This document shows positions 1 to 64,000 of a stretch of DNA of 64,000 nucleotides, piece by piece. How positions within the stretch are numbered: the first letter of the stretch is position 1; each line of letters begins with the position of its first letter. The notes under the pieces are model-generated. The model made no database searches and was not told the origin of the DNA. It saw only the letters and a list, made by a program, of their open reading frames with translations. This DNA is from an uncultured Planctomycetota bacterium (GTDB lineage Bacteria > Planctomycetota > Planctomycetia > Isosphaerales > Isosphaeraceae). The position numbers and the translations under genes are program-made. The stretch is from contig CAWGMQ010000005.1 of the NCBI GenBank assembly GCA_963823665.1, positions 160,001 through 224,000 on the forward strand, written 5' to 3'.

Positions 1-2
1 CT

Positions 3-1400
3 CCAGAATGCAAATCCACGGGGGTCGTCGGTGTTGTAGCACAGAACCGGGTGTTCGCGGCCGATTGCGTGAGCGAGCTGGGCGCTTTGATACCAGAAAT
101 GGGTGAAGAGAAAGGTTTCCGGGTCCTCGACTAATCGGCGTTTTTGAATCTCATCGGCGACCTGGTCCCAGCCGAAGAGGTCGAGCGTCGGGTCGTGGGA
201 CGCGTCGATCAGGCCGTGATGGCCGTCGCGACCGCGCTGGAGCATACCATAGTGATACTCGGTGATCGTGAACGCCAGGAACACGACCGAAAATCCGGCG
301 CAGATGATGAGATATCGTCTGGTTCGCCGCGGGCGGGCGTCCAGCCTTTTCGACCAGTTGCGGCCCAAAAGCGGGAAGAGAGAAACCAGGCCAATCAACC
401 CCCAATGCGGCAAAACCGGCCGAAAACATGCCACGAGCGTGAAAACCGCGAGCGGGGGTACGGACAGGACAAGTAGGAGTCGCTCGTGCGGACCTGCGTG
501 CCGCCAGTTCCGGCAGCCGACGACGAGAAGGATGACCAATGGCAGCCAGATCCATGGGAACAAGTACATCGCCTGGCCCAGGAGGGCTCTGAGCAGACCT
601 TCCGGGTGGATCGTCGTGCTTCCGACGGCACGCCCGCCCTGAAAGAGGAACGATGCCCAGCCGTGGGTCGCGTTCCAAATGATCACCAGGCTGAACGCGG
701 CGAGTGCGACGAGTGCGGCCAGGTAGGGGCCGGGTTGAGCCAGCCAGCGGCGGGCAGGGCGATGGAGGAGTACGTAAAGCAAAGTGCCTATTGGGAGGAA
801 GATGCCGTGGTATTTGCTCAGCATTGCGCCGCCCCAGGCCACACCGACCGAGAGCCAGGGGAGTGATGGGAGGCGATCGGGGACACCCCCCCTGGCCCCC
901 CCTTCTGAAGGGGAGGAAAGGGATGGGTCGGTCCCGTCTAACGGGGGGAAAAGGGATGGGTTGGCGCCTCCTTCAAGGGCTACGGCCATCCGGTCGAGGC
1001 TGAGGAGCCAGAAGAAGAGGAGTGGGCCGTCCGGAAGGGCGAATGTGGAGGCGGCCAGGCCGTAATAGCCGGTCAGGTTCAGGGCCAGGGCCGCGAGAAA
1101 GCCGGCTCGCTCGCCGTAGAAGCGCGCCGTCAGCCTGGCGAGGAGGTAGGTTGAACCGGCGAACATGGCGATGAAACCGATCCGGATTGCCCACGCGGAG
1201 GCTCCCGCACCGGGGAGACTCAGGCCAAGCAACTCGATCCAGGCCATCATCGGCGGGTGGTCATAATAGCTCAATGCCACGTGCCTGGCGTACAGCCAGT
1301 GGTATGCTTCGTCATTTCCCAGACCAAGGGAGCAGGCTGTGAAAAGCCGTAGCAGGGCTGAAGCGACAATCAAGAGCCAGAGCGCGCGTCTGAGCGGCAT
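3..1400 (-). CDS. ArnT/PMT-family (GT39/GT83-like) membrane glycosyltransferase, 3' end runs off the window
   Basis: Hand translation from ATG 1400: MPLRRALWLL...GLGNDEAYHWLYARHVALSYYDHPPMMAW...LPDGPLLFFWLL...AMLSKYHG, with many TM segments. Absent from the ORF track because it is open at the window edge. Confidence 0.85.
   Translation of the reverse strand, partial: MPLRRALWLLIVASALLRLFTACSLGLGNDEAYHWLYARHVALSYYDHPPMMAWIELLGLSLPGAGASAWAIRIGFIAMFAGSTYLLARLTARFYGERAGFLAALALNLTGYYGLAASTFALPDGPLLFFWLLSLDRMAVALEGGANPSLFPPLDGTDPSLSSPSEGGARGGVPDRLPSLPWLSVGVAWGGAMLSKYHGIFLPIGTLLYVLLHRPARRWLAQPGPYLAALVALAAFSLVIIWNATHGWASFLFQGGRAVGSTTIHPEGLLRALLGQAMYLFPWIWLPLVILLVVGCRNWRHAGPHERLLLVLSVPPLAVFTLVACFRPVLPHWGLIGLVSLFPLLGRNWSKRLDARPRRTRRYLIICAGFSVVFLAFTITEYHYGMLQRGRDGHHGLIDASHDPTLDLFGWDQVADEIQKRRLVEDPETFLFTHFWYQSAQLAHAIGREHPVLCYNTDDPRGFAFW
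876..975 (-). repeat. Copy of the CCCCCCTT..AAGGGGGG hairpin repeat read in frame inside the glycosyltransferase
   Basis: Reverse complement CTTTCCTCCCCTTCAGAAGGGGGGGCCAGGGGGGGTGTCCC matches the core of the repeats at 31238-31757 and 40513-40704. Confidence 0.75.
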
Positions 1401-1585
1401 TTCATGCATCCTTGCTGCGCGACGGAACGGCGATACGAGGCGCCAGAGGTGGCGTCATCGGTGGAAATCCATGCCGCGCGACTTGTCGCCACGCGCCGGG
1501 TGGTCGACAATAATCACGAGAAAACGGTTGAGCGTCAACGCCGACCCATCGGAGCGGACCACATGACGGGCCAAGTTCCATGATC

Positions 1586-2391
1586 ATGCCCGTGGAAACG
1601 ACCACCGAGAATCGGGGTGAGAGCCCGATTGATGCGCGCGATCGACTGGACAAGTCGGGGCGCGGGTGCGCCGAATGTTTCGGTCGATTGCGCGGCGATA
1701 CGACTTCCTCAACCACTTACTCAGCTTGAACATCGATCGATCGTGGCGAACCTTCACCACGCGCGTCGCCGCTCCGGAGCCAGGGGCGCTGATCCTGGAT
1801 TGCTGCACCGGCACGGCGGATCTGGCTCTGGCTTATGACCGCGCGGCCGGTGGACGCTCGCGGATCGTCGCCGCCGATTTTTGTCGTGAGATGCTGGTTC
1901 TGGGGCGTGAGAAGGTGGGAAAGGCGGGGGCGAACTCACGGATCACGCTCATCGAGAGCGACGCCCAACGGTTGCCTCTGCCGAGCGATACGTTCGGCAT
2001 CGTGAGTGTGGCGTTTGGATTGCGCAACATTGGGGACACGACGCGTGGCGTTGATGAACTCATTCGCGTTGCCCGCCCCGGCGGTAAGGTTGCGATCCTC
2101 GAGTTTTCGCGGCCACGCGGCGCCGTGCTGGGCCGGCTCTATCTGAGTTTCTTCCGGCACGTGTTGCCACGCATCGGCCAGGCGATCTCCCCGAATTCCG
2201 ATCGCGCGTACGATTACTTGCCGGAAAGCGTGCTGGCTTTCCCGGACGGCCAGGCGATGCTCGATCTGCTGGGCCAACGGGGATTGACCGAACTCGAGCA
2301 ACACCGTCTCACACGGGGAATCGCCACGCTGTACGTCGGGACCAAACCCATACTTCCAGGCTCAACCTCAGCCAAGGACACCATGCGATGA
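1586..2391 (+). CDS. menG: Demethylmenaquinone methyltransferase UbiE/MenG (probable 1-bp frameshift at the G-run ~1657-1660)
   Basis: VRRMFRSIARRYDFLNHLLSLNIDRSWR, LDCCTGTADLA, VAFGLRN, ILEFS, AYDYLPESV. The upstream ATG 1586 frame gives ...LDKSG, which joins if one G is added. Confidence 0.9.
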
Positions 2392-3104
2392 ACTCCGCGG
2401 GCCCTCCGCGCTCTCTCGACCTGGTGGTTGCGATGACCGGCGCCAGCGGCGCGCCTTATGCCGTGCGGCTCCTTCAAGTTCTCAGCCGATTCGAGCGAAC
2501 GATTCATCTCACGGTGAGCAACAGCGCGGTTCAAGTGCTCCACGAGGAGCTGGGATTGGATGTTTCGCTCGATTCGTTCAACCCCACGTTCGCGGGAGTT
2601 GCGCCGGGCCGTCTGGTGTATCATCATTACCAGGATTTCAACGCCCCGATCGCGAGCGGATCGTTTCCGACGGCGGCCATGGTCATCGTTCCGTGCAGCA
2701 TGAGCACGCTGGCCGCGATCGCCGCCGGAACGACGTCGAACCTGATCACGCGCGCCGCCGATGTCCATCTCAAGGAGCGGCGCAAGCTGATTTTGGTCCC
2801 GCGCGAGACTCCGCTGAGCCTGATCCATCTCGAAAACATGGTGAAAGTCACTCGGGCGGGCGCCATCGTGCTACCGGCGATGCCGGGTTGGTATCACCGG
2901 CCGCGGCAGATTCGCGATCTCATCGAGTTCGTGGTCGCCCGCATTTGCGATCAGATCGGAATTCAAAATGCGCTGGTGCCGCGCTGGGGCGTGCGATCAG
3001 CCGCCGACCCGCTCGAGGAGACGCAGCGAGATTCCACAACCCATCAAAGGGATGCCGCGTTCGACATCGAAGAAACGGAACGAGACCCGTTCGTCGGAGA
3101 TTGA
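2388..3104 (+). CDS. ubiX: Flavin prenyltransferase UbiX
   Basis: VAMTGASGAPYA, APIASGS, IVPCSMSTLAAIA, RAADVHLKERRKLILVPRETP, PAMPGWYHRP; ATGA overlap with menG. Confidence 0.95.
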   Translation: MNSAGPPRSLDLVVAMTGASGAPYAVRLLQVLSRFERTIHLTVSNSAVQVLHEELGLDVSLDSFNPTFAGVAPGRLVYHHYQDFNAPIASGSFPTAAMVIVPCSMSTLAAIAAGTTSNLITRAADVHLKERRKLILVPRETPLSLIHLENMVKVTRAGAIVLPAMPGWYHRPRQIRDLIEFVVARICDQIGIQNALVPRWGVRSAADPLEETQRDSTTHQRDAAFDIEETERDPFVGD

Positions 3105-3108
3105 GCCC

Positions 3109-4008
3109 ATGACGATCGGTGAGGGCGCGCAAACGGCCCGACCGGGCGGGGTGGTCTTGATCACCGGCGCATCGGCCGGGCTGGGGGCAGCGCTGGCGCT
3201 GGAACTGGTGCAGCAGAAAAAGGCCGGCGCTCTGGTCCTCTCCGCGCGCCGCGGCGACCGGCTGGACGAGCTTTCGCGTGAGCTTTCGAACATTCAACCT
3301 GGGCTTCAGATCCTGACGGTTGCCGGCGACCTTGCCGATCCGGGGTTTGCCGCGCGACTCACGGACGAGACATTGCGCCGATTCGGAGGGCTTGACGTTC
3401 TCATCAACAACGCCGGCCTCGGCCTGCCGACGCTGTTCGAAGACGCCGAGCCCGGGCTCATCGCGACGCAGCTCACCGTCAACTTGACGGCCCCCCTTTT
3501 ACTGACGCGACTCTGCCTGCCCTCGCTTGTTGAACGAAAAGGGATGATCATCAACATCGGCTCGGCAATCACGTGCGTTGCGAACTCGGCCTTAGGCGCC
3601 TACGGCGCGACCAAAGCGGGGCTCGCCTACTGGAACGACGCGTTGCGGCGTGAGCTGGCGACGCGCGGCGTGAAGGTCTGTCTGGTCGAGCCGGGGCCGT
3701 TCAAGACCGAGTTCATGGCGGCGGTCGAGTCGAGGGTGGCCGCTGGGGAGCAGACGCACCCGATCCTCGATAACGCGGCTCCGTGGATGAGTGCAAGCGT
3801 CGAGCTGGTCGCCCGCCGGGTGGTGAGGTTACTCGACCACCCGCGGCGGCGGCTCTCGATCCCGAAGCACTTCGTGTGGCCGTTCCGGATCCTGGGCTTC
3901 CTCGTGCGGCTGTGCCCGCCGCTGGGGGACCGGCTTGTCATTGCAATGCAACGACAAGACGGGCACGCACGCAAACCGGTGTCGAGCCCGCAGATGACCA
4001 CTCACTGA
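3109..4008 (+). CDS. Short-chain dehydrogenase/reductase
   Basis: ITGASAGLG, INNAG, catalytic YGATK, VEPG. Confidence 0.92.
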   Translation: MTIGEGAQTARPGGVVLITGASAGLGAALALELVQQKKAGALVLSARRGDRLDELSRELSNIQPGLQILTVAGDLADPGFAARLTDETLRRFGGLDVLINNAGLGLPTLFEDAEPGLIATQLTVNLTAPLLLTRLCLPSLVERKGMIINIGSAITCVANSALGAYGATKAGLAYWNDALRRELATRGVKVCLVEPGPFKTEFMAAVESRVAAGEQTHPILDNAAPWMSASVELVARRVVRLLDHPRRRLSIPKHFVWPFRILGFLVRLCPPLGDRLVIAMQRQDGHARKPVSSPQMTTH

Positions 4009-4589
4009 TCTTTCTTTTTTCGCGTGTGAGACATCGAGACGACCTTGGCAGCCTTCCCAGCGTCGTCAACCCGGAACCACTCCAGGGTGAAGTTGTCGTG
4101 GTCGATGATGGTGGTGACGGTGCGCAGCTTGTAGGGTTTTCCGGTCCGGGGATCGAGTGGCTCACTCGAGTTGGTGAAGACTTTGCCGTCGTCGGAGACC
4201 GTGCCCTCGTTGTGCAGGACGCTGGTACCCATGGTGTCGAGCATGATCTCGATCGATTTTTTCCTGGCATTGTCGTAACCGAGGATCTGAAGCACATGGA
4301 ACGGCTGACCCTGGAACTTGCTGGAGTATTCTTGCTGCAGGAAACGATCGCCGAGAATCAGCTTCGCTTCGCAGGTTGCCTTTCCTTCTTGCTGCTTGTC
4401 TCCGAGTATGTACTTGACCGAAACGCTCCATGACCCCGCGAGCTCGCCGAGCCGCTTGTGTACTGGGCCCGGTAGGTCCGGCTGCGGGCCCTCATTTTGC
4501 CTCTTTTCTTCCTGGGCGAAGCCGGCTGCGGGCAAGATGATCAGGCCGGACGTGATGCACGCTAGAAGCCACCTCATCACAACACTCAT
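4002..4589 (-). CDS. Secreted DUF1579-like protein
   Basis: Signal peptide (AGFA-Q); PGPVHKRLGELAGSW, GDRFLQQEY, GYDNARKK, DTMGT. Confidence 0.75.
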   Translation of the reverse strand: MSVVMRWLLACITSGLIILPAAGFAQEEKRQNEGPQPDLPGPVHKRLGELAGSWSVSVKYILGDKQQEGKATCEAKLILGDRFLQQEYSSKFQGQPFHVLQILGYDNARKKSIEIMLDTMGTSVLHNEGTVSDDGKVFTNSSEPLDPRTGKPYKLRTVTTIIDHDNFTLEWFRVDDAGKAAKVVSMSHTRKKKDQ

Positions 4590-4616
4590 CGATAGGGTCC
4601 TTTCATTTGTTGAAGC

Positions 4617-4694
4617 TCACTGTTTGTTACCGAACATTTCGTCGGCCGCCTTCTTCATCTGTTCCGGGGTGCGATCCTCGATGTGGGATGCCAT
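4617..4694 (-). pseudogene. C-terminal remnant of a second VOC/PhnB-like gene
   Basis: Reads MASHIEDRTPEQMKKAADEMFGNKQ*, paralogous to the neighbour's MATRIEDLSPRQLKERA. Confidence 0.6.
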
Positions 4695-4724
4695 GGGCCA
4701 TCAAGAAAAATGCAGATCGGTAGC

Positions 4725-5222
4725 TCATGCATCGGGCTCAGCGTCCCGGCCGGTTTGCCGGCTGCTCCACTCGACGGCCCGTTCTTTGAGCTGGCGCGGC
4801 GAGAGGTCTTCGATTCGGGTGGCCATCGACCAGCGATGGCCGAAGGGGTCGACGACGATGGCGTAGCGATCTCCCCAGAAACAGTCTTGCAAGGGCATGA
4901 CAACCGTGACGCCTGAGTCGACGGCCTTTTGATAGAGGGCATCGACGTCTTCGACGTAGAGGTGAAGGACCACGCCGGTGCAGGCGACGCCGAGTGGAGA
5001 AACTTGTCCGAGGTCGGGGAACTCGTCGTGGAGGAAGAACCGTGAATCACCGAGCAAGAGCTCGACGTGCATGACCGACTTGCCGTCGGGCGCCAGGTTC
5101 CGATAAAGTTCGGAAGCCCCGAAGGCCTTTTCGTAGAACTTCACCGCGGCGTCAACGCCGCGGACGGTCAAGTGGAGTGTGATCGTGTGGAAATCTTCAA
5201 GAGCTTTCGTGTGGCTGGACAT
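4725..5222 (-). CDS. VOC/glyoxalase (PhnB-like) protein
   Basis: FYEKAFGASE, VMHVELLLGDS, LYVEDVDA, FWGDRY, DPFGHRWS. Confidence 0.9.
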   Translation of the reverse strand: MSSHTKALEDFHTITLHLTVRGVDAAVKFYEKAFGASELYRNLAPDGKSVMHVELLLGDSRFFLHDEFPDLGQVSPLGVACTGVVLHLYVEDVDALYQKAVDSGVTVVMPLQDCFWGDRYAIVVDPFGHRWSMATRIEDLSPRQLKERAVEWSSRQTGRDAEPDA

Positions 5223-5237
5223 GTGTTTTCTCCGCGG

Positions 5238-5603
5238 TTAGCTCAGCAAGCCTCGGCGGCGTGCTTCGTCGATCAGTTGCTTGAGCCTGGAGACCTCAGC
5301 ACGAGCGACTTTCAGGCCGAATTCCGTCAACTGGTAATTGCGTCTGCGCTCGTCGTCTTGCGCGCCTGACTCTGAGTCCGTCAGCTCCTCGATCAGGCCG
5401 TCGATGAGCATTCTTTGAATCGAGCGGTACAACGTGCCCGGCCCAAGGTGCAATTGACCGGCCGAGAGCCGGTCGACGTCTTGCATGATCCCGTAGCCGT
5501 GGCGCTGGCCGCCGCTCAAAGCCAGCAGAATGTGAAAGACGGCCGGCGTCAGCGGCAAGAGCTCGGTGGGATCGAATGACTCCTCTGGTGCCTTGGTTGC
5601 CAT
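5238..5603 (-). CDS. PadR-family transcriptional regulator
   Basis: VFHILLALSGGQRHGYGIMQ, LGPGTLYRSI, RRRNYQLTEFG. Confidence 0.92.
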   Translation of the reverse strand: MATKAPEESFDPTELLPLTPAVFHILLALSGGQRHGYGIMQDVDRLSAGQLHLGPGTLYRSIQRMLIDGLIEELTDSESGAQDDERRRNYQLTEFGLKVARAEVSRLKQLIDEARRRGLLS

Positions 5604-5609
5604 TCAACA

Positions 5610-5666
5610 ATCCACTGTGGATATAACCACGGTGGATATAGTAGACGGGTCGCCACTGGTTGTCAA
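5610..5666 (-). promoter_or_regulatory. Sigma70 promoter plus tandem palindromic operator of the padR-VOC-DUF1579 operon
   Basis: Minus strand TTGACA (5666-5661), 17 bp, TACTAT (5643-5638). Palindromes ATCCACTGTGGAT and AACCACGGTGGAT lie in tandem at 5610-5640. Confidence 0.75.
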
Positions 5667-6248
5667 CGGGCTGTCAAGAAAAATCGAGTTGCGGCTTCTG
5701 CGGACCAAACCGACCGCAAATCGGCATCCGGTGGGTGTGCGATGACGCCCGGTCGGATTAGGATAGGTCTGGTCGAGTTTGAAAGGAGCGATGTTATGGA
5801 TCCCGGCGGCACCGAATGCGGGCCGAGCGCTCGTGGGAGCGTCAATTCTCTCGAGCGGGGCCAAGAAGACCAGTTTGTCGCGGTTGTTCGACCGTTGTTG
5901 CTGCGGGTCGTCTGTGGAGTGATGGCGATCACGATTCTTGCGGCGTGTAAGGACGACGTGCCGGCCTTTTTTGCGAAGCATCTTGCGAGGCGATTCATTC
6001 ACAATGATCGCCGACACCCGCAAGCGACCGACGCTTTCATGCCGCGTCCGCAGCAAGTTCTTTACAATCCCGCAGGTGGCTTTTGCTCCGTCGAAGAACC
6101 CGGCACAGACCCGATCGATCTGACGTCCGAGGGCCTGATCACGGTGAGGTGGCCCCCGATATTTAGTTCGTCAGCCGCGTATCCGCGCTCGGAAGGATGT
6201 CTCCGTGTTCACATTCGGCGGGACGCCAATTGAAGCTGAGGTAGCGAC

Positions 6249-7235
6249 ATGTCCGCTACGAGGGTGTGGCGACTCAATTTGATCGATGTGATGGGAATCG
6301 TCGCGGCGTTTGCATTGGTGTTCGCCAGTGTGAGCAGGCGATGGTTTTCGCTCTGGGCGACGTACATTCTCGTCGCGTCGCTCGTCGGGTTTGCTGTTGG
6401 CGGGATTCTGGGGCTGGTGACGCTTCTTTTGCTCCGGTCAGTCGCGGCCGTCACGACCGGGGGGCGCTTCGGCCTTCGAAATCCGGAGCGCTCGACGCAT
6501 CCGATGTTGTTCGTCGCTGGCGCGGCCTGGAGGTGGGCCATAGGCTCCATCTTCGGTCCTCCTCCCGGCTGGAGGCGATCGCTTTGCTGGCTCGGAGGGT
6601 CCGTCGCGTCTATCTTCGGAGTTCTGTACTTGGTCCAATGCAAATGGCTCTGGGGTTTTGATGCCAGTTCTCTTGCGCCCGTCGCGCCGATCTATCCTTG
6701 GAGCGAGCCAGATCGATGGCTCAACTTCGACTGGTCATCGATACCGAGGGAGCCCTGGCCGAGCTACGTTTTGAAGACAGCAGCGGGCTGCTTCATTCTT
6801 GTGTTCGTTTGGGTCAATCTGGTGTCCCCGCAGGCCGGAGGCTCACCGTCCTCGACGAATCAGCCAATCAACTCCAAGGAAGCCCAGCGTTTCTTGTTCC
6901 CACAAATCACGAAGGCAATCGCATGGCTGTTCGTGTTCTCCCCCGGATGGGTTCGTATTCTGCTCGGCTGGTGGCTCGCCGAGCTTTCGGTTCCGTTTGC
7001 GTATCTTCTGGTTTACGGGGGGTCGGAACTCGCGCCTCAGGCGAGTCAGTCGGTCTCCCTGGGCAATTACCTGTGTGCGACGGCGCTCTGCCTGGTCGCT
7101 GGGCTTTCGGTACTTAGTCGCGCTATATACGATGCGACCCGTCGCTACTTTTCGGCTTCGACTTCGGTCGCTTTGACACTGCCCATCCTGGCCGTTCACA
7201 CTGTGGCATTCTTCAAGAGTAGCGCGTATCTCTGA
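6249..7235 (+). CDS. Hypothetical multi-pass membrane protein
   Basis: 328-aa ORF with about 7-8 hydrophobic segments and a GAGG RBS; no family recognised. Confidence 0.6.
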   Translation: MSATRVWRLNLIDVMGIVAAFALVFASVSRRWFSLWATYILVASLVGFAVGGILGLVTLLLLRSVAAVTTGGRFGLRNPERSTHPMLFVAGAAWRWAIGSIFGPPPGWRRSLCWLGGSVASIFGVLYLVQCKWLWGFDASSLAPVAPIYPWSEPDRWLNFDWSSIPREPWPSYVLKTAAGCFILVFVWVNLVSPQAGGSPSSTNQPINSKEAQRFLFPQITKAIAWLFVFSPGWVRILLGWWLAELSVPFAYLLVYGGSELAPQASQSVSLGNYLCATALCLVAGLSVLSRAIYDATRRYFSASTSVALTLPILAVHTVAFFKSSAYL

Positions 7236-7286
7236 TTCGAGTTGAACGAGCAGTCGGCTCGTATTTCCGGGACGAAGAATCGCCCA

Positions 7287-8162
7287 ATGAAACGACTTCG
7301 CGAATATCTCGATCTCGTCAAGTTCAGCCACACGCTTTTCGCGCTGCCGTTTGCGCTCCTGGGGGCGGTGCTGGCGGCTCACGATTGGGATGGCTGGCAC
7401 GGGCGTCTGCGGGACGGGGCGGGCATTCTGCTTTGCATGGCTTCGGCGCGAACGGCGGCGATGGCATTCAATCGTCTGGTCGATCGGCGGTTCGATGCGA
7501 GGAATCCTCGCACGGCGGCCCGGCATCTTCCAGCGGGCCGGCTGGGCGTCGCGGAAGTGGCGATCTTCACGGTTGTGAGCAGCATGGCGTTCGTCGCGTG
7601 CACCCTGCTCTTTCTGCCCAATCGGTGGCCGCTTTATCTTTGTGGTCCGGTGCTGCTCTGGCTCCTGGGATACTCATACAGCAAGCGATTCACGAGCCTG
7701 GCGCATTTCTGGCTGGGGCTTTCGCTCTCCATGGCGCCGGCAGCGGCGTGGATAGCACTGAGGGGGAGCATCGCGTGGCCGCCGGTGCTGCTCGGGTTGG
7801 CCGTGCTGCTGTGGGTTTCCGGGTTCGACATCATTTACGCGTGCCAGGATGTGGATTTCGACCGCTCGGCGAAGCTGCACAGTATCCCCAGAGCCCTGGG
7901 TGTGCCTCGAGCGCTGGGAGTGGCGGGCGTGTGTCATTCGGCTATGATGCTACCGCTCCTTGGGCTGGGACTGATCTATCCGCTGGGCTGGATTTATTTC
8001 CTCGGAGTGGTGGCGGTGGGGGCACTCCTTGTTTACGAGCACGCGCTCATTCGCCCGGATGATCTGACGCGGGTCAACATTGCGTTCTTCAACGTGAATG
8101 TGGTGATCAGCGTGGGGCTGCTGGTTGTGTCGGTGGTCGATATCGTCGTTCGGCACCGATAG
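7287..8162 (+). CDS. ubiA: UbiA-family polyprenyltransferase (MqnP-like)
   Basis: VKFSHTLFALPFA, AMAFNRLVDRRFDARNPRTAARHLPAG, YSYSKRFT, GFDIIYACQD, AFFNVN. Confidence 0.92.
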   Translation: MKRLREYLDLVKFSHTLFALPFALLGAVLAAHDWDGWHGRLRDGAGILLCMASARTAAMAFNRLVDRRFDARNPRTAARHLPAGRLGVAEVAIFTVVSSMAFVACTLLFLPNRWPLYLCGPVLLWLLGYSYSKRFTSLAHFWLGLSLSMAPAAAWIALRGSIAWPPVLLGLAVLLWVSGFDIIYACQDVDFDRSAKLHSIPRALGVPRALGVAGVCHSAMMLPLLGLGLIYPLGWIYFLGVVAVGALLVYEHALIRPDDLTRVNIAFFNVNVVISVGLLVVSVVDIVVRHR

Positions 8163-8190
8163 GATGGCTGCGGAATCGGAGGATGGCTTG

Positions 8191-8934
8191 ATGTCGGATT
8201 CTGTTCAGGACCGCCCCACGGCCGCGCGTTTTCCGACGACGCACTGGAGCCGCGTTGTCGCGGCGAGTGATCCTGTGGCGTCCTCGTCGCGGACTGCACT
8301 TGAGGAATTGTGCCGGAACTACTGGTTTCCACTTTACGCTTTCGTGCGCAGCCGGGGCCAGTCGCCGCATGACGCCGAGGATGTCGTTCAAGGCTTCCTT
8401 GCCGACCTCTTGAGCCGCGGCGATCTGGCGAACCTCGACCCCTCGAAAGGGAGATTCCGATCGTTTCTACGAGCCGCCTGCGAGCATTATCTGGCAAACC
8501 AGCGCGACCACGATCGCGCCGCCAAGCGCGGCGGCGAGGTGAAGATCGTGTGCATTGACCGGCTCGACGCGGAAAGCCGGTTTCGGCGCGAACATGCGAC
8601 TCAGGTCACACCCGAGCGCATCTTCGAGCGGCAGTGGGCGTTGACGCTGCTCGAGCGCGTGATGGAGCGGCTCGAGGCCGAGTCCGTACAAGCGGGCAAG
8701 GCCGAGTTGTTCGCGTTGCTGAGGCCGGTCTTGCAGGGCGACGCCCTGGCACCGTCTTATCCCGCGATTGCGTCCGAGCTGGGAATGAACGATGGGGCCG
8801 TGCGCGTGGCGGCGCATCGGCTGCGCGTCCGCTACCGAGAGCGACTCCGTGAAGAGGTTGGCCGCACGACGGCTGACCCGTCGGCCGTCGACGCCGAGAT
8901 CGCCGAATTGCTGGCGGCGCTTGCCGGGGGCTGA
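8191..8934 (+). CDS. ECF sigma factor of the kinase-associated type
   Basis: FPTTHWSRV, LCRNYWFPLYAFVR, HDAEDVVQGF, KGRFRSFL, VRVAAHRLRVRYRERLREEV; directly upstream of a Ser/Thr kinase. Confidence 0.9.
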   Translation: MSDSVQDRPTAARFPTTHWSRVVAASDPVASSSRTALEELCRNYWFPLYAFVRSRGQSPHDAEDVVQGFLADLLSRGDLANLDPSKGRFRSFLRAACEHYLANQRDHDRAAKRGGEVKIVCIDRLDAESRFRREHATQVTPERIFERQWALTLLERVMERLEAESVQAGKAELFALLRPVLQGDALAPSYPAIASELGMNDGAVRVAAHRLRVRYRERLREEVGRTTADPSAVDAEIAELLAALAGG

Positions 8935-9015
8935 TGGTTTTTGTTTTCTTGTAACACCTGTCGAGTTTTCCTTCTTCCAGGGGTAGAGAGCATCACCCTT
9001 TCGGGAGGATCGAGC

Positions 9016-12000
9016 ATGAGTGGCGAGTGTCGCGGTTGCGGAAACGTGCTACCGGACAGGGCGTTGAGCGGGCTCTGCCCGGTGTGCCTTCTTCGACAGG
9101 GGCTGGCCGGGATTAGTGCGTCCTCCGGCGATACCGCGCCAGCCATGAGTTTGACTGTGGCTCCAGCGGCGAGCGCCCTGGCCACGCTGGACAGGTCGCT
9201 CGGCGGACTGCCGCGAGTGTTGCTTCGTGATTCCGAGCTGGATAGCGCGCCTGGGCCGCTAGTCCAGCCGGGCTCGCCCGAAATGCCCGCGCTCGGCGCG
9301 GGCGCTGGCCGGTTGCAGCTTCTGGGCGAGATCGCACGTGGTGGGATGGGGGCGGTTCTGAAGGGCCGTGACCCTGATCTGGGACGTGACGTGGCAATCA
9401 AGGTGCTGCTCGATTCGCATCGCGGCAAGCCCGAGCTGATTCGCCGTTTTATCGAGGAAGCCCAGATCGGTGGTCAGTTACAGCATCCGGGGATCGTGCC
9501 GATTTACGAGCTGGGCGCGTTCGCGGACCAACGCCCGTATTTCGCGATGAAGCTGGTCAAAGGTCGAACGCTCTCGAATCTGCAGGACGAGCGCTCGGAC
9601 CGGGCGCACGACGTTGCGCGATTTCTCGCGATCTTCGAGGCGGTGTGCCAGACGATTGCGTACGCGCACGCCCGGGGCGTGATTCACCGCGATTTGAAGC
9701 CGTCGAACATCATGGTCGGCTCGTTTGGCGAAGTGCAGGTGATGGATTGGGGGCTGGCGAAGGTCTTGCCGCAGGGAGGCGCGGCCGATGATGCAACTGC
9801 CGGCAAGACGCGCGAGCGTGAAACGGTGATTGCCACCGCCCGGAGCGGCGGTGAATCCGACTCGGACCTGTCGAGGGCCGGCAGCGTGATGGGCACGCCG
9901 TCGTACATGGCGCCGGAGCAGGCGCGCGGCGAGGTGGAACGGCTGGACGAGCGGTGCGACGTCTTCGCGTTGGGGTCAATCCTGTGCGAGATCTTGACCG
10001 GCGAGCCGGCATTCACGGGCCGTTCATCGGGTGAGATTCAGCGGAAGGCGTCGCGGGGCGAGTTGAAAGAGACGCTCGATCGCCTGGATGCACGCGGCGG
10101 TGATTCGGAGCTGATCGCACTGGCCAAGGACTGCCTATCCTCGGAGCTAGAAGACCGTCCGCGCCACGCCGGCGAGGTGGCGGCGCGGATCAATGCTCAT
10201 CAAGCGGGCGTGCAGGAACGGTTGAGACTTGCCGAGATCGCGCGTGCGGAGGAGAAGGCACGTGCTGAGGAGGCAACCAAGCGCGCTCGGGTTGAGCGGG
10301 ATCGGTTGAGGTTGACCGTGGCGCTGGCGGCGACGGCGATGGGTTTGATCCTTCTTGCAGCGGGCGTCTGGGGCTATCTGGCCCAGCAGCACGCGTCGCG
10401 CCGCGCGGCCACCGAGCGAAATGTTTCCCAGGCAGTTGACGAGGCGAACCAACTGCGGGGTCAAGCGAGAGCGGCAGGCATCGGTGACCTTTCCAAGTGG
10501 TTCGAGGCACAGCGAGCGGCTGAAAAAGCAAATGCGCTCATGGTCGCTGGCGAAGCGGATGCGGATCTCAAGAATCGAGTCGCGAACCTGGTATTACTCA
10601 TCAGGACCGAGCAGTCCGACGCGACCCACCGTGCGCTCGAGTTGGCGAGAGATCGGCAGTTTCTCGACAGATTGGAGAGCGTTCGACTCGACGCGTTACA
10701 CGATGAGGACGACGGAGACACCACGGACACCGCCTATTCCATGGCCTTCAAAGAGTTTGGCATCGATCCGGACCGGCTCGATCCCGAGGAGACTGGTCGA
10801 CTCTTGGCACTGCGATCCAACGCCTCGGAGCTAGCTTATTACCTCGACGAATGGGCGGTAATACGTCAGTACTTCCCAAAGGGAAGAAGCGGGGACTCTT
10901 GGAAACGGCTCCTCGCGTCAGCTCGCGGCGCCGACCCAGACCCTTGGCGCGACAAGCTTCGAAAGCTGGTGGAGGCGGAAGACGCGGACGGACTAGCTCG
11001 ACTCGCCATCGACGAACAGGTTCTTGCAGGACAGCCGGCACGCAGCTTGCTAATTCTGTCAACGCACCTAGGAGACTATCTGGGAGCCGAGGTTATAGAC
11101 CGAGTACTCAGACCAGCATGGGAGTTGCATCCCGACGACTTTGGACTCTGCTACGAATTGGGCACCTGGGGCAACATCCGTTTCAGCACGGCCGCGGTCG
11201 CACTTCGCCCACAGAATGCTGCGGCCCATTACGAGCTCGGTGAACACTTACTGAGGTGCGGTGGAGAGCAGTTAGAGATTGCTCACGATCACCCAATGAC
11301 GGCGGCCGTTGAGCTCAAAGAAGCTATCACACACTATCGTGCAGCGACGCGCAATAGACCGGGCACGGGCATTTATCATCTCCGTCTTGCTCACGCCTTA
11401 TTCGTGAATGGGAATCCGGATGAAGCCATCGCCCAATATCGGGAGGCGATCCGGCTAGGCAAAAGGTGGATGGTGCCGCAACACAACCTCGCCGTCGACC
11501 TCCTGCGGGCCGGCAGATGGGACGATGCGCTCGTCGAATATGAGGGCCTGCTTCGTGCCAATCCCAGCGACGCCTCGATTCAAGGCAATTTCCTTGAACT
11601 AATGGATTTTCTGGGAAAGGCGACGAAGGCCGGGCTCGCGCTATCCGACGAAGTGAGGTCCCGCCAACGGCTTCGCGCAGCGATCGCGGCTGCCCAAGCC
11701 GGCACCGGGCCGGACGCAGAAGAGAAGGGGCTCTCTTTGGACCATCCCGTGCGTGCCAGGTGGCGAGCGTACGCTCTCCGATGGATGCGTGCAGAGCGAG
11801 AGTTTTGTGGCAAAATCCTCGACCCCGCAACCGTCGACAAAGCAAGCTCCGCAGTTGCGACACCCCAAAAACTCGCCCTCGCCCGCAAGTCCCTCGACAT
11901 CTTGACCCACCACCGCGACCTAGCCTGCGTGCGCGACGAGAAGGAACTGGCTAGACTACCGGAGCCTGAGCGAAAAGAGTGGCAGGCATTCTGGGCCGAG

Positions 12001-12036
12001 GTCGCCGCGCTTCTCAAGAAGGCAGACGGGCACTAG
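9016..12036 (+). CDS. Hanks-type Ser/Thr protein kinase with N-terminal Cys motif, TM helix and TPR repeats
   Basis: CRGC...CPVC; IARGGMGAV, VAIK, HRDLKPSN, DWGLAK, GTPSYMAPEQ; TM segment; C-terminal TPRs (AAAHYELG, EAIAQYREAIRL). Confidence 0.93.
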   Translation: MSGECRGCGNVLPDRALSGLCPVCLLRQGLAGISASSGDTAPAMSLTVAPAASALATLDRSLGGLPRVLLRDSELDSAPGPLVQPGSPEMPALGAGAGRLQLLGEIARGGMGAVLKGRDPDLGRDVAIKVLLDSHRGKPELIRRFIEEAQIGGQLQHPGIVPIYELGAFADQRPYFAMKLVKGRTLSNLQDERSDRAHDVARFLAIFEAVCQTIAYAHARGVIHRDLKPSNIMVGSFGEVQVMDWGLAKVLPQGGAADDATAGKTRERETVIATARSGGESDSDLSRAGSVMGTPSYMAPEQARGEVERLDERCDVFALGSILCEILTGEPAFTGRSSGEIQRKASRGELKETLDRLDARGGDSELIALAKDCLSSELEDRPRHAGEVAARINAHQAGVQERLRLAEIARAEEKARAEEATKRARVERDRLRLTVALAATAMGLILLAAGVWGYLAQQHASRRAATERNVSQAVDEANQLRGQARAAGIGDLSKWFEAQRAAEKANALMVAGEADADLKNRVANLVLLIRTEQSDATHRALELARDRQFLDRLESVRLDALHDEDDGDTTDTAYSMAFKEFGIDPDRLDPEETGRLLALRSNASELAYYLDEWAVIRQYFPKGRSGDSWKRLLASARGADPDPWRDKLRKLVEAEDADGLARLAIDEQVLAGQPARSLLILSTHLGDYLGAEVIDRVLRPAWELHPDDFGLCYELGTWGNIRFSTAAVALRPQNAAAHYELGEHLLRCGGEQLEIAHDHPMTAAVELKEAITHYRAATRNRPGTGIYHLRLAHALFVNGNPDEAIAQYREAIRLGKRWMVPQHNLAVDLLRAGRWDDALVEYEGLLRANPSDASIQGNFLELMDFLGKATKAGLALSDEVRSRQRLRAAIAAAQAGTGPDAEEKGLSLDHPVRARWRAYALRWMRAEREFCGKILDPATVDKASSAVATPQKLALARKSLDILTHHRDLACVRDEKELARLPEPERKEWQAFWAEVAALLKKADGH

Positions 12037-12076
12037 AATCGGACTGGTCCCGCAAGGTGCCTTCGTCGAGATCTTC

Positions 12077-12331
12077 ATGAACCCGCACAAGCTGTTTCGG
12101 AAAGCGCTGAATGGCCCCAAGAATCTGCCGTTCCATGACTTCCTCCAGCTTGCAAACGCTTTCGGATTCCGACTCGCGCGGACGAGCGGAAGCCACCACA
12201 TTCTGATCCACGATGAAGTTGCCGAGCCCTTGAACCTTCAAGAAGTCGACGGCAAAGCCAAGCCGTACCAAGTCCGCCAATTTCTTCGAATCGTCGAGGA
12301 AAACAACCTAACTCTGGGCGACGAGTCATGA
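12077..12331 (+). CDS. hicA: HicA-family toxin
   Basis: AFGFRLARTSGSHHIL, NLQ...GKAKPYQVRQF. Confidence 0.85.
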   Translation: MNPHKLFRKALNGPKNLPFHDFLQLANAFGFRLARTSGSHHILIHDEVAEPLNLQEVDGKAKPYQVRQFLRIVEENNLTLGDES

Positions 12332-12552
12332 AAGATTATCACATCAATATTTTCTATAGCCAGGAAGACGACGGATACATTGCCGATATCCCCGACCTGC
12401 ACTACTGTTCGGCGTTCGGTCGTACTCCATCTGAGGCGCTCACGGAACTCGAGAAAGCCAAGGCCGCCTGGATCGAGGCGGCGAACGCCGAGGGCAAGCC
12501 AGTCCCGAAGCCACGTTATCGTCCGGCGATTTATCAAAGCGCCCGGGCGTAA
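12328..12552 (+). CDS. hicB: HicB-family antitoxin (short form)
   Basis: YSQEDDGYIADIPDL..CSAFGRTPSEAL...WIEAA...PVPKP; ATGA overlap. Confidence 0.88.
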   Translation: MKDYHINIFYSQEDDGYIADIPDLHYCSAFGRTPSEALTELEKAKAAWIEAANAEGKPVPKPRYRPAIYQSARA

Positions 12553-12711
12553 TTCGCTTGGGCGAGTTCTTGTCGAGTCGACATCAATCAATGTCGGCTC
12601 ATACCACTCGTTGTCTCTGCGATCGCAGACCTTCTCAAAGCAAATGAGGCACTCTAGAATCAAGAGGTCGTCCGAATTGTTGAATTCCGAGGATTCCAAC
12701 CGAGACAGGGA

Positions 12712-13131
12712 ATGCCGGCTCGAGACTTCTATCACGATGTCGTCAGGTCGGCCTTGATTGCCGACGGTTGGACGATTATGCACGATCCATTGGTCTTGAA
12801 ATGGGGGAGCAAGGATTTCTTCGTGGACCTCGGTGCCGAGCACTTGCTGTCTGCAGACAAGGCAGGCCAGAAAATCGCCGTTGAGGTGAAGAGCTTCACC
12901 GGGGCGTCAGACATTGACGACCTGGAGAAAGCCGTCGGACAGTTCATCGTGTATCACGACATTCTCGAAGAAGGCGAGCCGGACCGACGCCTCTATTTGG
13001 CGATCCCCAAGCGGGTCATCGACGATCTTTTCCAGGAACCGATTGGACAGTTGTTATTGAAGCGCGAGCGAGTTCGCCTGCTTGTCTTCGATCCGGATTC
13101 GGAGGTCATTGTCGAATGGATACCTCATTAG
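12712..13131 (+). CDS. xisH: XisH-family (PD-(D/E)xK-like) protein
   Basis: MPARDFYHDVVRSALIADGWTIMHDP, VDLGAE, KIAVEVKSF, AVGQF, LYLAIP. Confidence 0.9.
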   Translation: MPARDFYHDVVRSALIADGWTIMHDPLVLKWGSKDFFVDLGAEHLLSADKAGQKIAVEVKSFTGASDIDDLEKAVGQFIVYHDILEEGEPDRRLYLAIPKRVIDDLFQEPIGQLLLKRERVRLLVFDPDSEVIVEWIPH

Positions 13132-13451
13132 ATTCCTACCGTTCGATCATCGAACATGTTCTGACAGACTATTCAAAATACCCTTATGCCTACGGGCAGA
13201 TCGAACGTCAGCTCGTATTCGACCGCTCGCGAGACCATTACCTGTTAATGAGCGTCGGCTGGGACAAACAGCGCGTCCACGGCTCTCTCATCCACATCGA
13301 CCTGATCGACGGCAAGTGCTGGATTCAGCGCGACGGCACCGAGACCGGCATCGCCCATGAGCTCGAAGCCGCCGGAATCCCCAAGAACCGGATCGTCCTG
13401 GCATTCCGGCCCCCGGAAATTCGGCCTCAGACCGGTTACGCCGTCGCCTGA
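13116..13451 (+). CDS. xisI: XisI-family protein
   Basis: FDRSRDHYLLMSVGW, IHIDLIDGKCWIQRDGTETGIA, GIPKNRIVLAF. Confidence 0.9.
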   Translation: MDTSLDSYRSIIEHVLTDYSKYPYAYGQIERQLVFDRSRDHYLLMSVGWDKQRVHGSLIHIDLIDGKCWIQRDGTETGIAHELEAAGIPKNRIVLAFRPPEIRPQTGYAVA

Positions 13452-13557
13452 ATTGCGGGCCGCCTACCGCGCGAGGCTTGGCCGGAAACATGGCCTCTTT
13501 CGGTGGCCGATGCTAGAATTGGGTATTGATTCTAGCTGTCTGTAGGAGTTCCTGGTC

Positions 13558-14351
13558 ATGCGCAGCCCGTTTCCCGGGATGGACCCCTACCTTGAGCAAT
13601 TCTGGGGCGATCTTCATCATACGATGATTAACCGCGTGCGCGCCGCGATCCAGAAGCAGTTGCCCGCCGACCTCATCGCACGCGTCGACGAACGGGTCGT
13701 CAGCGAGCCGTCGGATGGGCTTTCCCGGAAAATCATACCCGACGTCCGTGTCGTGGAGCGCGGCGGCGCGAGGATCCCATCGTTCGGTTGAGTAATGGCA
13801 TTGCCGTCGCCGAGCCGCTGGTCGTCCACGTGGTACAGGACGAGCCCGAGCGTCAGGGCTTCATCGAGATCATCGAACTCAAGTCGCGTCGGCGCGTCGT
13901 CACTGTGATCGAGATCCTCAGCCCGTCGAACAAAGTGCCGGGGCCGAGTCGCGACCTGTACTTCAAGAAGCAGGAAGAGCTCCGGCAAGGCGGCGTTAGC
14001 CTGGTCGAAATCAACTTGAACCGGACCGGTAGCCACGTCCTGATGGTCCCGATCAACCGGATCCCCGAAGGCCACGCGACGCCCTACGCCGTTTGCATCC
14101 GCCGGGCATGGAAGCCCTTTGAGTTCGAATACGATCGCCTTCCCCTGCGCGAACGCCTACCCGCCATCCCCATCCCTCTGCGGCCCGAGGATTCCTACGT
14201 TCCTCTCGATCTCCAGGCGATACTGGATGACTGTTGCGAGGAAGGACGGTACCCGGACGACATCGACTATCGCAACGAGCCGGATCCGCCCCTCACCGGT
14301 GACGACGCCCGATGGGCCGACGCCTTGCTCCGCGAACATGGCCGTCGATAG
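13558..14351 (+). CDS. DUF4058-family protein, split by a frameshift near 13765
   Basis: MRSPFPGMDPYLE in the first ORF; VTVIEILSPSNK...LVEINL...LPAIPIPL...LDLQA in the second. Confidence 0.85.
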
Positions 14352-14517
14352 CCAACGCCGCAACCGTCCATAACGCCTTCGCGATTAGCAGCGATTGATG
14401 ATTCGTTCAATCGCGACTAAAATCACAGAAATGGCTCACACGGTGTGCATTAGGAGCGCGAATGCATGCACGCAGCGACTCGTGATGCCGGACCGAGCGC
14501 TATAGGACACGACAGCG

Positions 14518-15675
14518 ATGCCGAGCGAAGAAAACGGGTTGGAAGCGATTCGCGAAAAAGTCCAGGCCGGCAAACGCCTTAGTTTCGAGGACGGGCTCGC
14601 GCTCGAGGCTTCGAACGACCTGTTCGCCTTGGGCACAATGGCCGACTTGGTGCGCGAGCGCTATAACGGCAATTTCGCGTACTACAACGTCAACACGCAC
14701 ATCAACCCCACGAACGTGTGCGTCTACACGTGTGACTTCTGCGCGTTTCGGGCCGACCTGGGCGAGGCCCGCGCCTATGTCATGGATCGTGACCAGATCA
14801 TCGAACGCGCGCGACAAGCCAGCGCACGCGGGGCCACCGAGTTGCATATCGTGGGCGGGCTGCACCACAAGCTGCCGTTCGCCTATTACGTCGACGTCGT
14901 CCGATGGGTCAAGGAGGCTGCCCCCGAGATTCACGTGAAGGCCTACACGGCGGTCGAGATTGAGTGGTTCTGCAAGATTTCCCGAAAGTCCGTCGAAGCG
15001 GTGCTCAAGGAACTGGTCGAGGCCGGCCTGGGCAGTCTGCCCGGCGGCGGTGCCGAGATCTTCCATCCCGAGGTTCGCGAGCAGATTTGCGGCGCCAAGG
15101 CCTCGACGGAAAGCTGGCTCAACGTGCACCGGACTGCCCATCGCCTGGGGCTGCACTCGAACGCGACTATGCTCTACGGCCATATCGATAAGCCAAATCA
15201 TCGCATCGATCATCTGGTCCGCCTGCGCGAGCTTCAAGACGAGACCGGCGGGTTCCAGACGTTCATCCCACTGGCGTTTCACCCCGATAACTCCGAGATG
15301 GCGCATATCCCCAAGCCGTCCGGATTGATGGACTTGAAGGTGATGGCGATCAGCCGGCTCATGCTCGACAACTTCCCACACATCAAAGCTTACTGGGTCA
15401 TGCTCGGGCTCAAGACAGCCCAGATAGCCCTGTCGTTCGGGGCCGACGATCTTGATGGCACGGTCGTCCACGAAAAGATCTACCACGAAGCAGGTGCCCA
15501 GACGCCCCAGGAAGCGACCGTTGCCGAGATCCGGCGTTTGATCGCCGAGGCCGGCCGTGTGCCGGTCGAGCGCGATACGCTGTATCACCGCGTCGAACGT
15601 GATGCTGGAACCTGGACGACCCGCGAGCACATCGAGGTAACAGGGCTCGCACTGGCCGGCGCGGGCCGAAACTGA
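14518..15675 (+). CDS. mqnE: Aminofutalosine synthase MqnE (radical SAM)
   Basis: NPTNVCVYTCDFCAF (CX3CX2C), ELHIVGGLH, HVKAYTAVEI, SLPGGGAEIF, NATMLYGH, FIPLAFHPDN, HIKAYWVM, GADDLDGT. Confidence 0.92.
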   Translation: MPSEENGLEAIREKVQAGKRLSFEDGLALEASNDLFALGTMADLVRERYNGNFAYYNVNTHINPTNVCVYTCDFCAFRADLGEARAYVMDRDQIIERARQASARGATELHIVGGLHHKLPFAYYVDVVRWVKEAAPEIHVKAYTAVEIEWFCKISRKSVEAVLKELVEAGLGSLPGGGAEIFHPEVREQICGAKASTESWLNVHRTAHRLGLHSNATMLYGHIDKPNHRIDHLVRLRELQDETGGFQTFIPLAFHPDNSEMAHIPKPSGLMDLKVMAISRLMLDNFPHIKAYWVMLGLKTAQIALSFGADDLDGTVVHEKIYHEAGAQTPQEATVAEIRRLIAEAGRVPVERDTLYHRVERDAGTWTTREHIEVTGLALAGAGRN

Positions 15676-16153
15676 TCAGGAGTGCCCCTGACCCGTCGCG
15701 GAGACTCCGCCAACGCTTGGATCCCCAAATCGCTGTCATTACATGGAGATGATGGGCGGCGAGAAGAGTGGCACGGCCGCCGGCGTGTTTGTCTCTGATG
15801 GAAGACATCCGCCGAGCCAGGATCTTCTTCATCGTGATCGTTCGTGCCTCGTTGGTCCTGTTGAACGTCACGGCCACCCCATGCTCGCGGCAAACACGGC
15901 TTGATCGTCACGAACGCGCGAAAAAGTCAAGTTCGACGGAATGACTTCCCAACGTTCCTTTCCGTGGCCGCGTTGGCGATCACGAGATCACGAGCATCAC
16001 GAGCGCCCCCCGCCGCTTCGCCTTGACCAATATTCACAATCGTTCTATGATCCGCCTCAAACCCAGTCGGCGGAAGGGGGGCGATGCGGTCTGCGCGTGC
16101 CCTTGGACTACTTGCCTTTCCGCTCGAGCCTGGCTCAAGGAGGAGCCCCGGCG

Positions 16154-16894
16154 ATGCGCAGCCACAACAAGGCGCTCTGCTGCCTCGTGGCCGAATCAAT
16201 CGATTGTCCCGGCCCGATCTTCGAGTTTGGTGCCTACCAGGTTGACGGCCAGGAAGGCTTTGCCGACCTTCGCAGCCTGTTTCCGCGGCAAAAGTACGTC
16301 GGATGCGACATGAGGCCGGGGCCGGGCGTTGACCGGGTGGAGGATGTCACCGCGATCAACCTTCCGGACTCGTCCGCAGGCACGGTCCTCTGCATCGAGA
16401 CGTTCGAGCACGTCTTCGAGGTGCGCAGGGCGTTTGACGAAGTGTTTCGCATCCTCGCGCCAGGAGGGGTGTTCGTGATCACGTCACCACTGAATTTTCG
16501 GATTCACGGTTACCCGGACGATTACTGGCGGATGACACCCAACTGCCTGAGGCGGATGCTCGAGCCCTATGCGGCCCGGCTCTCGGGATTTCAAGGGTAC
16601 CACGCGTTCCCTCACACGGTGATGGGGGTTGGAATGAAGGGCCCGGTGTCGTCGAACGCGATGGCGTCTCTCGGCAGAATTGCCTCGGGCTACAAGCAAT
16701 GGCTTGATCAGACCGCGGCGTCGCTTCCACTGAGCGAGAAGCTGCGGCGAAGCGTCTCGCAGCTCTACCGCTCCAAGGGCGAGCGGCGTCAGATCGCCAG
16801 CTATTACGCGGCCGAATTCGCGATTGACTCGGGTGAGCAGCTCGAGGTGCGCGGCAGGCACTCGACCGGTGTTTCCGCGATGGCCGCGTGCTGA
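16154..16894 (+). CDS. Class I SAM-dependent methyltransferase
   Basis: IFEFGA, YVGCDMRPGPGVD, CIETFEHV, LAPGG, HGYPDDYWR. Confidence 0.85.
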   Translation: MRSHNKALCCLVAESIDCPGPIFEFGAYQVDGQEGFADLRSLFPRQKYVGCDMRPGPGVDRVEDVTAINLPDSSAGTVLCIETFEHVFEVRRAFDEVFRILAPGGVFVITSPLNFRIHGYPDDYWRMTPNCLRRMLEPYAARLSGFQGYHAFPHTVMGVGMKGPVSSNAMASLGRIASGYKQWLDQTAASLPLSEKLRRSVSQLYRSKGERRQIASYYAAEFAIDSGEQLEVRGRHSTGVSAMAAC

Positions 16895-16956
16895 GGCAAT
16901 CCACGGAGCGAACCGCCCTCGTCCGAAAGGGCCTGGGCTCTTGAGGGATGATCGTC

Positions 16957-18624
16957 ATGTCGAAGACGGTGGACCGGCTGCTCGTTCTGGGTCTGGATGG
17001 CGCCACCTGGAGCGTACTTGACCCGATGCGGAGCCGGGGCTTGATGCCCAACCTGGACGCGCTTCTTTCCGGTGCCGCGCATGGAACGCTGCGGTCAATC
17101 ATCCCGCCGGTCACAACGGCCGCGTGGACGACGATGATGACCGGTTGCGGCCCTGCGCGTCACGGAGTCTTTGATCACAGATACTATGACGCCGCCGAAG
17201 GGCGAATGAAGGTCAACCACTCGGGGCGGATTCGTGTGCCGACCGTGTGGCGATTGCTCTCCGATGCCGGACGATCGATCGTATCGCTCAACGTGCCTGG
17301 GTTGTACCCTCCGATCAAGGTAAACGGAATTGTTGTCTCGGGCATGGATGCGCCGCATCTCCAAGCGGCGCTCGCGGCTGCTCCAGAGTTTGCGTCGCGC
17401 CTGCCCGAGGAGGCCCCCGACTACGGCCTGGGCTATTTCTGGAAGCGAGCGCCGCAGACTCTCGAAGAACTTAGCAACAACGCCCGGCTGACCGCCCAGA
17501 GCTTCCGCGGACGCGCGGACGGAGGCTGGCTTGCCGATCGAATCGTGCCCGACTGGTCGGTCCTGATGGTGCAGTTTCAGAACCTGGACCCGTTCCAGCA
17601 CCGCGTGTGGCCCTATCTCAACGTCGATGAAACAGGCGTTGAACGGCCCGACTGGAACAATGCTGCGGCGGAAGTGATCCGGGGTCTCGATGAAGCGATC
17701 GGGCGACTCTGCGAGCTCGCGGGGAAGCGGGGTGCCGCCGTGATGGTCGTGAGCGATCACGGCTTCGGCCCCTGTCTGGGCCGCATTCACGTCAACCGCA
17801 TCCTGGTAGACGCCGGTGTTGTCCGGTTGCCCGGATGGGCAGGACGTATCGGGCGCCGAACGTTTCAGGCCAGCGACCGGCTGAGGCTGTGGGGCCAGAA
17901 GCGCGACAATCCGCAGGCCCGCTCCGCGTCGTTCGATCAATCCGTCACCGCTCAGTACCCGTTTGATTGGAAGCGAACGCTGGCCTTCGCGCCCCACCAG
18001 GACACGGCGGCGATGGTTTACGTCAATTGCGCTGCCCGCCATCGAGGCGTGAAGACCGCAGCACCCAGCATGACGCCCCGCCAGATCGACGACGCCCGCA
18101 GGACCGCAGCCCAGGCGCTGGGAGCGGCCAATCATCCCGAGACCGGCGCTCCGCTCTTTCCCAAGATCATCGAAACCTCGGAAGCCTACCAGATCGACCC
18201 CACCCGCGAGGGATACCCTGACCTGATCGCCCTCCCCGACGAGCCCTACTGGGTGCGAACCAAGCTTAGCTCGAGCTCAGCATGGGTCGAGCCCGACGCG
18301 AATCTCCCCGGAACACATCGGCCCGAAGGAGCCGTGGCACTGGCGGGCGTAGGCCTTCCTACGGGTCGCAACTTGAAGGCGCACCTGATCGACGCCACGC
18401 CGACCATCCTCGCCTTGCTCGGCCTTTCGATCCCGTCTCACATCGAAGGAAAACCTCTCCTCGGCTCACCGAGGATGTCGGGGGTGTCACCGGAGTCTAC
18501 ACCGTTCCGGCATGACGCCGCTCAAGAACCGCTCGACGGCCCTCATCGCCAACCATTCGAATACTCATCCGAAGAGCAACAAATCATCGAGCAGCGCCTG
18601 ATGGACCTGGGATACCTCGAGTAG
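16957..18624 (+). CDS. Alkaline phosphatase superfamily (nucleotide pyrophosphatase/phosphodiesterase-like) protein
   Basis: LVLGLDGAT, PPVTTAAWTTMMTG, DPFQH, VSDHGFG, GTHRPEG, RLMDLGYLE. Confidence 0.88.
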   Translation: MSKTVDRLLVLGLDGATWSVLDPMRSRGLMPNLDALLSGAAHGTLRSIIPPVTTAAWTTMMTGCGPARHGVFDHRYYDAAEGRMKVNHSGRIRVPTVWRLLSDAGRSIVSLNVPGLYPPIKVNGIVVSGMDAPHLQAALAAAPEFASRLPEEAPDYGLGYFWKRAPQTLEELSNNARLTAQSFRGRADGGWLADRIVPDWSVLMVQFQNLDPFQHRVWPYLNVDETGVERPDWNNAAAEVIRGLDEAIGRLCELAGKRGAAVMVVSDHGFGPCLGRIHVNRILVDAGVVRLPGWAGRIGRRTFQASDRLRLWGQKRDNPQARSASFDQSVTAQYPFDWKRTLAFAPHQDTAAMVYVNCAARHRGVKTAAPSMTPRQIDDARRTAAQALGAANHPETGAPLFPKIIETSEAYQIDPTREGYPDLIALPDEPYWVRTKLSSSSAWVEPDANLPGTHRPEGAVALAGVGLPTGRNLKAHLIDATPTILALLGLSIPSHIEGKPLLGSPRMSGVSPESTPFRHDAAQEPLDGPHRQPFEYSSEEQQIIEQRLMDLGYLE

Positions 18625-18642
18625 AGTCTCGCTTCGCGCAAT

Positions 18643-19164
18643 TCAGATCAGGTCGAGCCGCCGGCGGGGCGTGTGGGACCGGCTGCACGCAGAACAGACA
18701 CCGGTGATCAGAAATCGGTGGCCCGTCGGGCGAAATCCGTGCGTCAGGCTAACCGCACTGCGCAGCTTGAGAATCTCGTCGTTTCGGAACTCGACGATTC
18801 GGTTGCACGACGTGCAGTGCAGATGATCGTGGGCCGGGTAGCCGTAGTCGTGCTCGAACGCACTGCGATTGGTTAATCGCAACTCACGCAATAGGCCAGC
18901 TTCCACGAGCAGCCTCAGTGTCCTGTAGACAGTCGAGCGGCTGACCTGGTGGCCGGCATCATGAAGGTCGCGAAAGAGCTCGTCGGCGTCGAAGTGCTTG
19001 TGGGTGTTGAAAATGTGGCGCACAAGAAGCCGTCGGGGCTGGGTCAGCTTCTCGCCGCGGATCTCGAGAAATTCGCGGAATTTCTCGACCGGCGCGTCTG
19101 AACCCGCCAGCGGCGCCAGATGGTCGTGCTCCGTTTCCCCGACAATTGCAGTTCCCGGGACCAA
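18643..19164 (-). CDS. fur: Fur-family transcriptional regulator
   Basis: LTQPRR, HFDADEL, SRSTVYRTL, HDHLHCTSC, CSAC. Confidence 0.9.
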   Translation of the reverse strand: MVPGTAIVGETEHDHLAPLAGSDAPVEKFREFLEIRGEKLTQPRRLLVRHIFNTHKHFDADELFRDLHDAGHQVSRSTVYRTLRLLVEAGLLRELRLTNRSAFEHDYGYPAHDHLHCTSCNRIVEFRNDEILKLRSAVSLTHGFRPTGHRFLITGVCSACSRSHTPRRRLDLI

Positions 19165-19345
19165 TTCGCGGACCTTTCCCGTGAGTCGTACAGGTTCTCC
19201 TCTTCGTCAATCAAGAAAGGCTATTCTAGCTTTCCAGCATGTGAACTACCAGTCTATGCACTCGCGAGAGCGGCGCTGTTCGTGTATCGTGATCCTGTAC
19301 AAAACCGATCAGTCTACGGTCTCTATCGTCAGGGTGTTTCGCACG

Positions 19346-20470
19346 ATGAACTTCAGACGGATCCGCTTGGTGGGGCTGAGTCTGACAGCGGGTGTTGCGC
19401 TCGCCTGCATGCTTTCACAACCGGTGTGGGGACATTATTCCGAGTCAACTCAGGATGAACCGGCACAGCCCAAGCCCAAAGTCGCAACCGGCGAGAACGG
19501 TGCAGCGAGCATCCAGGCGATCGACGAGGAATACAACCGCCGGCTTCTGGAACTGGAAAAACAACGTCTGGAGAAGCTCGCCCAGCTCGCGGCACGGCAG
19601 CCCCCAAAGGAGTCTCTGGAAACCTACGAGCTGCTCTTTCGCCTCGCGATCGCCAACAACCTGTTTCGCGAGGCAGAGCCCATCGCCCACCAGGTCAAGA
19701 AAAGCGGCACCGCCTCCGCGTCTGTGAATTTCCTCGCAAATACCGTCGATATCATCGCTTCGGCCGACCGGGGAAACTTTGAGGAATCGTTAGCCGAGCT
19801 GAAATCGGTGATCGCCGCCCAATCCCAGAGCGGTCGGCCGGCCCAGGGCGCGCCGTCGCCGATCGACACTCGGGCGCTGCTCTCGATCTGCGAGGCATAC
19901 TACCAGCGCCTTCTGCACGGCGACCAATTCGAGCTCGCGCGAAGCGCCTTTCAATTCGTCCTCAAACAATCAGACAACGCGGCCGTCAAAGGCTACTGCG
20001 CCTCCCGGCTGAACCAGCTCGACATGATCGGCAAGCCCGCGCCGGCGATTCAAGGAACCGACTTGAGCGGCAATCCCATCGACCTGGGCGCGATGAAGGG
20101 ACAGGTGGTACTCGTCGTATTCTGGGCAAGCTGGTGCGCGCCCTGCTCGGCGGAGATTGCCTGGCTCGACAAGGCGTACACCGACCACGAGCCGCGCGGT
20201 TTCCGGATCGTGGGCATCAACCTCGATCCCCTCCAAAAGGATGGTCCCAAGCTTGAGACCGTGATGCCCAACATCAAGCATTTTCTGGTTGACCACAATG
20301 TTCGCTGGCCCAACCTGGTGAGCGGCGCTGGAGCTCAAGACTATGCGGCGGCGTACGGCGTCGCGGAAATCCCGATGAACGTCCTGATCGGCCGTGATGG
20401 CAACGTCATTCACCTCGACCTTTCGCGCAAGAACCTTGAAGCGTGCGTTGCGAAGGCGGTCGGGCGCTGA
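19346..20470 (+). CDS. Secreted TlpA/thioredoxin-like disulfide reductase with helical N-domain
   Basis: Signal peptide; GKPAPAI, VVFWASWCAPC, IPMNVLIGRDG. Confidence 0.88.
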   Translation: MNFRRIRLVGLSLTAGVALACMLSQPVWGHYSESTQDEPAQPKPKVATGENGAASIQAIDEEYNRRLLELEKQRLEKLAQLAARQPPKESLETYELLFRLAIANNLFREAEPIAHQVKKSGTASASVNFLANTVDIIASADRGNFEESLAELKSVIAAQSQSGRPAQGAPSPIDTRALLSICEAYYQRLLHGDQFELARSAFQFVLKQSDNAAVKGYCASRLNQLDMIGKPAPAIQGTDLSGNPIDLGAMKGQVVLVVFWASWCAPCSAEIAWLDKAYTDHEPRGFRIVGINLDPLQKDGPKLETVMPNIKHFLVDHNVRWPNLVSGAGAQDYAAAYGVAEIPMNVLIGRDGNVIHLDLSRKNLEACVAKAVGR

Positions 20471-20506
20471 ACTAGTGCCGGAGGATGGACGAGATTCTCT
20501 CGTGCG

Positions 20507-21231
20507 TCAGGGGTTGGCCGGCTGCACGTTCGCGGCGGCCGTCGCCGCCGGGGTGGCCGCCTGCGCGAGAGACTCGTAGAGCGACAGCAGAAACATGTGA
20601 AAGGTGTCGGCAATCCGTGGCGTTTCATGCGCACGCACATGCTGAAGCGCCGGCCTGCCGTAGTCGAGGAGTTTCTGCCGGGCGTCGGTGACTGACGCTA
20701 ACGCGGCGACGCCATTCTGTTTCGTTTCCTTCAGCACCGTGCTGCACGCTTGGTCGGAGATTTCCCGCTTCTGCTTCATGTCACCTTCGAGCGGGGCATC
20801 ACCCGGCCACACGAGCTTGTTGTCGGCGTTGTAAAAACTGGACAGCGGAAGGCTCGGGCTCTGCGGTGCCACTTCGCGCTCGCGAGCGCGCGGCCGAGCA
20901 GCGTAGCGGTATTGCGGGATTTCCCTGCGATCGACACTGTAACGATCGACAAAACCAGGATCCCGCAAATGGTTGATAAAAGAATTGGGGTTATTGGCGT
21001 TAACGTCGCGCGAAGGCGCATTGACGGGGCGGGAGGCGTCGATCAGCGACTTCGAGTAGAGGTAGCTCTCGGGTGTCGGCACCGGGCGAAACCCGAAACC
21101 TCCGTAGCCGAAGCCACCGAAGCCGCCACCGAACCCAAATTGGGCGTTTGCGCGCCGGGCAACCCTAGCAACACGACGGCAACGGCGAAGATTGCCGCGG
21201 CAAGCTTCCCCAGTCCGGTTCTCGAAGTCAT
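20507..21231 (-). CDS. Secreted Gly-rich hypothetical protein, frameshift near 21150
   Basis: MTSRTGLGKLAAAIFAVAVVLLGLPG.. joins (A)NAQFGFGGGFGGFGYGGFGFRPVPTPESYL if one base is added; continues as ORF 20507-21082. Confidence 0.7.
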
Positions 21232-21518
21232 CTCCAGTTCCTCACCGCGAGCCGGCCAAGAGATTCGACACGGCGCACGGAAACTCATTTGGCGGCTTCC
21301 AGTGGTCTCCTTTATTCTACAACAGGAACGACTCCCGACCAGTACCAAGGGAGCAAATGCAAGAATCCGCCCTGAACGCCCGGGCCAGCTCCGGCACAAG
21401 CGCTCAGGGCGGATTCCTTCGCTGATCGGTCTCGGTTGTCCACGATCCGTTGGCAGTTGCTCGCCCGGCGCCGCTCAGACTGCCTTTCACCCAAATGGCC
21501 TCGGCGTCAAACCTCGAG

Positions 21519-22295
21519 TCACGTTCCGAACTCGGGGCGGCGCGTGGAGAGCTGAGATTGAAGTCGCTGGATGATCGACGAATGCATCTGCGAGACACGC
21601 GACTCGCTCAGGTCCAGCGTCGCACCGATTTCCTTCATGGTTAATTCTTCGTAATAGTACAATATAATTATGAGGCGTTCGTTGCGTGAGAGCCCCTTGG
21701 TCACCATGCGCATCAAGTCTTTGCGCTGGAGGCGGCGGGTGGGGTCTTCACCCTTCTTGTCCTCGAGAATGTCGATCTCGCGGACGTCCTTGTAGCTATC
21801 GGTCTCATACCACTTCTTGTTCAGACTGATCAGGCCGACGGCGTTTGCATCCATCGCCATCTTCTCGAATTCTTCCATCGGCAGACCCAGAAGCCCTGCC
21901 AGCTCGTTTTCAGTGGGAGGCCGGCCGAACCTGGCTTCGAGCTCCTTGCGGGCCTCTTCCATCTTCGTGGCCTTGGAACGCACCAGTCTGGGAACCCAGT
22001 CCATGGTCCGCAGCTCATCGAGCATTGCTCCGCGGATTCGCGGCACGCAGTAAGTCTCGAATTTCACGCCGCGGGTGAGGTCGAAGGCGTCGATCGCATC
22101 CATCAGCCCAAACACCCCGGCCGAGATCAGATCGTCGAGATCGACCCCCTCGGGAAGGCGCTGCCAGATCCGTTCGGCGTTATATTTGACCAGCGGCAAG
22201 TAGCGTTCGACTAGATGATTTCTCAAGTCCGTGGTGGGGTGCTCCTTGAACTCCCGCCAGAGTTCGGTTACATCCACATCCACCTTTGTTGACAT
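21519..22295 (-). CDS. fliA: FliA/WhiG family sigma28
   Basis: DDLISAGVFGLMDAIDAFD, KFETY, RIRGAMLDELRTMDWVPR, LYYYEELTMKEIG, SESRVSQMH. Confidence 0.95.
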   Translation of the reverse strand: MSTKVDVDVTELWREFKEHPTTDLRNHLVERYLPLVKYNAERIWQRLPEGVDLDDLISAGVFGLMDAIDAFDLTRGVKFETYCVPRIRGAMLDELRTMDWVPRLVRSKATKMEEARKELEARFGRPPTENELAGLLGLPMEEFEKMAMDANAVGLISLNKKWYETDSYKDVREIDILEDKKGEDPTRRLQRKDLMRMVTKGLSRNERLIIILYYYEELTMKEIGATLDLSESRVSQMHSSIIQRLQSQLSTRRPEFGT

Positions 22296-22703
22296 CCTGA
22301 CCTCCATGTCGGCTGCGCGAGAGGCGGCACTTCCTGTGCAAAAAGGGCCTTCACGTCACGTCGCATGCCCAAGAGCGGCTCATCTTGGCCGCAAGTCGCA
22401 AGTCTCGACGTGTCCCGACCCGGTAGACCCTCGCGAAACCGCAAGAATCGACCTGCCAGGCCCTTCTCCTCTCGCCATCCAGGGAACTCCCACCCGATTT
22501 GGTATCGGACCGCTTGCTCAATCGGCTTGAGTGATATCATCACAACAACCCGAAAAATCGACCCGAACGGCCTCCTCGCCTCTTTAATTTGGCGCACTCG
22601 CGCCCAATCACGACACGCTCTCCCATTACCTCTCCCCCTTCCAGACGGCTCGTTCCTGAGAACGGCTCGCCCGCGTCGACAGTCGAATCGCCCGCCTTGT
22701 TCG

Positions 22704-23660
22704 TCAATCGCCCCCCCCTCCGCGCGAGAGCAAGAATCGGGCCTCGAGGGCGGCCCGTATCCCCCCTCCCTTCTTTCGATCCGGTGGATACCTCTCCACG
22801 CAGAGCGCCCGCGCGATGCGCCGCATGCCGCGCGATGCCGCCGCGGACGGATACGCCGTCATGAAGGGACGCCGGCCGCGGACGGCCAGCGGCACGTGGG
22901 AATCGAGCCGAATGAACCCCGGCCCAAGAGGCGCAACCACCGCGCCCCGGAATTGCCGACTGATGTTGATAATCTCATCAAGAACTTCCACTCCCTCGGC
23001 GTGCGACCGTGCCTGGTTGACAAGAACTCGCACCCGCGCGATCCGCAACTCGTGGAACCGCCTGATCGCTGCATGAGCATCCGCCAGCGAGGTCGGCTCC
23101 GTCGTGCTGACCACGACGACGTCGTCGGTTGCCGCCGCCAGACACGCAGCTCCCGAGCCCAGCCCCGAGCCTGCGTCAATCACAACGAAGTCGAAGTCAA
23201 GGGCGACCTCCTTCACTTCGCGCGCCAGTCGCTCCGCCGCATCGCCCAGATCGTTCAGGCTCGTGCGGGCTGCATGCGCTCCGGGCACCACGCGGATTCC
23301 GCAGTGCCCATCCACGATGGCATCCGCGATTTCGCACCGGCCTTGCAGCACGTCGCCCAGATCATAGCGCGGCGAAAGCCCGCCCAGGAGATCGAGATTC
23401 GCCAGCCCCACGTCGCCGTCCAGAACCAGCACGCGCTGGTCCATCTCGCCGAGCGCGATCGCCAGGTTCAGAACCAGGTTCGACGTCCCGACCCCGCCTT
23501 TACCGCTCGTGAAGAGCAAGCAATGTGCGCTCGCCGGCGCACTCGCCGTTTGAGCGCGCTCCCCTGCGCAGGATGTCCCGCCGCCGGGCAGTATGCCCGC
23601 ATCAGTTTGAGCCGGCTTGGCACCAACGAGCTGCCGCAGTTTTTCAGCCTGGTCCGACAT
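22704..23660 (-). CDS. flhG: FlhG/FleN (MinD-like) protein with degenerate P-loop
   Basis: MSDQAEKLR N-terminal motif, SGKGGVGTSN, DGDVGLANLD, IDAGSG, EPTSLADA; lies between flhF and fliA. Confidence 0.88.
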   Translation of the reverse strand: MSDQAEKLRQLVGAKPAQTDAGILPGGGTSCAGERAQTASAPASAHCLLFTSGKGGVGTSNLVLNLAIALGEMDQRVLVLDGDVGLANLDLLGGLSPRYDLGDVLQGRCEIADAIVDGHCGIRVVPGAHAARTSLNDLGDAAERLAREVKEVALDFDFVVIDAGSGLGSGAACLAAATDDVVVVSTTEPTSLADAHAAIRRFHELRIARVRVLVNQARSHAEGVEVLDEIINISRQFRGAVVAPLGPGFIRLDSHVPLAVRGRRPFMTAYPSAAASRGMRRIARALCVERYPPDRKKGGGIRAALEARFLLSRGGGGD

Positions 23661-23675
23661 ACGCACTCCTCATAT

Positions 23676-24824
23676 TCAACCCAGGTTTTCCTGTCTGAGG
23701 ATCAGGCGAGCCAGCCGCTTGCGGTCTGCCGGCTCAATGTCATCCGGAACGCCCTGGCCCGTCGTGATGTAGCTGACCGGACGGCTCGAAAGCCCCAGCA
23801 CCGAAAGCAGGCCGCCCAGGCTACCCGCCTCGTCGAGCTTGGTGAGAATGAGCCGGTCCACCTGGACGGTCGAGAAACGCTCCAGCGCCGACCGCAGGCT
23901 TCGCTCCCCGGCGACCGCACTCAAGACGAGATAAACCTCGTCCGGCCGTGCTTGCTGGAGGAACTCGGAGAGCTCGCGGATCTTCACTTCGTCACGAGGG
24001 CTTCTCCCGGCCGTATCGATGAAGACCAGGTCGACTGGCCCCAGCGCGTCGAGCGCTTGAGGCATCTCGCTTGGATCGTTCACAACCGCCAGCGGCAGGT
24101 CGATGATCTCCGCATAGGTCTTGAGCTGCTCGACTGCGGCAATCCGGTAGGTGTCCACCGTGATCAGCCCGACGCGCGCTCCCTGGGCAAGCTTCAGCGT
24201 CGCCGCCAGCTTTGCGACTGTCGTCGTCTTGCCCACCCCGGTCGGGCCTACCAGAGCCACTATCCTCCGCGTGCCCGCCACCGGCCGGATCGGCGGCGCA
24301 ACCGGAATGCACTCCTCCACCGCAGTCGATAAGGCCGCGCGAATCATGTCGGGGTGCGCCAGATCTTCCGGCTCGAGCGCGTCGGCGACGAACTGCACGA
24401 GACGACGGCAGAGCACCTCGGGAACGTCGGCCTCGATCAATTGCGAGTAAGTCGGTACGAGCGCACCCGGCAGGTCCGGAAGCAGGTGCTCGATATGCCC
24501 GTGCCGGCTCAGGCTCTCGACCATCGCATGCAGCTTCCCCAGCTCTTCGCCAAATTGCACATGCATTCCGGACGGAGCTTGGGCTGCGTGCCCCTCGATC
24601 GACGAAATGACCTTGGGCACCCCACGGCCTTCGCGGTTCGCCGCGGCGTCGGCGGGCATCGTGTCGCTGGCCGTCACCTCCACCGAAGACCGCGGGCCCA
24701 GACCGAACAGGCGCCGCCGGCGCACCTCCCGAGCGGAGAGGATCACCGCGTCGCCGCCTAAGTCGCGGCGCACGCGTGTCATCGCCTCCTTCATCGTGCT
24801 GGCTCGGTACGTTTTCGAGCGCAT
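23676..24824 (-). CDS. flhF: SRP-type GTPase FlhF
   Basis: N-terminal KTYRASTMKEA..VRRDLGGDAVILS; GPTGVGKTT, DTYRIAAVEQL, DTAGRS, TKLDE, GQGVPDDI. Confidence 0.95.
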   Translation of the reverse strand: MRSKTYRASTMKEAMTRVRRDLGGDAVILSAREVRRRRLFGLGPRSSVEVTASDTMPADAAANREGRGVPKVISSIEGHAAQAPSGMHVQFGEELGKLHAMVESLSRHGHIEHLLPDLPGALVPTYSQLIEADVPEVLCRRLVQFVADALEPEDLAHPDMIRAALSTAVEECIPVAPPIRPVAGTRRIVALVGPTGVGKTTTVAKLAATLKLAQGARVGLITVDTYRIAAVEQLKTYAEIIDLPLAVVNDPSEMPQALDALGPVDLVFIDTAGRSPRDEVKIRELSEFLQQARPDEVYLVLSAVAGERSLRSALERFSTVQVDRLILTKLDEAGSLGGLLSVLGLSSRPVSYITTGQGVPDDIEPADRKRLARLILRQENLG

Positions 24825-24876
24825 TAACCCGGCCTTTCCGCTGTGTATGAACCGGTTTCGACCGGCGAGCTTTCAT

Positions 24877-27111
24877 TCATACAAGGGCCTCTGTCGTGGT
24901 GTAGGTCGTCACCACTTGCGGCTCTTCCTCGACCACCTTCCCCAGGATCTCGAGCGGCGTATCCCGCGGAATCTCGCGCTGAGAAAGGACCACCAGCCGC
25001 GGCAAGTCGGCCCGCGTCAGGTCTTTGAGCACGGCGCGAGCTGCGGCCGTCGTCAGGATCACCGGCGGATACCCTCCCTCGATCAGCGTGCTGACGGCTT
25101 CCGCGACAGCGTGCACGATCGCTCGGGCTGTTTCTTCACCCAGCGACTCGGCTGGTCGTGCCTCGCCCTGGCTCGCCGCGGCCAGCCGATCATCAAGCCG
25201 CGCGCCCAGGGCAGCCACCCGCAGGCGGCCATCCGGCCCGCGGTACTTCTCCGTGATCTGCCGTGCCAGGCTCCGACGAACCTGCTCGGTCAAAAGATCG
25301 ACGTCCTTCGTCTTCGCGGCGTGCACCGCCAGCGTCTCGAGTATTGTCTCCAGATCGCGAATTCCCACGCGTTCTCGCAGCAGGCTCTGCAAGACGCGCT
25401 GGAGCTCGCCGGCGCGCAACAGCCCCGGCACAACCTCGGTCGCCAGCGTTGGTGCCGATGCGCGAACCCGGTCGAGCAGCCGTTCGACCTGCTCGCGAGT
25501 CAGGATCTCGTCGGCATGGCTCGCTACAATTTCGCCGAAATGGCCCGCGATCACAGCGGCCGTTTCGAGCACCCGGCAGCCCGCCAGCTCGGCAAGCTCG
25601 CGTCCGTCGGCGTGAATCCACACCGCCGGCTGGCCGGTCACGGGGTCAACGCCGTCGCGGCCGTCAGGGCGAGTCACCAACCCCGCCGGCGGCACGGCCA
25701 GCAGCCGGCCCGCATGCGCGACCCCCTGCCCGACCACCATCCCACGAATCTTGACACGATACTCGTGTGGCGCGAGTCCGACTTGATCGTGAATCCGTAC
25801 CTGGGGAACGATCAGGCCCATCTCGCGGGCCACCCGCTGACGCACCGTCTTGAGCAGGTCAAGCAGGTTCCCGCCGCGCGTCGGGTCGGCCAGCCCGATC
25901 AGCCGGAAGCCGATCTCGAGCTCGAGCGGATCGACGTGCAACAAGTCCTCCATCCGGTCCGAACCCGCATCCGGCTGCGTGGCACCCGCCGCTTGCACCG
26001 ATTTGCTGCTCTTGGGACGAGCCGCGATCAAAGGCGATCGTTCATCGGCCCGCCCGGCTGGCAAAGCCACCGGTCGCGAGCCCCCTGCCGGAAGGCCTTC
26101 GTCAACTGCATAATCGTCGCCGCGACGAATGCCGCCGGCGATCGCCGCGGCCCCGAGCGCACCGCCCAGCGTCAGAAGCGGCACCTTTGGCAGCGGCGTC
26201 AGCGCCATGAAACCCAGGAACGCCGCGGCGGTTCCCAGCACGGCCGGCTTCGAGAACAACTGGACGGTCACATCCTCGCTCAAGTCCGTCGACGACGACG
26301 ACCGGGTCACAATCAGCCCCGCCGCCAGAGAGATCAAGAACGCCGGAATCTGGCTGACCAGGCCGTCGCCAATCGTCAGTTTCGTGAATACATTCACCGC
26401 ATCGCCCAAGCTCATACCGTGATTGATGACGCCCAGGAACAGACCCCCGACAATATTCACCAGCAGGATCACCACACCCGCAATCGCATCCCCGCGCACG
26501 AACCGGCTCGCCCCGTCCATCGCCCCGAAGAAATCGGCCTGACGGTAGACGCCCTCCCGGCGCCGGTGCGCCTCGTGCTGATCGATGAGCCCGGCTTGCA
26601 GGTCCGCATCGATCGCCATCTGCCGACCCGGCAGCCCGTCCAGCGTGAATCTCGCCGCCACTTCGCTGATTCGCGTCGCCCCCTGAGTGATCACCACAAA
26701 CTGGATCACGACCAGGATCGAGAACAGGATCACCCCCACGATCACCTGATCACCCGCGACAAATGAGCCAAACGTCTTGATCACATCACCCGCCGCATTC
26801 ACGCCTTCCTCGCCGCCTTTGGTCAGCACCAGCCGCGCCGTCGCCACGTTGAGCACCAGCCGGGTCAGCGTCGTCACGAGCAGGATCGTTGGAAACGCGC
26901 TGAACTCCTGGGGCGTGCGAATCGCCAGCGTGGTCAAGAGCACCACCACCGCGATCGTCAAATTCGCCGATAGAAGGACATCGAGCACCCCCGCGGGCAC
27001 CGGGACGACGAGCACAAGGATCGCGCCGATCAAGGCAACCGGCATCACCAGTCCGCGGAGGTAACCTCCGGCGGAACCGGCTTCACTCGCGCTCGGCGTT
27101 CTGGGAGGCAT
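24877..27111 (-). CDS. flhA: Export gate protein FlhA
   Basis: FSAFPTILL, RLVLNVATARL, RISEVAARFTLDGLPGRQMAIDADL, FFGAMDGASRFVRGDAIAG, IGDGLVSQIP, LLRERVGIRDL; GGAGG RBS before ATG 27111. Confidence 0.95.
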   Translation of the reverse strand: MPPRTPSASEAGSAGGYLRGLVMPVALIGAILVLVVPVPAGVLDVLLSANLTIAVVVLLTTLAIRTPQEFSAFPTILLVTTLTRLVLNVATARLVLTKGGEEGVNAAGDVIKTFGSFVAGDQVIVGVILFSILVVIQFVVITQGATRISEVAARFTLDGLPGRQMAIDADLQAGLIDQHEAHRRREGVYRQADFFGAMDGASRFVRGDAIAGVVILLVNIVGGLFLGVINHGMSLGDAVNVFTKLTIGDGLVSQIPAFLISLAAGLIVTRSSSSTDLSEDVTVQLFSKPAVLGTAAAFLGFMALTPLPKVPLLTLGGALGAAAIAGGIRRGDDYAVDEGLPAGGSRPVALPAGRADERSPLIAARPKSSKSVQAAGATQPDAGSDRMEDLLHVDPLELEIGFRLIGLADPTRGGNLLDLLKTVRQRVAREMGLIVPQVRIHDQVGLAPHEYRVKIRGMVVGQGVAHAGRLLAVPPAGLVTRPDGRDGVDPVTGQPAVWIHADGRELAELAGCRVLETAAVIAGHFGEIVASHADEILTREQVERLLDRVRASAPTLATEVVPGLLRAGELQRVLQSLLRERVGIRDLETILETLAVHAAKTKDVDLLTEQVRRSLARQITEKYRGPDGRLRVAALGARLDDRLAAASQGEARPAESLGEETARAIVHAVAEAVSTLIEGGYPPVILTTAAARAVLKDLTRADLPRLVVLSQREIPRDTPLEILGKVVEEEPQVVTTYTTTEALV

Positions 27112-27491
27112 CCTCTTCCTCCACCACCCTGAAACGTGCCGCGGGCTTCCTGCCCGGAATCGAAACGCACTTGCAAAGGAAAACGGCCCGAGGGCCGATC
27201 GACGTGCTTTGTTCAGGTGGCCCTCGGCCCAGCCAATCACGGCCGCTGACACCCACGTCCAACCGATCGTCATCGTCGGGCCCGCTGTTGCGGACCGTTC
27301 CGTCGACAGCCAGTCGGAGGTCCGCATTTGCGGACCCTACCAGGAAAACGAACGGGAAGTGCAGAGTGTTGAGACGTGTGGCGGGACGATACCGCCGATC
27401 GAGGCGTGTGTCCAGACCGAATGTGAAGACCACAGCACGCCGCCACGTCAGGTCGGAACGGGATTTCAGCCGAGCCATTCGCAGGTGCGCC

Positions 27492-28514
27492 TCAGGTAGC
27501 AGGCCAGATCGCCGCGAGGTCGGCGATCAGCTCCGCCGCGATCGCAGAGCCGGCCGCGGGCCGGACCGCCAGCCGCTGCGCCAGGAGCGTCTCTTCGATT
27601 TGAGGAAGGCTGCCTGCCTCCGCGCGCCTTCGCAGCCGCAAGCCCACCGCCCCCTTCGCGACCGTCCGCACCAACACCTTCCGCGGCGGCGGCCCGCCCG
27701 CCATCACCAGCGTCAGCCCGGCCGCGCCGTTCAACAGGAAGGCCGCACCGGCAAGCAGCTCAGGTGAATCGCCGCGCATCGATCGCGCCACGCGCTGGCG
27801 CTGCGCCCGAGCCGCCGGGTCTCCCTCCATCACCCGCTGGTCCTCCCGGTGCTCTTGCGTGCTCGTTCGCAGCATGGCCTCGAAACGCCGGTACCTGAGC
27901 ACATAATCGAACAATCCCAATGTCAGCAGCGCCCCGCCCAGAATACATGATGTGCGCAGCACGATATGCCCCGCAGCCGCCGCCAGCTTCGGCCCTTCAA
28001 GGTGGCTCTGAAGCAGGAAATCACCCCAGCTCCCCCGGAGCACCCATACCGAGCCGACGACCAAGACAATCCCTTTCGCCACCGACCACGAAGATTGAAC
28101 GAGTCGCGTGGAAAGACCCTGGCCGTTCGAGAACCTCCACAGACGCTTCGGGTCCGGAACGATCTGCGAAGGCGCCCACAACCCACGAACCTGGGCCTGA
28201 TGTGCCGCGACGGACGCAACGGCGAAACCGCCCAGAATCGCCGCCATCGGCCACGCCAACCCTAGCGCGAGCCTGCGAGTATGAGTCGCGACAGCCAGGG
28301 CATCACCGGGTAATTGGGCCGGATGCACCAGCGATTCGCGCACCGCTCCCGCCAGCGCCACCGCCAGATCATGCCCGAAGAATCCCAGCAACGTCACCGC
28401 CGCCAGCCAACCCACCGCCGCCGTCAGCTCCGGGCTGTGCGCAGCCTGCCCCTGCTCCCGCGCCATCTGGCGCCGGCGTTTCGAAGGCGGCTGCGTACGG
28501 TCCTCAGACATCAT
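27492..28514 (-). CDS. flhB: FlhB/EscU-like export protein lacking the NPTH motif
   Basis: EDRTQPPSKRRRQMAREQGQAAHSPEL, four TM segments, STQEHREDQRVMEGDP; C-domain present but NPTH absent. Confidence 0.88.
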   Translation of the reverse strand: MMSEDRTQPPSKRRRQMAREQGQAAHSPELTAAVGWLAAVTLLGFFGHDLAVALAGAVRESLVHPAQLPGDALAVATHTRRLALGLAWPMAAILGGFAVASVAAHQAQVRGLWAPSQIVPDPKRLWRFSNGQGLSTRLVQSSWSVAKGIVLVVGSVWVLRGSWGDFLLQSHLEGPKLAAAAGHIVLRTSCILGGALLTLGLFDYVLRYRRFEAMLRTSTQEHREDQRVMEGDPAARAQRQRVARSMRGDSPELLAGAAFLLNGAAGLTLVMAGGPPPRKVLVRTVAKGAVGLRLRRRAEAGSLPQIEETLLAQRLAVRPAAGSAIAAELIADLAAIWPAT

Positions 28515-29285
28515 CGAAAATTGCTTTCATACGTCTGCCAAACGTGCGTGACCATCGCAAACAGGGTTGTCAGACTGAGCAGAATCAGGACGACGCCGAT
28601 CAGCGTGCGGATGGGCAGCGCAAGTGCGACAAACGGCAGCGACGAAGCCGCTCGGCTCAGCCATCCGATGATGATTCCCGCCAGGCACAGTGCCACCGCG
28701 ACCGGTGCCGCCGCCTGTAGCGCCAGCTCGAGCGCATGGCCAAGCTGTGCGAACGCGGCGCGGCCAGTCTCGGTTGAGATCACCAGGCCGCCAGCGGGCA
28801 CGGCCTGATAGCTGTCGATGAGAACCTTGACCAGGATCATCGGGCCGCCGAGCCCCAGAAACGCCACCACGGCAATCCACCCGTAAAGCCGGCCCAGTGG
28901 GCCGATCTCCTCGCCGGTCTCCGGGGTCCAGCAGCGTCGAGGTCGAAAGACCGGCCTGTGCGGCCACCAGCTCACCGCCCATCCTGACTCCGGCAACGAT
29001 CGTGGCAGCGAGATAGCCCAGCACCGCCCCGGCAAGCAGTTCCAGGAACGACAATGACGCCACGCTCTGCCAGCTTGCGGGGGCAACGATCGTGGGCTCG
29101 ATCACCGGAATCAACACCAGAGCGAGTGCCGCGGCCAGCCCGATCCGAAACCGCCAATCGAGCTCCGGAATCGCCAGCCCCGGCGCCGTCAGGCACAGCC
29201 CCAGCACACGCGCAAGCACAAGTGCACCCGCCGAAGCGTGCCCGAGCAGCCAGAACCAGTCGAGCTCACCGCTCTCCCAAGGCAC
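28511..29285 (-). CDS. fliR: FliR, probable 1-bp frameshift in the run at ~28923-28926
   Basis: LVLARVLG..APG, RFRIGLA, ELLAGAVLG, GGELVAAQAGLS in one frame; DPETG..FLGLGG..LQAAAP..LPIR in the next. Confidence 0.85.
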
Positions 29286-29323
29286 AACTCAGGTCTCCCG
29301 AAGCAGAATCGCACATATTCACG

Positions 29324-29590
29324 TCAAAGCATTTCAGGAATCGACCTGAACAGTTCCGCAGCGAACGAAACCCAGCGGCTCAAGAGCCACGGCAGAATCA
29401 CCAGCAGCACGAGTGCAACGCCGACCAGCCGGGGTACCAGCGCGACGACCGGCTCATGCAACTGCGTCAGCGTCTGCCCCACGTTGACCAGCAACCCCAC
29501 AACGAGAGCCGCAGCCAGCAGCGGCCCACCCAGCAGCAAGATCATCCGCAGCGCTTTGCGCGTCCAGTCGATCGCATGAGTCAATTCCAC
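29324..29590 (-). CDS. fliQ: FliQ
   Basis: GTG start; ILLLGGPLLAAALVVGLLVNVGQTLTQLHEPVVALVPRL; 88 aa. Confidence 0.9.
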   Translation of the reverse strand: MELTHAIDWTRKALRMILLLGGPLLAAALVVGLLVNVGQTLTQLHEPVVALVPRLVGVALVLLVILPWLLSRWVSFAAELFRSIPEML

Positions 29591-29594
29591 TTGA

Positions 29595-30545
29595 CTACGG
29601 CCCCCCGGAAAATGTGGAAAGCAGCATCGTCGCGACCAGCATCCACCCGTCCGCCAGCACAAAGACGATGAGCTTGACCGGCGTCGCCACCAGCGACGGC
29701 GGCAGCATGAAGAGCCCCGTGGCCGCCAGCACCGCTGACACCACCAGATCGATGACCAGGAAAGGTAAATAGATAAAGAAGCCAATCAAGAGCGCCGTCG
29801 TCAGCTCGCTCAGGAGATATGCCGGCGCCACCACATAGAGCGGCACGTCTTCCGGCCTCGTCGGATCGGTGTCTGCCCGGCCAGGGCTCCGCGGTACGGC
29901 GTAATCATAAAGCGTCTCCAGGTATTCTTGATGCTTGGTTGCGATGATCTGATCAACCATGAACGCCTTGATCGGCTTGCTGCCCGCGGCCCAGGCCTGC
30001 GAAGCGGATAACTCGCCGGCGGCATAAGGGCGGATCGCGTCCTGATGCACGCGCTCGGCGTGCGGCTTCATGACCAGCGCCGTCAAGAGCAGCGCAAGCG
30101 CGGTCAAGACCTGGTTGCCCGGGATTTGCGGGCTCCCCAGCGCCTGCCGTAGCAGCATGAGCACAATGTTGATCCGCACAAAAGCCGTGACCATCAAGAC
30201 CGCGATTGGCGCCAGCGAGATCAGCCCGAAGAGCGCCACCGTCTGCACCGTGTGCATCGTGTCCTCGCGCCGGCCGAGCAGCGATTCCGGTGAAGGCGAA
30301 GATGCTTCCAGCGCCGCCGGCCGATTAGGCTCGATCGCCGCCGCGTCCGACGCTGCATCCGCAGTCTTCACCGCGCGGTCGTCCCCCGCCGCGCTCACGG
30401 CCTTCGAATCCGCACCTCGTCGTTCCGAAGCCTGTGAACCGGACTGTGCACGGCCACTCTCCGGAAATTGAAGAACGGCCAGCAGCGCGCATGCCGCGGC
30501 AAACGTCGCCCGCGCGATCAATGGCCGCATGCTGGATCGGCTCAT
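29595..30545 (-). CDS. fliP: FliP
   Basis: LMVTAFVRINIVLMLLRQALGSPQIPGNQVL, PAYLLSEL, YLPFLVIDLVVSAVL, PVKLIVFVLADGW. Confidence 0.93.
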   Translation of the reverse strand: MSRSSMRPLIARATFAAACALLAVLQFPESGRAQSGSQASERRGADSKAVSAAGDDRAVKTADAASDAAAIEPNRPAALEASSPSPESLLGRREDTMHTVQTVALFGLISLAPIAVLMVTAFVRINIVLMLLRQALGSPQIPGNQVLTALALLLTALVMKPHAERVHQDAIRPYAAGELSASQAWAAGSKPIKAFMVDQIIATKHQEYLETLYDYAVPRSPGRADTDPTRPEDVPLYVVAPAYLLSELTTALLIGFFIYLPFLVIDLVVSAVLAATGLFMLPPSLVATPVKLIVFVLADGWMLVATMLLSTFSGGP

Positions 30546-31126
30546 GACACTTCTCCTTGCCCGCGGACCGGCTCTGTCGGAGAGAGAGCGATGTCATCCA
30601 GCTCGCTGATCAGTGTCGGAGCACCCTGCGGCCCGGTCCCCACCAGCAACACTCTGCCCCCCGCGCGCACCAGGTAAACCGCGTGCTTGGGTGAAAGGCT
30701 CACTCGCGAAACGACATGCAGCGCCCCTGACCCCGGCCGCAAGTTGAACCGCCGCGCCGCCAGAGCAAGCCCTCCCACTGCGCCCAGCAACACCGCAACG
30801 CTCGCCAGTGCCAGGTACCACGCGTCAGACCCGCGTTCGCGCCCAGCGCTCGAAGTCCGCCGCGGCAAGAGCAGCCGCGATGATGGCCGCGGCTGTTCCT
30901 CCACGTTCCGCGATTCCTCAACGTCGTCCAAGGCACCGCCGCCAGTGACGGATGCGATTCCGCCAGACTTCACCGGTTGATCCCCTCGTGTCTCCCGCAG
31001 CGCAGCATCCTCGCCCTTCGCCATGACAATCAGCCCGCCCGCGCCAAAAAGCAGAAATACGACGATCGCATGAGGAGTCAGCCCCGCAAGAGATTTCAGC
31101 GTCGCTCGATCTGATCGCAATGTCAT
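30542..31126 (-). CDS. fliO: FliO/FliZ-like protein
   Basis: TM segment followed by LHVVSRVSLSPKHAVYLVRAGGRVLLVGTG; directly upstream of fliP. Confidence 0.8.
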   Translation of the reverse strand: MTLRSDRATLKSLAGLTPHAIVVFLLFGAGGLIVMAKGEDAALRETRGDQPVKSGGIASVTGGGALDDVEESRNVEEQPRPSSRLLLPRRTSSAGRERGSDAWYLALASVAVLLGAVGGLALAARRFNLRPGSGALHVVSRVSLSPKHAVYLVRAGGRVLLVGTGPQGAPTLISELDDIALSPTEPVRGQGEVS

Positions 31127-31145
31127 CGCCAGCCCCCCCGACAAT

Positions 31146-31953
31146 GGGCTGTTGAAAACTTGCCGTACAAGGAGCGGAGATTTCCCGGCGCGAATGCAGC
31201 GCCAAACTTCCCCCGCTTTAGAAGGGGGGGCCAGGGCGGCCTGTTGAAAACTTGCGATCTAACGAACGATGATTCCCCCCCGCATGTGTTGCGCCAACTT
31301 TCCCCCCCTTTAGAAGGGGGGGCCAGGGGGGGGCCGTCCCAGCGGCCGCCGTCAAAAAACCGTCGCGCAACAGAAAACGCCGAATCGTCCACCTCGAAAT
31401 TCCCCAATACGGCCCGCTTTTCATCAGCCCAGCGCCAGCGTGGCCTGTTGATAACTTGCAGAATACGGAGCGGAGATTTCCCGCCGCGAATGTTGCGCCA
31501 ACTTTCCCCCCCTTTAGAAGGGGGGGCCAGGGGGGGTCCGTCCCGGCGGCCGCCGTCAAAAAACCGTCGCGCAACAGAAAACGCCGAATCGTCCACCTCG
31601 AAATTCCCCAATACGGCCCGCTTTTCATCAGCCCAGCGCCAGCGTGGCCTGTTGATAACTTGCAGAATACGGAGCGGAGATTTCCCGCCGCGAATGTTGC
31701 GCCAACTTTCCCCCCCTTTAGAAGGGGGGGCCAGGGGGGGTCCGTCCCGGCGGCCGCATACCGAGAGTCGCTCGACCTCGCCACCCCGACTCCTGCTCGT
31801 ACTCGTCTTCCCGCACTCCGTGCCCCGTGCTCCGCCGTCCGTAGGCCGGGGGGGGTTCATTCCGGCGGCCGCAATCACGAAACCGTCGCTCAACAGAAAG
31901 CGCCGAATCGTGCACCTCAAAATTCGCCAACACGGCTTTCTTTTCATCAGCCC
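31146..31953. mobile_element. Tandem array of ~204-bp MITE-like elements
   Basis: Units start at 31238, 31442 and 31646 (204-bp period) plus a partial unit at 31146. Ends GG(G/C)CTGTTGA(A/T)AA and TTTTCATCAGCCC are inverted repeats. Internal hairpin CCCCCCCTTTAGAAGGGGGGG. Confidence 0.75.
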
Positions 31954-31996
31954 CCCGGATACCACTCGCGGTCGATCGACCCAGCCCGAACATTTC

Positions 31997-32061
31997 ATCA
32001 ATCGAAGCGCTTCGCGATTCAATTGATCGGAGCAATCAAATCGCGAAGCGATTCGATTGAT
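31997..32061. other. Long imperfect inverted repeat (stem-loop) just after the fliG stop
   Basis: ATCAATCGAAGCGCTTCGCGATT...AATCGCGAAGCGATTCGATTGAT. Confidence 0.7.
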
Positions 32062-32070
32062 CGGACCCGT

Positions 32071-32700
32071 TCAGACGACCACTTCCTCGCTTCCACTCGT
32101 GTCCGGCAGGCTGATGCGTCCCCGGTCATACAGCCGGCGCAGCTTCTCCGCGATCTCATGCTGCGCCGCTTCCGAGTCCGACAGCCGGAATGGACCTAAT
32201 CGTTCGAGTGCGTGCCGCAGCCGCTCGGATGAAGAAGCCGCCAGCGCCGAGAGCACCTTGGTCCGCACGGATGCGGCACCCCCCGCCAGCGCCAGCGCCC
32301 AGGTGTCCGTGTCTTCTTCGTCGAGCGCCGCGCGAATGTCGGGTTCGCTCATTCGCATCAGGTCGTCGAACACGAAGCACAGCCGCCGCAGGCCTAGTCC
32401 GTAGAACTCTTCGAGCACGGCCGCTCGTTCCGCCGGGTCGACGCGTTCGAGCCGGGCGATCTCCCATGTCACCGACTCCACCGCAGCGCGGTCGAGGTGC
32501 GTCAAAAGCTGAGACGCCAGCGATTGGTCCAGGCTCACCAGCACGATCGCCGCCTTGCGCACCGGCGAAATCTCCGATGCATCCTCGCTATAGGCGTACG
32601 GCGCGTTGCCAGCGGTCTCATCACCGTCGTCCTGAAGGAAACCGCCGCGCCCCGATTCGCGCAGCCGGCCCGGCTCGATGTCTTCGCGCGTCGCCGTCAT
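32071..32700 (-). CDS. fliG: Mini-FliG: N domain fused directly to C domain (209 aa)
   Basis: RKAAIVLVSL...AVLEEFY (FliG_N-like) runs straight into FVFDDL...ALAL...GPFRLSDSEAAQ..I...RRL...G.I (FliG_C-like). ATGA overlap with fliF. Confidence 0.85.
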   Translation of the reverse strand: MTATREDIEPGRLRESGRGGFLQDDGDETAGNAPYAYSEDASEISPVRKAAIVLVSLDQSLASQLLTHLDRAAVESVTWEIARLERVDPAERAAVLEEFYGLGLRRLCFVFDDLMRMSEPDIRAALDEEDTDTWALALAGGAASVRTKVLSALAASSSERLRHALERLGPFRLSDSEAAQHEIAEKLRRLYDRGRISLPDTSGSEEVVV

Positions 32701-34325
32701 GACGAGCGGCCCCCCTGCCCGACCCAGCGCTGCAGCACGCTGGCCGCGGCTTCCGGATTGCGCTGAATCAGCTCGCGAACTCGCTCGGATGGGCTGGACT
32801 GCCCGACCGAGCCCGCGTGGTACCGCCGCGACCGGTCCGAAACCTCGGGTAGCCGCGAGGGTCTGCGGGCCAGGTGAAACAGCGAGCCTGCAATGGCCAG
32901 AATGGACACGCCCGCACCCACCGCCCCCACGATTCCCCATTCCATCAATCGCTGGCGCGTGTCGGTCGTATCGGGAATGACCGTGGGCCGGCTCAGCGCA
33001 ACTTCGTCCGCAAACGTGCCCACTTCGACCTTCCAGGAATCGGCATCGGGCAACAACAGCGAGATCGCGGTGAGGATGGATTTCTCGGTGCGATCGGCCA
33101 TCGCTCGCAGCTCCTCGAGCGAAGGCTTGCCCTGGTCGCCGCGGATTTCCATGTTGAGATAGAAGCTCCGCGGCACATTCACAACCACCCGCCCCCGCTC
33201 CTTCGAAGTCGAAGTATCCCCCCCTCGAGTGGGTGGCACCGGCTCTGCCAGTGTCCCACGATCACCCGCTACTCGGGGGCGTGCCACCGGCTTTCCTGGT
33301 GCCCCACGATCACCCGCTCCTCGGGGGGTTGCCACCGGCCCCGCCAGTGTCTCGCTCTCGAGCGAAAGCGGCCGATTGACGGCGATCAACGAGTGGGAGC
33401 CGCTCGGGTGTTCGTCAATCCCGCCGGCATGGCTCGGCCCAGGCTCGTGATGCGCCTCCCCCGCTCCGGCGCCCTTGGCGCTGGCAAAGCTTCCCGACCC
33501 GCCGGGTATCTTCGTGACAATCTCGCCCGCGTGCGGCGAGATCACCTGCACTTGCACGCGCACTCCCTTGATCCAGTCGAGCTTTTCGAGGATTTCCTCG
33601 GTGATTTCTTCCTCCCGGGCGCGATTCCGCGAGTGGTCACGAAGGGCGGGGTTGCCGGGATCGAGGTAACGCATGCCGCGATGGTCCATCAGCGTGATCG
33701 ACCCTGTTTCGAGCCCGGGAACCATACCGCCCAGGAGCGAGAGGATCGCCTGCACGCTCCGTGACGGAACCGCGCGGCCTCTCTCGGTCTCGACATACAC
33801 AAGCGCGGAGGCTTTAGGGCTGATGCGAGAGAATGGCTGCGCGCGGGGACGATTGATGGATACGAAGGACGAAAGCACGCCTTCCTGCTCTCCGATCAGC
33901 CGCTCCAGCATGCGTTCGAGCCTCACTTTTTCGTGATATTCACGCTCGATCTCTCCGTCAAAAAAGCTGTCCGAGCTCCGATCCTCGCGTATGTCCTTGA
34001 TCGAGCGCGGTCCGAGGTCGAGCTTCGCGACGCTCTCGGCCGCCTGCTCGAACTGCCCTGGCGCGACTTCGACGCGCCGTTGGTCGTCGATCCGGTACGC
34101 AACTCGCTGTTTCTCCAGCGCGCGAACGACCGTGATCAGCTCCTCGGAGGAAAACCTCTTGCCCATGTTGAGGTAGCGCACGCCAGAAGGAGACAGGTTG
34201 CCGGCACCCCAGTAGCTCGCCGCGCCGAGCACCAGCAAGACGGCCGAGGCCAGTCCCCACCTGACCGCACGCCGCTGGGCGGCGATTGGCTGCCACAGCC
34301 GCGCCACTCCCGCGCAGTCGTTCAA
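32697..34325 (-). CDS. fliF: MS-ring protein FliF (divergent)
   Basis: Two TM helices, RBM1/RBM2-like region (LERLIGEQEGVLSSFVSI..KASALVYV..VPGLETGSITLMD), C-terminal NPEAAASVLQRW; TTG start assumed. Confidence 0.82.
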   Translation of the reverse strand: MNDCAGVARLWQPIAAQRRAVRWGLASAVLLVLGAASYWGAGNLSPSGVRYLNMGKRFSSEELITVVRALEKQRVAYRIDDQRRVEVAPGQFEQAAESVAKLDLGPRSIKDIREDRSSDSFFDGEIEREYHEKVRLERMLERLIGEQEGVLSSFVSINRPRAQPFSRISPKASALVYVETERGRAVPSRSVQAILSLLGGMVPGLETGSITLMDHRGMRYLDPGNPALRDHSRNRAREEEITEEILEKLDWIKGVRVQVQVISPHAGEIVTKIPGGSGSFASAKGAGAGEAHHEPGPSHAGGIDEHPSGSHSLIAVNRPLSLESETLAGPVATPRGAGDRGAPGKPVARPRVAGDRGTLAEPVPPTRGGDTSTSKERGRVVVNVPRSFYLNMEIRGDQGKPSLEELRAMADRTEKSILTAISLLLPDADSWKVEVGTFADEVALSRPTVIPDTTDTRQRLMEWGIVGAVGAGVSILAIAGSLFHLARRPSRLPEVSDRSRRYHAGSVGQSSPSERVRELIQRNPEAAASVLQRWVGQGGRSS

Positions 34326-34580
34326 ATGTCACCCTGGAACTCGGGCGATCGATGCTCGCCATCAACCCTCCTCACGACATGATCGAGCCGGTCGCCAGAG
34401 ACCGCGCCACCGGCGGGCAGTGAGTTATCCACTTTTCGCCCATCTTGTCAATCGCGGCAGCGCATACCCCCGCACCCCGTGGGGGCGCCGCCGCCGCAGG
34501 CGGCAGTGGGTCGCGCGAGCAGCCAGATGGCTGCGCAGCCCAGCGGCGTTCTCTTCGCCGCAGCCGCCGATTCTGCTGCT

Positions 34581-34640
34581 GCTCCTGCTCATAATCTTAA
34601 TCCTAATCCTAATCCTAATCCTGCTCCTAATCCTACTCCC
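34581..34640. repeat. Degenerate hexamer array (AATCCT/GCTCCT) x ~10
   Basis: gctcct gctcat aatctt aatcct x4 gctcct aatcct actccc. Confidence 0.85.
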
Positions 34641-34669
34641 GCCTCTCACCCCCCACCCCCAACAGCCAG

Positions 34670-35123
34670 TTCGTTTTGTACATTCGACGAGCGTCCTTAC
34701 CCCACAAGGACTACGGGAACGAACCAGCATTCCTCCCCCTGTGCGGAAGGCGTCGCCGCAGGCGGTGGTGGGGGGCTCGCGCACTGACAACCGCGCACCC
34801 CAGCTTCCCCGCGCGCCGATTTTCCGTCTCGCCTCAAATCCGTGACCTCAGTGTAATCCGTGGTTCAAATTCTGATCTGACTCCGCCAATCAAAGACCCA
34901 ACATCCTCCGTCTCCCCGCCCCATCCTGATCTCTGTGACCGCTGAGATCTCCGTGGTTCACTGTTCGCCGCGGGTCTCGGGCACCCGAAGGGTCGCCGCC
35001 GCCATTGCGACCGAAGGTCTCCAACTACTCCGACTCCCATCTCCCATGTTCACCCGTCCACCCCGACGGACCACTTCGTTTTGTACATTCGCCCCGGGTC
35101 CTTGCGCCACAAGGACTACGGGA
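34670..35123 (+). repeat. Two copies of a ~49-bp motif (34670-34718, 35075-35123)
   Basis: TTCGTTTTGTACATTCG..GTCCTT.C.CCACAAGGACTACGGGA in both copies, with an internal GTCCTT/AAGGAC stem. Confidence 0.75.
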
Positions 35124-35563
35124 TCGCCATCACCCGGTCCACATCGCGAGCCACGGGCCAAATCGACGCCCAAACCTTGCCAGCAACCGCCCGGCATTGA
35201 CCCAAAATCACCACGGCGCGCTCCACCCCCCGAGTCCGAACCGTTCGTCCTCCGCAAGTGCACACGCGAAAACGGCTTCGGTCTCCCCCTCCGCTTCTTG
35301 CCCCCTGGCTCAAAATGATAACGTTTGATAGCACCACAAAGGTTCTCGTCTGATCCCCCGCTCACCGTTCTCAGCGCGGGCGCAGACCGCTGTATCCCTC
35401 CCCCCAAAGCCCCCCCACCGTAGGCGAAGTGCCGCCGCACGCGGCGGTGGCGGGGCGTGCAGGCCGATGGCTGCGCGGCCCGACAGTGTTCCCGTCGCCG
35501 CAGCCGCCGCTAGAAGGCATCTGGAATGACGATTGGAAAAAGACATCTCGCGATGTGGTAATG

Positions 35564-35598
35564 GATGAGATGAGATGAGATGAGATGAGATGAGATGA
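35564..35598. repeat. (GATGA)7 microsatellite
   Basis: Seven perfect copies. Confidence 0.95.
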
Positions 35599-35913
35599 AG
35601 TGAGATTCGACCCACGGACCAACCAGCACGGTTGCCCAAGTGACGGTCGGGCTCACCCCCACCGGCCGCACACGCACTTTCCCCTATTAATATATGCGCC
35701 CACTTTCGGTCGTTGGCCATCTCTCAATCACACGTGTAAATCTTTGCGTAACGCACAACTTCAATCGCAATAGGCAATTAACCGCTGCGTTCAGGCGGAG
35801 AATTCCCATTCTGATGTGCCCGTTCAATACGTTTTGAAACGGCATACCTCCGACCCGTTTGCGCCGAAGATGTGGAATTCGTCCATTTCGAGTCGGATTC
35901 CTCCACCACGCAT

Positions 35914-36648
35914 TCAGACCAACTTCCTGAGCAAGACTTCCTCAAAAAAGTCCTTCGCGACATCGATCGGTTTCACATCAGAATCGATAACCATCCCGGA
36001 TGTCGGCCGGTCCCAGCGCCTTTGGATGATTCGTTTATCAACAACGAGCAACTCTCGTATCGAGATCGGCGTGTTCGGCAAGTCGTCGAGCCTGACGGCC
36101 GAATCGCCATTGGGGTGCTGCTCACTGACCATGATGTGCACCCACGGTCCGTCGGCGCCAATTGTCTCATCGAGTGGTGACCAGAAGTGCTTCCCGAAAA
36201 AAAAGATGTACCAAACGATCTTGTCGTTTTTACGGAACCACACCCTGAAAAACCAAGTTCTCTTTGCCCCGCCTCCCGCAAGCAGGGTTTCCCAGGTCGG
36301 CTGATCAATCACCTGATATGGGTGAACTTGCACCTCGACCGACGCGTTCGCTTTTCGCAATGCGGCGTCCCCAAGATTCAATGCCTCCTGGGCCTCGCGT
36401 TTTCGGCGATTGTCGTAGATCGTCCTTGTCTGCAGAATGAATCGGGTCTCGCGAATCGTGAGCGTGTTTCCTTCGATGGCATTGCTGCTGAAAACTCGCT
36501 CACTTAATAAGCTGTCCTTGAGTTGCCGCAGAACGTCTTCGCTCAGAGGACGAATGTCGTTGATCTGGCGGGCCAGATCGGCAACGTCGTCCAGCATGGC
36601 GTGCGTGACTTCATCCAGTTGAAGATCCGCCCGTCCAATGAGTTCCAT
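35914..36648 (-). CDS. Fic-family protein lacking the catalytic core (in-frame internal deletion suspected)
   Basis: RPLSEDVL...VFSSNAIEGNTLTIRET...REAQEALNL is a Fic N-region; no HPFxDGNGR motif follows. Confidence 0.65.
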   Translation of the reverse strand: MELIGRADLQLDEVTHAMLDDVADLARQINDIRPLSEDVLRQLKDSLLSERVFSSNAIEGNTLTIRETRFILQTRTIYDNRRKREAQEALNLGDAALRKANASVEVQVHPYQVIDQPTWETLLAGGGAKRTWFFRVWFRKNDKIVWYIFFFGKHFWSPLDETIGADGPWVHIMVSEQHPNGDSAVRLDDLPNTPISIRELLVVDKRIIQRRWDRPTSGMVIDSDVKPIDVAKDFFEEVLLRKLV

Positions 36649-37240
36649 GGCTTGTCTCGTAGGAGAGCTCGTCGCCCGGATCGTTGTAATCGGGTCAACC
36701 TCGACTGCGCGTGATACACAGCGTCTAAACAACTTCGCAGGTTTGCGACACCAGCCACCGACCGGCTCAGAACCCGATTCTAGCATTCGCACGGCGTACG
36801 TTCCCTATTGGATTGGTAATCCCGCGCCGGAACCTGCGAGGGGCGACAGAGCCTGCCGAGGCTCGATTTACCCAGCTTCCGGGCACCAAGGAACGGCGAA
36901 TCCGAAGGGAGGGAGCTTCATTTCCCGGCTCTCCGACACAGACGGAAGCCGGAACGTTGATGACTTGATTTCGGCTTCTCGGGGAAGCACAATCGCCTGG
37001 AATTCCGGCAGGTTCTTCGCGAAAGCTAACGGCTTCTCTTGAAGCGAATGCGCTCGGGGAGTCGCCCATGATTGACTCTGAGCGATTCAAACCTCTCGAC
37101 GGCCCATATCAAGTGCCAAGGTGCAAGCTCGGAGATAAGCTTCTCATGCGCCGAACGCTCGACTGACCAGGAGCATCCGCGGCGATGTCGACTATTTCGA
37201 GAGAGCTGCCGCTCGAAGTCGAGCGTGTGTTGGAGGTCAA

Positions 37241-38270
37241 GCCGCGATGGCAAGACGGTGCGGCTCAACAGCCACTATCGCGACGTCGACGGGCTTTTCG
37301 AAGTCATCCAGGCGGCGGTGTTTGAGCGGCTCTTGCCCAAGGCCCGCGAGGCGCTCGAGGCCGGCCGGTCGGATTTGGCCCCGTGCGGCTGACGGCCCAG
37401 GGGTTTGACGACGGCGGGCTCCAGCTCCTTCCGTGGGTAGATTACGCAGGTTTCACCGTCGATAAAGCGTTCTTGACCATACGGAAGCGCGGCCAGAAGT
37501 CCGATTGGTTCTCACGCGCCCTGCGCGACATCCCGAACGCGCGTGTGCTCATCGCACTCTTGCAAGCCGGGCCCAACAGCCTGGGAGTCCATGCTGCCCG
37601 ACCGCCTTTGCCGGCGGCCGCGCCCAAGGTGATGACGGCAAAAAAGCAAGACGCGGCGCGATTCTATCTCGGGGCCTTTGCGTTCCTGGGGCTGCTCCTG
37701 GGTCCGGGTTGCGTTTACTTGACCTGGCAACAATTCCTGCTGCATCGCCGGGGCACGGCGACGCCCAAGGAGATCCGCCTGGAAGACCTCGCGCGCGGCG
37801 GGCCGCCAGCAAATGTCCATGTCCGGGTAACCGATTTCTCGCCTGGTCCCAGGTTCGTGATCGACAACCGGCACGAGCACGGTCAGAACATCTTCATCCC
37901 GCTCTTTCCCCGCGGCGCCGAGCCCCGCGGCGGACTTCTCAAGGTCGTGCTCAAATCCAGCAAAGTCAGGAACGAAGAGGGCGTGCAATCCCTCCGCGCG
38001 CACAACTCGATCACCGGCGTGATCGTCAACGACATCGATAACATCGGCCTGCAGCAGAAGGCCAAATTATCCAATCTGTACCCGTTCGCCAACATTGACT
38101 CAGCGCTGCTGCTGGCGCACGACTACCGCTTTCCAAACACAACACTCCTCGCCCTGTACGCCGCCGGCTCGGCCGCACTCGTACTAGTTGGCCTCGCCTC
38201 GGCATTGGGAAGCGTCATGTTGGCGCTCAAGCCCAAGCCGCGACAATTCCCGTTCCTGCGTAGAAGCTGA
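37241..38270 (+). pseudogene. 5'-truncated membrane protein (DUF6585-like domain plus TM-flanked domain), frameshift near 37372
   Basis: DGKTVRLNSHYRDVDGLFEVIQAAVFERLLPKAREALEAG in one frame, FGPVRLTAQG..LPW..RDIPNARVLIALL in the next; two TM helices downstream. Confidence 0.5.
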
Positions 38271-38817
38271 AAAGATCCGTCGACATCGCACGCCAGCGAT
38301 ATCGGCAGAGCTGCCCGGCGGACCACCCCGGGCGCGACTCGTGTTGTTAACGAAGGAATGGAATGACGCCTTGTTCCGCGAGAGGATGGACATCGACGAG
38401 GTGGTACGGGCCGCGCCTCCGCTCGCGCAAACATCGCGCGCTCCATCTGTGTCGTCTGAAATTGATATGCGACGAGTATTCTCATTTGGCAAAACCAACG
38501 TCCAAAAAAGTGCAATCACTCAATCGACACCGCTGCAACGTCACGAGTTGTGTTCGTGCGTAATTTCTTTGTTAGTTGCTCCGCGTCTGCCAGTGAGTTA
38601 GGTGCTCCTCAGGTTACTCCTAGGAGAGACCCCTGATCGGCAACTTCCGATTGCGCTACCTTGGCGATCCCCGGCGCACTCGCCAGTGCATGCATTAGTT
38701 CAAAGACGGCCCGCTAGTTCCCAGTGCATGCGCCGAACCAACACGCGAGCGCGTGTCGGCAGGCGTTCCACGGAATCCGGCTTTCAGGTAAAATGCCCAT
38801 CATCAAGGAGGGTCGCC

Positions 38818-39309
38818 ATGCCCGAGACGTTCGCCCTATCCGAATCGGCCGTCGCCGTGCTCCGGTTCCGCGTCAAAGGCCACCAGATAACGGTTACGGA
38901 CCGCTCGATAGAGGCGTTCCGCGAGCTGGCCGCCGCCGGAATCATGGAGCCGGTGCCTGCCGCGGATGGCAACCCCGAAGCCGATTACCGCTTCACGGAC
39001 GACGGTTGGGCCCGGCGGCAGGAACTGCTCAGCGAGGCGGAGGAACAGATCGAGCGGGAGCGGTTCGAGCCGCCCGACGCGAGCAATCTCCCGGAGGCGG
39101 CCAGGGAGCTGCTGCGCCGCCGGCTGGCTGGTGATCGAGAGGTGACGGAGGCCAATCGGCCACTCTATCGCGAGCTGGTGGCGGCGCGGATCATGTATCC
39201 GGTCTCGACTTGGGTCGGCGGCCCGGAGTCAGTTTTCCGTTTCACCCGCGCGGGGTGGGAGCGTCGGGAGGAATGGATCAAAGTCTGCGCTGACGCTCTC
39301 CATCCCTGA
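38818..39309 (+). CDS. Hypothetical protein with two internal winged-helix-like repeats (copy 1)
   Basis: AGGAGG RBS; LSESAVAVLR..FRELAAAGIMEPV..YRFTDDGWARR and LPEAARELLR..YRELVAARIMYPV..FRFTRAGWERR. Confidence 0.8.
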   Translation: MPETFALSESAVAVLRFRVKGHQITVTDRSIEAFRELAAAGIMEPVPAADGNPEADYRFTDDGWARRQELLSEAEEQIERERFEPPDASNLPEAARELLRRRLAGDREVTEANRPLYRELVAARIMYPVSTWVGGPESVFRFTRAGWERREEWIKVCADALHP

Positions 39310-39811
39310 TTTTCCAGGCCAGTTCGCGCGCCTCATGCCGGACGGGTAACTCCGTGTCCGGAGCATGTTCGTAGGCGTATTCGTGGCTGCCGCCGCCTTT
39401 GGATTCCTCATATTCGTGCGCGATGCCAGAATCGATCCTGTCCCTCAAGCGAGCCTTTGTGTAGGCGTCTGATGCTTCCGGCCCGAGGCGTTTGAACAGA
39501 TCAGGGTTTAGTATCCCGCTGTCGAGATTGAGTCTCCCGTCTGGCGTGTTGCCGCCACCATTGGCCTCGTGAGGAATGAAGGCGGCGTGCCGGATACCGT
39601 GTTCTGGATCGCCCACTCCGATTTTCAGTGGGTCGATGCCGAGCTCCATCATCCGGCTCTCGACAAGGTAATTCAGAGGCTTGGCATACCGCTGGGCGAA
39701 ATCCCTGGCGTGCGCCGCCGGATCGTGCCACATCGGCCGCTGGGACGGTGGCGTGCCGATCATGCCGGGCTTGCGGCGGAACAACTCAGCGATGCGGCGG
39801 AACGGGTTCAT
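39278..39811 (-). CDS. Hypothetical protein with a HEYEE..HE motif, convergent and overlapping the previous gene
   Basis: 177-aa ORF containing IDSGIAHEYEESKGGGSHEYA; its 3' part is conserved in block B copy 2. Confidence 0.7.
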   Translation of the reverse strand: MNPFRRIAELFRRKPGMIGTPPSQRPMWHDPAAHARDFAQRYAKPLNYLVESRMMELGIDPLKIGVGDPEHGIRHAAFIPHEANGGGNTPDGRLNLDSGILNPDLFKRLGPEASDAYTKARLRDRIDSGIAHEYEESKGGGSHEYAYEHAPDTELPVRHEARELAWKIRDGERQRRL

Positions 39812-40434
39812 GCCGCCAGCCTATCGCATCAGAGATCGTCGCGCAACCAGGCAGACGTGCGGGGCACTCACGCTACTCCAGTGCGTCTTGGCCGACGGGC
39901 CCCTGGGTAGAAGACTTTGAATTTGACCTGGCCAGAACGTCTTCATCCCGCTCTTTCCCCGCGGCGCCGAGCCGCGCGGAGGACATCTCAAGGTCGTGCT
40001 CAAATCCAGCAAAGTGAGGAACGAAGAAGGCGTGCGATCCCTCCGCGCCCAGAACTCGATCACTGGCGTGATCGTCAACGACATCGAAACCATCGGCTTC
40101 CAGCAGAAGGCCGAATTATCAAGTCTATACCCGTTCGCCGACATTGACTCGGCGCTGCTGCTGGCGCACGACTACCGCTTTCCAAACACATCATTGCTCG
40201 CCCTGTACGCCGCCGGCTCGGCCGCACTCGTGCTAGTCGGCCTCGCCTCGGCAGTGGGAAGCTTCATGTTGGCACTCAAGCCCAAGCCGCGACAATTCCC
40301 GTTCTTGAGTAGAAGCTGAGAAGAACCGTCGAGATCGCACGCCAGCGATTTTGGCAGTGCGGTCCAGGAACCTTGTTCCCCGATCGGATGGACATCGAGG
40401 CGGTGGTCCGCTCCGCGCCTGGCATGTCGAAAGA

Positions 40435-40760
40435 TTACCGAATGAGCAGCGGAAAATTTCCCGCCGCGCAAGTTGCGCCAAGTCTCCACTCTTGAGAAGG
40501 GGGGGTCGGGGCCGGCTGCCGAAAAGTTGCAGTACAGCAAGCGCAGATTTCCCGCCGGCAATGTTGCGCCAAGCTTCCCCCCTTAACAAGGGGGGGCCAG
40601 GGGGGGTCCGTCCCGGCGATCGCCATCACAAAACCGTCGCGCAACACAAAACGCCGAGTTGTCCACCTCGAAATTCGCCAATACGGCCCGCTTTTCATCA
40701 GCCCAGGGCCAGGGGGGTGCATTCCGGCGGCCGTCCAAGAAGAGTCGCTCGACCGCACCA
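40435..40760. mobile_element. Dispersed copy of the MITE-like element (core ~40513-40704)
   Basis: Shares AGATTTCCCGCC..AATGTTGCGCCAA..CCCCCCTT..AAGGGGGGGCCAGGGGGGGTCCGTCCC..CCACCTCGAAATT..TTTTCATCAGCCC with 31442-31634. Confidence 0.8.
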
Positions 40761-40831
40761 CACCGCGGGTCGGCAGACGTTCCACGGAATCCGGCTTTCA
40801 GGTAAAATGCCCATCATCAAGGAGGGTCGCC

Positions 40832-41323
40832 ATGCCCGAGACGTTCGCCCTGTCCGAATCGGCCGTCGCCGTGCTCCGGTTTCGCGTCAAAGGCTACCAG
40901 ATGACGGTTACCGACCGCTCGCTAGCGGCGTTCCGGGAGTTGGCCGCGGCCGGAATCATGGAGCCGGTACCGGGCGCGAATGGCAACCCCGAAGCCGATT
41001 ACCGCTTCACGGAGAACGGTTGGGCCCGGCGGCAGGAACTGCTCAGCGAGGCGGAAGAAGAGTTCGAGCGGGAGCGGTTCGAGCCGCCCGACGCGAGCAA
41101 TCTCTCGGAGGCGGCCAGGGAGCTGCTGCGCCGCCGGCTGGCTGGTGATCGAGAGGTGACGGAGGCCAATCGGCCACTCTATCGCGAGCTGGTGGCGGCG
41201 CGGATCATGTATCCGGTCTCGACTTGGGTCGGCGGCCCGGAGTCGGTGTTCCGATTCACCCGCGCGGGCTGGGAGCATCGGAAGGAATGGGTCAAAGTCT
41301 GCGCCGACGCTCTCCATCCGTGA
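40832..41323 (+). CDS. Hypothetical tandem winged-helix-like protein (copy 2)
   Basis: Near-identical to 38818-39309. Confidence 0.8.
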   Translation: MPETFALSESAVAVLRFRVKGYQMTVTDRSLAAFRELAAAGIMEPVPGANGNPEADYRFTENGWARRQELLSEAEEEFERERFEPPDASNLSEAARELLRRRLAGDREVTEANRPLYRELVAARIMYPVSTWVGGPESVFRFTRAGWEHRKEWVKVCADALHP

Positions 41324-41595
41324 TCTTCCAGGCCAGTTCGCGCGCCTCACGTCGGATGGGTAACTCCGTGTCCGGAGCATGTTCGTAGGCGTATTCGTGG
41401 CTGCCGCCGCCTTTGGCTTCCTCATATTCGTGCGCGATGCCAGAATCGATCCTATCCCGCAAGCGAGCGTTTGTGTAGGCGTCGGATGCTTCCCGGCCGA
41501 GTCGTTTGAACAGAAGATTGGAAGAACCTCGGAAGGGCTGCGTTTGAAGTTAGGCCCCACGGCCTCTGTGAACGTGATTCTATCGAAACGAGGCG

Positions 41596-41778
41596 ATGAT
41601 GGCGGCTTGGAGCTTGTCCGAGATTGAATGCGATGCGTTGGATCAATTGCGGTTCGGCGCATCGAGCACGGCGGTGTTTCGCAACGCCACGATCATCCTG
41701 ATGACTGCAACTGGTCCCTCGAAGCCCTCGTTTGCTGCAAGTCGTGGAAGGTGGCAGAACTGCGATTCCGCTCAGTGA
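41596..41778 (+). pseudogene. Possible N-terminal fragment of an IS630-like transposase HTH
   Basis: LSEIECDALDQLRF...VFRNATIILMTATG resembles IS630 N-termini; short and uncertain. Confidence 0.3.
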
Positions 41779-41895
41779 ACTGGCTCCCCTCCCTCGTCCG
41801 GATCATCATCGGCCATTTCCTCGGCGAGGCTCCGTTGCGCGGAGTGCCGCACTGTCAGGACGTGAACCGTGTCGTCCCGGATCATAAACAGTCAT
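41772..41895 (-). pseudogene. RelE/ParE toxin remnant (start codon joined to the C-terminus)
   Basis: ATG overlaps the antitoxin stop (ATGA); then, in another frame, LFMIRDDTVHVLTVRHSAQRSL...*. Confidence 0.7.
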
Positions 41896-42188
41896 CGACG
41901 GCCCTTGGCCCGGCGGAGATCCTTTTCAAGTGCGTCGAACGCGTCATCCATCGGTGTCCCCTCGCCGCGATCGACCGAGGCGATGCCCTCTTTCACGGCC
42001 TGGATGGTCTGTAGCCGCTCGGCAAGATCGAAAAGCCTCTGGTAGGAGGCCGCGTCCTGGACGACCAGTTCGGCCTTCCCGTTAATCGTCAGCACGACCG
42101 GGTTCCCAGTTTCCTTCAACTGGCGGAGGAATTCCGGCGTATTCCGCTTGAAGTCCGTAAGGGGATGGATGTCCTGGCTAAGATTCAT
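41892..42188 (-). CDS. Phd/YefM-family antitoxin
   Basis: DIHPLTDFKRNT..FLRQLKETGNPVVLTINGKAELVVQDAASYQ. Confidence 0.9.
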   Translation of the reverse strand: MNLSQDIHPLTDFKRNTPEFLRQLKETGNPVVLTINGKAELVVQDAASYQRLFDLAERLQTIQAVKEGIASVDRGEGTPMDDAFDALEKDLRRAKGRR

Positions 42189-42203
42189 TTGGCCCTCCGC
42201 TGA

Positions 42204-42234
42204 TAACATCGATAAAGCATCGAATTCGATGTTA
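42204..42234. promoter_or_regulatory. Palindromic operator upstream of the Phd antitoxin
   Basis: Perfect palindrome CATCGAATTCGATG (42218-42231); TAACATCGA (42204) and TCGATGTTA (42226) also form an inverted pair. Confidence 0.6.
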
Positions 42235-42489
42235 CTAGATCGAGGCGACCCTGGCAAGCAGAAACGTGACGGGGAGAACGCGAGCCAGCGTTTGATTGGG
42301 TTGAACTACCGCTTTCCAAACACAACACGGCTCGCCCTGTACGCCGCCGGCTCGGCCGCACTCGTGCTAGTCGGCCTCGCCTCGGCAGTGGGAAGCTTCA
42401 TGTTCACACTCAAGCCCAAGCCGCGACAATTCCAGTTCCTGAGTAGAAGCTAGAAAACGGTTGAGCCCTGACTTGGCGGTCGCTCTCAT

Positions 42490-43137
42490 TCATTCACCGG
42501 CTTCGCCCGATTCAGACTTTTCGAGCGCTTCCCTAATTCGCCGGCGAACACGCTCGATCCTCTTGCGTAACGCTTCAGGGTTGATGCCTCGACGGACGGC
42601 CAGTTCCTGCCAACTTACCCCGTCCGCGCGGCCCTTGATGATTTCCAACTCTGATGGCGAAGCACACGCCTCGATTATGGCAACCTCTTCACGGACCGCC
42701 GCGATTTCACTCGGACTCGAGCCCACTTCAGCGAGGTTTGCCAGCATTGAGCCCCCGCCAGGCGCCGCTCGCCGTGCGTCCCGCTTCGCTGCTTTTACGC
42801 GCCGGATCGCATCATGGAGCCGGTCGCGGCCGACCTTATTCAGATAGGCTTCCAACGCCTCCCATTTTGCAAACTCGACGCGATTCGCTCGGATATCGGC
42901 GATCACGCGAGCGAAGACCGACTGAACCAGGTCCTGGCTGTCAATCTGGCTCTGCAGCAGTCGAATAACGCGGGTCACTCGCAACACGCGCCGCAGTCGC
43001 GGTTCGTAATGATCGACGAAGGTGCGCACCGCATCTTCATCCCCCGCGCGAATTGCGGCTACTACGTCACCCAACGGCGACCCCGGATTCAGCAAAGATT
43101 CCGCCATCGGTTTCCTGGCAAGTGTTTCACTGGCCAT
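42490..43137 (-). CDS. ECF-type sigma factor (planctomycete kinase-associated)
   Basis: IRAGDEDA..FVDHYEPRLRR, DSQDLVQSVF, SSPSEIA, C-terminal HTH GVSWQELA...EALRKRIER. Confidence 0.82.
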   Translation of the reverse strand: MASETLARKPMAESLLNPGSPLGDVVAAIRAGDEDAVRTFVDHYEPRLRRVLRVTRVIRLLQSQIDSQDLVQSVFARVIADIRANRVEFAKWEALEAYLNKVGRDRLHDAIRRVKAAKRDARRAAPGGGSMLANLAEVGSSPSEIAAVREEVAIIEACASPSELEIIKGRADGVSWQELAVRRGINPEALRKRIERVRRRIREALEKSESGEAGE

Positions 43138-43258
43138 CGACTTTCAATTATAATCGCGTCCGCTCCCGGTGCGCTTTGCGTTCTAACCTATATCCCCGCG
43201 ACGTCCGCAGTGGGATGGCCGCGAAACGGCCTCGAATCGGCTTTCGGGAGGACCTGTT

Positions 43259-44398
43259 GTGTTGAATCGTGCGAAAACCCGTGTTGGAGCAACCCTCATC
43301 GGGTCGCTCGCGCTCCTGGCCACCCTGGGGTTCCCATCCACGTCATTCGCGCGCGACCCGCTGCGCTGCGAGATGAAAAGCGTTTCCGAAAAACTGCGAG
43401 ACTACTTCGCCGGCCGGCGTGTAAAAGAGCTAGCGGTAGGCGATGTCACCAACGCCGATCCTACGACACCCAGTACTTCCGGGCCAGGCATTCGCCAACT
43501 GCTCATCGAAGAGCTTGGCCGAGCCGAACTCAAGGTGAAGCTGCGGGCTGACGTAGGCCTGGCGGTCACGTACCGCGCCAGAAAGATACCCTTGAGGAAT
43601 AACCGGCGAGCCGAGCAGATCGTTGTCGAGATGCGCTTCACGGCCATGTTCAACGCTGACAACTCGCAGGAAGACATCCTCTCCTATCGCGTCGAAAACG
43701 AGGAAGCCAACCGCCACATCCTCGGCTTGACGGTCCCCCCTCCGACGAAGGGCACGAACCGCGAAGAACAAACGGTGCTGGCGTTTGCGAAACCCAAAGC
43801 GAACCTGGACGGAAGCGCCGTTCTGGCAGGCCAAAACGCACCGTTCGGACTGGAGATCCTCGTTGATGATAAGCCCATTCTGCCCAAGGATGAAGATGGC
43901 TTCGGGGTTGTGACTCTGCACCGAGATCAGATGTACGCCATCCGCCTGATCAACCGCTCTCCACTCGATATGGCCATACGCGTCAGTGTCGATGGTTTCA
44001 ACATCTTCGCATTCAGCGAGCTGCGGCAGAACGATGGTCCTTACAAGGGCGCTCCGCTTTACGACATGGTGCTCGTTCCGGCGAAGGGCAGCCTCGTCAT
44101 CCCGGGGTGGCATCGTACCAATAAGACGTCGGACAAATTCAAGATCACGGAATACGCCAAGACCCCCGCGGCGAAGATGAACAAGAACACGGATATCGGC
44201 ACGATCACCGCCACGTTCTGTGCGGCATGGGAGAAAACACCGCCTGACGACGAGCCGCCGGGCGCGCGTGCCCCGGGCGACGACGGCACCGGCTTTGGCG
44301 AGCCTACGACGGCGAACTACGAACCCGTAAAACGGACCATCGGCGCCGTTCGCGCTTCGGTCGCAGTACGCTACAAGGTGCCACCACCATCCCAATGA
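43259..44398 (+). CDS. Secreted two-domain hypothetical protein
   Basis: Signal peptide (SFA-R); C-domain YAIRLINRS..VSVDGFNIF..IPGWHRT..IGTITATF..GTGFG..VRY. Confidence 0.75.
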   Translation: MLNRAKTRVGATLIGSLALLATLGFPSTSFARDPLRCEMKSVSEKLRDYFAGRRVKELAVGDVTNADPTTPSTSGPGIRQLLIEELGRAELKVKLRADVGLAVTYRARKIPLRNNRRAEQIVVEMRFTAMFNADNSQEDILSYRVENEEANRHILGLTVPPPTKGTNREEQTVLAFAKPKANLDGSAVLAGQNAPFGLEILVDDKPILPKDEDGFGVVTLHRDQMYAIRLINRSPLDMAIRVSVDGFNIFAFSELRQNDGPYKGAPLYDMVLVPAKGSLVIPGWHRTNKTSDKFKITEYAKTPAAKMNKNTDIGTITATFCAAWEKTPPDDEPPGARAPGDDGTGFGEPTTANYEPVKRTIGAVRASVAVRYKVPPPSQ

Positions 44399-44417
44399 CC
44401 GGGAGGCCGAAACCGCG

Positions 44418-46655
44418 ATGGACGACCTGGCTCTGCTGGCACGCCGCGCCGGCGAACCCGCCGCCGAATGGGGCCTTCGCCTGCTCGACGGCCTGACAAG
44501 ACGTCATCAGCGGAAAGGCGGCGCTCGCGTCGAGGCCTTCCTGGGCGGGATAGCCGGCCTGGACCAGGAACGCGATGTCGTCCTCGACCTCGTCGTCGCA
44601 GAATGGACGCTCCGACGCCAGTCGGGCGGTCCGATAGAGCTGGCCGAGTACGTGCGGCGTTTTCCGACCTGGGAGGAAGAGTTGCGAATGCTCTGGGAAG
44701 TCGACCAGCTTACGCCGATTCCGGCCATGGAGCCGTACTCGACCGAGGAATACGGGACAAGTGTCCCGGCGTGGTACGTCGGCGCCGAGTCGTTACCGGC
44801 GACGTTTGGCGCTTACCGCCTTTTGCAAGAGCTCGGCGGCGGCGGAATGGCACGCGTCTTCCTGGCCGAGCCCCTGCCAGCCGGCAAACCGGTTGCGCTC
44901 AAAGTTCCCAAGCTCCCACTGGAGCAAGATTCGAAATCAGTCCGCGATCGCGACGCTCGCAAGGAGCGCTTCCTGCGCGAAGCCAGGGCGCTCCGGAAGC
45001 TGGATCACCCCAATCTCTGCCGAGCGCTTGAAGTCGGCGAGTGTGCAGGTCTGCCCTATTTCACCATGCCCTACTACCCGCGGGGCTCGGTGCTCGAAGA
45101 ATTGAAATCGAGCGGGGTCTTCGCGCAAAGCCACGCGGCGCGCCTGGTCGCCGAGGTCGCTCGCGCCATGCAGCACGCGCACGACCTGGGAATGCTCCAT
45201 CGCGACCTCAAGCCTTCAAACCTGCTGCGCGACGAAGACGGCCAGATTGTCGTTTCCGATTTTGGCCTCGTGATCGAAACAGAGTCCGACGAATCGCGGC
45301 TGACGAGCACGGGTGTCTCACCCGGCACTCCGCGCTATTTTTCGCCCGAGCAAGTTGCCGGCGAGCCGAAGCTCACCCCGGCGAGCGACATCTACAGCCT
45401 CGGCGTGATCTTCTACGAGCTGCTGACCGGCCGTCCCCCCTTCGATTGGTCCAACGTCCACGTGCTGTTGCGTTCAATCCGTGAGACCGAGCCGTGGCAA
45501 TTGAGTGTGATCCGCGCCGACATCGCGCCGTCATTAGCCGCGGCCTGCCACAAGGCGTTGGCCAAGAAGCCCGAAGACCGGCACGCCACCATGCGGGAGC
45601 TCGCCGAGGATCTCGAACGATCCGTCGAGAGTTCCTGGACCCCTTCCCAGGAAACCACACTTCCGCCGACACCCGAAAAACCCGTTACTCGGCCGCGACT
45701 GAAGTGGAAAGCCTCGCATTGGATCGCGGCGCTTTGCCTCGGACTTTTCGCGGCAATCGCCGGCGCGGCATTTTTCACGCACCTCGACCCCGCGACAAAT
45801 ACGTCATCAAGCACGGCAAAGACGGGCTCGCACTCGTCTCAATCGGGATCGCGCGCAATCGTTTCAAAGCGGGTTCCGATCAGGAGCCGCGGCTTGCTGC
45901 AACTCCTGCACGACGACCTCGAACGGCTCGAAGCCGTCGATCGTCCTCACCATCGCTACTTTTCACTCATGGCCGTGCACGACAACCCATACATCAGCGA
46001 TTCGGAATTCAGCCTCCACCTTGACGCGTTGCGCCGGGTGCTCAATCGCCTCAGCTCCGACAAGCTCGACGTGAAGGTGCATCCGGTTGACTCTTCCGGT
46101 TGTCTGCTTCGCGTTGACCTTCGAGACCTTGACTGGTCCGAATCCTATGAATGGCATGACATCCTGAAGGTCGAGCCCTACGGAGTTCGCTACGATACCA
46201 AAGCGACAACCGACGAATCGATGCGCAAGCTGGCGCGAGAGATCCGCGCGCTCATCGCACCCAGCGATGAATCGCCTGTCGTGCGAGCCGATTGGTTCAT
46301 CGATGCCGTCGCGCGGGGGCCGCTATTCGATCACTTGCTGCGGAGCGACAACAAGAACCGACAGATCGTGCCATTCGACTTGAGCGCGGCGGACGATTCG
46401 GTTCGTCGCGTCGTCGAGCTCTACCGCCAGAGCGTCATCGACACCCGCGTCGCGGCCGCGGAGCTCGGCCTCGGAACCGTGAAAGATCTGGAAACACGTT
46501 GGCCGGCAAATAAACCCGACCTCCGTAGTGCGCTCGAACGATCGTTACCCCGTAGCCAGTGGGAAGGGAAGAATACGTACGCACTCTTCTCGGATTATGT
46601 CCGCGCCCTCGGGCTGGGCGCATTGCGCGCAATGCAACCCTTCGATCAGCGGTAA
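44418..46655 (+). CDS. Membrane Ser/Thr kinase with an extracytoplasmic domain of unknown family
   Basis: LGGGGMARV, VALK, HRDLKPSN, SDFGL, GTPRYFSPEQ, DIYSLG; TM segment; C-domain paralogous to 53278-54246. Confidence 0.92.
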   Translation: MDDLALLARRAGEPAAEWGLRLLDGLTRRHQRKGGARVEAFLGGIAGLDQERDVVLDLVVAEWTLRRQSGGPIELAEYVRRFPTWEEELRMLWEVDQLTPIPAMEPYSTEEYGTSVPAWYVGAESLPATFGAYRLLQELGGGGMARVFLAEPLPAGKPVALKVPKLPLEQDSKSVRDRDARKERFLREARALRKLDHPNLCRALEVGECAGLPYFTMPYYPRGSVLEELKSSGVFAQSHAARLVAEVARAMQHAHDLGMLHRDLKPSNLLRDEDGQIVVSDFGLVIETESDESRLTSTGVSPGTPRYFSPEQVAGEPKLTPASDIYSLGVIFYELLTGRPPFDWSNVHVLLRSIRETEPWQLSVIRADIAPSLAAACHKALAKKPEDRHATMRELAEDLERSVESSWTPSQETTLPPTPEKPVTRPRLKWKASHWIAALCLGLFAAIAGAAFFTHLDPATNTSSSTAKTGSHSSQSGSRAIVSKRVPIRSRGLLQLLHDDLERLEAVDRPHHRYFSLMAVHDNPYISDSEFSLHLDALRRVLNRLSSDKLDVKVHPVDSSGCLLRVDLRDLDWSESYEWHDILKVEPYGVRYDTKATTDESMRKLAREIRALIAPSDESPVVRADWFIDAVARGPLFDHLLRSDNKNRQIVPFDLSAADDSVRRVVELYRQSVIDTRVAAAELGLGTVKDLETRWPANKPDLRSALERSLPRSQWEGKNTYALFSDYVRALGLGALRAMQPFDQR

Positions 46656-46708
46656 GCCGTTTGCAGCTCCACATGACGAAATCCGCTAACTCTTCCGGGA
46701 ACCCGGCA

Positions 46709-49700
46709 ATGCCGAAAAGGGCAAAAAAATCTGTTTCGCAGTTCATTCTCATTGCACTAGTCACGACGATTCTGTCCATCCCTGGCGATCGTTCATTCGC
46801 CGGCGAGACGGGTCAAACGGAGCTGATTCTTCCACTTGGCCATAACAGGGATGTCACATCAGTAGCCCTAAGCATAAATTGTGATTGGGCACTCACCGGA
46901 TCGGACGACAGAACGGCGATTCTTTGGGATGTCGACGCAGGCAGACCCATTCAGCGCTTTATCGGTCATCGCGCCAGATTGAATTCTGTGGCGGTGGCCC
47001 GCGACGGCGCGGGGGTCCTCACCGCTTCAGCAGACGGCACTGCGATCTTATGGGACATCGCCTCCGCCAAACCGATCCTGACGTTCAAGGGCCACGACGG
47101 GTCGGTGAGCTCTGTGGTCCTGAGCAGGGATGGCAAACGCGTTCTCACTGGCTCTAACGACCGCACCGCACGTCTTTGGGACGTCGCGAGTGGCCAGACT
47201 ATTCAGACTTTCAAAGGACATGCTGATTTTGTGACGTCCGTCGCGCTAAGCGTCGATGGTAAGCGCGTCCTCACCGGGTCATGGGACCACTCGGCGATCC
47301 TGTGGGATGCGGAGACCGCTAAGCCCATTCAGATCTTCAAGGGGCATACCAGATTGGTCGAGTCCGTGGCTCTGAGCGGCGATAGCAAGCGCGTCCTCAC
47401 TGGGTCATCTGACCACACGGCGATCCTCTGGGATGCGGAAACGGGGCAATCGGTCCATGTGTTCAAAGATGGTGATAGCAGTTGTATGTCCGTGGCATTC
47501 GTAGGGAACGGAAGCCACGTCCTGACGGCATTCTACGACGCGCTTCTCTGGGATGCTGATACGGGCAAACTCGTTCAACGAATGGCCAATCCCCAAACCG
47601 ACGCGGCGACTTCTATAGCCGTCAGCACAAACGGCAAAAGCGCTCTGATCGGTTACCGTAAGGGGTACGCAGTGCTGTGGCAAACCGAGTTTGCCCGACC
47701 CATTCAGGCCTTCAGGGGCCGCGCGAAGGTCGAGGCGCTTGCCGTAAGCATCGGAGGTAAGCGGATACTCACTGGATCGGACGAAATGACGGCCGTTCTC
47801 TGGGACGCGGGGTCGGCCAGCGCGAACCGCATTTTCACTGCGCACCACGACACAATCGACGCTGTCGCTTTAAGTCCGAGCGGCGAGCGCGCCCTCACCG
47901 GGGCTGGCTCAAGCGCGACACTTTGGGACGTTGAAACAGCGCACAACCTCCAAACCTTCAATGGGATTCCCTCGTTCGTCGTATTCGTGGCACTAAGCGC
48001 CGATGGCAGACGCGTACTGACAGGGTCGTGGAACGGGACTTCAATCCTCTGGGACGTTGCGACGGCCACGTCCATCCAAACCTTCAAGGGCCACTACGCA
48101 ACCAACGATTGTTTGGCACTGAGCGGCGACGGCACGCGAGTCCTTACCGCGCCGGACCCGTTTCGCGCGGCGCTCTGGTCCGTCGGGACCGCCAATCCAA
48201 CTCGCACCTTCGATCACGAGACCGCCGGGTATGTCCGCGCACTGGCGCTGAACGCCGACGGGACTCGCGTCCTCGTCGGCTACGGCCATGGCTTCCAGTC
48301 CCGAGAGGAAATCGCAGTTCTCTGGGACGCTGCGACCGGAAAGGACATCCAGACCTTTAAAGGACACACCGACGAGGTCCGATCTGTCGCGTTCAACGCA
48401 GATGGAAATCGAGTGTTGACGGGCTCCGAAGACCGGACCGCGATCGTCTGGGACAGCGCGAGCGGCAAACCCATACAGGTCTTCAGCGATCACAAGGCCA
48501 GCGTTAGCCATGTAGCGTTTGCCGATCGCGCTCCACTTGTAGTCACGACATCAGACGACGGCGCAACGCGTGTCTGGACCACTGGGCGCGAGCGAGCGCT
48601 CTTTTCCTTAACATCCGCGGGCGAGGAATGGCTGTTCTGGACGCCCGAGGGATATTACACGTGCTCTCCCAACGGCGAGAGCCTGATCGCGTGGAAGATG
48701 CCCGATAAGTCGCCCAGAGGCTACCAAATCGTCGGCCCCGAGCAGTTCCGCAAGAAGTTCTATCGTCCCGACTTGTTCCGCCACCTCCTCAAGGAGCTCG
48801 ATCTAAACCGCGCCCTCGCGCTCGCGGACCGTGAACGCGGCGGGGTTGTCGAGGCCGCGACCTCGATCGCCCATGCACTGCCGCCGAACGTCGGGATCAT
48901 CAAGCCCGATCGGGATGGCGAGGTCAGCACCGAGAAGCTGACGGTCGAGTCGCTCGCATTCAGTGTTGGCGATCAGCCGGTCAACCGAATGCGCCTGCTC
49001 GTCGACGGCCGGCCATATCAGGGAAACCTGGGCAGCTTCACCATACCCGAGCCCAAGCTGGGTGAAGTGCGCTGGAGCAAGGAGATCGAGCTCGAGCCGG
49101 GCGACCACACGATTCAGGTCATCGCCGAAAGCGTGAGCGAAGGACGATCGAGGGTCTTCCGCATTCGCCGCAAGGCGATCGTCGAAACTTTGCCACGACT
49201 TAGTGTCCTGGCCATTGGCGTGAGCGCCTATGAAAAGGAAGACCTCCGCAAAGACGTCTTCTATGCCTCGGCCGACGCGCAAGTTTGCTGACACGATCCA
49301 GCGGTCAAGCAAATCGCTCTACCGCGACATCCAGACAATCACTTTGGTTGACCAAGACGCCACCAAGCGGAAAATCCTCAAAGCACTCGACCAGCTTATC
49401 ACGCAGTCCACTCAGCGCGATGCCGTGATGATCTTCTTCGCCGGCCACGGCAAGCGCGACAATCAGGGTAATTTCTACTTCCTCCCCGCCGATACCGACC
49501 TGGACGAGCTCGCCTTTACCGGCCTTTCCGAGGGCGACTTCAAAGCCAAGGTCAAAGCCATCTCGGGCCGCGTGATCCTGCTCCTCGACGCCTGCCACTC
49601 GGGAGCCCTGATCGAAAACCCGGGCCGCGGCACCGATGGCCTGACCGACCGGCTCTACGTTGACCTGACCTCGAACGAATTTGGCCTGATCATGATGTGC

Positions 49701-49937
49701 TCCTCGCGCGGCCTCGAAAAATCGCTGGAAAGCCCCACCCTCAAGAGCGGCTTTTTCGCCGTCGCCGTCGTTGAGGGCCTGGAAGGCAAGGCCCGCAAGT
49801 CGGAGGATGGTGCGGTGTATTTCAAGGACCTCGACGCGTATGTCACCGAACGCGTGAAGGACTTGAGCGAGGGAAAGCAACATCCGCTGACCTCGCAGGC
49901 GACCACAATCATCAATATTCCGCTGACGAAACCGTGA
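46709..49937 (+). CDS. Secreted WD40 (14 repeats) / Ig-like / caspase (C14) protein, frameshift near 49279
   Basis: Signal peptide; 14 WD repeats; WLFWTPEGYY; VLAIGVSAY; downstream frame has FFAGHG and LLDACHSG (His-Cys dyad). Confidence 0.88.
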
Positions 49938-50001
49938 GGGAGTCGCGCTGACCGTCTGCATGTAAACTGGCTCGATCACGCCATTATTTCGGGGGTCATC
50001 C

Positions 50002-53000
50002 GTGGACGGCGCCTACCTTGTTCCCATCCGCCGCCTCTGCCTGCTCTCATTCAGCATGGGGCTGTTCTGTTTCGTTGCGAGCGCCAGCGCCCAGATGGCT
50101 GGACCGGAGACTCATACTACCGCTCGGGCATACCAGTTCGGTTGTATCCGTGGCCCTGAGCGGCGACGGCAAGCGCGTCCTCACCGGGTCTTCGGACAAC
50201 ACCGCGATCCTCTGGGACACGGAGACGGCCAGGCCCATCCAGACCTTCAAGGGGCATACCAGTTCGGTTTCGTCCGTGGCCCTGAGCGGCGACGGTAAGC
50301 GCGTCCTCACCGGGTCTGATGACAACTCGGCGATCCTGTGGGATACGGAGACGGGCAAGCCCATCCAGACATTCAAAGGGCATACCGATCGGGTTAATTC
50401 CGTGGGCCTGAGCAGCGACGGCAAGCGCGTATTCACTGGGTCTCATGACAACACGGCGACCCTGTGGGACACGGAGACGGGCAAGCCCATCCAGACCTTC
50501 AAGGGGCATACCGGTTCGGTTATTTCCGTGGCCCTGAGCGGTGACGGCGAGCGCGCCCTCACCGGGTCTAGGGACAAAACCGCGATTCTGTGGGACACGG
50601 AGACGGCCAAGCCCATCCAAACCTTCAAGGGGCATACCGATTTGCTTCCTTCCGTGGCGCTGAGCGGCGACGGCAAGCGCGTCTTCACCGGGTCTTATGA
50701 CGAGACCGCGATCGTGTGGGAAACGGAGACGGGCAAGCCCATCCAGACCTTCAAGGGGCATACCGGTTCGGTTTATTCCCTGGCGCTGAGCGGCGACGGC
50801 AAGCGCGCCCTCACTGGTTCTGCGGACAAAACCGCGATTCTGTGGGAAACGGAGACGGGCAAGCCCATCCGGACCTTCAAGGGGCATACCAGGTCGGTTT
50901 CGTCCGTGGCCCTGAGCGGCGACGGCAAGCGCGTACTCACCGGGTTTTACGACAACACTGCGATTCTGTGGGACACGGAGACGGGCAAGCCCATCCAGAC
51001 CTTCAAGGGGCATACCGAGCCGGTTCGGTCCGTGGCCCTGAGCGGCGACGGCAAGCGCATCCTCACCGGGTCTCACGACAACACCGCGATCCTGTGGGAA
51101 ACGGCGACGGCCAAGCCCATCCAACGCTTCAAGGGGCAGTTCAGTTGGGTTACTTCCGTGGCCCTGAGCGGCGACGGCAAGCGCGCCCTCACTGGTTCTG
51201 CGGACAAAACCGCGATTCTGTGGGACACGGCGACGGCCAAGCCCATCCAAACCTTCAAGGGGCATACCAATTTGGTTAGTTCCGCGGCGCTGAGCGGCGA
51301 CGGCAAACGCGTTCTCACCGGGTCTACGGACAACACCGCGATTCTGTGGGAAACGGAGACGGCCAAGCCCATCCAACGCTTCAAGGGGCATACCGAATCG
51401 GTCAGTTCCGTGGCCCTGAGCATCGATGGCAAGCGCGTCCTCACCGGGTGTTTCAACAACACCGCGATCCTGTGGGATACGGAGACGGCCAAGCCCATCC
51501 GGACCTTCCAAGGGCATCGCAGTTTGGTTCATTCCGTCGCCCTGAGCGATGACGGCAAACGCGTGCTGACCGGGTCTTTGGACAAAACCGCGATTCTGTG
51601 GGATACGGAGACGGCCAAGCCCATCAAGACCTTCAAGGGGCATACCGATGAGGTTTATTCCGTAGCCCTGAGCGGCGACGGTAAGCGCGCCCTCACCGGG
51701 TCTGGAGACAACACCGCGATTCTGTGGGATACGGACACGGCCAAGCCCATCCAGCGCTTCAAGGGGCACGTCGGAGCGATCACCGCCGCGGCATTTTCTC
51801 CCCGTGGCGAATATATCATCACGTCCTCCGCTGACGGGACGGTCCGCGTTTGGAAGCCCGGACGCGAAGATGCCTTGTTCTGCTTCCTTGCATCCGGATC
51901 GGAATGGCTCTTCTGGACGCCCGAGGGGTATTACACATGCTCCCCCAACGGCGAGAGCCTGATTGCCTGGAAGGTAGCCGATCAGTCCCCCAGAGGCTAC
52001 CAAATCGTCGGCCCCGAGCAGTTCCGCAAGAAGTTCTATCGCCCGGATATGTTCCGACACCTCCTGAACGAGCTTGATCTCGATCGCGCCCTGGCCCTTG
52101 CCGACAGAGAAAGCGGCCACGTTGTAGAAGCCCCCACCACGATCGACAAATTACCGGCGCCAGTGGTGCTCATCATCGACCCCAAGAGGGATGCCGAGAC
52201 GGACAGAGAGAGGTTGACCATCGAAGCGGTCGCCGTCAGCAACGGCGAGCTTCCGGTGACTCGTATGCGGATATTGATTAACGGCCGCACTTACAACGGA
52301 AACCTGTCGATCTTCGAGGTGCCCGACCCCCGCCCCGGCGCCGTCCGCCGGAGCTGGGATGTTGAGCTCGAGCCAGGCGACTTCGACGTGCAGGTGCTTG
52401 CCGACACCAGCGCGAATTTCGGCAAGTCAGAGATCCGCAAGATTCGCCGCAAGAGCCTTGCTGAATCATTGCCGCGCCTGCGCGTCCTGGTCGTCGGCGT
52501 CAGCGCCTACGAAAAGGAATCGCTGCGCAAGAACGTCGAATACGCGGCCGCCGACGCAATCAGGTTCGGAAATGCAATGAAGCTATCACGCGGGCCGCTA
52601 TATCGGGATTTCAAGGCGAAGTGTCTGGTCGACAAGGATGCCACTCGGAAGAAAATCCTTGAAGCTCTGTTGGAGATAAAGAAGGAGACCACGATGACTG
52701 ACACGACGATGGTGTTCTTCGCAGGCCACGGCGATCGGGACGACCAGGGCAACTTCTACTTCCTTCCCGTGGAAACCGACGAGATCGTTTCCAGCGGAGT
52801 TTCCGAAGACGATCTCAAGAGCCGCCTCCGGGCTCTGCCGGGCCGCGTATTCCTCATACTCGATGCCTGCCATTCTGGAGCGGTCGCAGCAAGCCGCGGA
52901 CGCGACGTCGGCGGTCTGACCGACAGGCTTTACCGCGATGTGACGTCGAACGAGCACGGCCTGATCATGTTTTGCTCTTCGATGGGGATGGAGCAGTCGC

Positions 53001-53209
53001 TCCAGAGTCCCCAGCACAAGAGCGGCATGTTCACACTGGCACTCACCGAGGGCCTGGAGGGAAAGGCGTCAAAGTCGGATGAGGGTGTCGTTTACCTGGA
53101 TGCCCTCGAGCGGTACATTGCCGAGCGCGTTCGGCAACTAAGTGAAGGTAAACAGCACCCACTGATGTTTCACCCTACAATCCGAGACATTCCACTGACG
53201 AAGCCGTAA
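50002..53209 (+). CDS. Secreted WD40 (14 repeats) / Ig-like / caspase protein, 1-bp frameshift near 50108
   Basis: Signal-like N-terminus (ASASA-Q) in the first frame; 13 near-identical plus 1 degenerate WD repeats; FFAGHG, ILDACHSG. Confidence 0.9.
50126..51763 (+). repeat. 13 tandem 126-bp WD40-coding units
   Basis: GGGCATACC...GCCCTGAGCGGCGACGGCAAGCGC...AAGCCCATCC..ACCTTCAAG recurs every 126 bp. Confidence 0.95.
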
Positions 53210-53277
53210 AGTTGTGTTCGAGTGGCGCACCGGTTAGCACTGCCGCACCAATCAGAGCGACTGCTGGCGAATACGTC

Positions 53278-54246
53278 ATGAATTTGAGAATGATCCGATC
53301 AACCGCCACGAAATGGTTGGAGCGAAAGCTCTGGCGGCATGTTCTCTTCCTCGGCGCTGCGGGCATCCTCTTGGCCGGCGTCAGCGTCTTCAAGGGCTGG
53401 ATGCACCGGCAGGTGGGTTTCGATGCGGAAGGCAAGCCCTTCGACGTCGCGGAGAAGCGCCTGGAGCCGCAATCGCCGGCGCCCTCCCAGCCCAGGGGGC
53501 GGCGACCAGTTTCCGAGGGGGCTGCTCTCCGCCTGATCTTGGACGACCTCGAGCGCCGGGACGAAGAACGGCGACCACATCTTCGTTACCTCACCCTCGC
53601 GCACCGCAACAACGACCCGACGTGTGCCGACAGCGAGCTCGATGCCGATCGCGCTGCGGTGCGCGAGATGGTCGTGTTCATTTCGCGCGGCCATTCGACA
53701 CGCTCGGATTTCATCGATCCCGAGCAGCTCGTCTTTCGTCTCGACCTCGAAGACCTCGATTGGAGCGGCGAGACGGACTGGCACCTGGTTACGTCGGTCT
53801 ATCGATACGGGCTGACCGGTACCGGAAACGACACACTGTCGGAGCTTCGGAAAAAGGTGCAGGAGCTCACCCAGGATCCGATCCCGGCGCTGCGGGCCGA
53901 CTGGTTCGTCGTCGCCCTCACGCGCGGGCCACTGGCCGGCCCGAGCGGGGTCGTTCGCATCCCAACAAATGAGTTACCCGAGTCGGTCCGCATGCTTTCT
54001 CAGCGCTACGCCAGTGAAACCGTCGACCTCGCCACCTGCGCTTCCGAGGAAGGCCTCACCGATCCACAAGTATTGGCGGATCTGATCCAGCGAACGCCGA
54101 ATCTTCAGCAAGAATTCGGAATCGCCCCGCTGCTCCGCGGCGAGCGAATCCGCCGCGAGTGGTGGGAATCCGACCGCAACCTCTTTTCCCCGTACCAGGA
54201 AGTCGCGCGACTTCTGAAGATCGGCAAGCCGGTTCGCGTCCAATAG
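53278..54246 (+). CDS. Membrane-anchored stand-alone paralogue of the kinase ectodomain
   Basis: N-terminal TM; DDLER..RP..RY, FRLDLEDLDWS, LRADWF..RGPL shared with the C-terminus of 44418-46655. Confidence 0.78.
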   Translation: MNLRMIRSTATKWLERKLWRHVLFLGAAGILLAGVSVFKGWMHRQVGFDAEGKPFDVAEKRLEPQSPAPSQPRGRRPVSEGAALRLILDDLERRDEERRPHLRYLTLAHRNNDPTCADSELDADRAAVREMVVFISRGHSTRSDFIDPEQLVFRLDLEDLDWSGETDWHLVTSVYRYGLTGTGNDTLSELRKKVQELTQDPIPALRADWFVVALTRGPLAGPSGVVRIPTNELPESVRMLSQRYASETVDLATCASEEGLTDPQVLADLIQRTPNLQQEFGIAPLLRGERIRREWWESDRNLFSPYQEVARLLKIGKPVRVQ

Positions 54247-54291
54247 GCTGTCCCCCGTGGTTCGATTCTCCGCGAATGAATCGCACCAAAC

Positions 54292-55395
54292 TCACGGATC
54301 AGCGAGACCCGCGTGCTCCCACTTCAGCTTGACCTTGAGTGAATTCAGCGTCCTGTTGTAGTTGAGCAACCGGTCATGTTGCAGACGGCCGACGACGATG
54401 CCGGGGGCAATGCCGACCTCCGCCGCAAAAGCACACAGCACATCTTCCCGGTCGTAATCTAACGTTAAGAGCCGCTTGAAATGAACATCAGGGATCAATG
54501 TTTTTGAGGCGAACTCGTTTGCCTCCCGCTCACTGTCATTTCCGTCCCCTTTGAAGTCGTCCAGGAATGTCTTCTTCTTCCCATGCAGGACGATATGACC
54601 CAGTTCGTGAAAGAAGCTAAACCATAGATGATCGTTGGTACAGAAGCGAAGACTGAGCTGAATCACGGCCTTATCACCCAGCCAAAACGCCGCGCCGGAA
54701 ACACAGCTCCCTTGCAGATGGGGAACAAAGACGACGGCGACGCCGAGTGAAGCGCACAGGCTCATCAGCCTTGGCACGAACTCCTCGGGCGGCAGCAACG
54801 AGAATGCGCGAATCTCTTTCAGAGCGACCTTCAATCCTTTGCCATTGAATGAGTCGGTTTCAACCTCAGCCGCTTCCAGTTCACCCTTTCTCAACCATGC
54901 TGCCAGCGCATACGGGCTGGCTTGTTTAATGAGCGACTTCCGGAACGCCGGTGCCTGAACCGTCGTTTTATTGAGCTGTGAGAAGGCGGCGATGCCGAAG
55001 TAGCTTAGTAGCCGGCGAGCCTGTTCCGAGGGGTTCGCTGCCTTCTCCAGCCAGCCAAGTTTGATCATCTCACGAAGAGGGAACTTCTTCAGGGCTTCGG
55101 CCTCCTCCCGAAGTCTCCCGTTGCCGCTGATCCGCTTCTGGGTCAGTTGGTAATTCCTCTCCAGATTCAGCCAAAAGATCGCCGGCAATCCTAGCACCAA
55201 TTCCAGCTCGAGCGAGGTCTCCTCGGTAATTGCGCGCTTACCATGGAGAATCTCGTTGACCTTGTTGGCAGGACGCTTCATCCGCTGTGCCAGTTCCGCC
55301 TGCGTCATTCCTTTCGCGGCAAGCATCTCAAGGATCGTAGCGCCGGGCGGGTTCGCCACGTCCGGCATGTACTCGCGCGGCTTGATTCTAGCCAT
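54292..55395 (-). CDS. higA: HigA-like HTH antitoxin fused to an ImmA/IrrE (M78) metallopeptidase
   Basis: PPGATILE..GMTQAELA..NEILHGKRAIT..FWLNLERNY; LWFSFFHELGHIVLH; EREANEFA. Confidence 0.88.
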   Translation of the reverse strand: MARIKPREYMPDVANPPGATILEMLAAKGMTQAELAQRMKRPANKVNEILHGKRAITEETSLELELVLGLPAIFWLNLERNYQLTQKRISGNGRLREEAEALKKFPLREMIKLGWLEKAANPSEQARRLLSYFGIAAFSQLNKTTVQAPAFRKSLIKQASPYALAAWLRKGELEAAEVETDSFNGKGLKVALKEIRAFSLLPPEEFVPRLMSLCASLGVAVVFVPHLQGSCVSGAAFWLGDKAVIQLSLRFCTNDHLWFSFFHELGHIVLHGKKKTFLDDFKGDGNDSEREANEFASKTLIPDVHFKRLLTLDYDREDVLCAFAAEVGIAPGIVVGRLQHDRLLNYNRTLNSLKVKLKWEHAGLADP

Positions 55396-55782
55396 CGTGA
55401 TTGTCGGCTCTCCTCGCATATCTTTTGAAGCTTGGCGTTCGCGTACCCGATCTCCATCGGAGTGGTAATCCTTTTCTTTTACCCCAAGAGTCAAGATTTT
55501 TTTCTTTACCCTTGAGGTCATACGAAATCTCGCCATTATAGAGTCTAGTCCGATGGTCAGATCTCTTCAAGCCGTGGCTCCAGCATTCTCGATAGGGCCG
55601 CTCTACGTGTGAGCCTGGGCGACACGGCGCCGCAGACAACCATGCAGCATCTGACACGGGCGGATTCTCGCGGCAGCTACTGAGACGCCCGAGGCGATGA
55701 GCTGGATGGCAGGCTTGCCAAGGCGAGCGCAATGGTGGAACAATACGACAGAGCACCATAAACGGAATGAACGAGGAGCGAA

Positions 55783-56013
55783 ATGAACGGACTTCAGGGC
55801 ACGACTAAGAACGGCCAGATTATTCTCGACGCCCCGGCCACGCTGCCCGAAGGCACCCGAGTGGAGGTTCTGCCGATCCGGGTGGCTCGGCCCACGCTGG
55901 GCATGCGCGAGGAAGATTGGCCGACGACACAGGAGGGGATCGCGGCCTCGTTGGCCCGGATGGACGAAGTCGAGCCGGGATGTCCGCGAAAGTCGATTCG
56001 GAGGAACGCATGA
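55783..56013 (+). pseudogene. Probable truncated antitoxin-like protein
   Basis: GAGGAG RBS; GTTKNGQIILDAPATLPEGTRVEV is an antitoxin-like N-terminus, and the C-terminus looks abruptly joined to the next gene. Confidence 0.5.
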
Positions 56014-56336
56014 TCTCATCGAAAAGTTACGTGGAGCAGGATTCCCAGGGCGCGCTGCGGGTGGGCCTGCCCGGCATTTCTCTCGACTCCGTCGTCATCG
56101 CCTTCCAGCAGGGACACTCCCCGGAAACAATTCAGCAGCTCTATCCTGCTCTGAGCTTGGAAGAGGTGTATGGAGCGATCGCCTTCTACCTCGCCAATCG
56201 GGATAAGGTCGATCAATACCTGGAGCGGCAGGAACAGCGCTGGGATCAAGTCCGCGAGCGCGCTGCGCAGAATCCAAGCGAGGTGGTGCAACGGCTTCGT
56301 GCGCTCAGCAAGGTCCACGGCCCGGCGGCAACATGA
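56010..56336 (+). CDS. DUF433-family antitoxin
   Basis: ISLDSVVIAFQQGHSPETIQQLYPALSLEEVYGAIAFYLAN. Confidence 0.88.
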   Translation: MISSKSYVEQDSQGALRVGLPGISLDSVVIAFQQGHSPETIQQLYPALSLEEVYGAIAFYLANRDKVDQYLERQEQRWDQVRERAAQNPSEVVQRLRALSKVHGPAAT

Positions 56337-56467
56337 GCCGACCACGCTTCTGGCCGAAAATGACCTGAACAACGCCATCGTCGTTGACGTATCGAGAGCT
56401 TGCTTCAGATCTGGGCGGCAAGTGAGGCGGACCAATGGGCCGGCCACGTCGAGTTTCTGCCGCTTTG
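56333..56467 (+). pseudogene. DUF5615 PIN-like toxin remnant (N- and C-termini only)
   Basis: ATGA overlap; MSRPR(F)LAENDLNNAIV joined, with small indels, to IESLLQIWAASEADQWAGHVEFLPL. Confidence 0.68.
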
Positions 56468-56772
56468 TCGCACGTCCATCGGGTCGACGACGAATCGCTC
56501 CTGGCCACCTGCGCTTACATTGATCCGAACTCTTCGGCGCCGGCATCGTCCAAGGCCCCACCGATGCCGACAAACCACTGACAACCGACAACTCATAACC
56601 GACAACTTCCCACCCACCTTGCTGGTCTCCTACAAGTTGTGGTAGTCTCACCTACGACAAGATGTAGTAATCGAGCAACCCCACCCCCGAGGAGTGCGAT
56701 CACTCTCCCGCATCCAATGCGTCATGTCTCGTGTGATCTCAGCAAATCTTCCTCACCCAGGAGCAAGCCCGC

Positions 56773-57912
56773 ATGGTCCGCCGCATCTTCTTCTGTTGCC
56801 TCGCGCAGTTCTGGATGGGTTGCTGGGCGTTTGGACAAGCCGCCAAGGGCCAAGAGCCATCGGCTTTGGCTCCGTCCGCCATAGACTCGAAATACCGCAA
56901 GCTTGATGAGCTGATTTCCATCTTGCGCAAACGCAACGAGGAGCAGTACGCGGTCTCGTCCCCCAAGGCCATTTCCGAGTCAAGCTATGTCAGCATCGGC
57001 GGGATCGAACAATGGGTCACGATTCACGGGCAGGATCGTGATAACCCCGTTCTGCTGTTCTTGCACGGCGGGCCCGGTGACGTAACCAGTCCCTGGTCGT
57101 ATGCCCTGTTTGCCCCGTGGGAGAGGCATTTCGCGGTGGTGCAATGGGATGAGCGAGGCTCCGGCAGAACTCTCGGAAAAAACGGACCAGGGATTGCGCC
57201 GACAATCACGGTGGACCGTCTCGTGCAAGACGGCATCGAGTTGACGAACTATCTGCGCAAGCATCTCCACAAGGAAAAGATCACACTGGTCGCGCATTCC
57301 TTCGGTACAGTCCTCGGCGTGCGCATGGCCCGGGCAAAACCGGAGCTCTTCGACGCGTACGTCGGCACCGCCCAGGTCTCGGATTTTCCGAGCAAGAACT
57401 CGACCGCCACCTACGAAGCCCTGCTGAAAAAAGCGAAGGACCTGGGCGATCAGCGGGCCATCGAGGAACTGAACGGCGTGGGTCCGCCGCCTTACGATTC
57501 CGGCCGTGGATACCGCGTGCAGTGGAAGTGGGCAAATGCGTTTGAGGGTGCTAATGGGTTCTTGGCCGGCACCCTGGGCCTTTTGCTCGTGGCTCCCGGC
57601 TACTCCGTGCAAGATCTCGAGAATATGGAGGACGGCCAAAGATTGAGCGCCGATCGTCTGGTGCCGCAGACGCAATCGATCGGGCCCGCGGAACTTGGTT
57701 TGGATTTCTCCATCCCGATGTTTGTTTTCCAAGGCGAAGAGGATTTGACAACCTCCACCGCGCTCGCTGAGCGCTATGTGCGAGCGATGAAAGCGCCTCG
57801 CAAAGAGTTCGTGCCCATCAAGGGCGGTGGCCACTTTGCCGTGTTCATGCGCTCCGACCAATTCCTGCACGAGCTCGTCACGCGGGTTCGCCCCCTGGCA
57901 GTCGGCAACTGA
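56773..57912 (+). CDS. Secreted alpha/beta hydrolase (proline iminopeptidase-like)
   Basis: Signal peptide; LFLHGGPG, QWDERGSG, AHSFG nucleophile, GEED, GGGHF. Confidence 0.88.
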   Translation: MVRRIFFCCLAQFWMGCWAFGQAAKGQEPSALAPSAIDSKYRKLDELISILRKRNEEQYAVSSPKAISESSYVSIGGIEQWVTIHGQDRDNPVLLFLHGGPGDVTSPWSYALFAPWERHFAVVQWDERGSGRTLGKNGPGIAPTITVDRLVQDGIELTNYLRKHLHKEKITLVAHSFGTVLGVRMARAKPELFDAYVGTAQVSDFPSKNSTATYEALLKKAKDLGDQRAIEELNGVGPPPYDSGRGYRVQWKWANAFEGANGFLAGTLGLLLVAPGYSVQDLENMEDGQRLSADRLVPQTQSIGPAELGLDFSIPMFVFQGEEDLTTSTALAERYVRAMKAPRKEFVPIKGGGHFAVFMRSDQFLHELVTRVRPLAVGN

Positions 57913-57960
57913 GGCACGGGTACGGCGTCCCCGAAACTCCATGCCCTGGCGGCCGTAGCG

Positions 57961-58635
57961 CTACACGCCACTTGGCCAAAACCACTTTCCGATGAGCCAA
58001 AACCGCGAGACCGGGAAGATGATGAGCAGTGAATACAGGCCGAGACCCTGGTAAAGGTCAGCGAGATTTCCAAAATAGCTGTGGTGCCTGAGGCCACAGT
58101 ACAAGCACAGGTAGCGCAATGCCCCTTCGACGTAGTAGATGTCGCGCACGGCGCCGGTCACCATCCGCTCCAGGATGTTGCACAGCCCGCCGGCAAATGC
58201 GAGCGACATCGCACTCAGCCACCATCGATCGAGCCACCGTAGCGAGAACCGGAAGAAAAGCGGCGGCACGGCGAACACAAGCGACACGGCGACGAGTGAG
58301 ACACAATCGAGCCACAACGGCCGGGGCATCTCGTGCAACAAAGACGCGATTTGCAGATTGGGCAGCAGCCGCGGGCCGGGCGCCGACGGATTGAACAACA
58401 GCGCGTCCAGGCCGAAATTCAACGTGGTATCGAGCTTCCAAACCGCCGCGAAGTCAATCGGGCCTTCCGCGAGCGCCGCGATCGTCGCGAACTTCGCCTC
58501 GATGAAGGCAAGGTAATCGGATCGAAACGCCGCCAGCACGATCAGGAATGCGACCAACTGAAAGAACAGCGCGTCGCTGAACGAGGCCCACGCTCGCTTC
58601 CAGAATCCGACAAACGATACGCCGCTGACCTCCAT
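57961..58635 (-). CDS. Signal peptidase II (LspA)-like protein with an RDD-like N-terminus
   Basis: FVGFWKRAWASFSD N-terminus; GGLCNILERMVTGAVRDI and GNLADLY match the two LspA Asp motifs. Confidence 0.6.
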   Translation of the reverse strand: MEVSGVSFVGFWKRAWASFSDALFFQLVAFLIVLAAFRSDYLAFIEAKFATIAALAEGPIDFAAVWKLDTTLNFGLDALLFNPSAPGPRLLPNLQIASLLHEMPRPLWLDCVSLVAVSLVFAVPPLFFRFSLRWLDRWWLSAMSLAFAGGLCNILERMVTGAVRDIYYVEGALRYLCLYCGLRHHSYFGNLADLYQGLGLYSLLIIFPVSRFWLIGKWFWPSGV

Positions 58636-58747
58636 ATCCGACCCCCTTATCGCCGCTGATTGTATCCCGGCGACCAAATGATCACAGTACACCGGCCGTT
58701 TATTCCGCGACGGCAAGGCCGTCATCAACGCCGAGCGCGACGTGATT

Positions 58748-58791
58748 GCCCTGAAAGGGCGCAACAACTCAGCCCCGGGCAACGCCCGGGG
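58748..58791. repeat. REP-like double hairpin
   Basis: GCCCTGAAAGGGC and CCCCGGGCAACGCCCGGGG. Confidence 0.65.
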
Positions 58792-58902
58792 AATGCCCAG
58801 CGCACCCATCGAGTGACGATCGAACGTTTCCGACCGCTGGCAAGAGCCCGGCCGACCAAACCACCACCTCCAAGCCCGGATCACGATGCATGTCGTAGCT
58901 CT

Positions 58903-59145
58903 TCAGCCGCCCTTGCGAACCGACCGCTGAGCACGCTTGTGGATCGTCAGCATTCCCATCAGCGTCTTGCCCGATCCAGGCTCCGCGACGAGCATGCCCC
59001 GACGGGTTTCGTCGAGCATCTTGACCGCAGCCGCAATCACGTGGGCCTGCGGCTCAAACGGCTGGCGGGTCGCCTCGGAGAAGTCAGGCAGCGGATCCTG
59101 CCCCGGCGTGTGCAGGGGCTGCCGACGAAGGCTCCTGTTGCCCTC
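58903..59145 (-). pseudogene. N-terminal fragment of a superfamily 2 helicase
   Basis: Hand translation QPFEPQAHVIAAAVKMLDETRRGMLVAEPGSGKTLMG (Q-motif and Walker A), bounded by stops. Confidence 0.6.
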
Positions 59146-59263
59146 TCAAACATTGCCTGGCCGAAGGAATGTCGTCGGGGGGGGCAACCGCTTATACTGG
59201 TCGTAGCGAAATCCAAGAAATCGTTAGGTGTTATTACCTTATATTTGCAGACTCAGAGCTGGC

Positions 59264-62200
59264 ATGATGGAACGAAAACCGTTCGTCGAAGATATTCAAG
59301 ACTACGCCCAGAACATCGTTGACACGGTGCGCGAGCCCCTGCTCATCCTCGACGCCACGCTGCGCGTCCACTCCGCCAACCGCGCCTTCTACCACACGTT
59401 CCACGTCTCGCCCGTGGAGACCGAAGGCCACCTGATCTACGAGCTGGGCAACGGCCAGTGGGACATTCCCGACTTGCGCACCCTCCTCGAAGACATCGTC
59501 CCCAAGAGTTCCGTGTTCGACGACTTCGAGCTCGAGCACATCTTCCCGGTGATCGGCCGCAGGGTGATGCTCCTGAACGCCAGGAAGCTCCAAGCCGGCC
59601 ACCACGGCGAGCTGCTCGTCTTGGCCATGGGGGATGTTACCGAGCGCAAGCGGGCAGAAGAAGCGCTACTCAAAGCCGGGGCGTTGCAGAGCGCCATCTT
59701 CAACAGCGCCAACTTCTCGAGCATCGCCACCGACGAGAACGGCGTCATTCAAATCTTCAACGTCGGCGCCGAGCGCATGTTGGGCTACACGGCCGCCGAA
59801 GTGATGAACAAGATCACCCCGGCCGACATCTCCGACCCGCAGGAGGTGATTGCGCGTGCCGCCGCGCTCAGCCTGGAGCTCGCGACCCCGATTACCCCGG
59901 GCTTCGAAGCCCTCGTCTTCAAGGCCGCGCGCGGGATCGAAGACATATACGAGTTGACCTATATCCGCAAGGACGGCAGCCGATTCCCGGCCGTCGTCTC
60001 GGTCACGGCGCTGCGCGACGATCAAAGCGTCATCATTGGTTATCTGTTGATCGGCACCGATAATACCGCACGCAAGCGGGCGGAAGAGGCGTTACTCAAG
60101 GCAGGCGCCTTGCAGAACGCCATCTTCAACAGCGCCAACTTCTCGAGCATCGCCACCGACGAGAAAGGCGTCATTCAAATCTTCAACGTCGGCGCCGAGC
60201 GGATGCTGGGCTACGCGGCCATCGAGGTCGTGGACAGGATCACGCCGGCCGACATCTCCGATCCGCAGGAAGTGATCTCGCGCGCCAAAGCCTTGAGCGC
60301 CGAGCTCGCAGACCAAGATCACGCCGGGCTTTGAAGCGTTGGTTTTCAAGGCTTCGCGTGGGATCGAAGACATCTACGAGCTGACCTATATCCGCAAGGA
60401 CGGCAGCCGCTTTCCGGCCATCGTGTCGGTCACGGCGCTGCGCGAGGCACAAGGGGGAATCATCGGCTATCTGTTGATCGGCACCGATAATACCGCGCGC
60501 AAGCAGGTGGAAGCCGAGCGCATGCAGCTCGATCAGCGCGTGCGTGATCAACAATTCTACACGCGATCGCTTATCGAGTCCAACATTGACGCGCTGATAA
60601 CCACTGATCAACGCGGAATCATTACCGACGTGAACAAGCAGATGGAGGCGCTCACCGGCTGCACACGCGACGAGCTGATCGGTGCGCCGTTCAAGGATTA
60701 CTTCACCGACCCGGAGCGTGCCGAGGCCGGCATCAAACTGGTACTGGGCGAAAGCAAAGTCACCGACTACGAGCTTACCGCACGCGCCAGGGACGGCAAG
60801 GAAACCGTGGTGTCCTACAACGCGACGACCTTCCACGACCGCGACCGAAAGCTACAAGGGGTGTTCGCCGCCGCCCGCGACGTCACCGAGCGCAAACGTT
60901 ACGAGCAATCGTTGCAGCAAGCCAACCGCGCCAAGAGCGTCTTCCTTGCCAACATGTCGCACGAAATCCGCACCCCCATGAACGCCATCCTCGGGTTCTC
61001 CCAGCTCATGCTCCGCGACCAGGACCTCACCCCCCGGCAGGGCCAGTACCTCGGGACGATCAACCGCAGCGGCGAGCATTTGTTGGCCCTGATCAACGAC
61101 ATCCTGGAGATGTCCAAGATAGAGGCGGGCCGCACGACGCTGAACCCCACCACGTTTGACCTGCCCGCCCTGCTAGCCGACCTGGAGATGATGTTCCGCG
61201 TCCGGACGGATGAGAAGAAGTTATCGTTCTCGGTGGAGGCGATCGACGGCGTCCCTCAGTTCATCGTGACGGACATCAACAAGCTGCGTCAGGTCTTCAT
61301 CAACGTTCTGGGCAACGCCGTCAAGTTTACCGAGGAAGGCGGCATCGTCGTGCGCGTGCGCGTGGACCGCGCGGGCGCGACGGGCCCTTCCCTCCGGGTC
61401 GAAGTCGAGGACACGGGCCCAGGCATCTCGTCCGACGATCAGGACAAGTTGTTCCGGCATTTCGAGCAGACCAAGACCGGGCAACAGGCGGGGACCGGTA
61501 CGGGGTTGGGACTCGCAATCAGCCGCGAGTTCGTTCGCCTGATGGGGGGCGACATCACGGTGAGCAGCCAGGTTGGCAGTGGCAGCGTTTTCGCCATCGT
61601 CCTGCCTTTGAAGGAGGGCGAGGCCCAGGCGGTTCAAGCCAAAGACAACCCCCGGCACGTCCTGAGGCTCCAACCCGGCCAGGCGACGTGCCGCGTGCTG
61701 ATCGCCGATGACATCGAGGATAACCGCCAGCTACTTGCGCAGCTTCTAGCCCCGGTCGGTTTCGAGATCCGGCTGGCGACCAACGGAGCGGAAGCCGTCG
61801 AGGAGTTTGAGAAATGGCGGCCCCATCTGATCCTGATGGATTTCCGCATGCCCGTGATGGACGGACATGAGGCGATCCGTCGGATCCGGGCCTCCGTCGG
61901 CGGCAACGACCCAAAGATCATCGCCGTCACCGCCAGCGCGATGTACGACAACCGCCAGGAGTTGATGGAGATCGGCGCCGACGATTTTATCGGCAAGCCG
62001 TTCCGGGACATCGAGCTGTTCCAGAAGATCCACATCCATTTGGGCGTGGGCTACGTCTACGCTGAGGACCCCACAGCCGCGGCCCAGGAGAAGGTGGCCG
62101 AGCTCACACCCGAGTCCCTGGCGGGCTGGCCGCGAGACATCATCGACCCGATGCGTGAAGCCGTCGTCACAGCGGATCTGGACCAGTTGCTGGCAAGGAT

Positions 62201-62312
62201 TCAGAACGTTGAAGACAGCGAGCCCCGCATTGCTCAGGGGCTGCGCCGCCTGGCCGAGGGCTTCCAGTATCAGAAACTTCTGGATCTCTTCAGCACGGGG
62301 AGTACCCATTGA
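59264..62312 (+). CDS. Multi-PAS hybrid histidine kinase (HisKA-HATPase-REC), 1-bp frameshift near 60310
   Basis: Four PAS/PAC units; FLANMSHEIRTPMN, NAVKFT, DTGPGI, GTGLGL; receiver ADD..LMD..KP. Confidence 0.92.
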
Positions 62313-63538
62313 ATCCGGAGAAACCGAAAAGTGGTGCCGGCAAAACCGCCAGCATTTTGGTAGTAGACGACACTCCCGCCAATCTCCAGGTTCTGGCCGG
62401 CATGCTCAAGGACCAAGGGTATAAAGTCCGCCCGGTTCCCAGCGGCAAGCTGGCGCTGCTGGCGGCGCAGCGCGATCCCCCGAACCTGATCCTGCTGGAC
62501 ATCAATATGCCGGAGATGAACGGCTACGAGGTGTGCGAACACCTCAAAGCCGACGACACGCTCAAGGGGATTCCCGTCATTTTCATCAGCGCGCTTACCG
62601 AACAATTGGACAAGGTGAAGGCGTTTGCCACCGGTGGAGTGGATTACATCACCAAACCGTTTCAACTGGAAGAATTGCACGCGCGTGTCGAAACGCACCT
62701 CAAGCTCCGCCGCCTCCAAATCGAACTGGAGGAGGCTAACGTACGACTGGCGAAGGCCAACGGCAGGATGTCTCGCGACTTGAAGGCGGCGGCAAAGATC
62801 CAGGAGACGCTCCTTCCCCGAGAGGTACCTCGCGTCTCGGGCGTAGGCTTCGCCTGGTTCTATCGGCCCTGCGACGAACTGGGCGGCGATGGCCTGAATA
62901 TCATCCCACTCGGCGATGGCAAGTTCGGGCTTTACATCCTGGACGTCAGCGGCCATGGCGTTGCGTCGGCCCTGCTGTCGGTAACGCTAAGCCGTCTCCT
63001 CTCGCCCCCGTCGGAGCCGTCCTCGATCCTGACCCGGGACGGAGACGTTCGGGGGCGGTTCGACATCACGCCGCCCGCTGAAGTCGCCGCCCGCCTGAAC
63101 CGGCTTTTCCCATTCGACTCGGCGACCGAGCAGTTCGCGACGATGGTCTACGGAATCCTGAACGTTGTGACCGGGGAGTTCCGCTACGTCTCCGCCGGGC
63201 ACCCCGGCCCGGTGCATCTGCCCTACGCCGCAGATCCGGTGATTTTGGAGAGTCAGGGTACCCCGATCGGGCTGGCCGACGACGCCTACGAGGAGCGGTC
63301 GGTCCGCCTGGGCGCGGGAGATCGGCTTTACCTCTACTCCGACGGCGTCCCCGAGGCGATGGACCCCGCCGGCAAACGGTTTGGCGACGCCCGGCTCTTG
63401 GAGGCGATCGGACGCGGGCGGTCCGAACCGCTCAAGGACGGTGTTGCTACCCTTCTGGGGGAAATCGCACGGTGGTATGGAACCGAGAGCCCACAAGACG
63501 ATATCTCCATATTGGCGGCCGAGGTGTCGCCGCATTGA
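62309..63538 (+). CDS. Response regulator with a SpoIIE/PP2C phosphatase output
   Basis: VVDD, LLD, KP; LGGD, DVSGHG, SAGHP, YSDGVPE, DDISI. Confidence 0.93.
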   Translation: MNPEKPKSGAGKTASILVVDDTPANLQVLAGMLKDQGYKVRPVPSGKLALLAAQRDPPNLILLDINMPEMNGYEVCEHLKADDTLKGIPVIFISALTEQLDKVKAFATGGVDYITKPFQLEELHARVETHLKLRRLQIELEEANVRLAKANGRMSRDLKAAAKIQETLLPREVPRVSGVGFAWFYRPCDELGGDGLNIIPLGDGKFGLYILDVSGHGVASALLSVTLSRLLSPPSEPSSILTRDGDVRGRFDITPPAEVAARLNRLFPFDSATEQFATMVYGILNVVTGEFRYVSAGHPGPVHLPYAADPVILESQGTPIGLADDAYEERSVRLGAGDRLYLYSDGVPEAMDPAGKRFGDARLLEAIGRGRSEPLKDGVATLLGEIARWYGTESPQDDISILAAEVSPH

Positions 63539-63738
63539 ACGTCCTGCGTAATCCGGCTTTCGCGCAAGATGCCCTCCATCTAGGCTCTGCCGTCGCGTTC
63601 GGCCCCCTCCGCCACCCGATCTTCTGGTGCATCGCTTCCAAGTTGATGCACGGGGTTGCCTCATGTAGTGAAGTCCGAAGCGACGCCGATTATATTGGCG
63701 GTCAGACCACAACACCACAGTAGGCAGGAGTCGTCGTG

Positions 63739-64000
63739 ATGAAGCGAAGATCCTTCGTCTCGCTCATGGGAACTGGGGCCGCGTTGCTTCGCGGCGAGAC
63801 GACCCGCGCGGGTGGGGTGGTGCCAGAGCCGGAAGGTCGACAGCGTTCCGGCAAGCCTGTGAAGATGCACGTGGGGACCCAGAATGGGCCGACGACTCCC
63901 CGGCTGCTGCAATACTTCAAACGGCATGGGGTCAACCACATCTGCGGATATCCCCCGAACCCTGGCGCAAAGGGAGCTTGGACTTCCGACGATTTGCAGC
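63739..64000 (+). CDS. Tat-signal mannonate dehydratase-like protein (5' part)
   Basis: AGGAG RBS; MKRRSFVSL...MHVGTQNGPTTPRLLQYFKRHGVNHICGYPP; open at the window edge. Confidence 0.65.
   Translation, partial: MKRRSFVSLMGTGAALLRGETTRAGGVVPEPEGRQRSGKPVKMHVGTQNGPTTPRLLQYFKRHGVNHICGYPPNPGAKGAWTSDDLQ

What the first reader, a model, noticed from the sequence alone, without database searches (positions are those of the whole stretch)
21519..34325. Remodelled, apparently non-rotary flagellar-derived export system
Seen: one minus-strand cluster, fliF-fliG*-fliO-fliP-fliQ-fliR-flhB-flhA-flhF-flhG-fliA. Nothing but repeats lies between fliG and fliO, and there is no flgB/flgC/fliE upstream. Known: canonical operons carry fliH/I/J, fliK, flgD/E, motAB and fliL/M/N in that gap, and described Isosphaeraceae are not flagellated. 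FlhA's charged gate motifs, the FlhF GTPase motifs and FliA look intact. The parts tied to rotation, switching and number control are altered together (FliG, FlhB, FlhG, FliP; see separate findings). Inference: this is not random decay but a repurposed, PMF-driven, FlhF-localised inner-membrane secretion or assembly platform under sigma28 control. Possible roles include appendage, nanotube-like or budding-pole functions; FliOPQR-FlhAB is the Bacillus nanotube CORE set. The partial gene set may already be noted in genome papers, so the coordinated motif changes are the new part.
Basis: partly seen in the sequence, partly recalled or inferred. Interest (0 to 1): 0.9.

Follow-up and report, generated by a model that had tools for sequence, protein, structure and literature searches.

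The report
Flagellum-free export gate controlling sigma-28
A family of non-swimming soil and wetland bacteria has lost the flagellum but kept its protein-export gate together with the gene switch that the gate normally controls, so the motor's base has probably become a purely regulatory device.

Summary
Observation confirmed and family-wide. Isosphaeraceae keep fliF, a mini-fliG, fliOPQR, flhB, flhA, flhF and fliA (FlhA, FliP 47/47 good genomes; dN/dS 0-0.67). Flagellin and the export ATPase are missing (0/74), as are rod/hook genes (0/23). So the gate sits upstream of sigma-28, not under it. The same gate-plus-FlgM state occurs in other planctomycete families (at least 4 changes of state on a four-gene tree), always with FlhB's cleavage motif lost. 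Best reading (about 0.5): a PMF-driven, flagellum-free gate whose job is to remove FlgM and switch on a sigma-28 envelope regulon. Export is inferred, not shown. Against it: FlhB here keeps an uncleavable C-domain, and late export in Salmonella needs the ATPase. Corrections: a SpoA-domain protein (SctQ-like, beside an SctK-like gene) lies elsewhere in the genome; FlhG is optional; the fliF and fliR frameshifts are probably assembly errors. Not found described in the searched library.

The parts
32697..34362 (-). fliF, MS-ring protein; beta-collar region replaced by Pro-rich low-complexity sequence; C-terminal FliG-binding helix conserved; frame break near 34310 is probably an assembly error
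   Evidence: PF01514 E 1.9e-20; alignment; conserved C-terminus in relatives; short-read contig differs by an insertion at 34310; ATG with AGGAGG at 34362
32071..32700 (-). mini-fliG (209 aa): FliG-N fused directly to the C-terminal helical domain; middle/ARM domains deleted; most torque-helix charges lost
   Evidence: Pfam FliG_N + FliG_C; alignment with full-length planctomycete FliG; model matches FliGn 5tdy (rmsd 1.2 A, 63 columns) and FliG-C 8ucs (1.7 A, 88 columns)
31145..32065 (.). 204-nt tandem repeats with G/C hairpins, genome-specific filler where fliH-fliN once lay
   Evidence: no Pfam match
30542..31126 (-). fliO
   Evidence: PF04347 E 1.3e-8
29595..30545 (-). fliP, export gate; Met gasket reads GLFMLPP
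   Evidence: PF00813 E 1e-61
29324..29590 (-). fliQ
   Evidence: PF01313 E 5e-20
28511..29285 (-). fliR, split by a frameshift near 28900-28940 in this assembly; intact in relatives
   Evidence: PF01311; one ORF in 19 of 19 relatives, including the same-genus genome; not covered by the reads laid
27492..28514 (-). flhB without the NPT(H/E) autocleavage motif; degenerate C-domain still attached
   Evidence: PF01312; 0 of 23 family rows with the motif; alignment
24877..27111 (-). flhA, full length, charged gate motifs intact (open frame extends to 27327)
   Evidence: PF00771 E 8.7e-232; TIGR01398 759 bits vs SctV 490; motifs
23676..24824 (-). flhF, SRP-type GTPase with conserved N-terminal FliG-interaction-type domain
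   Evidence: TIGR03499 above cut-off; G1/G3/G4 motifs; N-terminus conserved
22704..23666 (-). flhG, Walker A lysine replaced (GKGGVGTS); optional in the family
   Evidence: found in 24 of 40 relatives' loci, with no room for it between flhF and fliA in 15
22503..22530 (-). sigma-28-type promoter (TCAAG-N16-TCCGATA) upstream of fliA: autoregulation
   Evidence: 31 of 40 loci strict, the other 9 with one-base variants at the same place; shuffles mean 0.07
21519..22307 (-). fliA (sigma-28), 83-99% identical across the family. Its anti-sigma flgM lies outside the window (G000:C7, locus L206)
   Evidence: TIGR02479 267 bits; dN/dS at most 0.06; FlgM

Best explanation
The cluster is the membrane base of the native planctomycete flagellum, cut down to an export gate that no longer builds anything and now works as a regulatory valve. 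FliF with mini-FliG houses FliPQR-FlhB-FlhA (FliO helps assembly; FlhF probably positions it). Proton flow through FlhA drives low-rate export of the 94-aa anti-sigma factor FlgM across the inner membrane into the periplasm, without ATPase, rod, hook or ruler. Removing FlgM frees sigma-28, which amplifies itself (promoter before fliA), resets the loop (promoter before flgM) and drives a non-flagellar regulon rich in outer-membrane and surface genes. Shown here: gene content, selection, motif changes, promoter positions, repeated origin. Inferred: that FlgM is the substrate and is exported, the energy source, the localisation, and the signal that opens the gate.
For: Gate kept in 47 of 47 good genomes with dN/dS 0-0.67, while ATPase and flagellin are 0 of 74, rod/hook 0 of 23, and FliH, FliK and FliE absent in the 4-5 genomes tested. 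FlgM is the only known flagellar substrate found: 59 of 59, with a conserved N-terminal 35 residues (80-91% identity in 6 pairs). Promoter before fliA in 31 of 40, before fliF/fliO/flhA in none; genome-wide 52 vs 18 and 38 vs 8 reversed-pattern controls. Outside the family 17 genomes have FliP but no ATPase and no rod/hook, and 16 of them have FlgM. Among genomes with a second, unrelated flagellar system, the 8 examined that keep a cut-down native gate have FlgM and the 4 examined that lack it do not. FlhB cleavage motif: 0 of 36 gate-only or second-copy rows, 18 of them truncated to 263 aa or less, against 26 of 31 flagellar-type rows; 3 exceptions proved rodless when tested. In Salmonella, loss of the FlhB C-domain gives FliK-independent FlgM export to the periplasm without rod or hook (PMC13344023, sections 6 and 12), and export can run without FliHIJ but not without proton flux through FlhA (PMC4230889, passages). 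Recalled, paper not held: the minimal FlgM-export set in Bacillus subtilis is FliF, FliG, FliOPQR, FlhAB and FliK (Calvo and Kearns 2015).
Against: In most Isosphaeraceae the FlhB C-domain is degenerate but still covalently attached (12 of 14 rows); in Salmonella autocleavage is needed for normal late export. Late export there needs near wild-type FliI activity (PMC12802181, abstract only) and export without FliHIJ is strongly impaired. The FliP gasket is altered, in some other lineages degenerate, which could mean no transport at all. At least 8 genomes without FliP give weak FlgM-profile hits (E 1e-4 to 1e-3) that I could not inspect, so FlgM may persist without a gate. One gate-only genome (G341) has no FlgM hit. 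The promoter motif was not found before fliA in G127 or G298. The motif was fitted on flgM regions, so 11 of 17 there is not independent. An SctK/SctQ-like pair in 51 of 59 genomes is unexplained and hints at other substrates. Keeping nine membrane-machine genes to remove one small protein is costly.
Confidence: 0.5

Rival explanations
1. The gate exports one or more unknown proteins into the periplasm or seeds a non-flagellar surface structure, with the SctK/SctQ-like pair acting as a borrowed sorting platform; the FlgM loop rides along or reports on that assembly.
For: SctK-like (fold hit PscK 6uie, Z 9.1, rmsd 4.0 A, 166 aligned) and SctQ-like (TIGR02551 92 bits, below its cut-off of 100.8; nearest Atlas clusters Myxococcota) genes in 51 of 59 family genomes and 0 of 242 others. 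Full-length FlhA C-domain. Early-type FlhB C-domain retained.
Against: The pair is unlinked to the gate, has no sigma-28 motif (1 of 52) and was not found in 8 of 58 relatives that keep gate and FlgM, including near-complete G059 and G015. No axial-protein family found. No conserved unknown ORF inside the cluster. Other gate-only lineages lack the pair.
Confidence: 0.2
2. The gate controls sigma-28 without exporting anything: FlgM is bound or handed to a protease at the FlhA ring in the cytoplasm, as proposed for Helicobacter pylori, and the gate acts as a scaffold or membrane-state sensor.
For: Same co-retention and promoter data as the best explanation. Uncleavable FlhB, no ATPase and an altered gasket would not matter. 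Precedent: Rust et al. 2009, seen only as a title in a reference list.
Against: FliP, FliQ and FliR, which form the channel, are all under purifying selection and FlhA's proton-coupling motifs are intact. FlgM keeps a long conserved N-terminus outside the sigma-binding part.
Confidence: 0.17
3. The gate is a nanotube or membrane-extrusion platform (CORE).
For: All six CORE genes are present; the CORE paper proposes that CORE-only bacteria use it for nanotubes (PMC6456723, passages) and lists Isosphaera pallida with FliP and FlhA hits in a supplementary table.
Against: FliF and FliI are largely dispensable for nanotubes in that paper, yet FliF, FliG-N, FlhF, FliA and FlgM are all kept here. It does not explain the repeated loss of FlhB cleavage or the link to FlgM. 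Doubts about nanotubes as a product of dying cells are recalled, not checked.
Confidence: 0.07
4. Slow decay of a flagellar operon, with no current function.
For: Two frameshifts in this assembly; flhG lost in 16 of 40 loci; cluster split in several genomes; FliF and FliO evolve fast (dN/dS up to 0.67).
Against: 47 of 47 retention, dN/dS below 1 in all 105 gene-pair values, intact fliR in 19 of 19, precise in-frame FliG deletion shared across genera. In family f5 non-flagellated members lose the gate outright (FliP 20 of 69, ATPase 20 of 69).
Confidence: 0.03

Closest known systems
Flagellar type III export apparatus with the FlgM/sigma-28 checkpoint (Salmonella, Bacillus subtilis)
   Same: FliF, FliG, FliOPQR, FlhAB, FlhF, FliA and FlgM; sigma-28 promoters before flgM and fliA; gate genes score as flagellar.
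   Different: No ATPase, ruler, rod, hook, filament or stator found; FliG lacks its middle; FlhB cannot cleave; the regulon holds no flagellar structure genes. It resembles the laboratory rod-less, FlhB-C-domain-less FlgM-export strain (PMC13344023) but is natural and fixed across a family.
Nanotube CORE (FliO/P/Q/R, FlhB/A; PMC6456723)
   Same: The six CORE genes without a flagellum.
   Different: Also keeps FliF, mini-FliG, FlhF, FlgM and sigma-28; FlhB is remodelled; no nanotube data.
Streptomyces WhiG/RsiG (sigma-28 reused for development; PMC12871210, abstract start only)
   Same: A sigma-28 family factor kept after loss of flagella and used for non-flagellar genes.
   Different: WhiG is gated by c-di-GMP and RsiG, with no export gate; here canonical FlgM and the gate are kept.
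Chlamydial FlhA/FliF/FliI remnant (PMC2830194, abstract start) and needle-less Myxococcus T3SS (recalled)
   Same: Partial type III machines without filament or needle; Myxococcota/Chlamydiota-like SctK and SctQ relatives.
   Different: The chlamydial remnant keeps the ATPase and (recalled) no flagellar FliPQR; the Myxococcus system is injectisome-derived and (recalled) has an ATPase. Here the gate is flagellar, ATPase-less and tied to FlgM.

Membership tests
Bacterial flagellum | Export gate FliPQR-FlhB-FlhA inside FliF | tested here: met
Bacterial flagellum | Export ATPase FliI with FliH | tested here: not met
   PF18269 0 of 74; TIGR01026 over cut-off 0 of 5; FliH 0 of 5
Bacterial flagellum | Rod, hook, FliE, FliK, flagellin | tested here: not met
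   PF06429 0 of 23; flagellin 0 of 74; FliE 0 of 4; FliK over cut-off 0 of 4
Bacterial flagellum | Stator MotA/MotB | tested here: not met
   Planctomycete MotA as query: no hit in G000, only E at least 0.005 in 3 of 5 genomes. One query; MotB not searched.
Bacterial flagellum | Full-length FliG with middle domain | tested here: not met
   One FliG_C match in G000, in the mini gene; alignment and model
Bacterial flagellum | FliM/FliN switch proteins | tested here: inconclusive
   One SpoA-domain protein in 49 of 60 genomes; best NCBIfam match SctQ, below cut-off; top structural Atlas row a FliM family
Injectisome (non-flagellar T3SS) | SctV-type gate and SctJ ring | tested here: not met
   FlhA 759 vs SctV 490 bits; FliP 188 vs SctR 157-177; the only YscJ_FliF match over cut-off is FliF
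Injectisome (non-flagellar T3SS) | SctN ATPase | tested here: not met
Injectisome (non-flagellar T3SS) | Sorting platform SctK and SctQ | tested here: inconclusive
   SctK-like fold Z 9.1 on a helical model, under the tool's caution mark; SctQ profile below cut-off; unlinked to the gate
Injectisome (non-flagellar T3SS) | Secretin SctC, SctD, needle | not tested
FlgM/sigma-28 export checkpoint | FliA-family sigma factor and FlgM | tested here: met
   TIGR02479 over cut-off; PF04316 over cut-off in G000; 59 of 59
FlgM/sigma-28 export checkpoint | Sigma-28-type promoters before flgM and fliA | tested here: met
   fliA 31 of 40 (independent), flgM 11 of 17 (fitted); sequence motif only
FlgM/sigma-28 export checkpoint | Late-substrate state of FlhB (cleavage and loss of the C-domain, normally by FliK) | tested here: inconclusive
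   No cleavage motif, no FliK; C-domain truncated in 18 of 36 gate-only or second-copy rows but attached and degenerate in 12 of 14 family rows
FlgM/sigma-28 export checkpoint | FlgM is translocated through the gate | not testable with these tools
   needs a secretion assay
Nanotube CORE | FliO, P, Q, R, FlhB, FlhA present | tested here: met
Nanotube CORE | CORE-dependent membrane tubes and exchange | not testable with these tools
   imaging needed; YmdB not searched

The most novel reading that the evidence does not exclude
Planctomycetes have repeatedly turned the flagellar export apparatus into a stand-alone, secretion-gated switch: a polar, proton-driven gate with no structure to build exports FlgM to time a sigma-28 programme of envelope and surface genes, plausibly the bud-to-mother or attachment transition. 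In Isosphaeraceae a borrowed injectisome-type SctK/SctQ pair may replace the lost C-ring, making a flagellum-injectisome hybrid.
Probability: 0.35. Interest if true: 0.92.

Novelty: new variant of a known kind. Interest (0 to 1): 0.8.

Why it matters
It would be a natural minimal type III exporter (no ATPase, ruler or axial parts) and a third fate of the flagellar export apparatus, beside motility and injection: pure gene regulation. It gives a natural test of two open questions in the secretion field: whether late substrates can be exported without the ATPase, and what the FlhB C-domain does. It also names a candidate regulator and regulon for the poorly understood life cycle of budding planctomycetes, testable in cultured, harmless strains. 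The repeated loss of FlhB cleavage whenever rod genes go independently supports the switch model from Salmonella genetics.

Tried and rejected
First promoter pattern with the 15-nt enteric spacing: 14 hits vs 11 controls, no signal; the spacing here is 16-17. An apparent second flhF upstream of fliF in one genus reads as FtsY by sequence. FliI-profile hits are below cut-off and look like ATP synthase subunits and Rho by position and score (names inferred). G262, G179, G286 and G298 lacked an ATPase hit but have 1-3 rod/hook genes and were dropped from the gate-only count of 17; G298 stayed labelled gate-only in the trees and the FlhB count. FliP-only tree: 9 changes, but strong branches force only 1, so it cannot exclude a single origin; the four-gene tree does. 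G158 copy 2 (long branch) and 18 near-duplicate or thinning rows were left out of that tree, as were rows without FliQ, leaving 57 of 85; 'flagellar' labels rest on ATPase and FlhB motif and were checked for rod genes in only some genomes. Complex prediction FlhF N-terminus with mini-FliG: no verdict, score 0.28 against a mark of 0.32. No RNA holder listed for the window. Reads did not cover the fliR frameshift. Foldseek gave no match with E at most 0.001 for the SctK-like model. No FlgM found in the outgroup flagellar loci held, so weak f5 hits stay unexplained. No Rfam match for the motif-linked non-coding elements. No canonical planctomycete FlhG was obtained for comparison. Earlier scan findings: nothing returned.
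Full report
1. Observation. Between fliG and fliO lie only 204-nt tandem repeats, and no ORF upstream of fliF matches Pfam. The window is G000:C5:160001-224000 of a 16.5-Mb, 92%-complete assembly. Two frame breaks exist. In fliF near 34310, an otherwise identical short-read contig carries an insertion that the assembly lacks. fliR is one ORF in 19 of 19 relatives but was not covered by reads. Both are probably long-read errors; the second is unproven.

2. A family-wide state. FlhA is in 112 of 121 family genomes and 47 of 47 good ones, FliP in 73 of 74, FliG_C in 71 of 74. The export-ATPase C-domain and flagellin are in 0 of 74 and rod/hook C-domains in 0 of 23, with positive controls each time. 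In 4-5 genomes each, FliI, FliH, FliK and FliE were not found over cut-off, and a planctomycete MotA query found nothing in G000. A flagellated class member shows the ancestral order flgC-fliE-fliF-fliG-fliH-fliI-fliJ-fliK-flgD-flgE-flbD-motA-motB-fliL-fliN-fliO, so the cluster arose by deletion. All 105 gene-pair dN/dS values are 0-0.67; FliA is at most 0.06 and FlgM 0.05-0.14 (simple counting method). The cluster is split into fliF-flhB and flhA-fliA parts in several genomes. In family f5, members without the ATPase also lack FliP (20 of 69 each), so keeping the gate is not the default result of losing motility.

3. Remodelling. FliG is FliG-N joined in frame to the C-terminal helical domain; about 170 residues, including the FliM-binding middle domain, are gone, and the torque-helix charges are mostly lost (residue roles recalled). 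The model matches FliGn (5tdy, 1.2 A) and FliG-C (8ucs, 1.7 A). FliF keeps its FliG-binding C-terminal helix but has lost the ordered collar region. FlhB lacks NPT(H/E) in 0 of 23 family rows carrying it. FliP's gasket has two or more Met in 44 of 44 ATPase-positive rows but in 2 of 15 family rows. FlhA's gate motifs are present in 40 of 41 rows and FlhF's GTPase motifs are kept. FlhF keeps the N-terminal domain that binds the M and C domains of FliG in Shewanella (PMC11236974, passages). FlhG has lost the Walker A lysine and is found in only 24 of 40 loci; the gene at that place in a flagellated relative is also degenerate, so this change may not be specific.

4. FlgM, the anti-sigma-28 factor and a late export substrate, is in G000 (C7, locus L206; PF04316 over cut-off) and in 59 of 59 family genomes. 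It is a 93-96-aa protein whose N-terminal third is as conserved as the rest. A motif read off flgM upstream regions, T(A/C)AA-N15-17-(G/T/A)(C/T)CGAT(A/T), was then tested on other genes. It lies about 220 nt before fliA in 31 of 40 loci (window 22530-22503); the other 9 have one-base variants at the same place and shuffles give 0.07. It lies before 0 of 22 fliF, 0 of 22 fliO, 0 of 41 flhA and 1 of 52 SctK-like genes. Genome-wide it is enriched over its reversed form: 52 vs 18 in four genomes and 38 vs 8 in five. Of about 54 distinct hit loci examined out of those lists, the ones shared between genera precede fliA, two TolC-family proteins, a surface protein with a cyclophilin domain, a conserved element before enolase and a 150-nt non-coding element; single hits include a polysaccharide-export protein and a FadL-type porin. 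This regulon is a lead: many hits are chance and no start sites are known.

5. Repeated evolution. In a class sample of 301 genomes, 17 outside the family have FliP but no ATPase and no rod/hook genes (families f2, f9, f17, f18 and members of f3, f4); 16 have FlgM. Their clusters are cut down in different ways: full FliG next to fliO, FliF-FliG fusions, or no FliG hit. Eight genomes carry a complete flagellar system of a separate FliP clade plus a native-type second gate; all eight have FlgM hits, while four examined genomes with only the foreign-type FliP have none. These are chosen examples and kin are not independent. FlhB has the cleavage motif in 0 of 30 gate-only rows and 0 of 6 native second copies, 18 of the 36 ending at 263 residues or fewer, and in 26 of 31 flagellar-type rows. 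Of the five exceptions one is a close variant, one is cut by a contig end, and three (G361, G172, G259) had no rod/hook genes when tested afterwards. A tree of FliP, FliQ, FliR and FlhB-N (57 rows) needs 7 changes of state, at least 4 forced by strong branches, and no bootstrap tree has one origin; composition bias and long branches affect deep nodes, and the FliP-only tree could not exclude one origin.

6. A second locus. A SpoA-domain protein of about 400 aa lies on another contig (G000:C3, locus L077) and in 49 of 60 genomes. Its best profile is SctQ, just under cut-off, with Myxococcota clusters nearest. The gene before it folds most like PscK (Z 9.1) and FliG-MC, and its nearest Atlas clusters include Chlamydiota proteins. 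That gene is in 51 of 59 family genomes and 0 of 242 others and was not found in 8 relatives that keep gate and FlgM. Whether the pair serves the gate is open.

7. Mechanism. In Salmonella, removing the FlhB C-domain in a strain without rod, hook or Fluke sends FlgM to the periplasm without FliK, and destabilising substitutions in that domain bypass FliK (PMC13344023, abstract and sections 6, 12). Export can run on proton flux through FlhA without FliHIJ, though poorly (PMC4230889, passages). From memory, the minimal FlgM-export set in Bacillus subtilis is FliF, FliG, FliOPQR, FlhAB and FliK (Calvo and Kearns 2015; not held), which is this gene set plus the ruler. I therefore favour a flagellum-free FlgM exporter acting as a regulatory valve (0.5). 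Against it: the family's FlhB C-domain is usually still attached (12 of 14 rows), late export in Salmonella needs near wild-type FliI (PMC12802181, abstract), weak FlgM hits occur in at least 8 gate-less genomes, and the fliA promoter motif was not seen in G127 or G298. Rivals are export of unknown substrates (0.2), control of FlgM without export (0.17), a nanotube platform (0.07) and decay (0.03).

8. What is in print. The comparative genomics paper on four Isosphaeraceae notes only a 'poor representation' of flagellar genes (PMC5352709, passage). The nanotube paper lists Isosphaera pallida with FliP and FlhA hits in a supplementary table and does not name planctomycetes in its main text. Two recent surveys of flagellar loss and ancestry do not mention planctomycetes in their main text (PMC12199754, PMC13277936; term searches; supplements not read). 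Searches listed no paper describing a gate-plus-FlgM system in non-flagellated planctomycetes; most listings were seen as titles only, and the library lacks most subscription papers, including many strain descriptions.

9. Verdict. Real, conserved, selected and repeatedly evolved. It is not a flagellum and not an injectisome by the features tested; it works like the FlgM/sigma-28 export checkpoint with the structure removed. New variant of a known kind, interest 0.8; the function is inferred and directly testable.

Noticed in passing
G000:C3 about 1183745-1186373 (L077:7446-10074): SctK-like gene (frameshifted in this assembly) plus SctQ-like gene, confined to this family in the class sample (51 of 59 vs 0 of 242), behind a response regulator and a hybrid kinase; no other injectisome gene found.
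   Followed up: partly
L246, L252, L275 (G001, G090, G108), directly behind the motif at locus position about 1500: A conserved non-coding element of about 150 nt (83-89% identical across three genera) ending in a strong hairpin, right behind a sigma-28-type promoter; no Rfam match. Candidate sigma-28-dependent small RNA.
   Followed up: partly
L245, L264, L270, L280, L283: Sigma-28-type promoter and a conserved structured-looking element upstream of enolase in five genera; no Rfam match in the three scanned.
   Followed up: partly
L051:7617-7925 and equivalents: A second, about 100-aa FliG_C-only ORF follows mini-fliG in 22 of 74 family genomes and in G135; absent from the window.
   Followed up: partly
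L117 (G135), L122 (G256), L133 (G230): FliF-FliG fusion proteins (630-700 aa) in gate-only or second-copy systems of other planctomycete families.
   Followed up: no
L302-L321 (G140, G146, G221, G230, G245, G260, G340, G356 and others): Many planctomycetes swim, or could swim, with a second flagellar system of a separate FliP clade (also the only type in f5, f7, f14), while the native system has shrunk to a gate.
   Followed up: partly
G361, G172, G259, G214 (L326, L328, L333): Intermediate state: export ATPase and FlgM kept, rod/hook genes not found, FlhB cleavage motif lost in the three examined.
   Followed up: partly
window 35914-36792, minus strand: ORF whose first half looks like the start of a Fic-family protein joined to an unrelated sequence (recalled resemblance; no Pfam hit).
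   Followed up: no
window 34400-35620: Simple repeats (AGGATT and ATCTC runs) and a duplicated stretch of about 60 nt upstream of fliF.
   Followed up: no
L202, L203, L205, L206: flgM sits directly behind a conserved MlaD/Mce-like gene in all four family loci inspected (name from the sequence's look; no Pfam hit for the G000 copy).
   Followed up: no
G000:C6 about 1565000-1569000 and C10 about 326000-332000: Two pairs of ATP-synthase-like alpha/beta genes, suggesting two ATP synthase operons; also seen in G052.
   Followed up: no

Follow-up and report, generated by a model that had tools for sequence, protein, structure and literature searches.

The window analyzed here is the whole 64,000-nt stretch of contig CAWGMQ010000005.1 (assembly GCA_963823665.1, positions 160,001 to 224,000), and coordinates given without a contig or locus refer to it; it belongs to the host genome (G000). 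The reverse strand carries an operon of flagellar-type genes in the order fliF-like, mini-fliG, fliO, fliP, fliQ, fliR, flhB, flhA, flhF, flhG and fliA. This order recurs throughout the family with some splitting, the family being taken as Isosphaeraceae from the source names of the homologues (Isosphaeraceae, Singulisphaera). The conserved set comprises fliF-like, mini-fliG, fliOPQR, flhB and flhA and usually also flhF, flhG and fliA, with flgM located elsewhere. The following features were assigned:

32697..34325 (-), fliF-like gene, 542 aa; Pro-rich sequence in place of the long hairpin strands; FliG-binding-type motif retained at the C-terminus
32071..32700 (-), mini-fliG, 209 aa; start codon region overlaps the stop of the fliF-like gene
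32572..32700 (-), N-terminal extension of mini-FliG, residues 1–43, variable and predicted to be disordered (pLDDT < 50; dN/dS 0.37–1.33)
32398..32571 (-), FliG_N part, residues 44–101, putative FliF co-folding helices (Pfam, 55 bits; matches the FliG chain of 5tdy)
32362..32418 (-), deletion junction, residues 89–108, predicted single continuous helix into an MFxF-like motif (AlphaFold, hhalign)
32107..32391 (-), FliG_CC torque-domain fold that retains one of five stator-contact charges (Pfam, structure comparison)
31145..31953 (no strand), 204-nt repeat array, at the site of a second, FliG_C-only gene in 10 of 23 family loci
30542..31144 (-), fliO (profile match)
29595..30545 (-), fliP (profile match)
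29324..29596 (-), fliQ (profile match)
28511..29285 (-), fliR, split between two frames at a short C/G run near 28925
27492..28514 (-), flhB without the NPTH self-cleavage motif
24877..27327 (-), flhA, full length (TIGR01398, 758.7 bits; cut-off 772.1)
23676..24824 (-), flhF, whose product has a conserved FliG-interaction-type domain at its N-terminus
22704..23666 (-), flhG-like gene for a MinD ATPase
21519..22307 (-), fliA (sigma-28; TIGR02479 over its cut-off; dN/dS 0.011)

The CORE set is complete, as FliO, FliP, FliQ, FliR, FlhA and FlhB were all found, with fliR frameshifted in the host assembly. The frameshift is probably a sequencing error, since fliR is intact in a genome of the same genus (G001). 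In the FliF-like protein, Pro-rich sequence stands where flagellated relatives carry the long hairpin strands, and the C-terminal motif is conserved and aligns with FliF of flagellated relatives. The 204-nt repeats, which contain G/C runs, form a dispersed family that is arranged in tandem between mini-fliG and fliO (31145–31953) and also occurs at 40420–40707. An imperfect hairpin (31997–32061) directly follows the mini-fliG stop. Elsewhere in the window, 37881–39049 and 39930–41063 form a duplication spaced by ∼2 kb that contains small unannotated genes and is 92–93% identical over two 300-nt blocks.

Pfam assigns residues 44–101 of mini-FliG to FliG_N as a partial match (model positions 2–59 of 104, 55 bits) and residues 104–198 to FliG_C (model positions 14–108, 81.3 bits); TIGR00207 scores the protein at 82 bits, under its cut-off of 226.7. 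When aligned by hhalign with 12 full-length FliGs (probability 99.8), mini-FliG shows a single gap of 165 residues (template residues 60–224), with the torque domain following immediately after the first ∼60 residues of FliG_N. This confirmed the preliminary description, in which FliG_N ran straight into FliG_C with no middle domain. The deletion is larger than the loss of the middle domain described there: FliG_M is gone, but so are the last ∼45 positions of the FliG_N model and most of FliG_CN. The lost portion of FliG_N would correspond to helices 5 and 6, and the EHPQ/ESPQ motif occurs in 0 of 121 homologues among the matches listed. In canonical FliG, the parts that are missing here make the FliM contact and the inter-subunit contacts of the C ring (PMC11528121).

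A Pfam match to FliG_M on residues 50–90 (27.1 bits) formally exceeds the cut-off of 25, and a hit of this kind had been named earlier as speaking against the loss of the middle domain. However, it sits inside the stronger FliG_N match (55 bits) and is a cross-match only, so a third domain at these residues was rejected. Structural alignments place the N part on FliG_M, because FliG_N and FliG_M have a common helical repeat, but sequence profiles clearly favor FliG_N, and the assignment to FliG_M was also rejected. The family profile matched the N-termini of six full-length planctomycete FliGs (domain E-values of 1e-8 to 1e-16) and gave no significant match to their middle domains; therefore, the N segment of mini-FliG is FliG_N. 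In the AlphaFold model, the two halves of the protein are joined by one helix (residues 89–108). The modeled C part superimposes on stator-bound FliG (8ucs_H) with a Z score of 14.0 and an rmsd of 1.6 over 88 aligned residues, and invariant surface-type motifs are present in FliG_CC. Mini-FliG is the only FliG_C match in the host genome. The presence of a full-length FliG elsewhere in this genome was rejected on the basis of this single match and the lack of a second convincing FliG_M match.

The C part aligns with T. maritima FliG without gaps, and the charged positions were numbered on the Salmonella FliG chain (mini-FliG residue 198 = 323). In line with the preliminary description, we take K264 and R297 to be torque charges. 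R281 and D288/D289 are described as charges of the torque helix (PMC11528121). The equivalents of K264, R281, D288, D289 and R297 in mini-FliG are A139, S156, H163, A164 and R172, and the replacement of the first four, with only R297 kept, had been proposed earlier and was reproduced in the T. maritima and Salmonella alignments. At these five positions, the charge class is retained in 0, 0, 8, 14 and 121 of the 121 homologues among the matches listed. The genome-level counts are 0, 2, 2, 0 and 20 of 20 copies (20 of the 23 copies; three that are frameshifted were excluded). At the same positions, six canonical planctomycete FliGs carry K, R, E, E or N, and R or K.

Of 8000 candidates, 865 matched in the protein search, and the best 120 of these are 170–219 aa long; a mini-FliG match was present in 22 of the 24 other family genomes. 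Relatives share the junction, the length of which is identical in 121 of 121 homologues among the matches listed. An independent contig from run X5 (331 nt, 20 differences; a contig and not raw reads) bridges the junction (32147–32477), which argues against the assembly collapse that had been considered earlier. For residues 44–200, dN/dS is 0.11–0.20 in five of five pairs (0.106 for the fliP control), with constraint strongest on the FliG_N part (0.07–0.14). The torque domain is under purifying selection. An assembly collapse or a pseudogene was rejected on the basis of the fixed junction among the matches listed, the X5 contig and the dN/dS values. In a tree of the C domain (38 rows, with the mini-FliGs of G003, G004, G006, G009, G010 and G014 left out), the mini-FliGs form one clade (100/100) and the FliG_C-only genes, including that of G040, form another (100/98), in a topology that does not show which ancestral paralogue gave which group.

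Flagellar genes were surveyed in 25 family genomes and 16 other genomes by single-family searches, on which all absences rest. The family genomes are 60 to 99% complete (host genome, 91.9%), and single absences therefore mean little. A rod motif, flagellin over the cut-off, FliI over the cut-off and MotA were each found in 0 of 25 family genomes, and all four were found in the same 12 of the 16 non-family genomes; the pattern of absence holds in the family genomes above 90% complete. MotA was searched with a protein query, as PF20560 is too insensitive for planctomycete MotA, and its distribution (0 of 25 versus 12 of 16) supports the earlier proposal that mini-FliG does not engage stators. 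A flagellin match below the cut-off in G003 was taken as noise. None of four family genomes yielded FliE, FliH or the hook/rod C-terminal family, all of which were present in the one flagellated control. FlhA and FlgM were each found in 24 of the 25 family genomes, and rod-less genomes of three other families (G025, G027 and G040) also keep FlhA, FlhF, FliA and FlgM. The gate is of the FlhA and not the SctV type (758.7 versus 489.3 bits); the searches gave no match to SctL (PF02108) and none over the cut-off to FliI/SctN. Described Isosphaeraceae are reported to have no motile swarmers and few flagellar genes (PMC5352709). Among the titles and abstract openings searched, none dealt with a truncated FliG or with the retention of a gate in Isosphaeraceae. 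A term search of the main text of PMC6456723, PMC12248157 and PMC3459982 returned no mention of the family, and the main text of the first does not name Planctomycetes.

Across the family FlgM hardly varies, even in its N-terminal half. A sigma-28-like motif, classed as such by its resemblance to the consensus, was detected in the 300 nt before flgM in 18 of 24 family genomes, as against 5 of 147 control windows, and in 0 of six non-family genomes; in such family-wide counts, kin genomes are not independent. Twelve of the 14 copies of an unnamed gene family have the same motif at −127 to −150, with the G014 copy counted as a miss (control windows, 3/69), and the host genome's copy carries it as well. 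In its looser form the motif matched only 4 of 12 flagellin upstream regions, its genome-wide count in the host is at the control level (3 versus 5), and none lies upstream of fliF in the window. The parts of a FlgM/sigma-28 checkpoint, fliA, flgM and sigma-28-type motifs (the last by resemblance to that consensus), are thus present. A single query matched the unnamed gene (host copy at G000:C6:1180395, L137:1501–2800, frameshifted in the host assembly; others at L136:603–1427 (-) and L145–L159) in 13 of the 24 other family genomes. The gene encodes a protein with a hydrophobic signal-like N-terminus, a variable acidic middle and conserved terminal helices, for which there was no Pfam match and no usable Atlas match.

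The FlhB switch is degenerate. NPTH was found in FlhB of 0 of 14 family genomes and 0 of three other rod-less genomes and is present in two of two flagellated ones. FlhB ends before the NPTH-bearing domain in G005, G019, G020 and G025, and the host FlhB keeps its C-domain without the cleavage motif and looks uncleavable, which argues against FlgM export. In Salmonella, an uncleavable FlhB blocks late export. It also argues against export that FlgM/sigma-28 control can operate without it and that the conserved N-terminus of FlgM may bind something else. FlhA keeps motifs that we take to be ion-coupling residues. In Salmonella, export of FlgM frees sigma-28 and is possible without FliHIJ, although such ATPase-free export needed a raised proton motive force or raised substrate levels (PMC4230889). 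Loss of Fluke and FlhB_CCD is described as locking late secretion (PMC13060781).

The account that we favor, with not quite even confidence, is that mini-FliG binds and stabilizes the FliF-like ring and helps to assemble a rod-less, stator-less gate that likely exports FlgM and thereby switches on sigma-28. That mini-FliG is a non-rotating adaptor is highly probable; given such an adaptor, FlgM export would be slightly favored over its absence. A gate exporting FlgM, with mini-FliG as its ring adaptor, would be the simplest account of the genes kept and lost. Mini-FliG is outside the family of working FliG rotors and would work like the FliF-binding half of such a rotor, and the retained C-terminal motif of the FliF-like protein together with the strong constraint on the FliG_N part argue for the FliF-binding scaffold envisaged in the preliminary description. 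Conserved motifs are found on both sides of this putative contact. The FliG_N helices would co-fold with the C-terminus of FliF, as in solved complexes, and the retained FliG_CC would provide a docking surface, for which FlhF, placing the ring, is the best candidate. The gate would be driven by the proton motive force with no ATPase. In the absence of a rod and a ruler, and with the FlhB switch domain degenerate, FlgM would pass the inner membrane, and the freed sigma-28 would transcribe flgM and the unnamed family-specific gene. The retention of FlgM and sigma-28 and the purifying selection on the torque domain suggest that the complex has a function; since this domain is kept under selection without stators, it presumably has a second function.

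Binding of mini-FliG to FlhF is weakly predicted. Conservation of the FlhF N-domain extends beyond the family to G025, G027 and G040. The predicted complex of this domain with mini-FliG and the FliF tail, the tail being present as an unscored chain, scored 0.58 (best of three controls, 0.00), which is rated weak and not as an interface: of 157 solved pairs 116 reach the mark for this score, as do 2 of 215 mismatched ones, and the range up to 0.60 holds only 18 solved pairs together with both mismatched ones. The runs agree in at least 93% of contacts, with a partner pLDDT of at least 77. In Shewanella, that FlhF domain attaches to FliG-MC and prevents FliM from binding (PMC11236974). This implicates the middle domain that is missing here and so argues against docking, and G024 (99% complete) has mini-FliG with no FlhF match. 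For these reasons, FlhF docking is treated as a lead.

The preliminary description had also claimed that no C ring is engaged. The FliM-binding domain is gone and FliM over the cut-off was found in 0 of four family genomes tested, but an unlinked SctK/SctQ-like gene pair occurs in 17–19 of the 25 family genomes, and the absence of a C ring in this system is unproven. The second gene of the pair encodes a SPOA protein of 443 aa (G000:C3), the only one in the host genome, such a protein being present in 17 of 25 family genomes; it best matches SctQ (TIGR02551, 91.8 bits, under the cut-off of 100.8), and there is a weak FliM match in G022 and G020. Directly upstream lies a SctK/FliG-like gene in 19 of 25 family genomes and 0 of 16 others. 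The pair could form a split C ring, in which mini-FliG would anchor FliF and dock the SctK/FliG-like protein, which would supply the middle-domain function and bind the SctQ/FliM-like protein, giving a flagellum-injectisome hybrid sorting platform without an ATPase. We consider this arrangement unlikely. The model of the G022 homologue (pLDDT 86.8) does resemble PscK best (6uie; Z 9.6, rmsd 4.3, 165 aligned), a modest match that is below the bar for helical proteins, and then, over residues 71–143, FliG middle domains (Z 7.2, rmsd 2.1–2.2, 69–72 aligned). The top Foldseek rows are FliG (E 0.007 or weaker) and the Atlas neighbors include FliG_M/C clusters. However, hhalign relates the protein to FliG with a probability of only 3%. 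Pfam gave no match to the protein, and a profile search of its family returned 320 unnamed proteins with no annotation. The pair is unlinked to the fliF/mini-fliG operon and was not found in G016, G019 and G024 (93–99% complete), which keep a short FliG, and therefore it is not required. In the host genome it lies at L044:7989–10374, with the SctK-like gene frameshifted in the host assembly and intact in relatives. In G000, G011 and G022 the pair sits downstream of response-regulator and histidine-kinase genes.

The gate could instead build or feed a surface or membrane structure, either as a CORE-type nanotube platform or by exporting some other, non-flagellar protein, for example the unnamed one under putative sigma-28 control, with mini-FliG as a ring scaffold only and FlgM export incidental or absent. 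Retention of all six CORE genes is in agreement with this, as are other bacteria named as having CORE genes and few flagellar genes (PMC6456723) and the conserved terminal helices and variable acidic middle of the unnamed family. We nevertheless consider it rather unlikely: CORE alone leaves the retention of FlgM, FliA, FlhF, FliF and part of FliG unexplained, and a term search of a 2026 tubeosome preprint gave no mention of FliF, FliG or FlhF. The hydrophobic signal-like start of the unnamed protein is unlike type III substrates, and one query for its gene gave a match in no more than 13 of the 24 other family genomes.

Still less probable is that the FliF/mini-FliG/gate complex is sensed from the cytoplasm with no export, as in the FlgSR checkpoint of C. 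jejuni, where the MS ring and the FliG N-domain suffice for the transcriptional signal (PMC3760246). The lack of an ATPase, the degenerate FlhB C-domain and the invariant surface-type motifs in FliG_CC would fit such sensing, but no sensor partner was identified, export explains the retention of FlgM more simply, and FlhA keeps the motifs that we take to be ion-coupling residues. A decaying flagellar relic or an assembly error, suggested by the frameshifts in fliR and the SctK-like gene of the host assembly and by the very diverged short FliG of G016 (branch 2.75), is very improbable and largely refuted by the dN/dS of 0.11–0.20, the junction fixed in 121 of 121 homologues among the matches listed and crossed by an independent contig, and the conserved gene order, with the frameshifted genes intact in relatives.

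When compared with canonical FliG (PF14842, PF14841 and PF01706; TIGR00207), mini-FliG has the putative FliF-binding N helices, the MFxF-like motif, the FliG_CC fold and the site right after fliF in common, but it misses 165 residues, EHPQ and four of the five torque charges, and no stator gene was found. A close parallel is an engineered C. jejuni FliG without the middle domain, which is stable, stabilizes FliF and supports the transcription checkpoint at about 40%, without FliM/FliN (PMC3760246). Mini-FliG is in contrast natural and family-wide, has a larger deletion, and occurs with FlgM/sigma-28 as the regulator in place of FlgSR/sigma-54. The needle-less T3SS of Myxococcales likewise conserves the export apparatus while lacking rod genes, stators, a secretin and a needle, but it is reported to keep the ATPase and to lack FliG and FliE (PMC3459982), whereas the Isosphaeraceae system has no ATPase and has flagellar-type FlhA, FliF, FlhF, FliA, FlgM and a FliG derivative. 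The nanotube CORE gate shares FliOPQR, FlhA and FlhB in non-flagellated cells (PMC6456723); FliF, mini-FliG, FlhF/G and FlgM/FliA are also kept here. The injectisome sorting platform (SctK-SctQ; PscK 6uie) is resembled by the unlinked pair in the host genome, but no SctL or SctN was found.

Returning to the gate that would export FlgM, it is possible, and we suggest it with reserve, that in several planctomycete lineages the basal body is a pure signaling device: an FlhF-placed FliF ring held by a motor-less mini-FliG would carry an ATPase-free gate with FlgM as sole cargo, and gate assembly or the energy state of the membrane would set sigma-28 activity and a developmental, non-flagellar regulon in cells that bud and do not swim. 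Mini-FliG is a natural, selected dissection of FliG, in which FliF binding would be separated from FliM binding and torque. The system, which occurs in a family of which some members are in culture, offers what would be a living minimal type III gate that lacks an ATPase, a rod and a cleavable FlhB, and it bears on the smallest working export gate, on CORE retention in non-flagellated bacteria and on the exaptation of flagella. The unnamed gene is a candidate non-flagellar sigma-28 target.

Further FliG variants were observed in other genomes. A second gene with FliG_C only is present in 10 of 23 family loci, where the host genome has the repeat array instead; it encodes ∼100 aa and overlaps the mini-fliG stop (L047:12491–12796 and nine other loci), and in G011 a ribosome-binding site precedes its TTG start. 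In G040, from another family, FliF is fused directly to FliG_C (L067:9874–12289 (-)), followed by a FliG_C-only gene and fliPQR-flhB, and this genome gave no rod, MotA, FliI or SPOA match. The fusion and the FliG_C-only genes therefore indicate that the torque domain has repeatedly been kept near FliF without stators. The flagellated genomes G031, G036 and G026 have a second, full-length charge-poor FliG in the flagellar operon and the canonical FliG elsewhere, and a similar charge-poor form follows fliF in the rod-less G025 (second or charge-poor FliGs at L063:4925–5992, L061:6610–7770, L065:4875–6068 and L068:9771–10928). Three FlhA matches were found in G006 (C186, C677 and C29; 6% contamination), which may reflect mixed bins or extra systems. 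Stand-alone proteins that match only the cytoplasmic half of FlhA are encoded in the flagellated G026 (C2:357603) and G036 (C95:36083).
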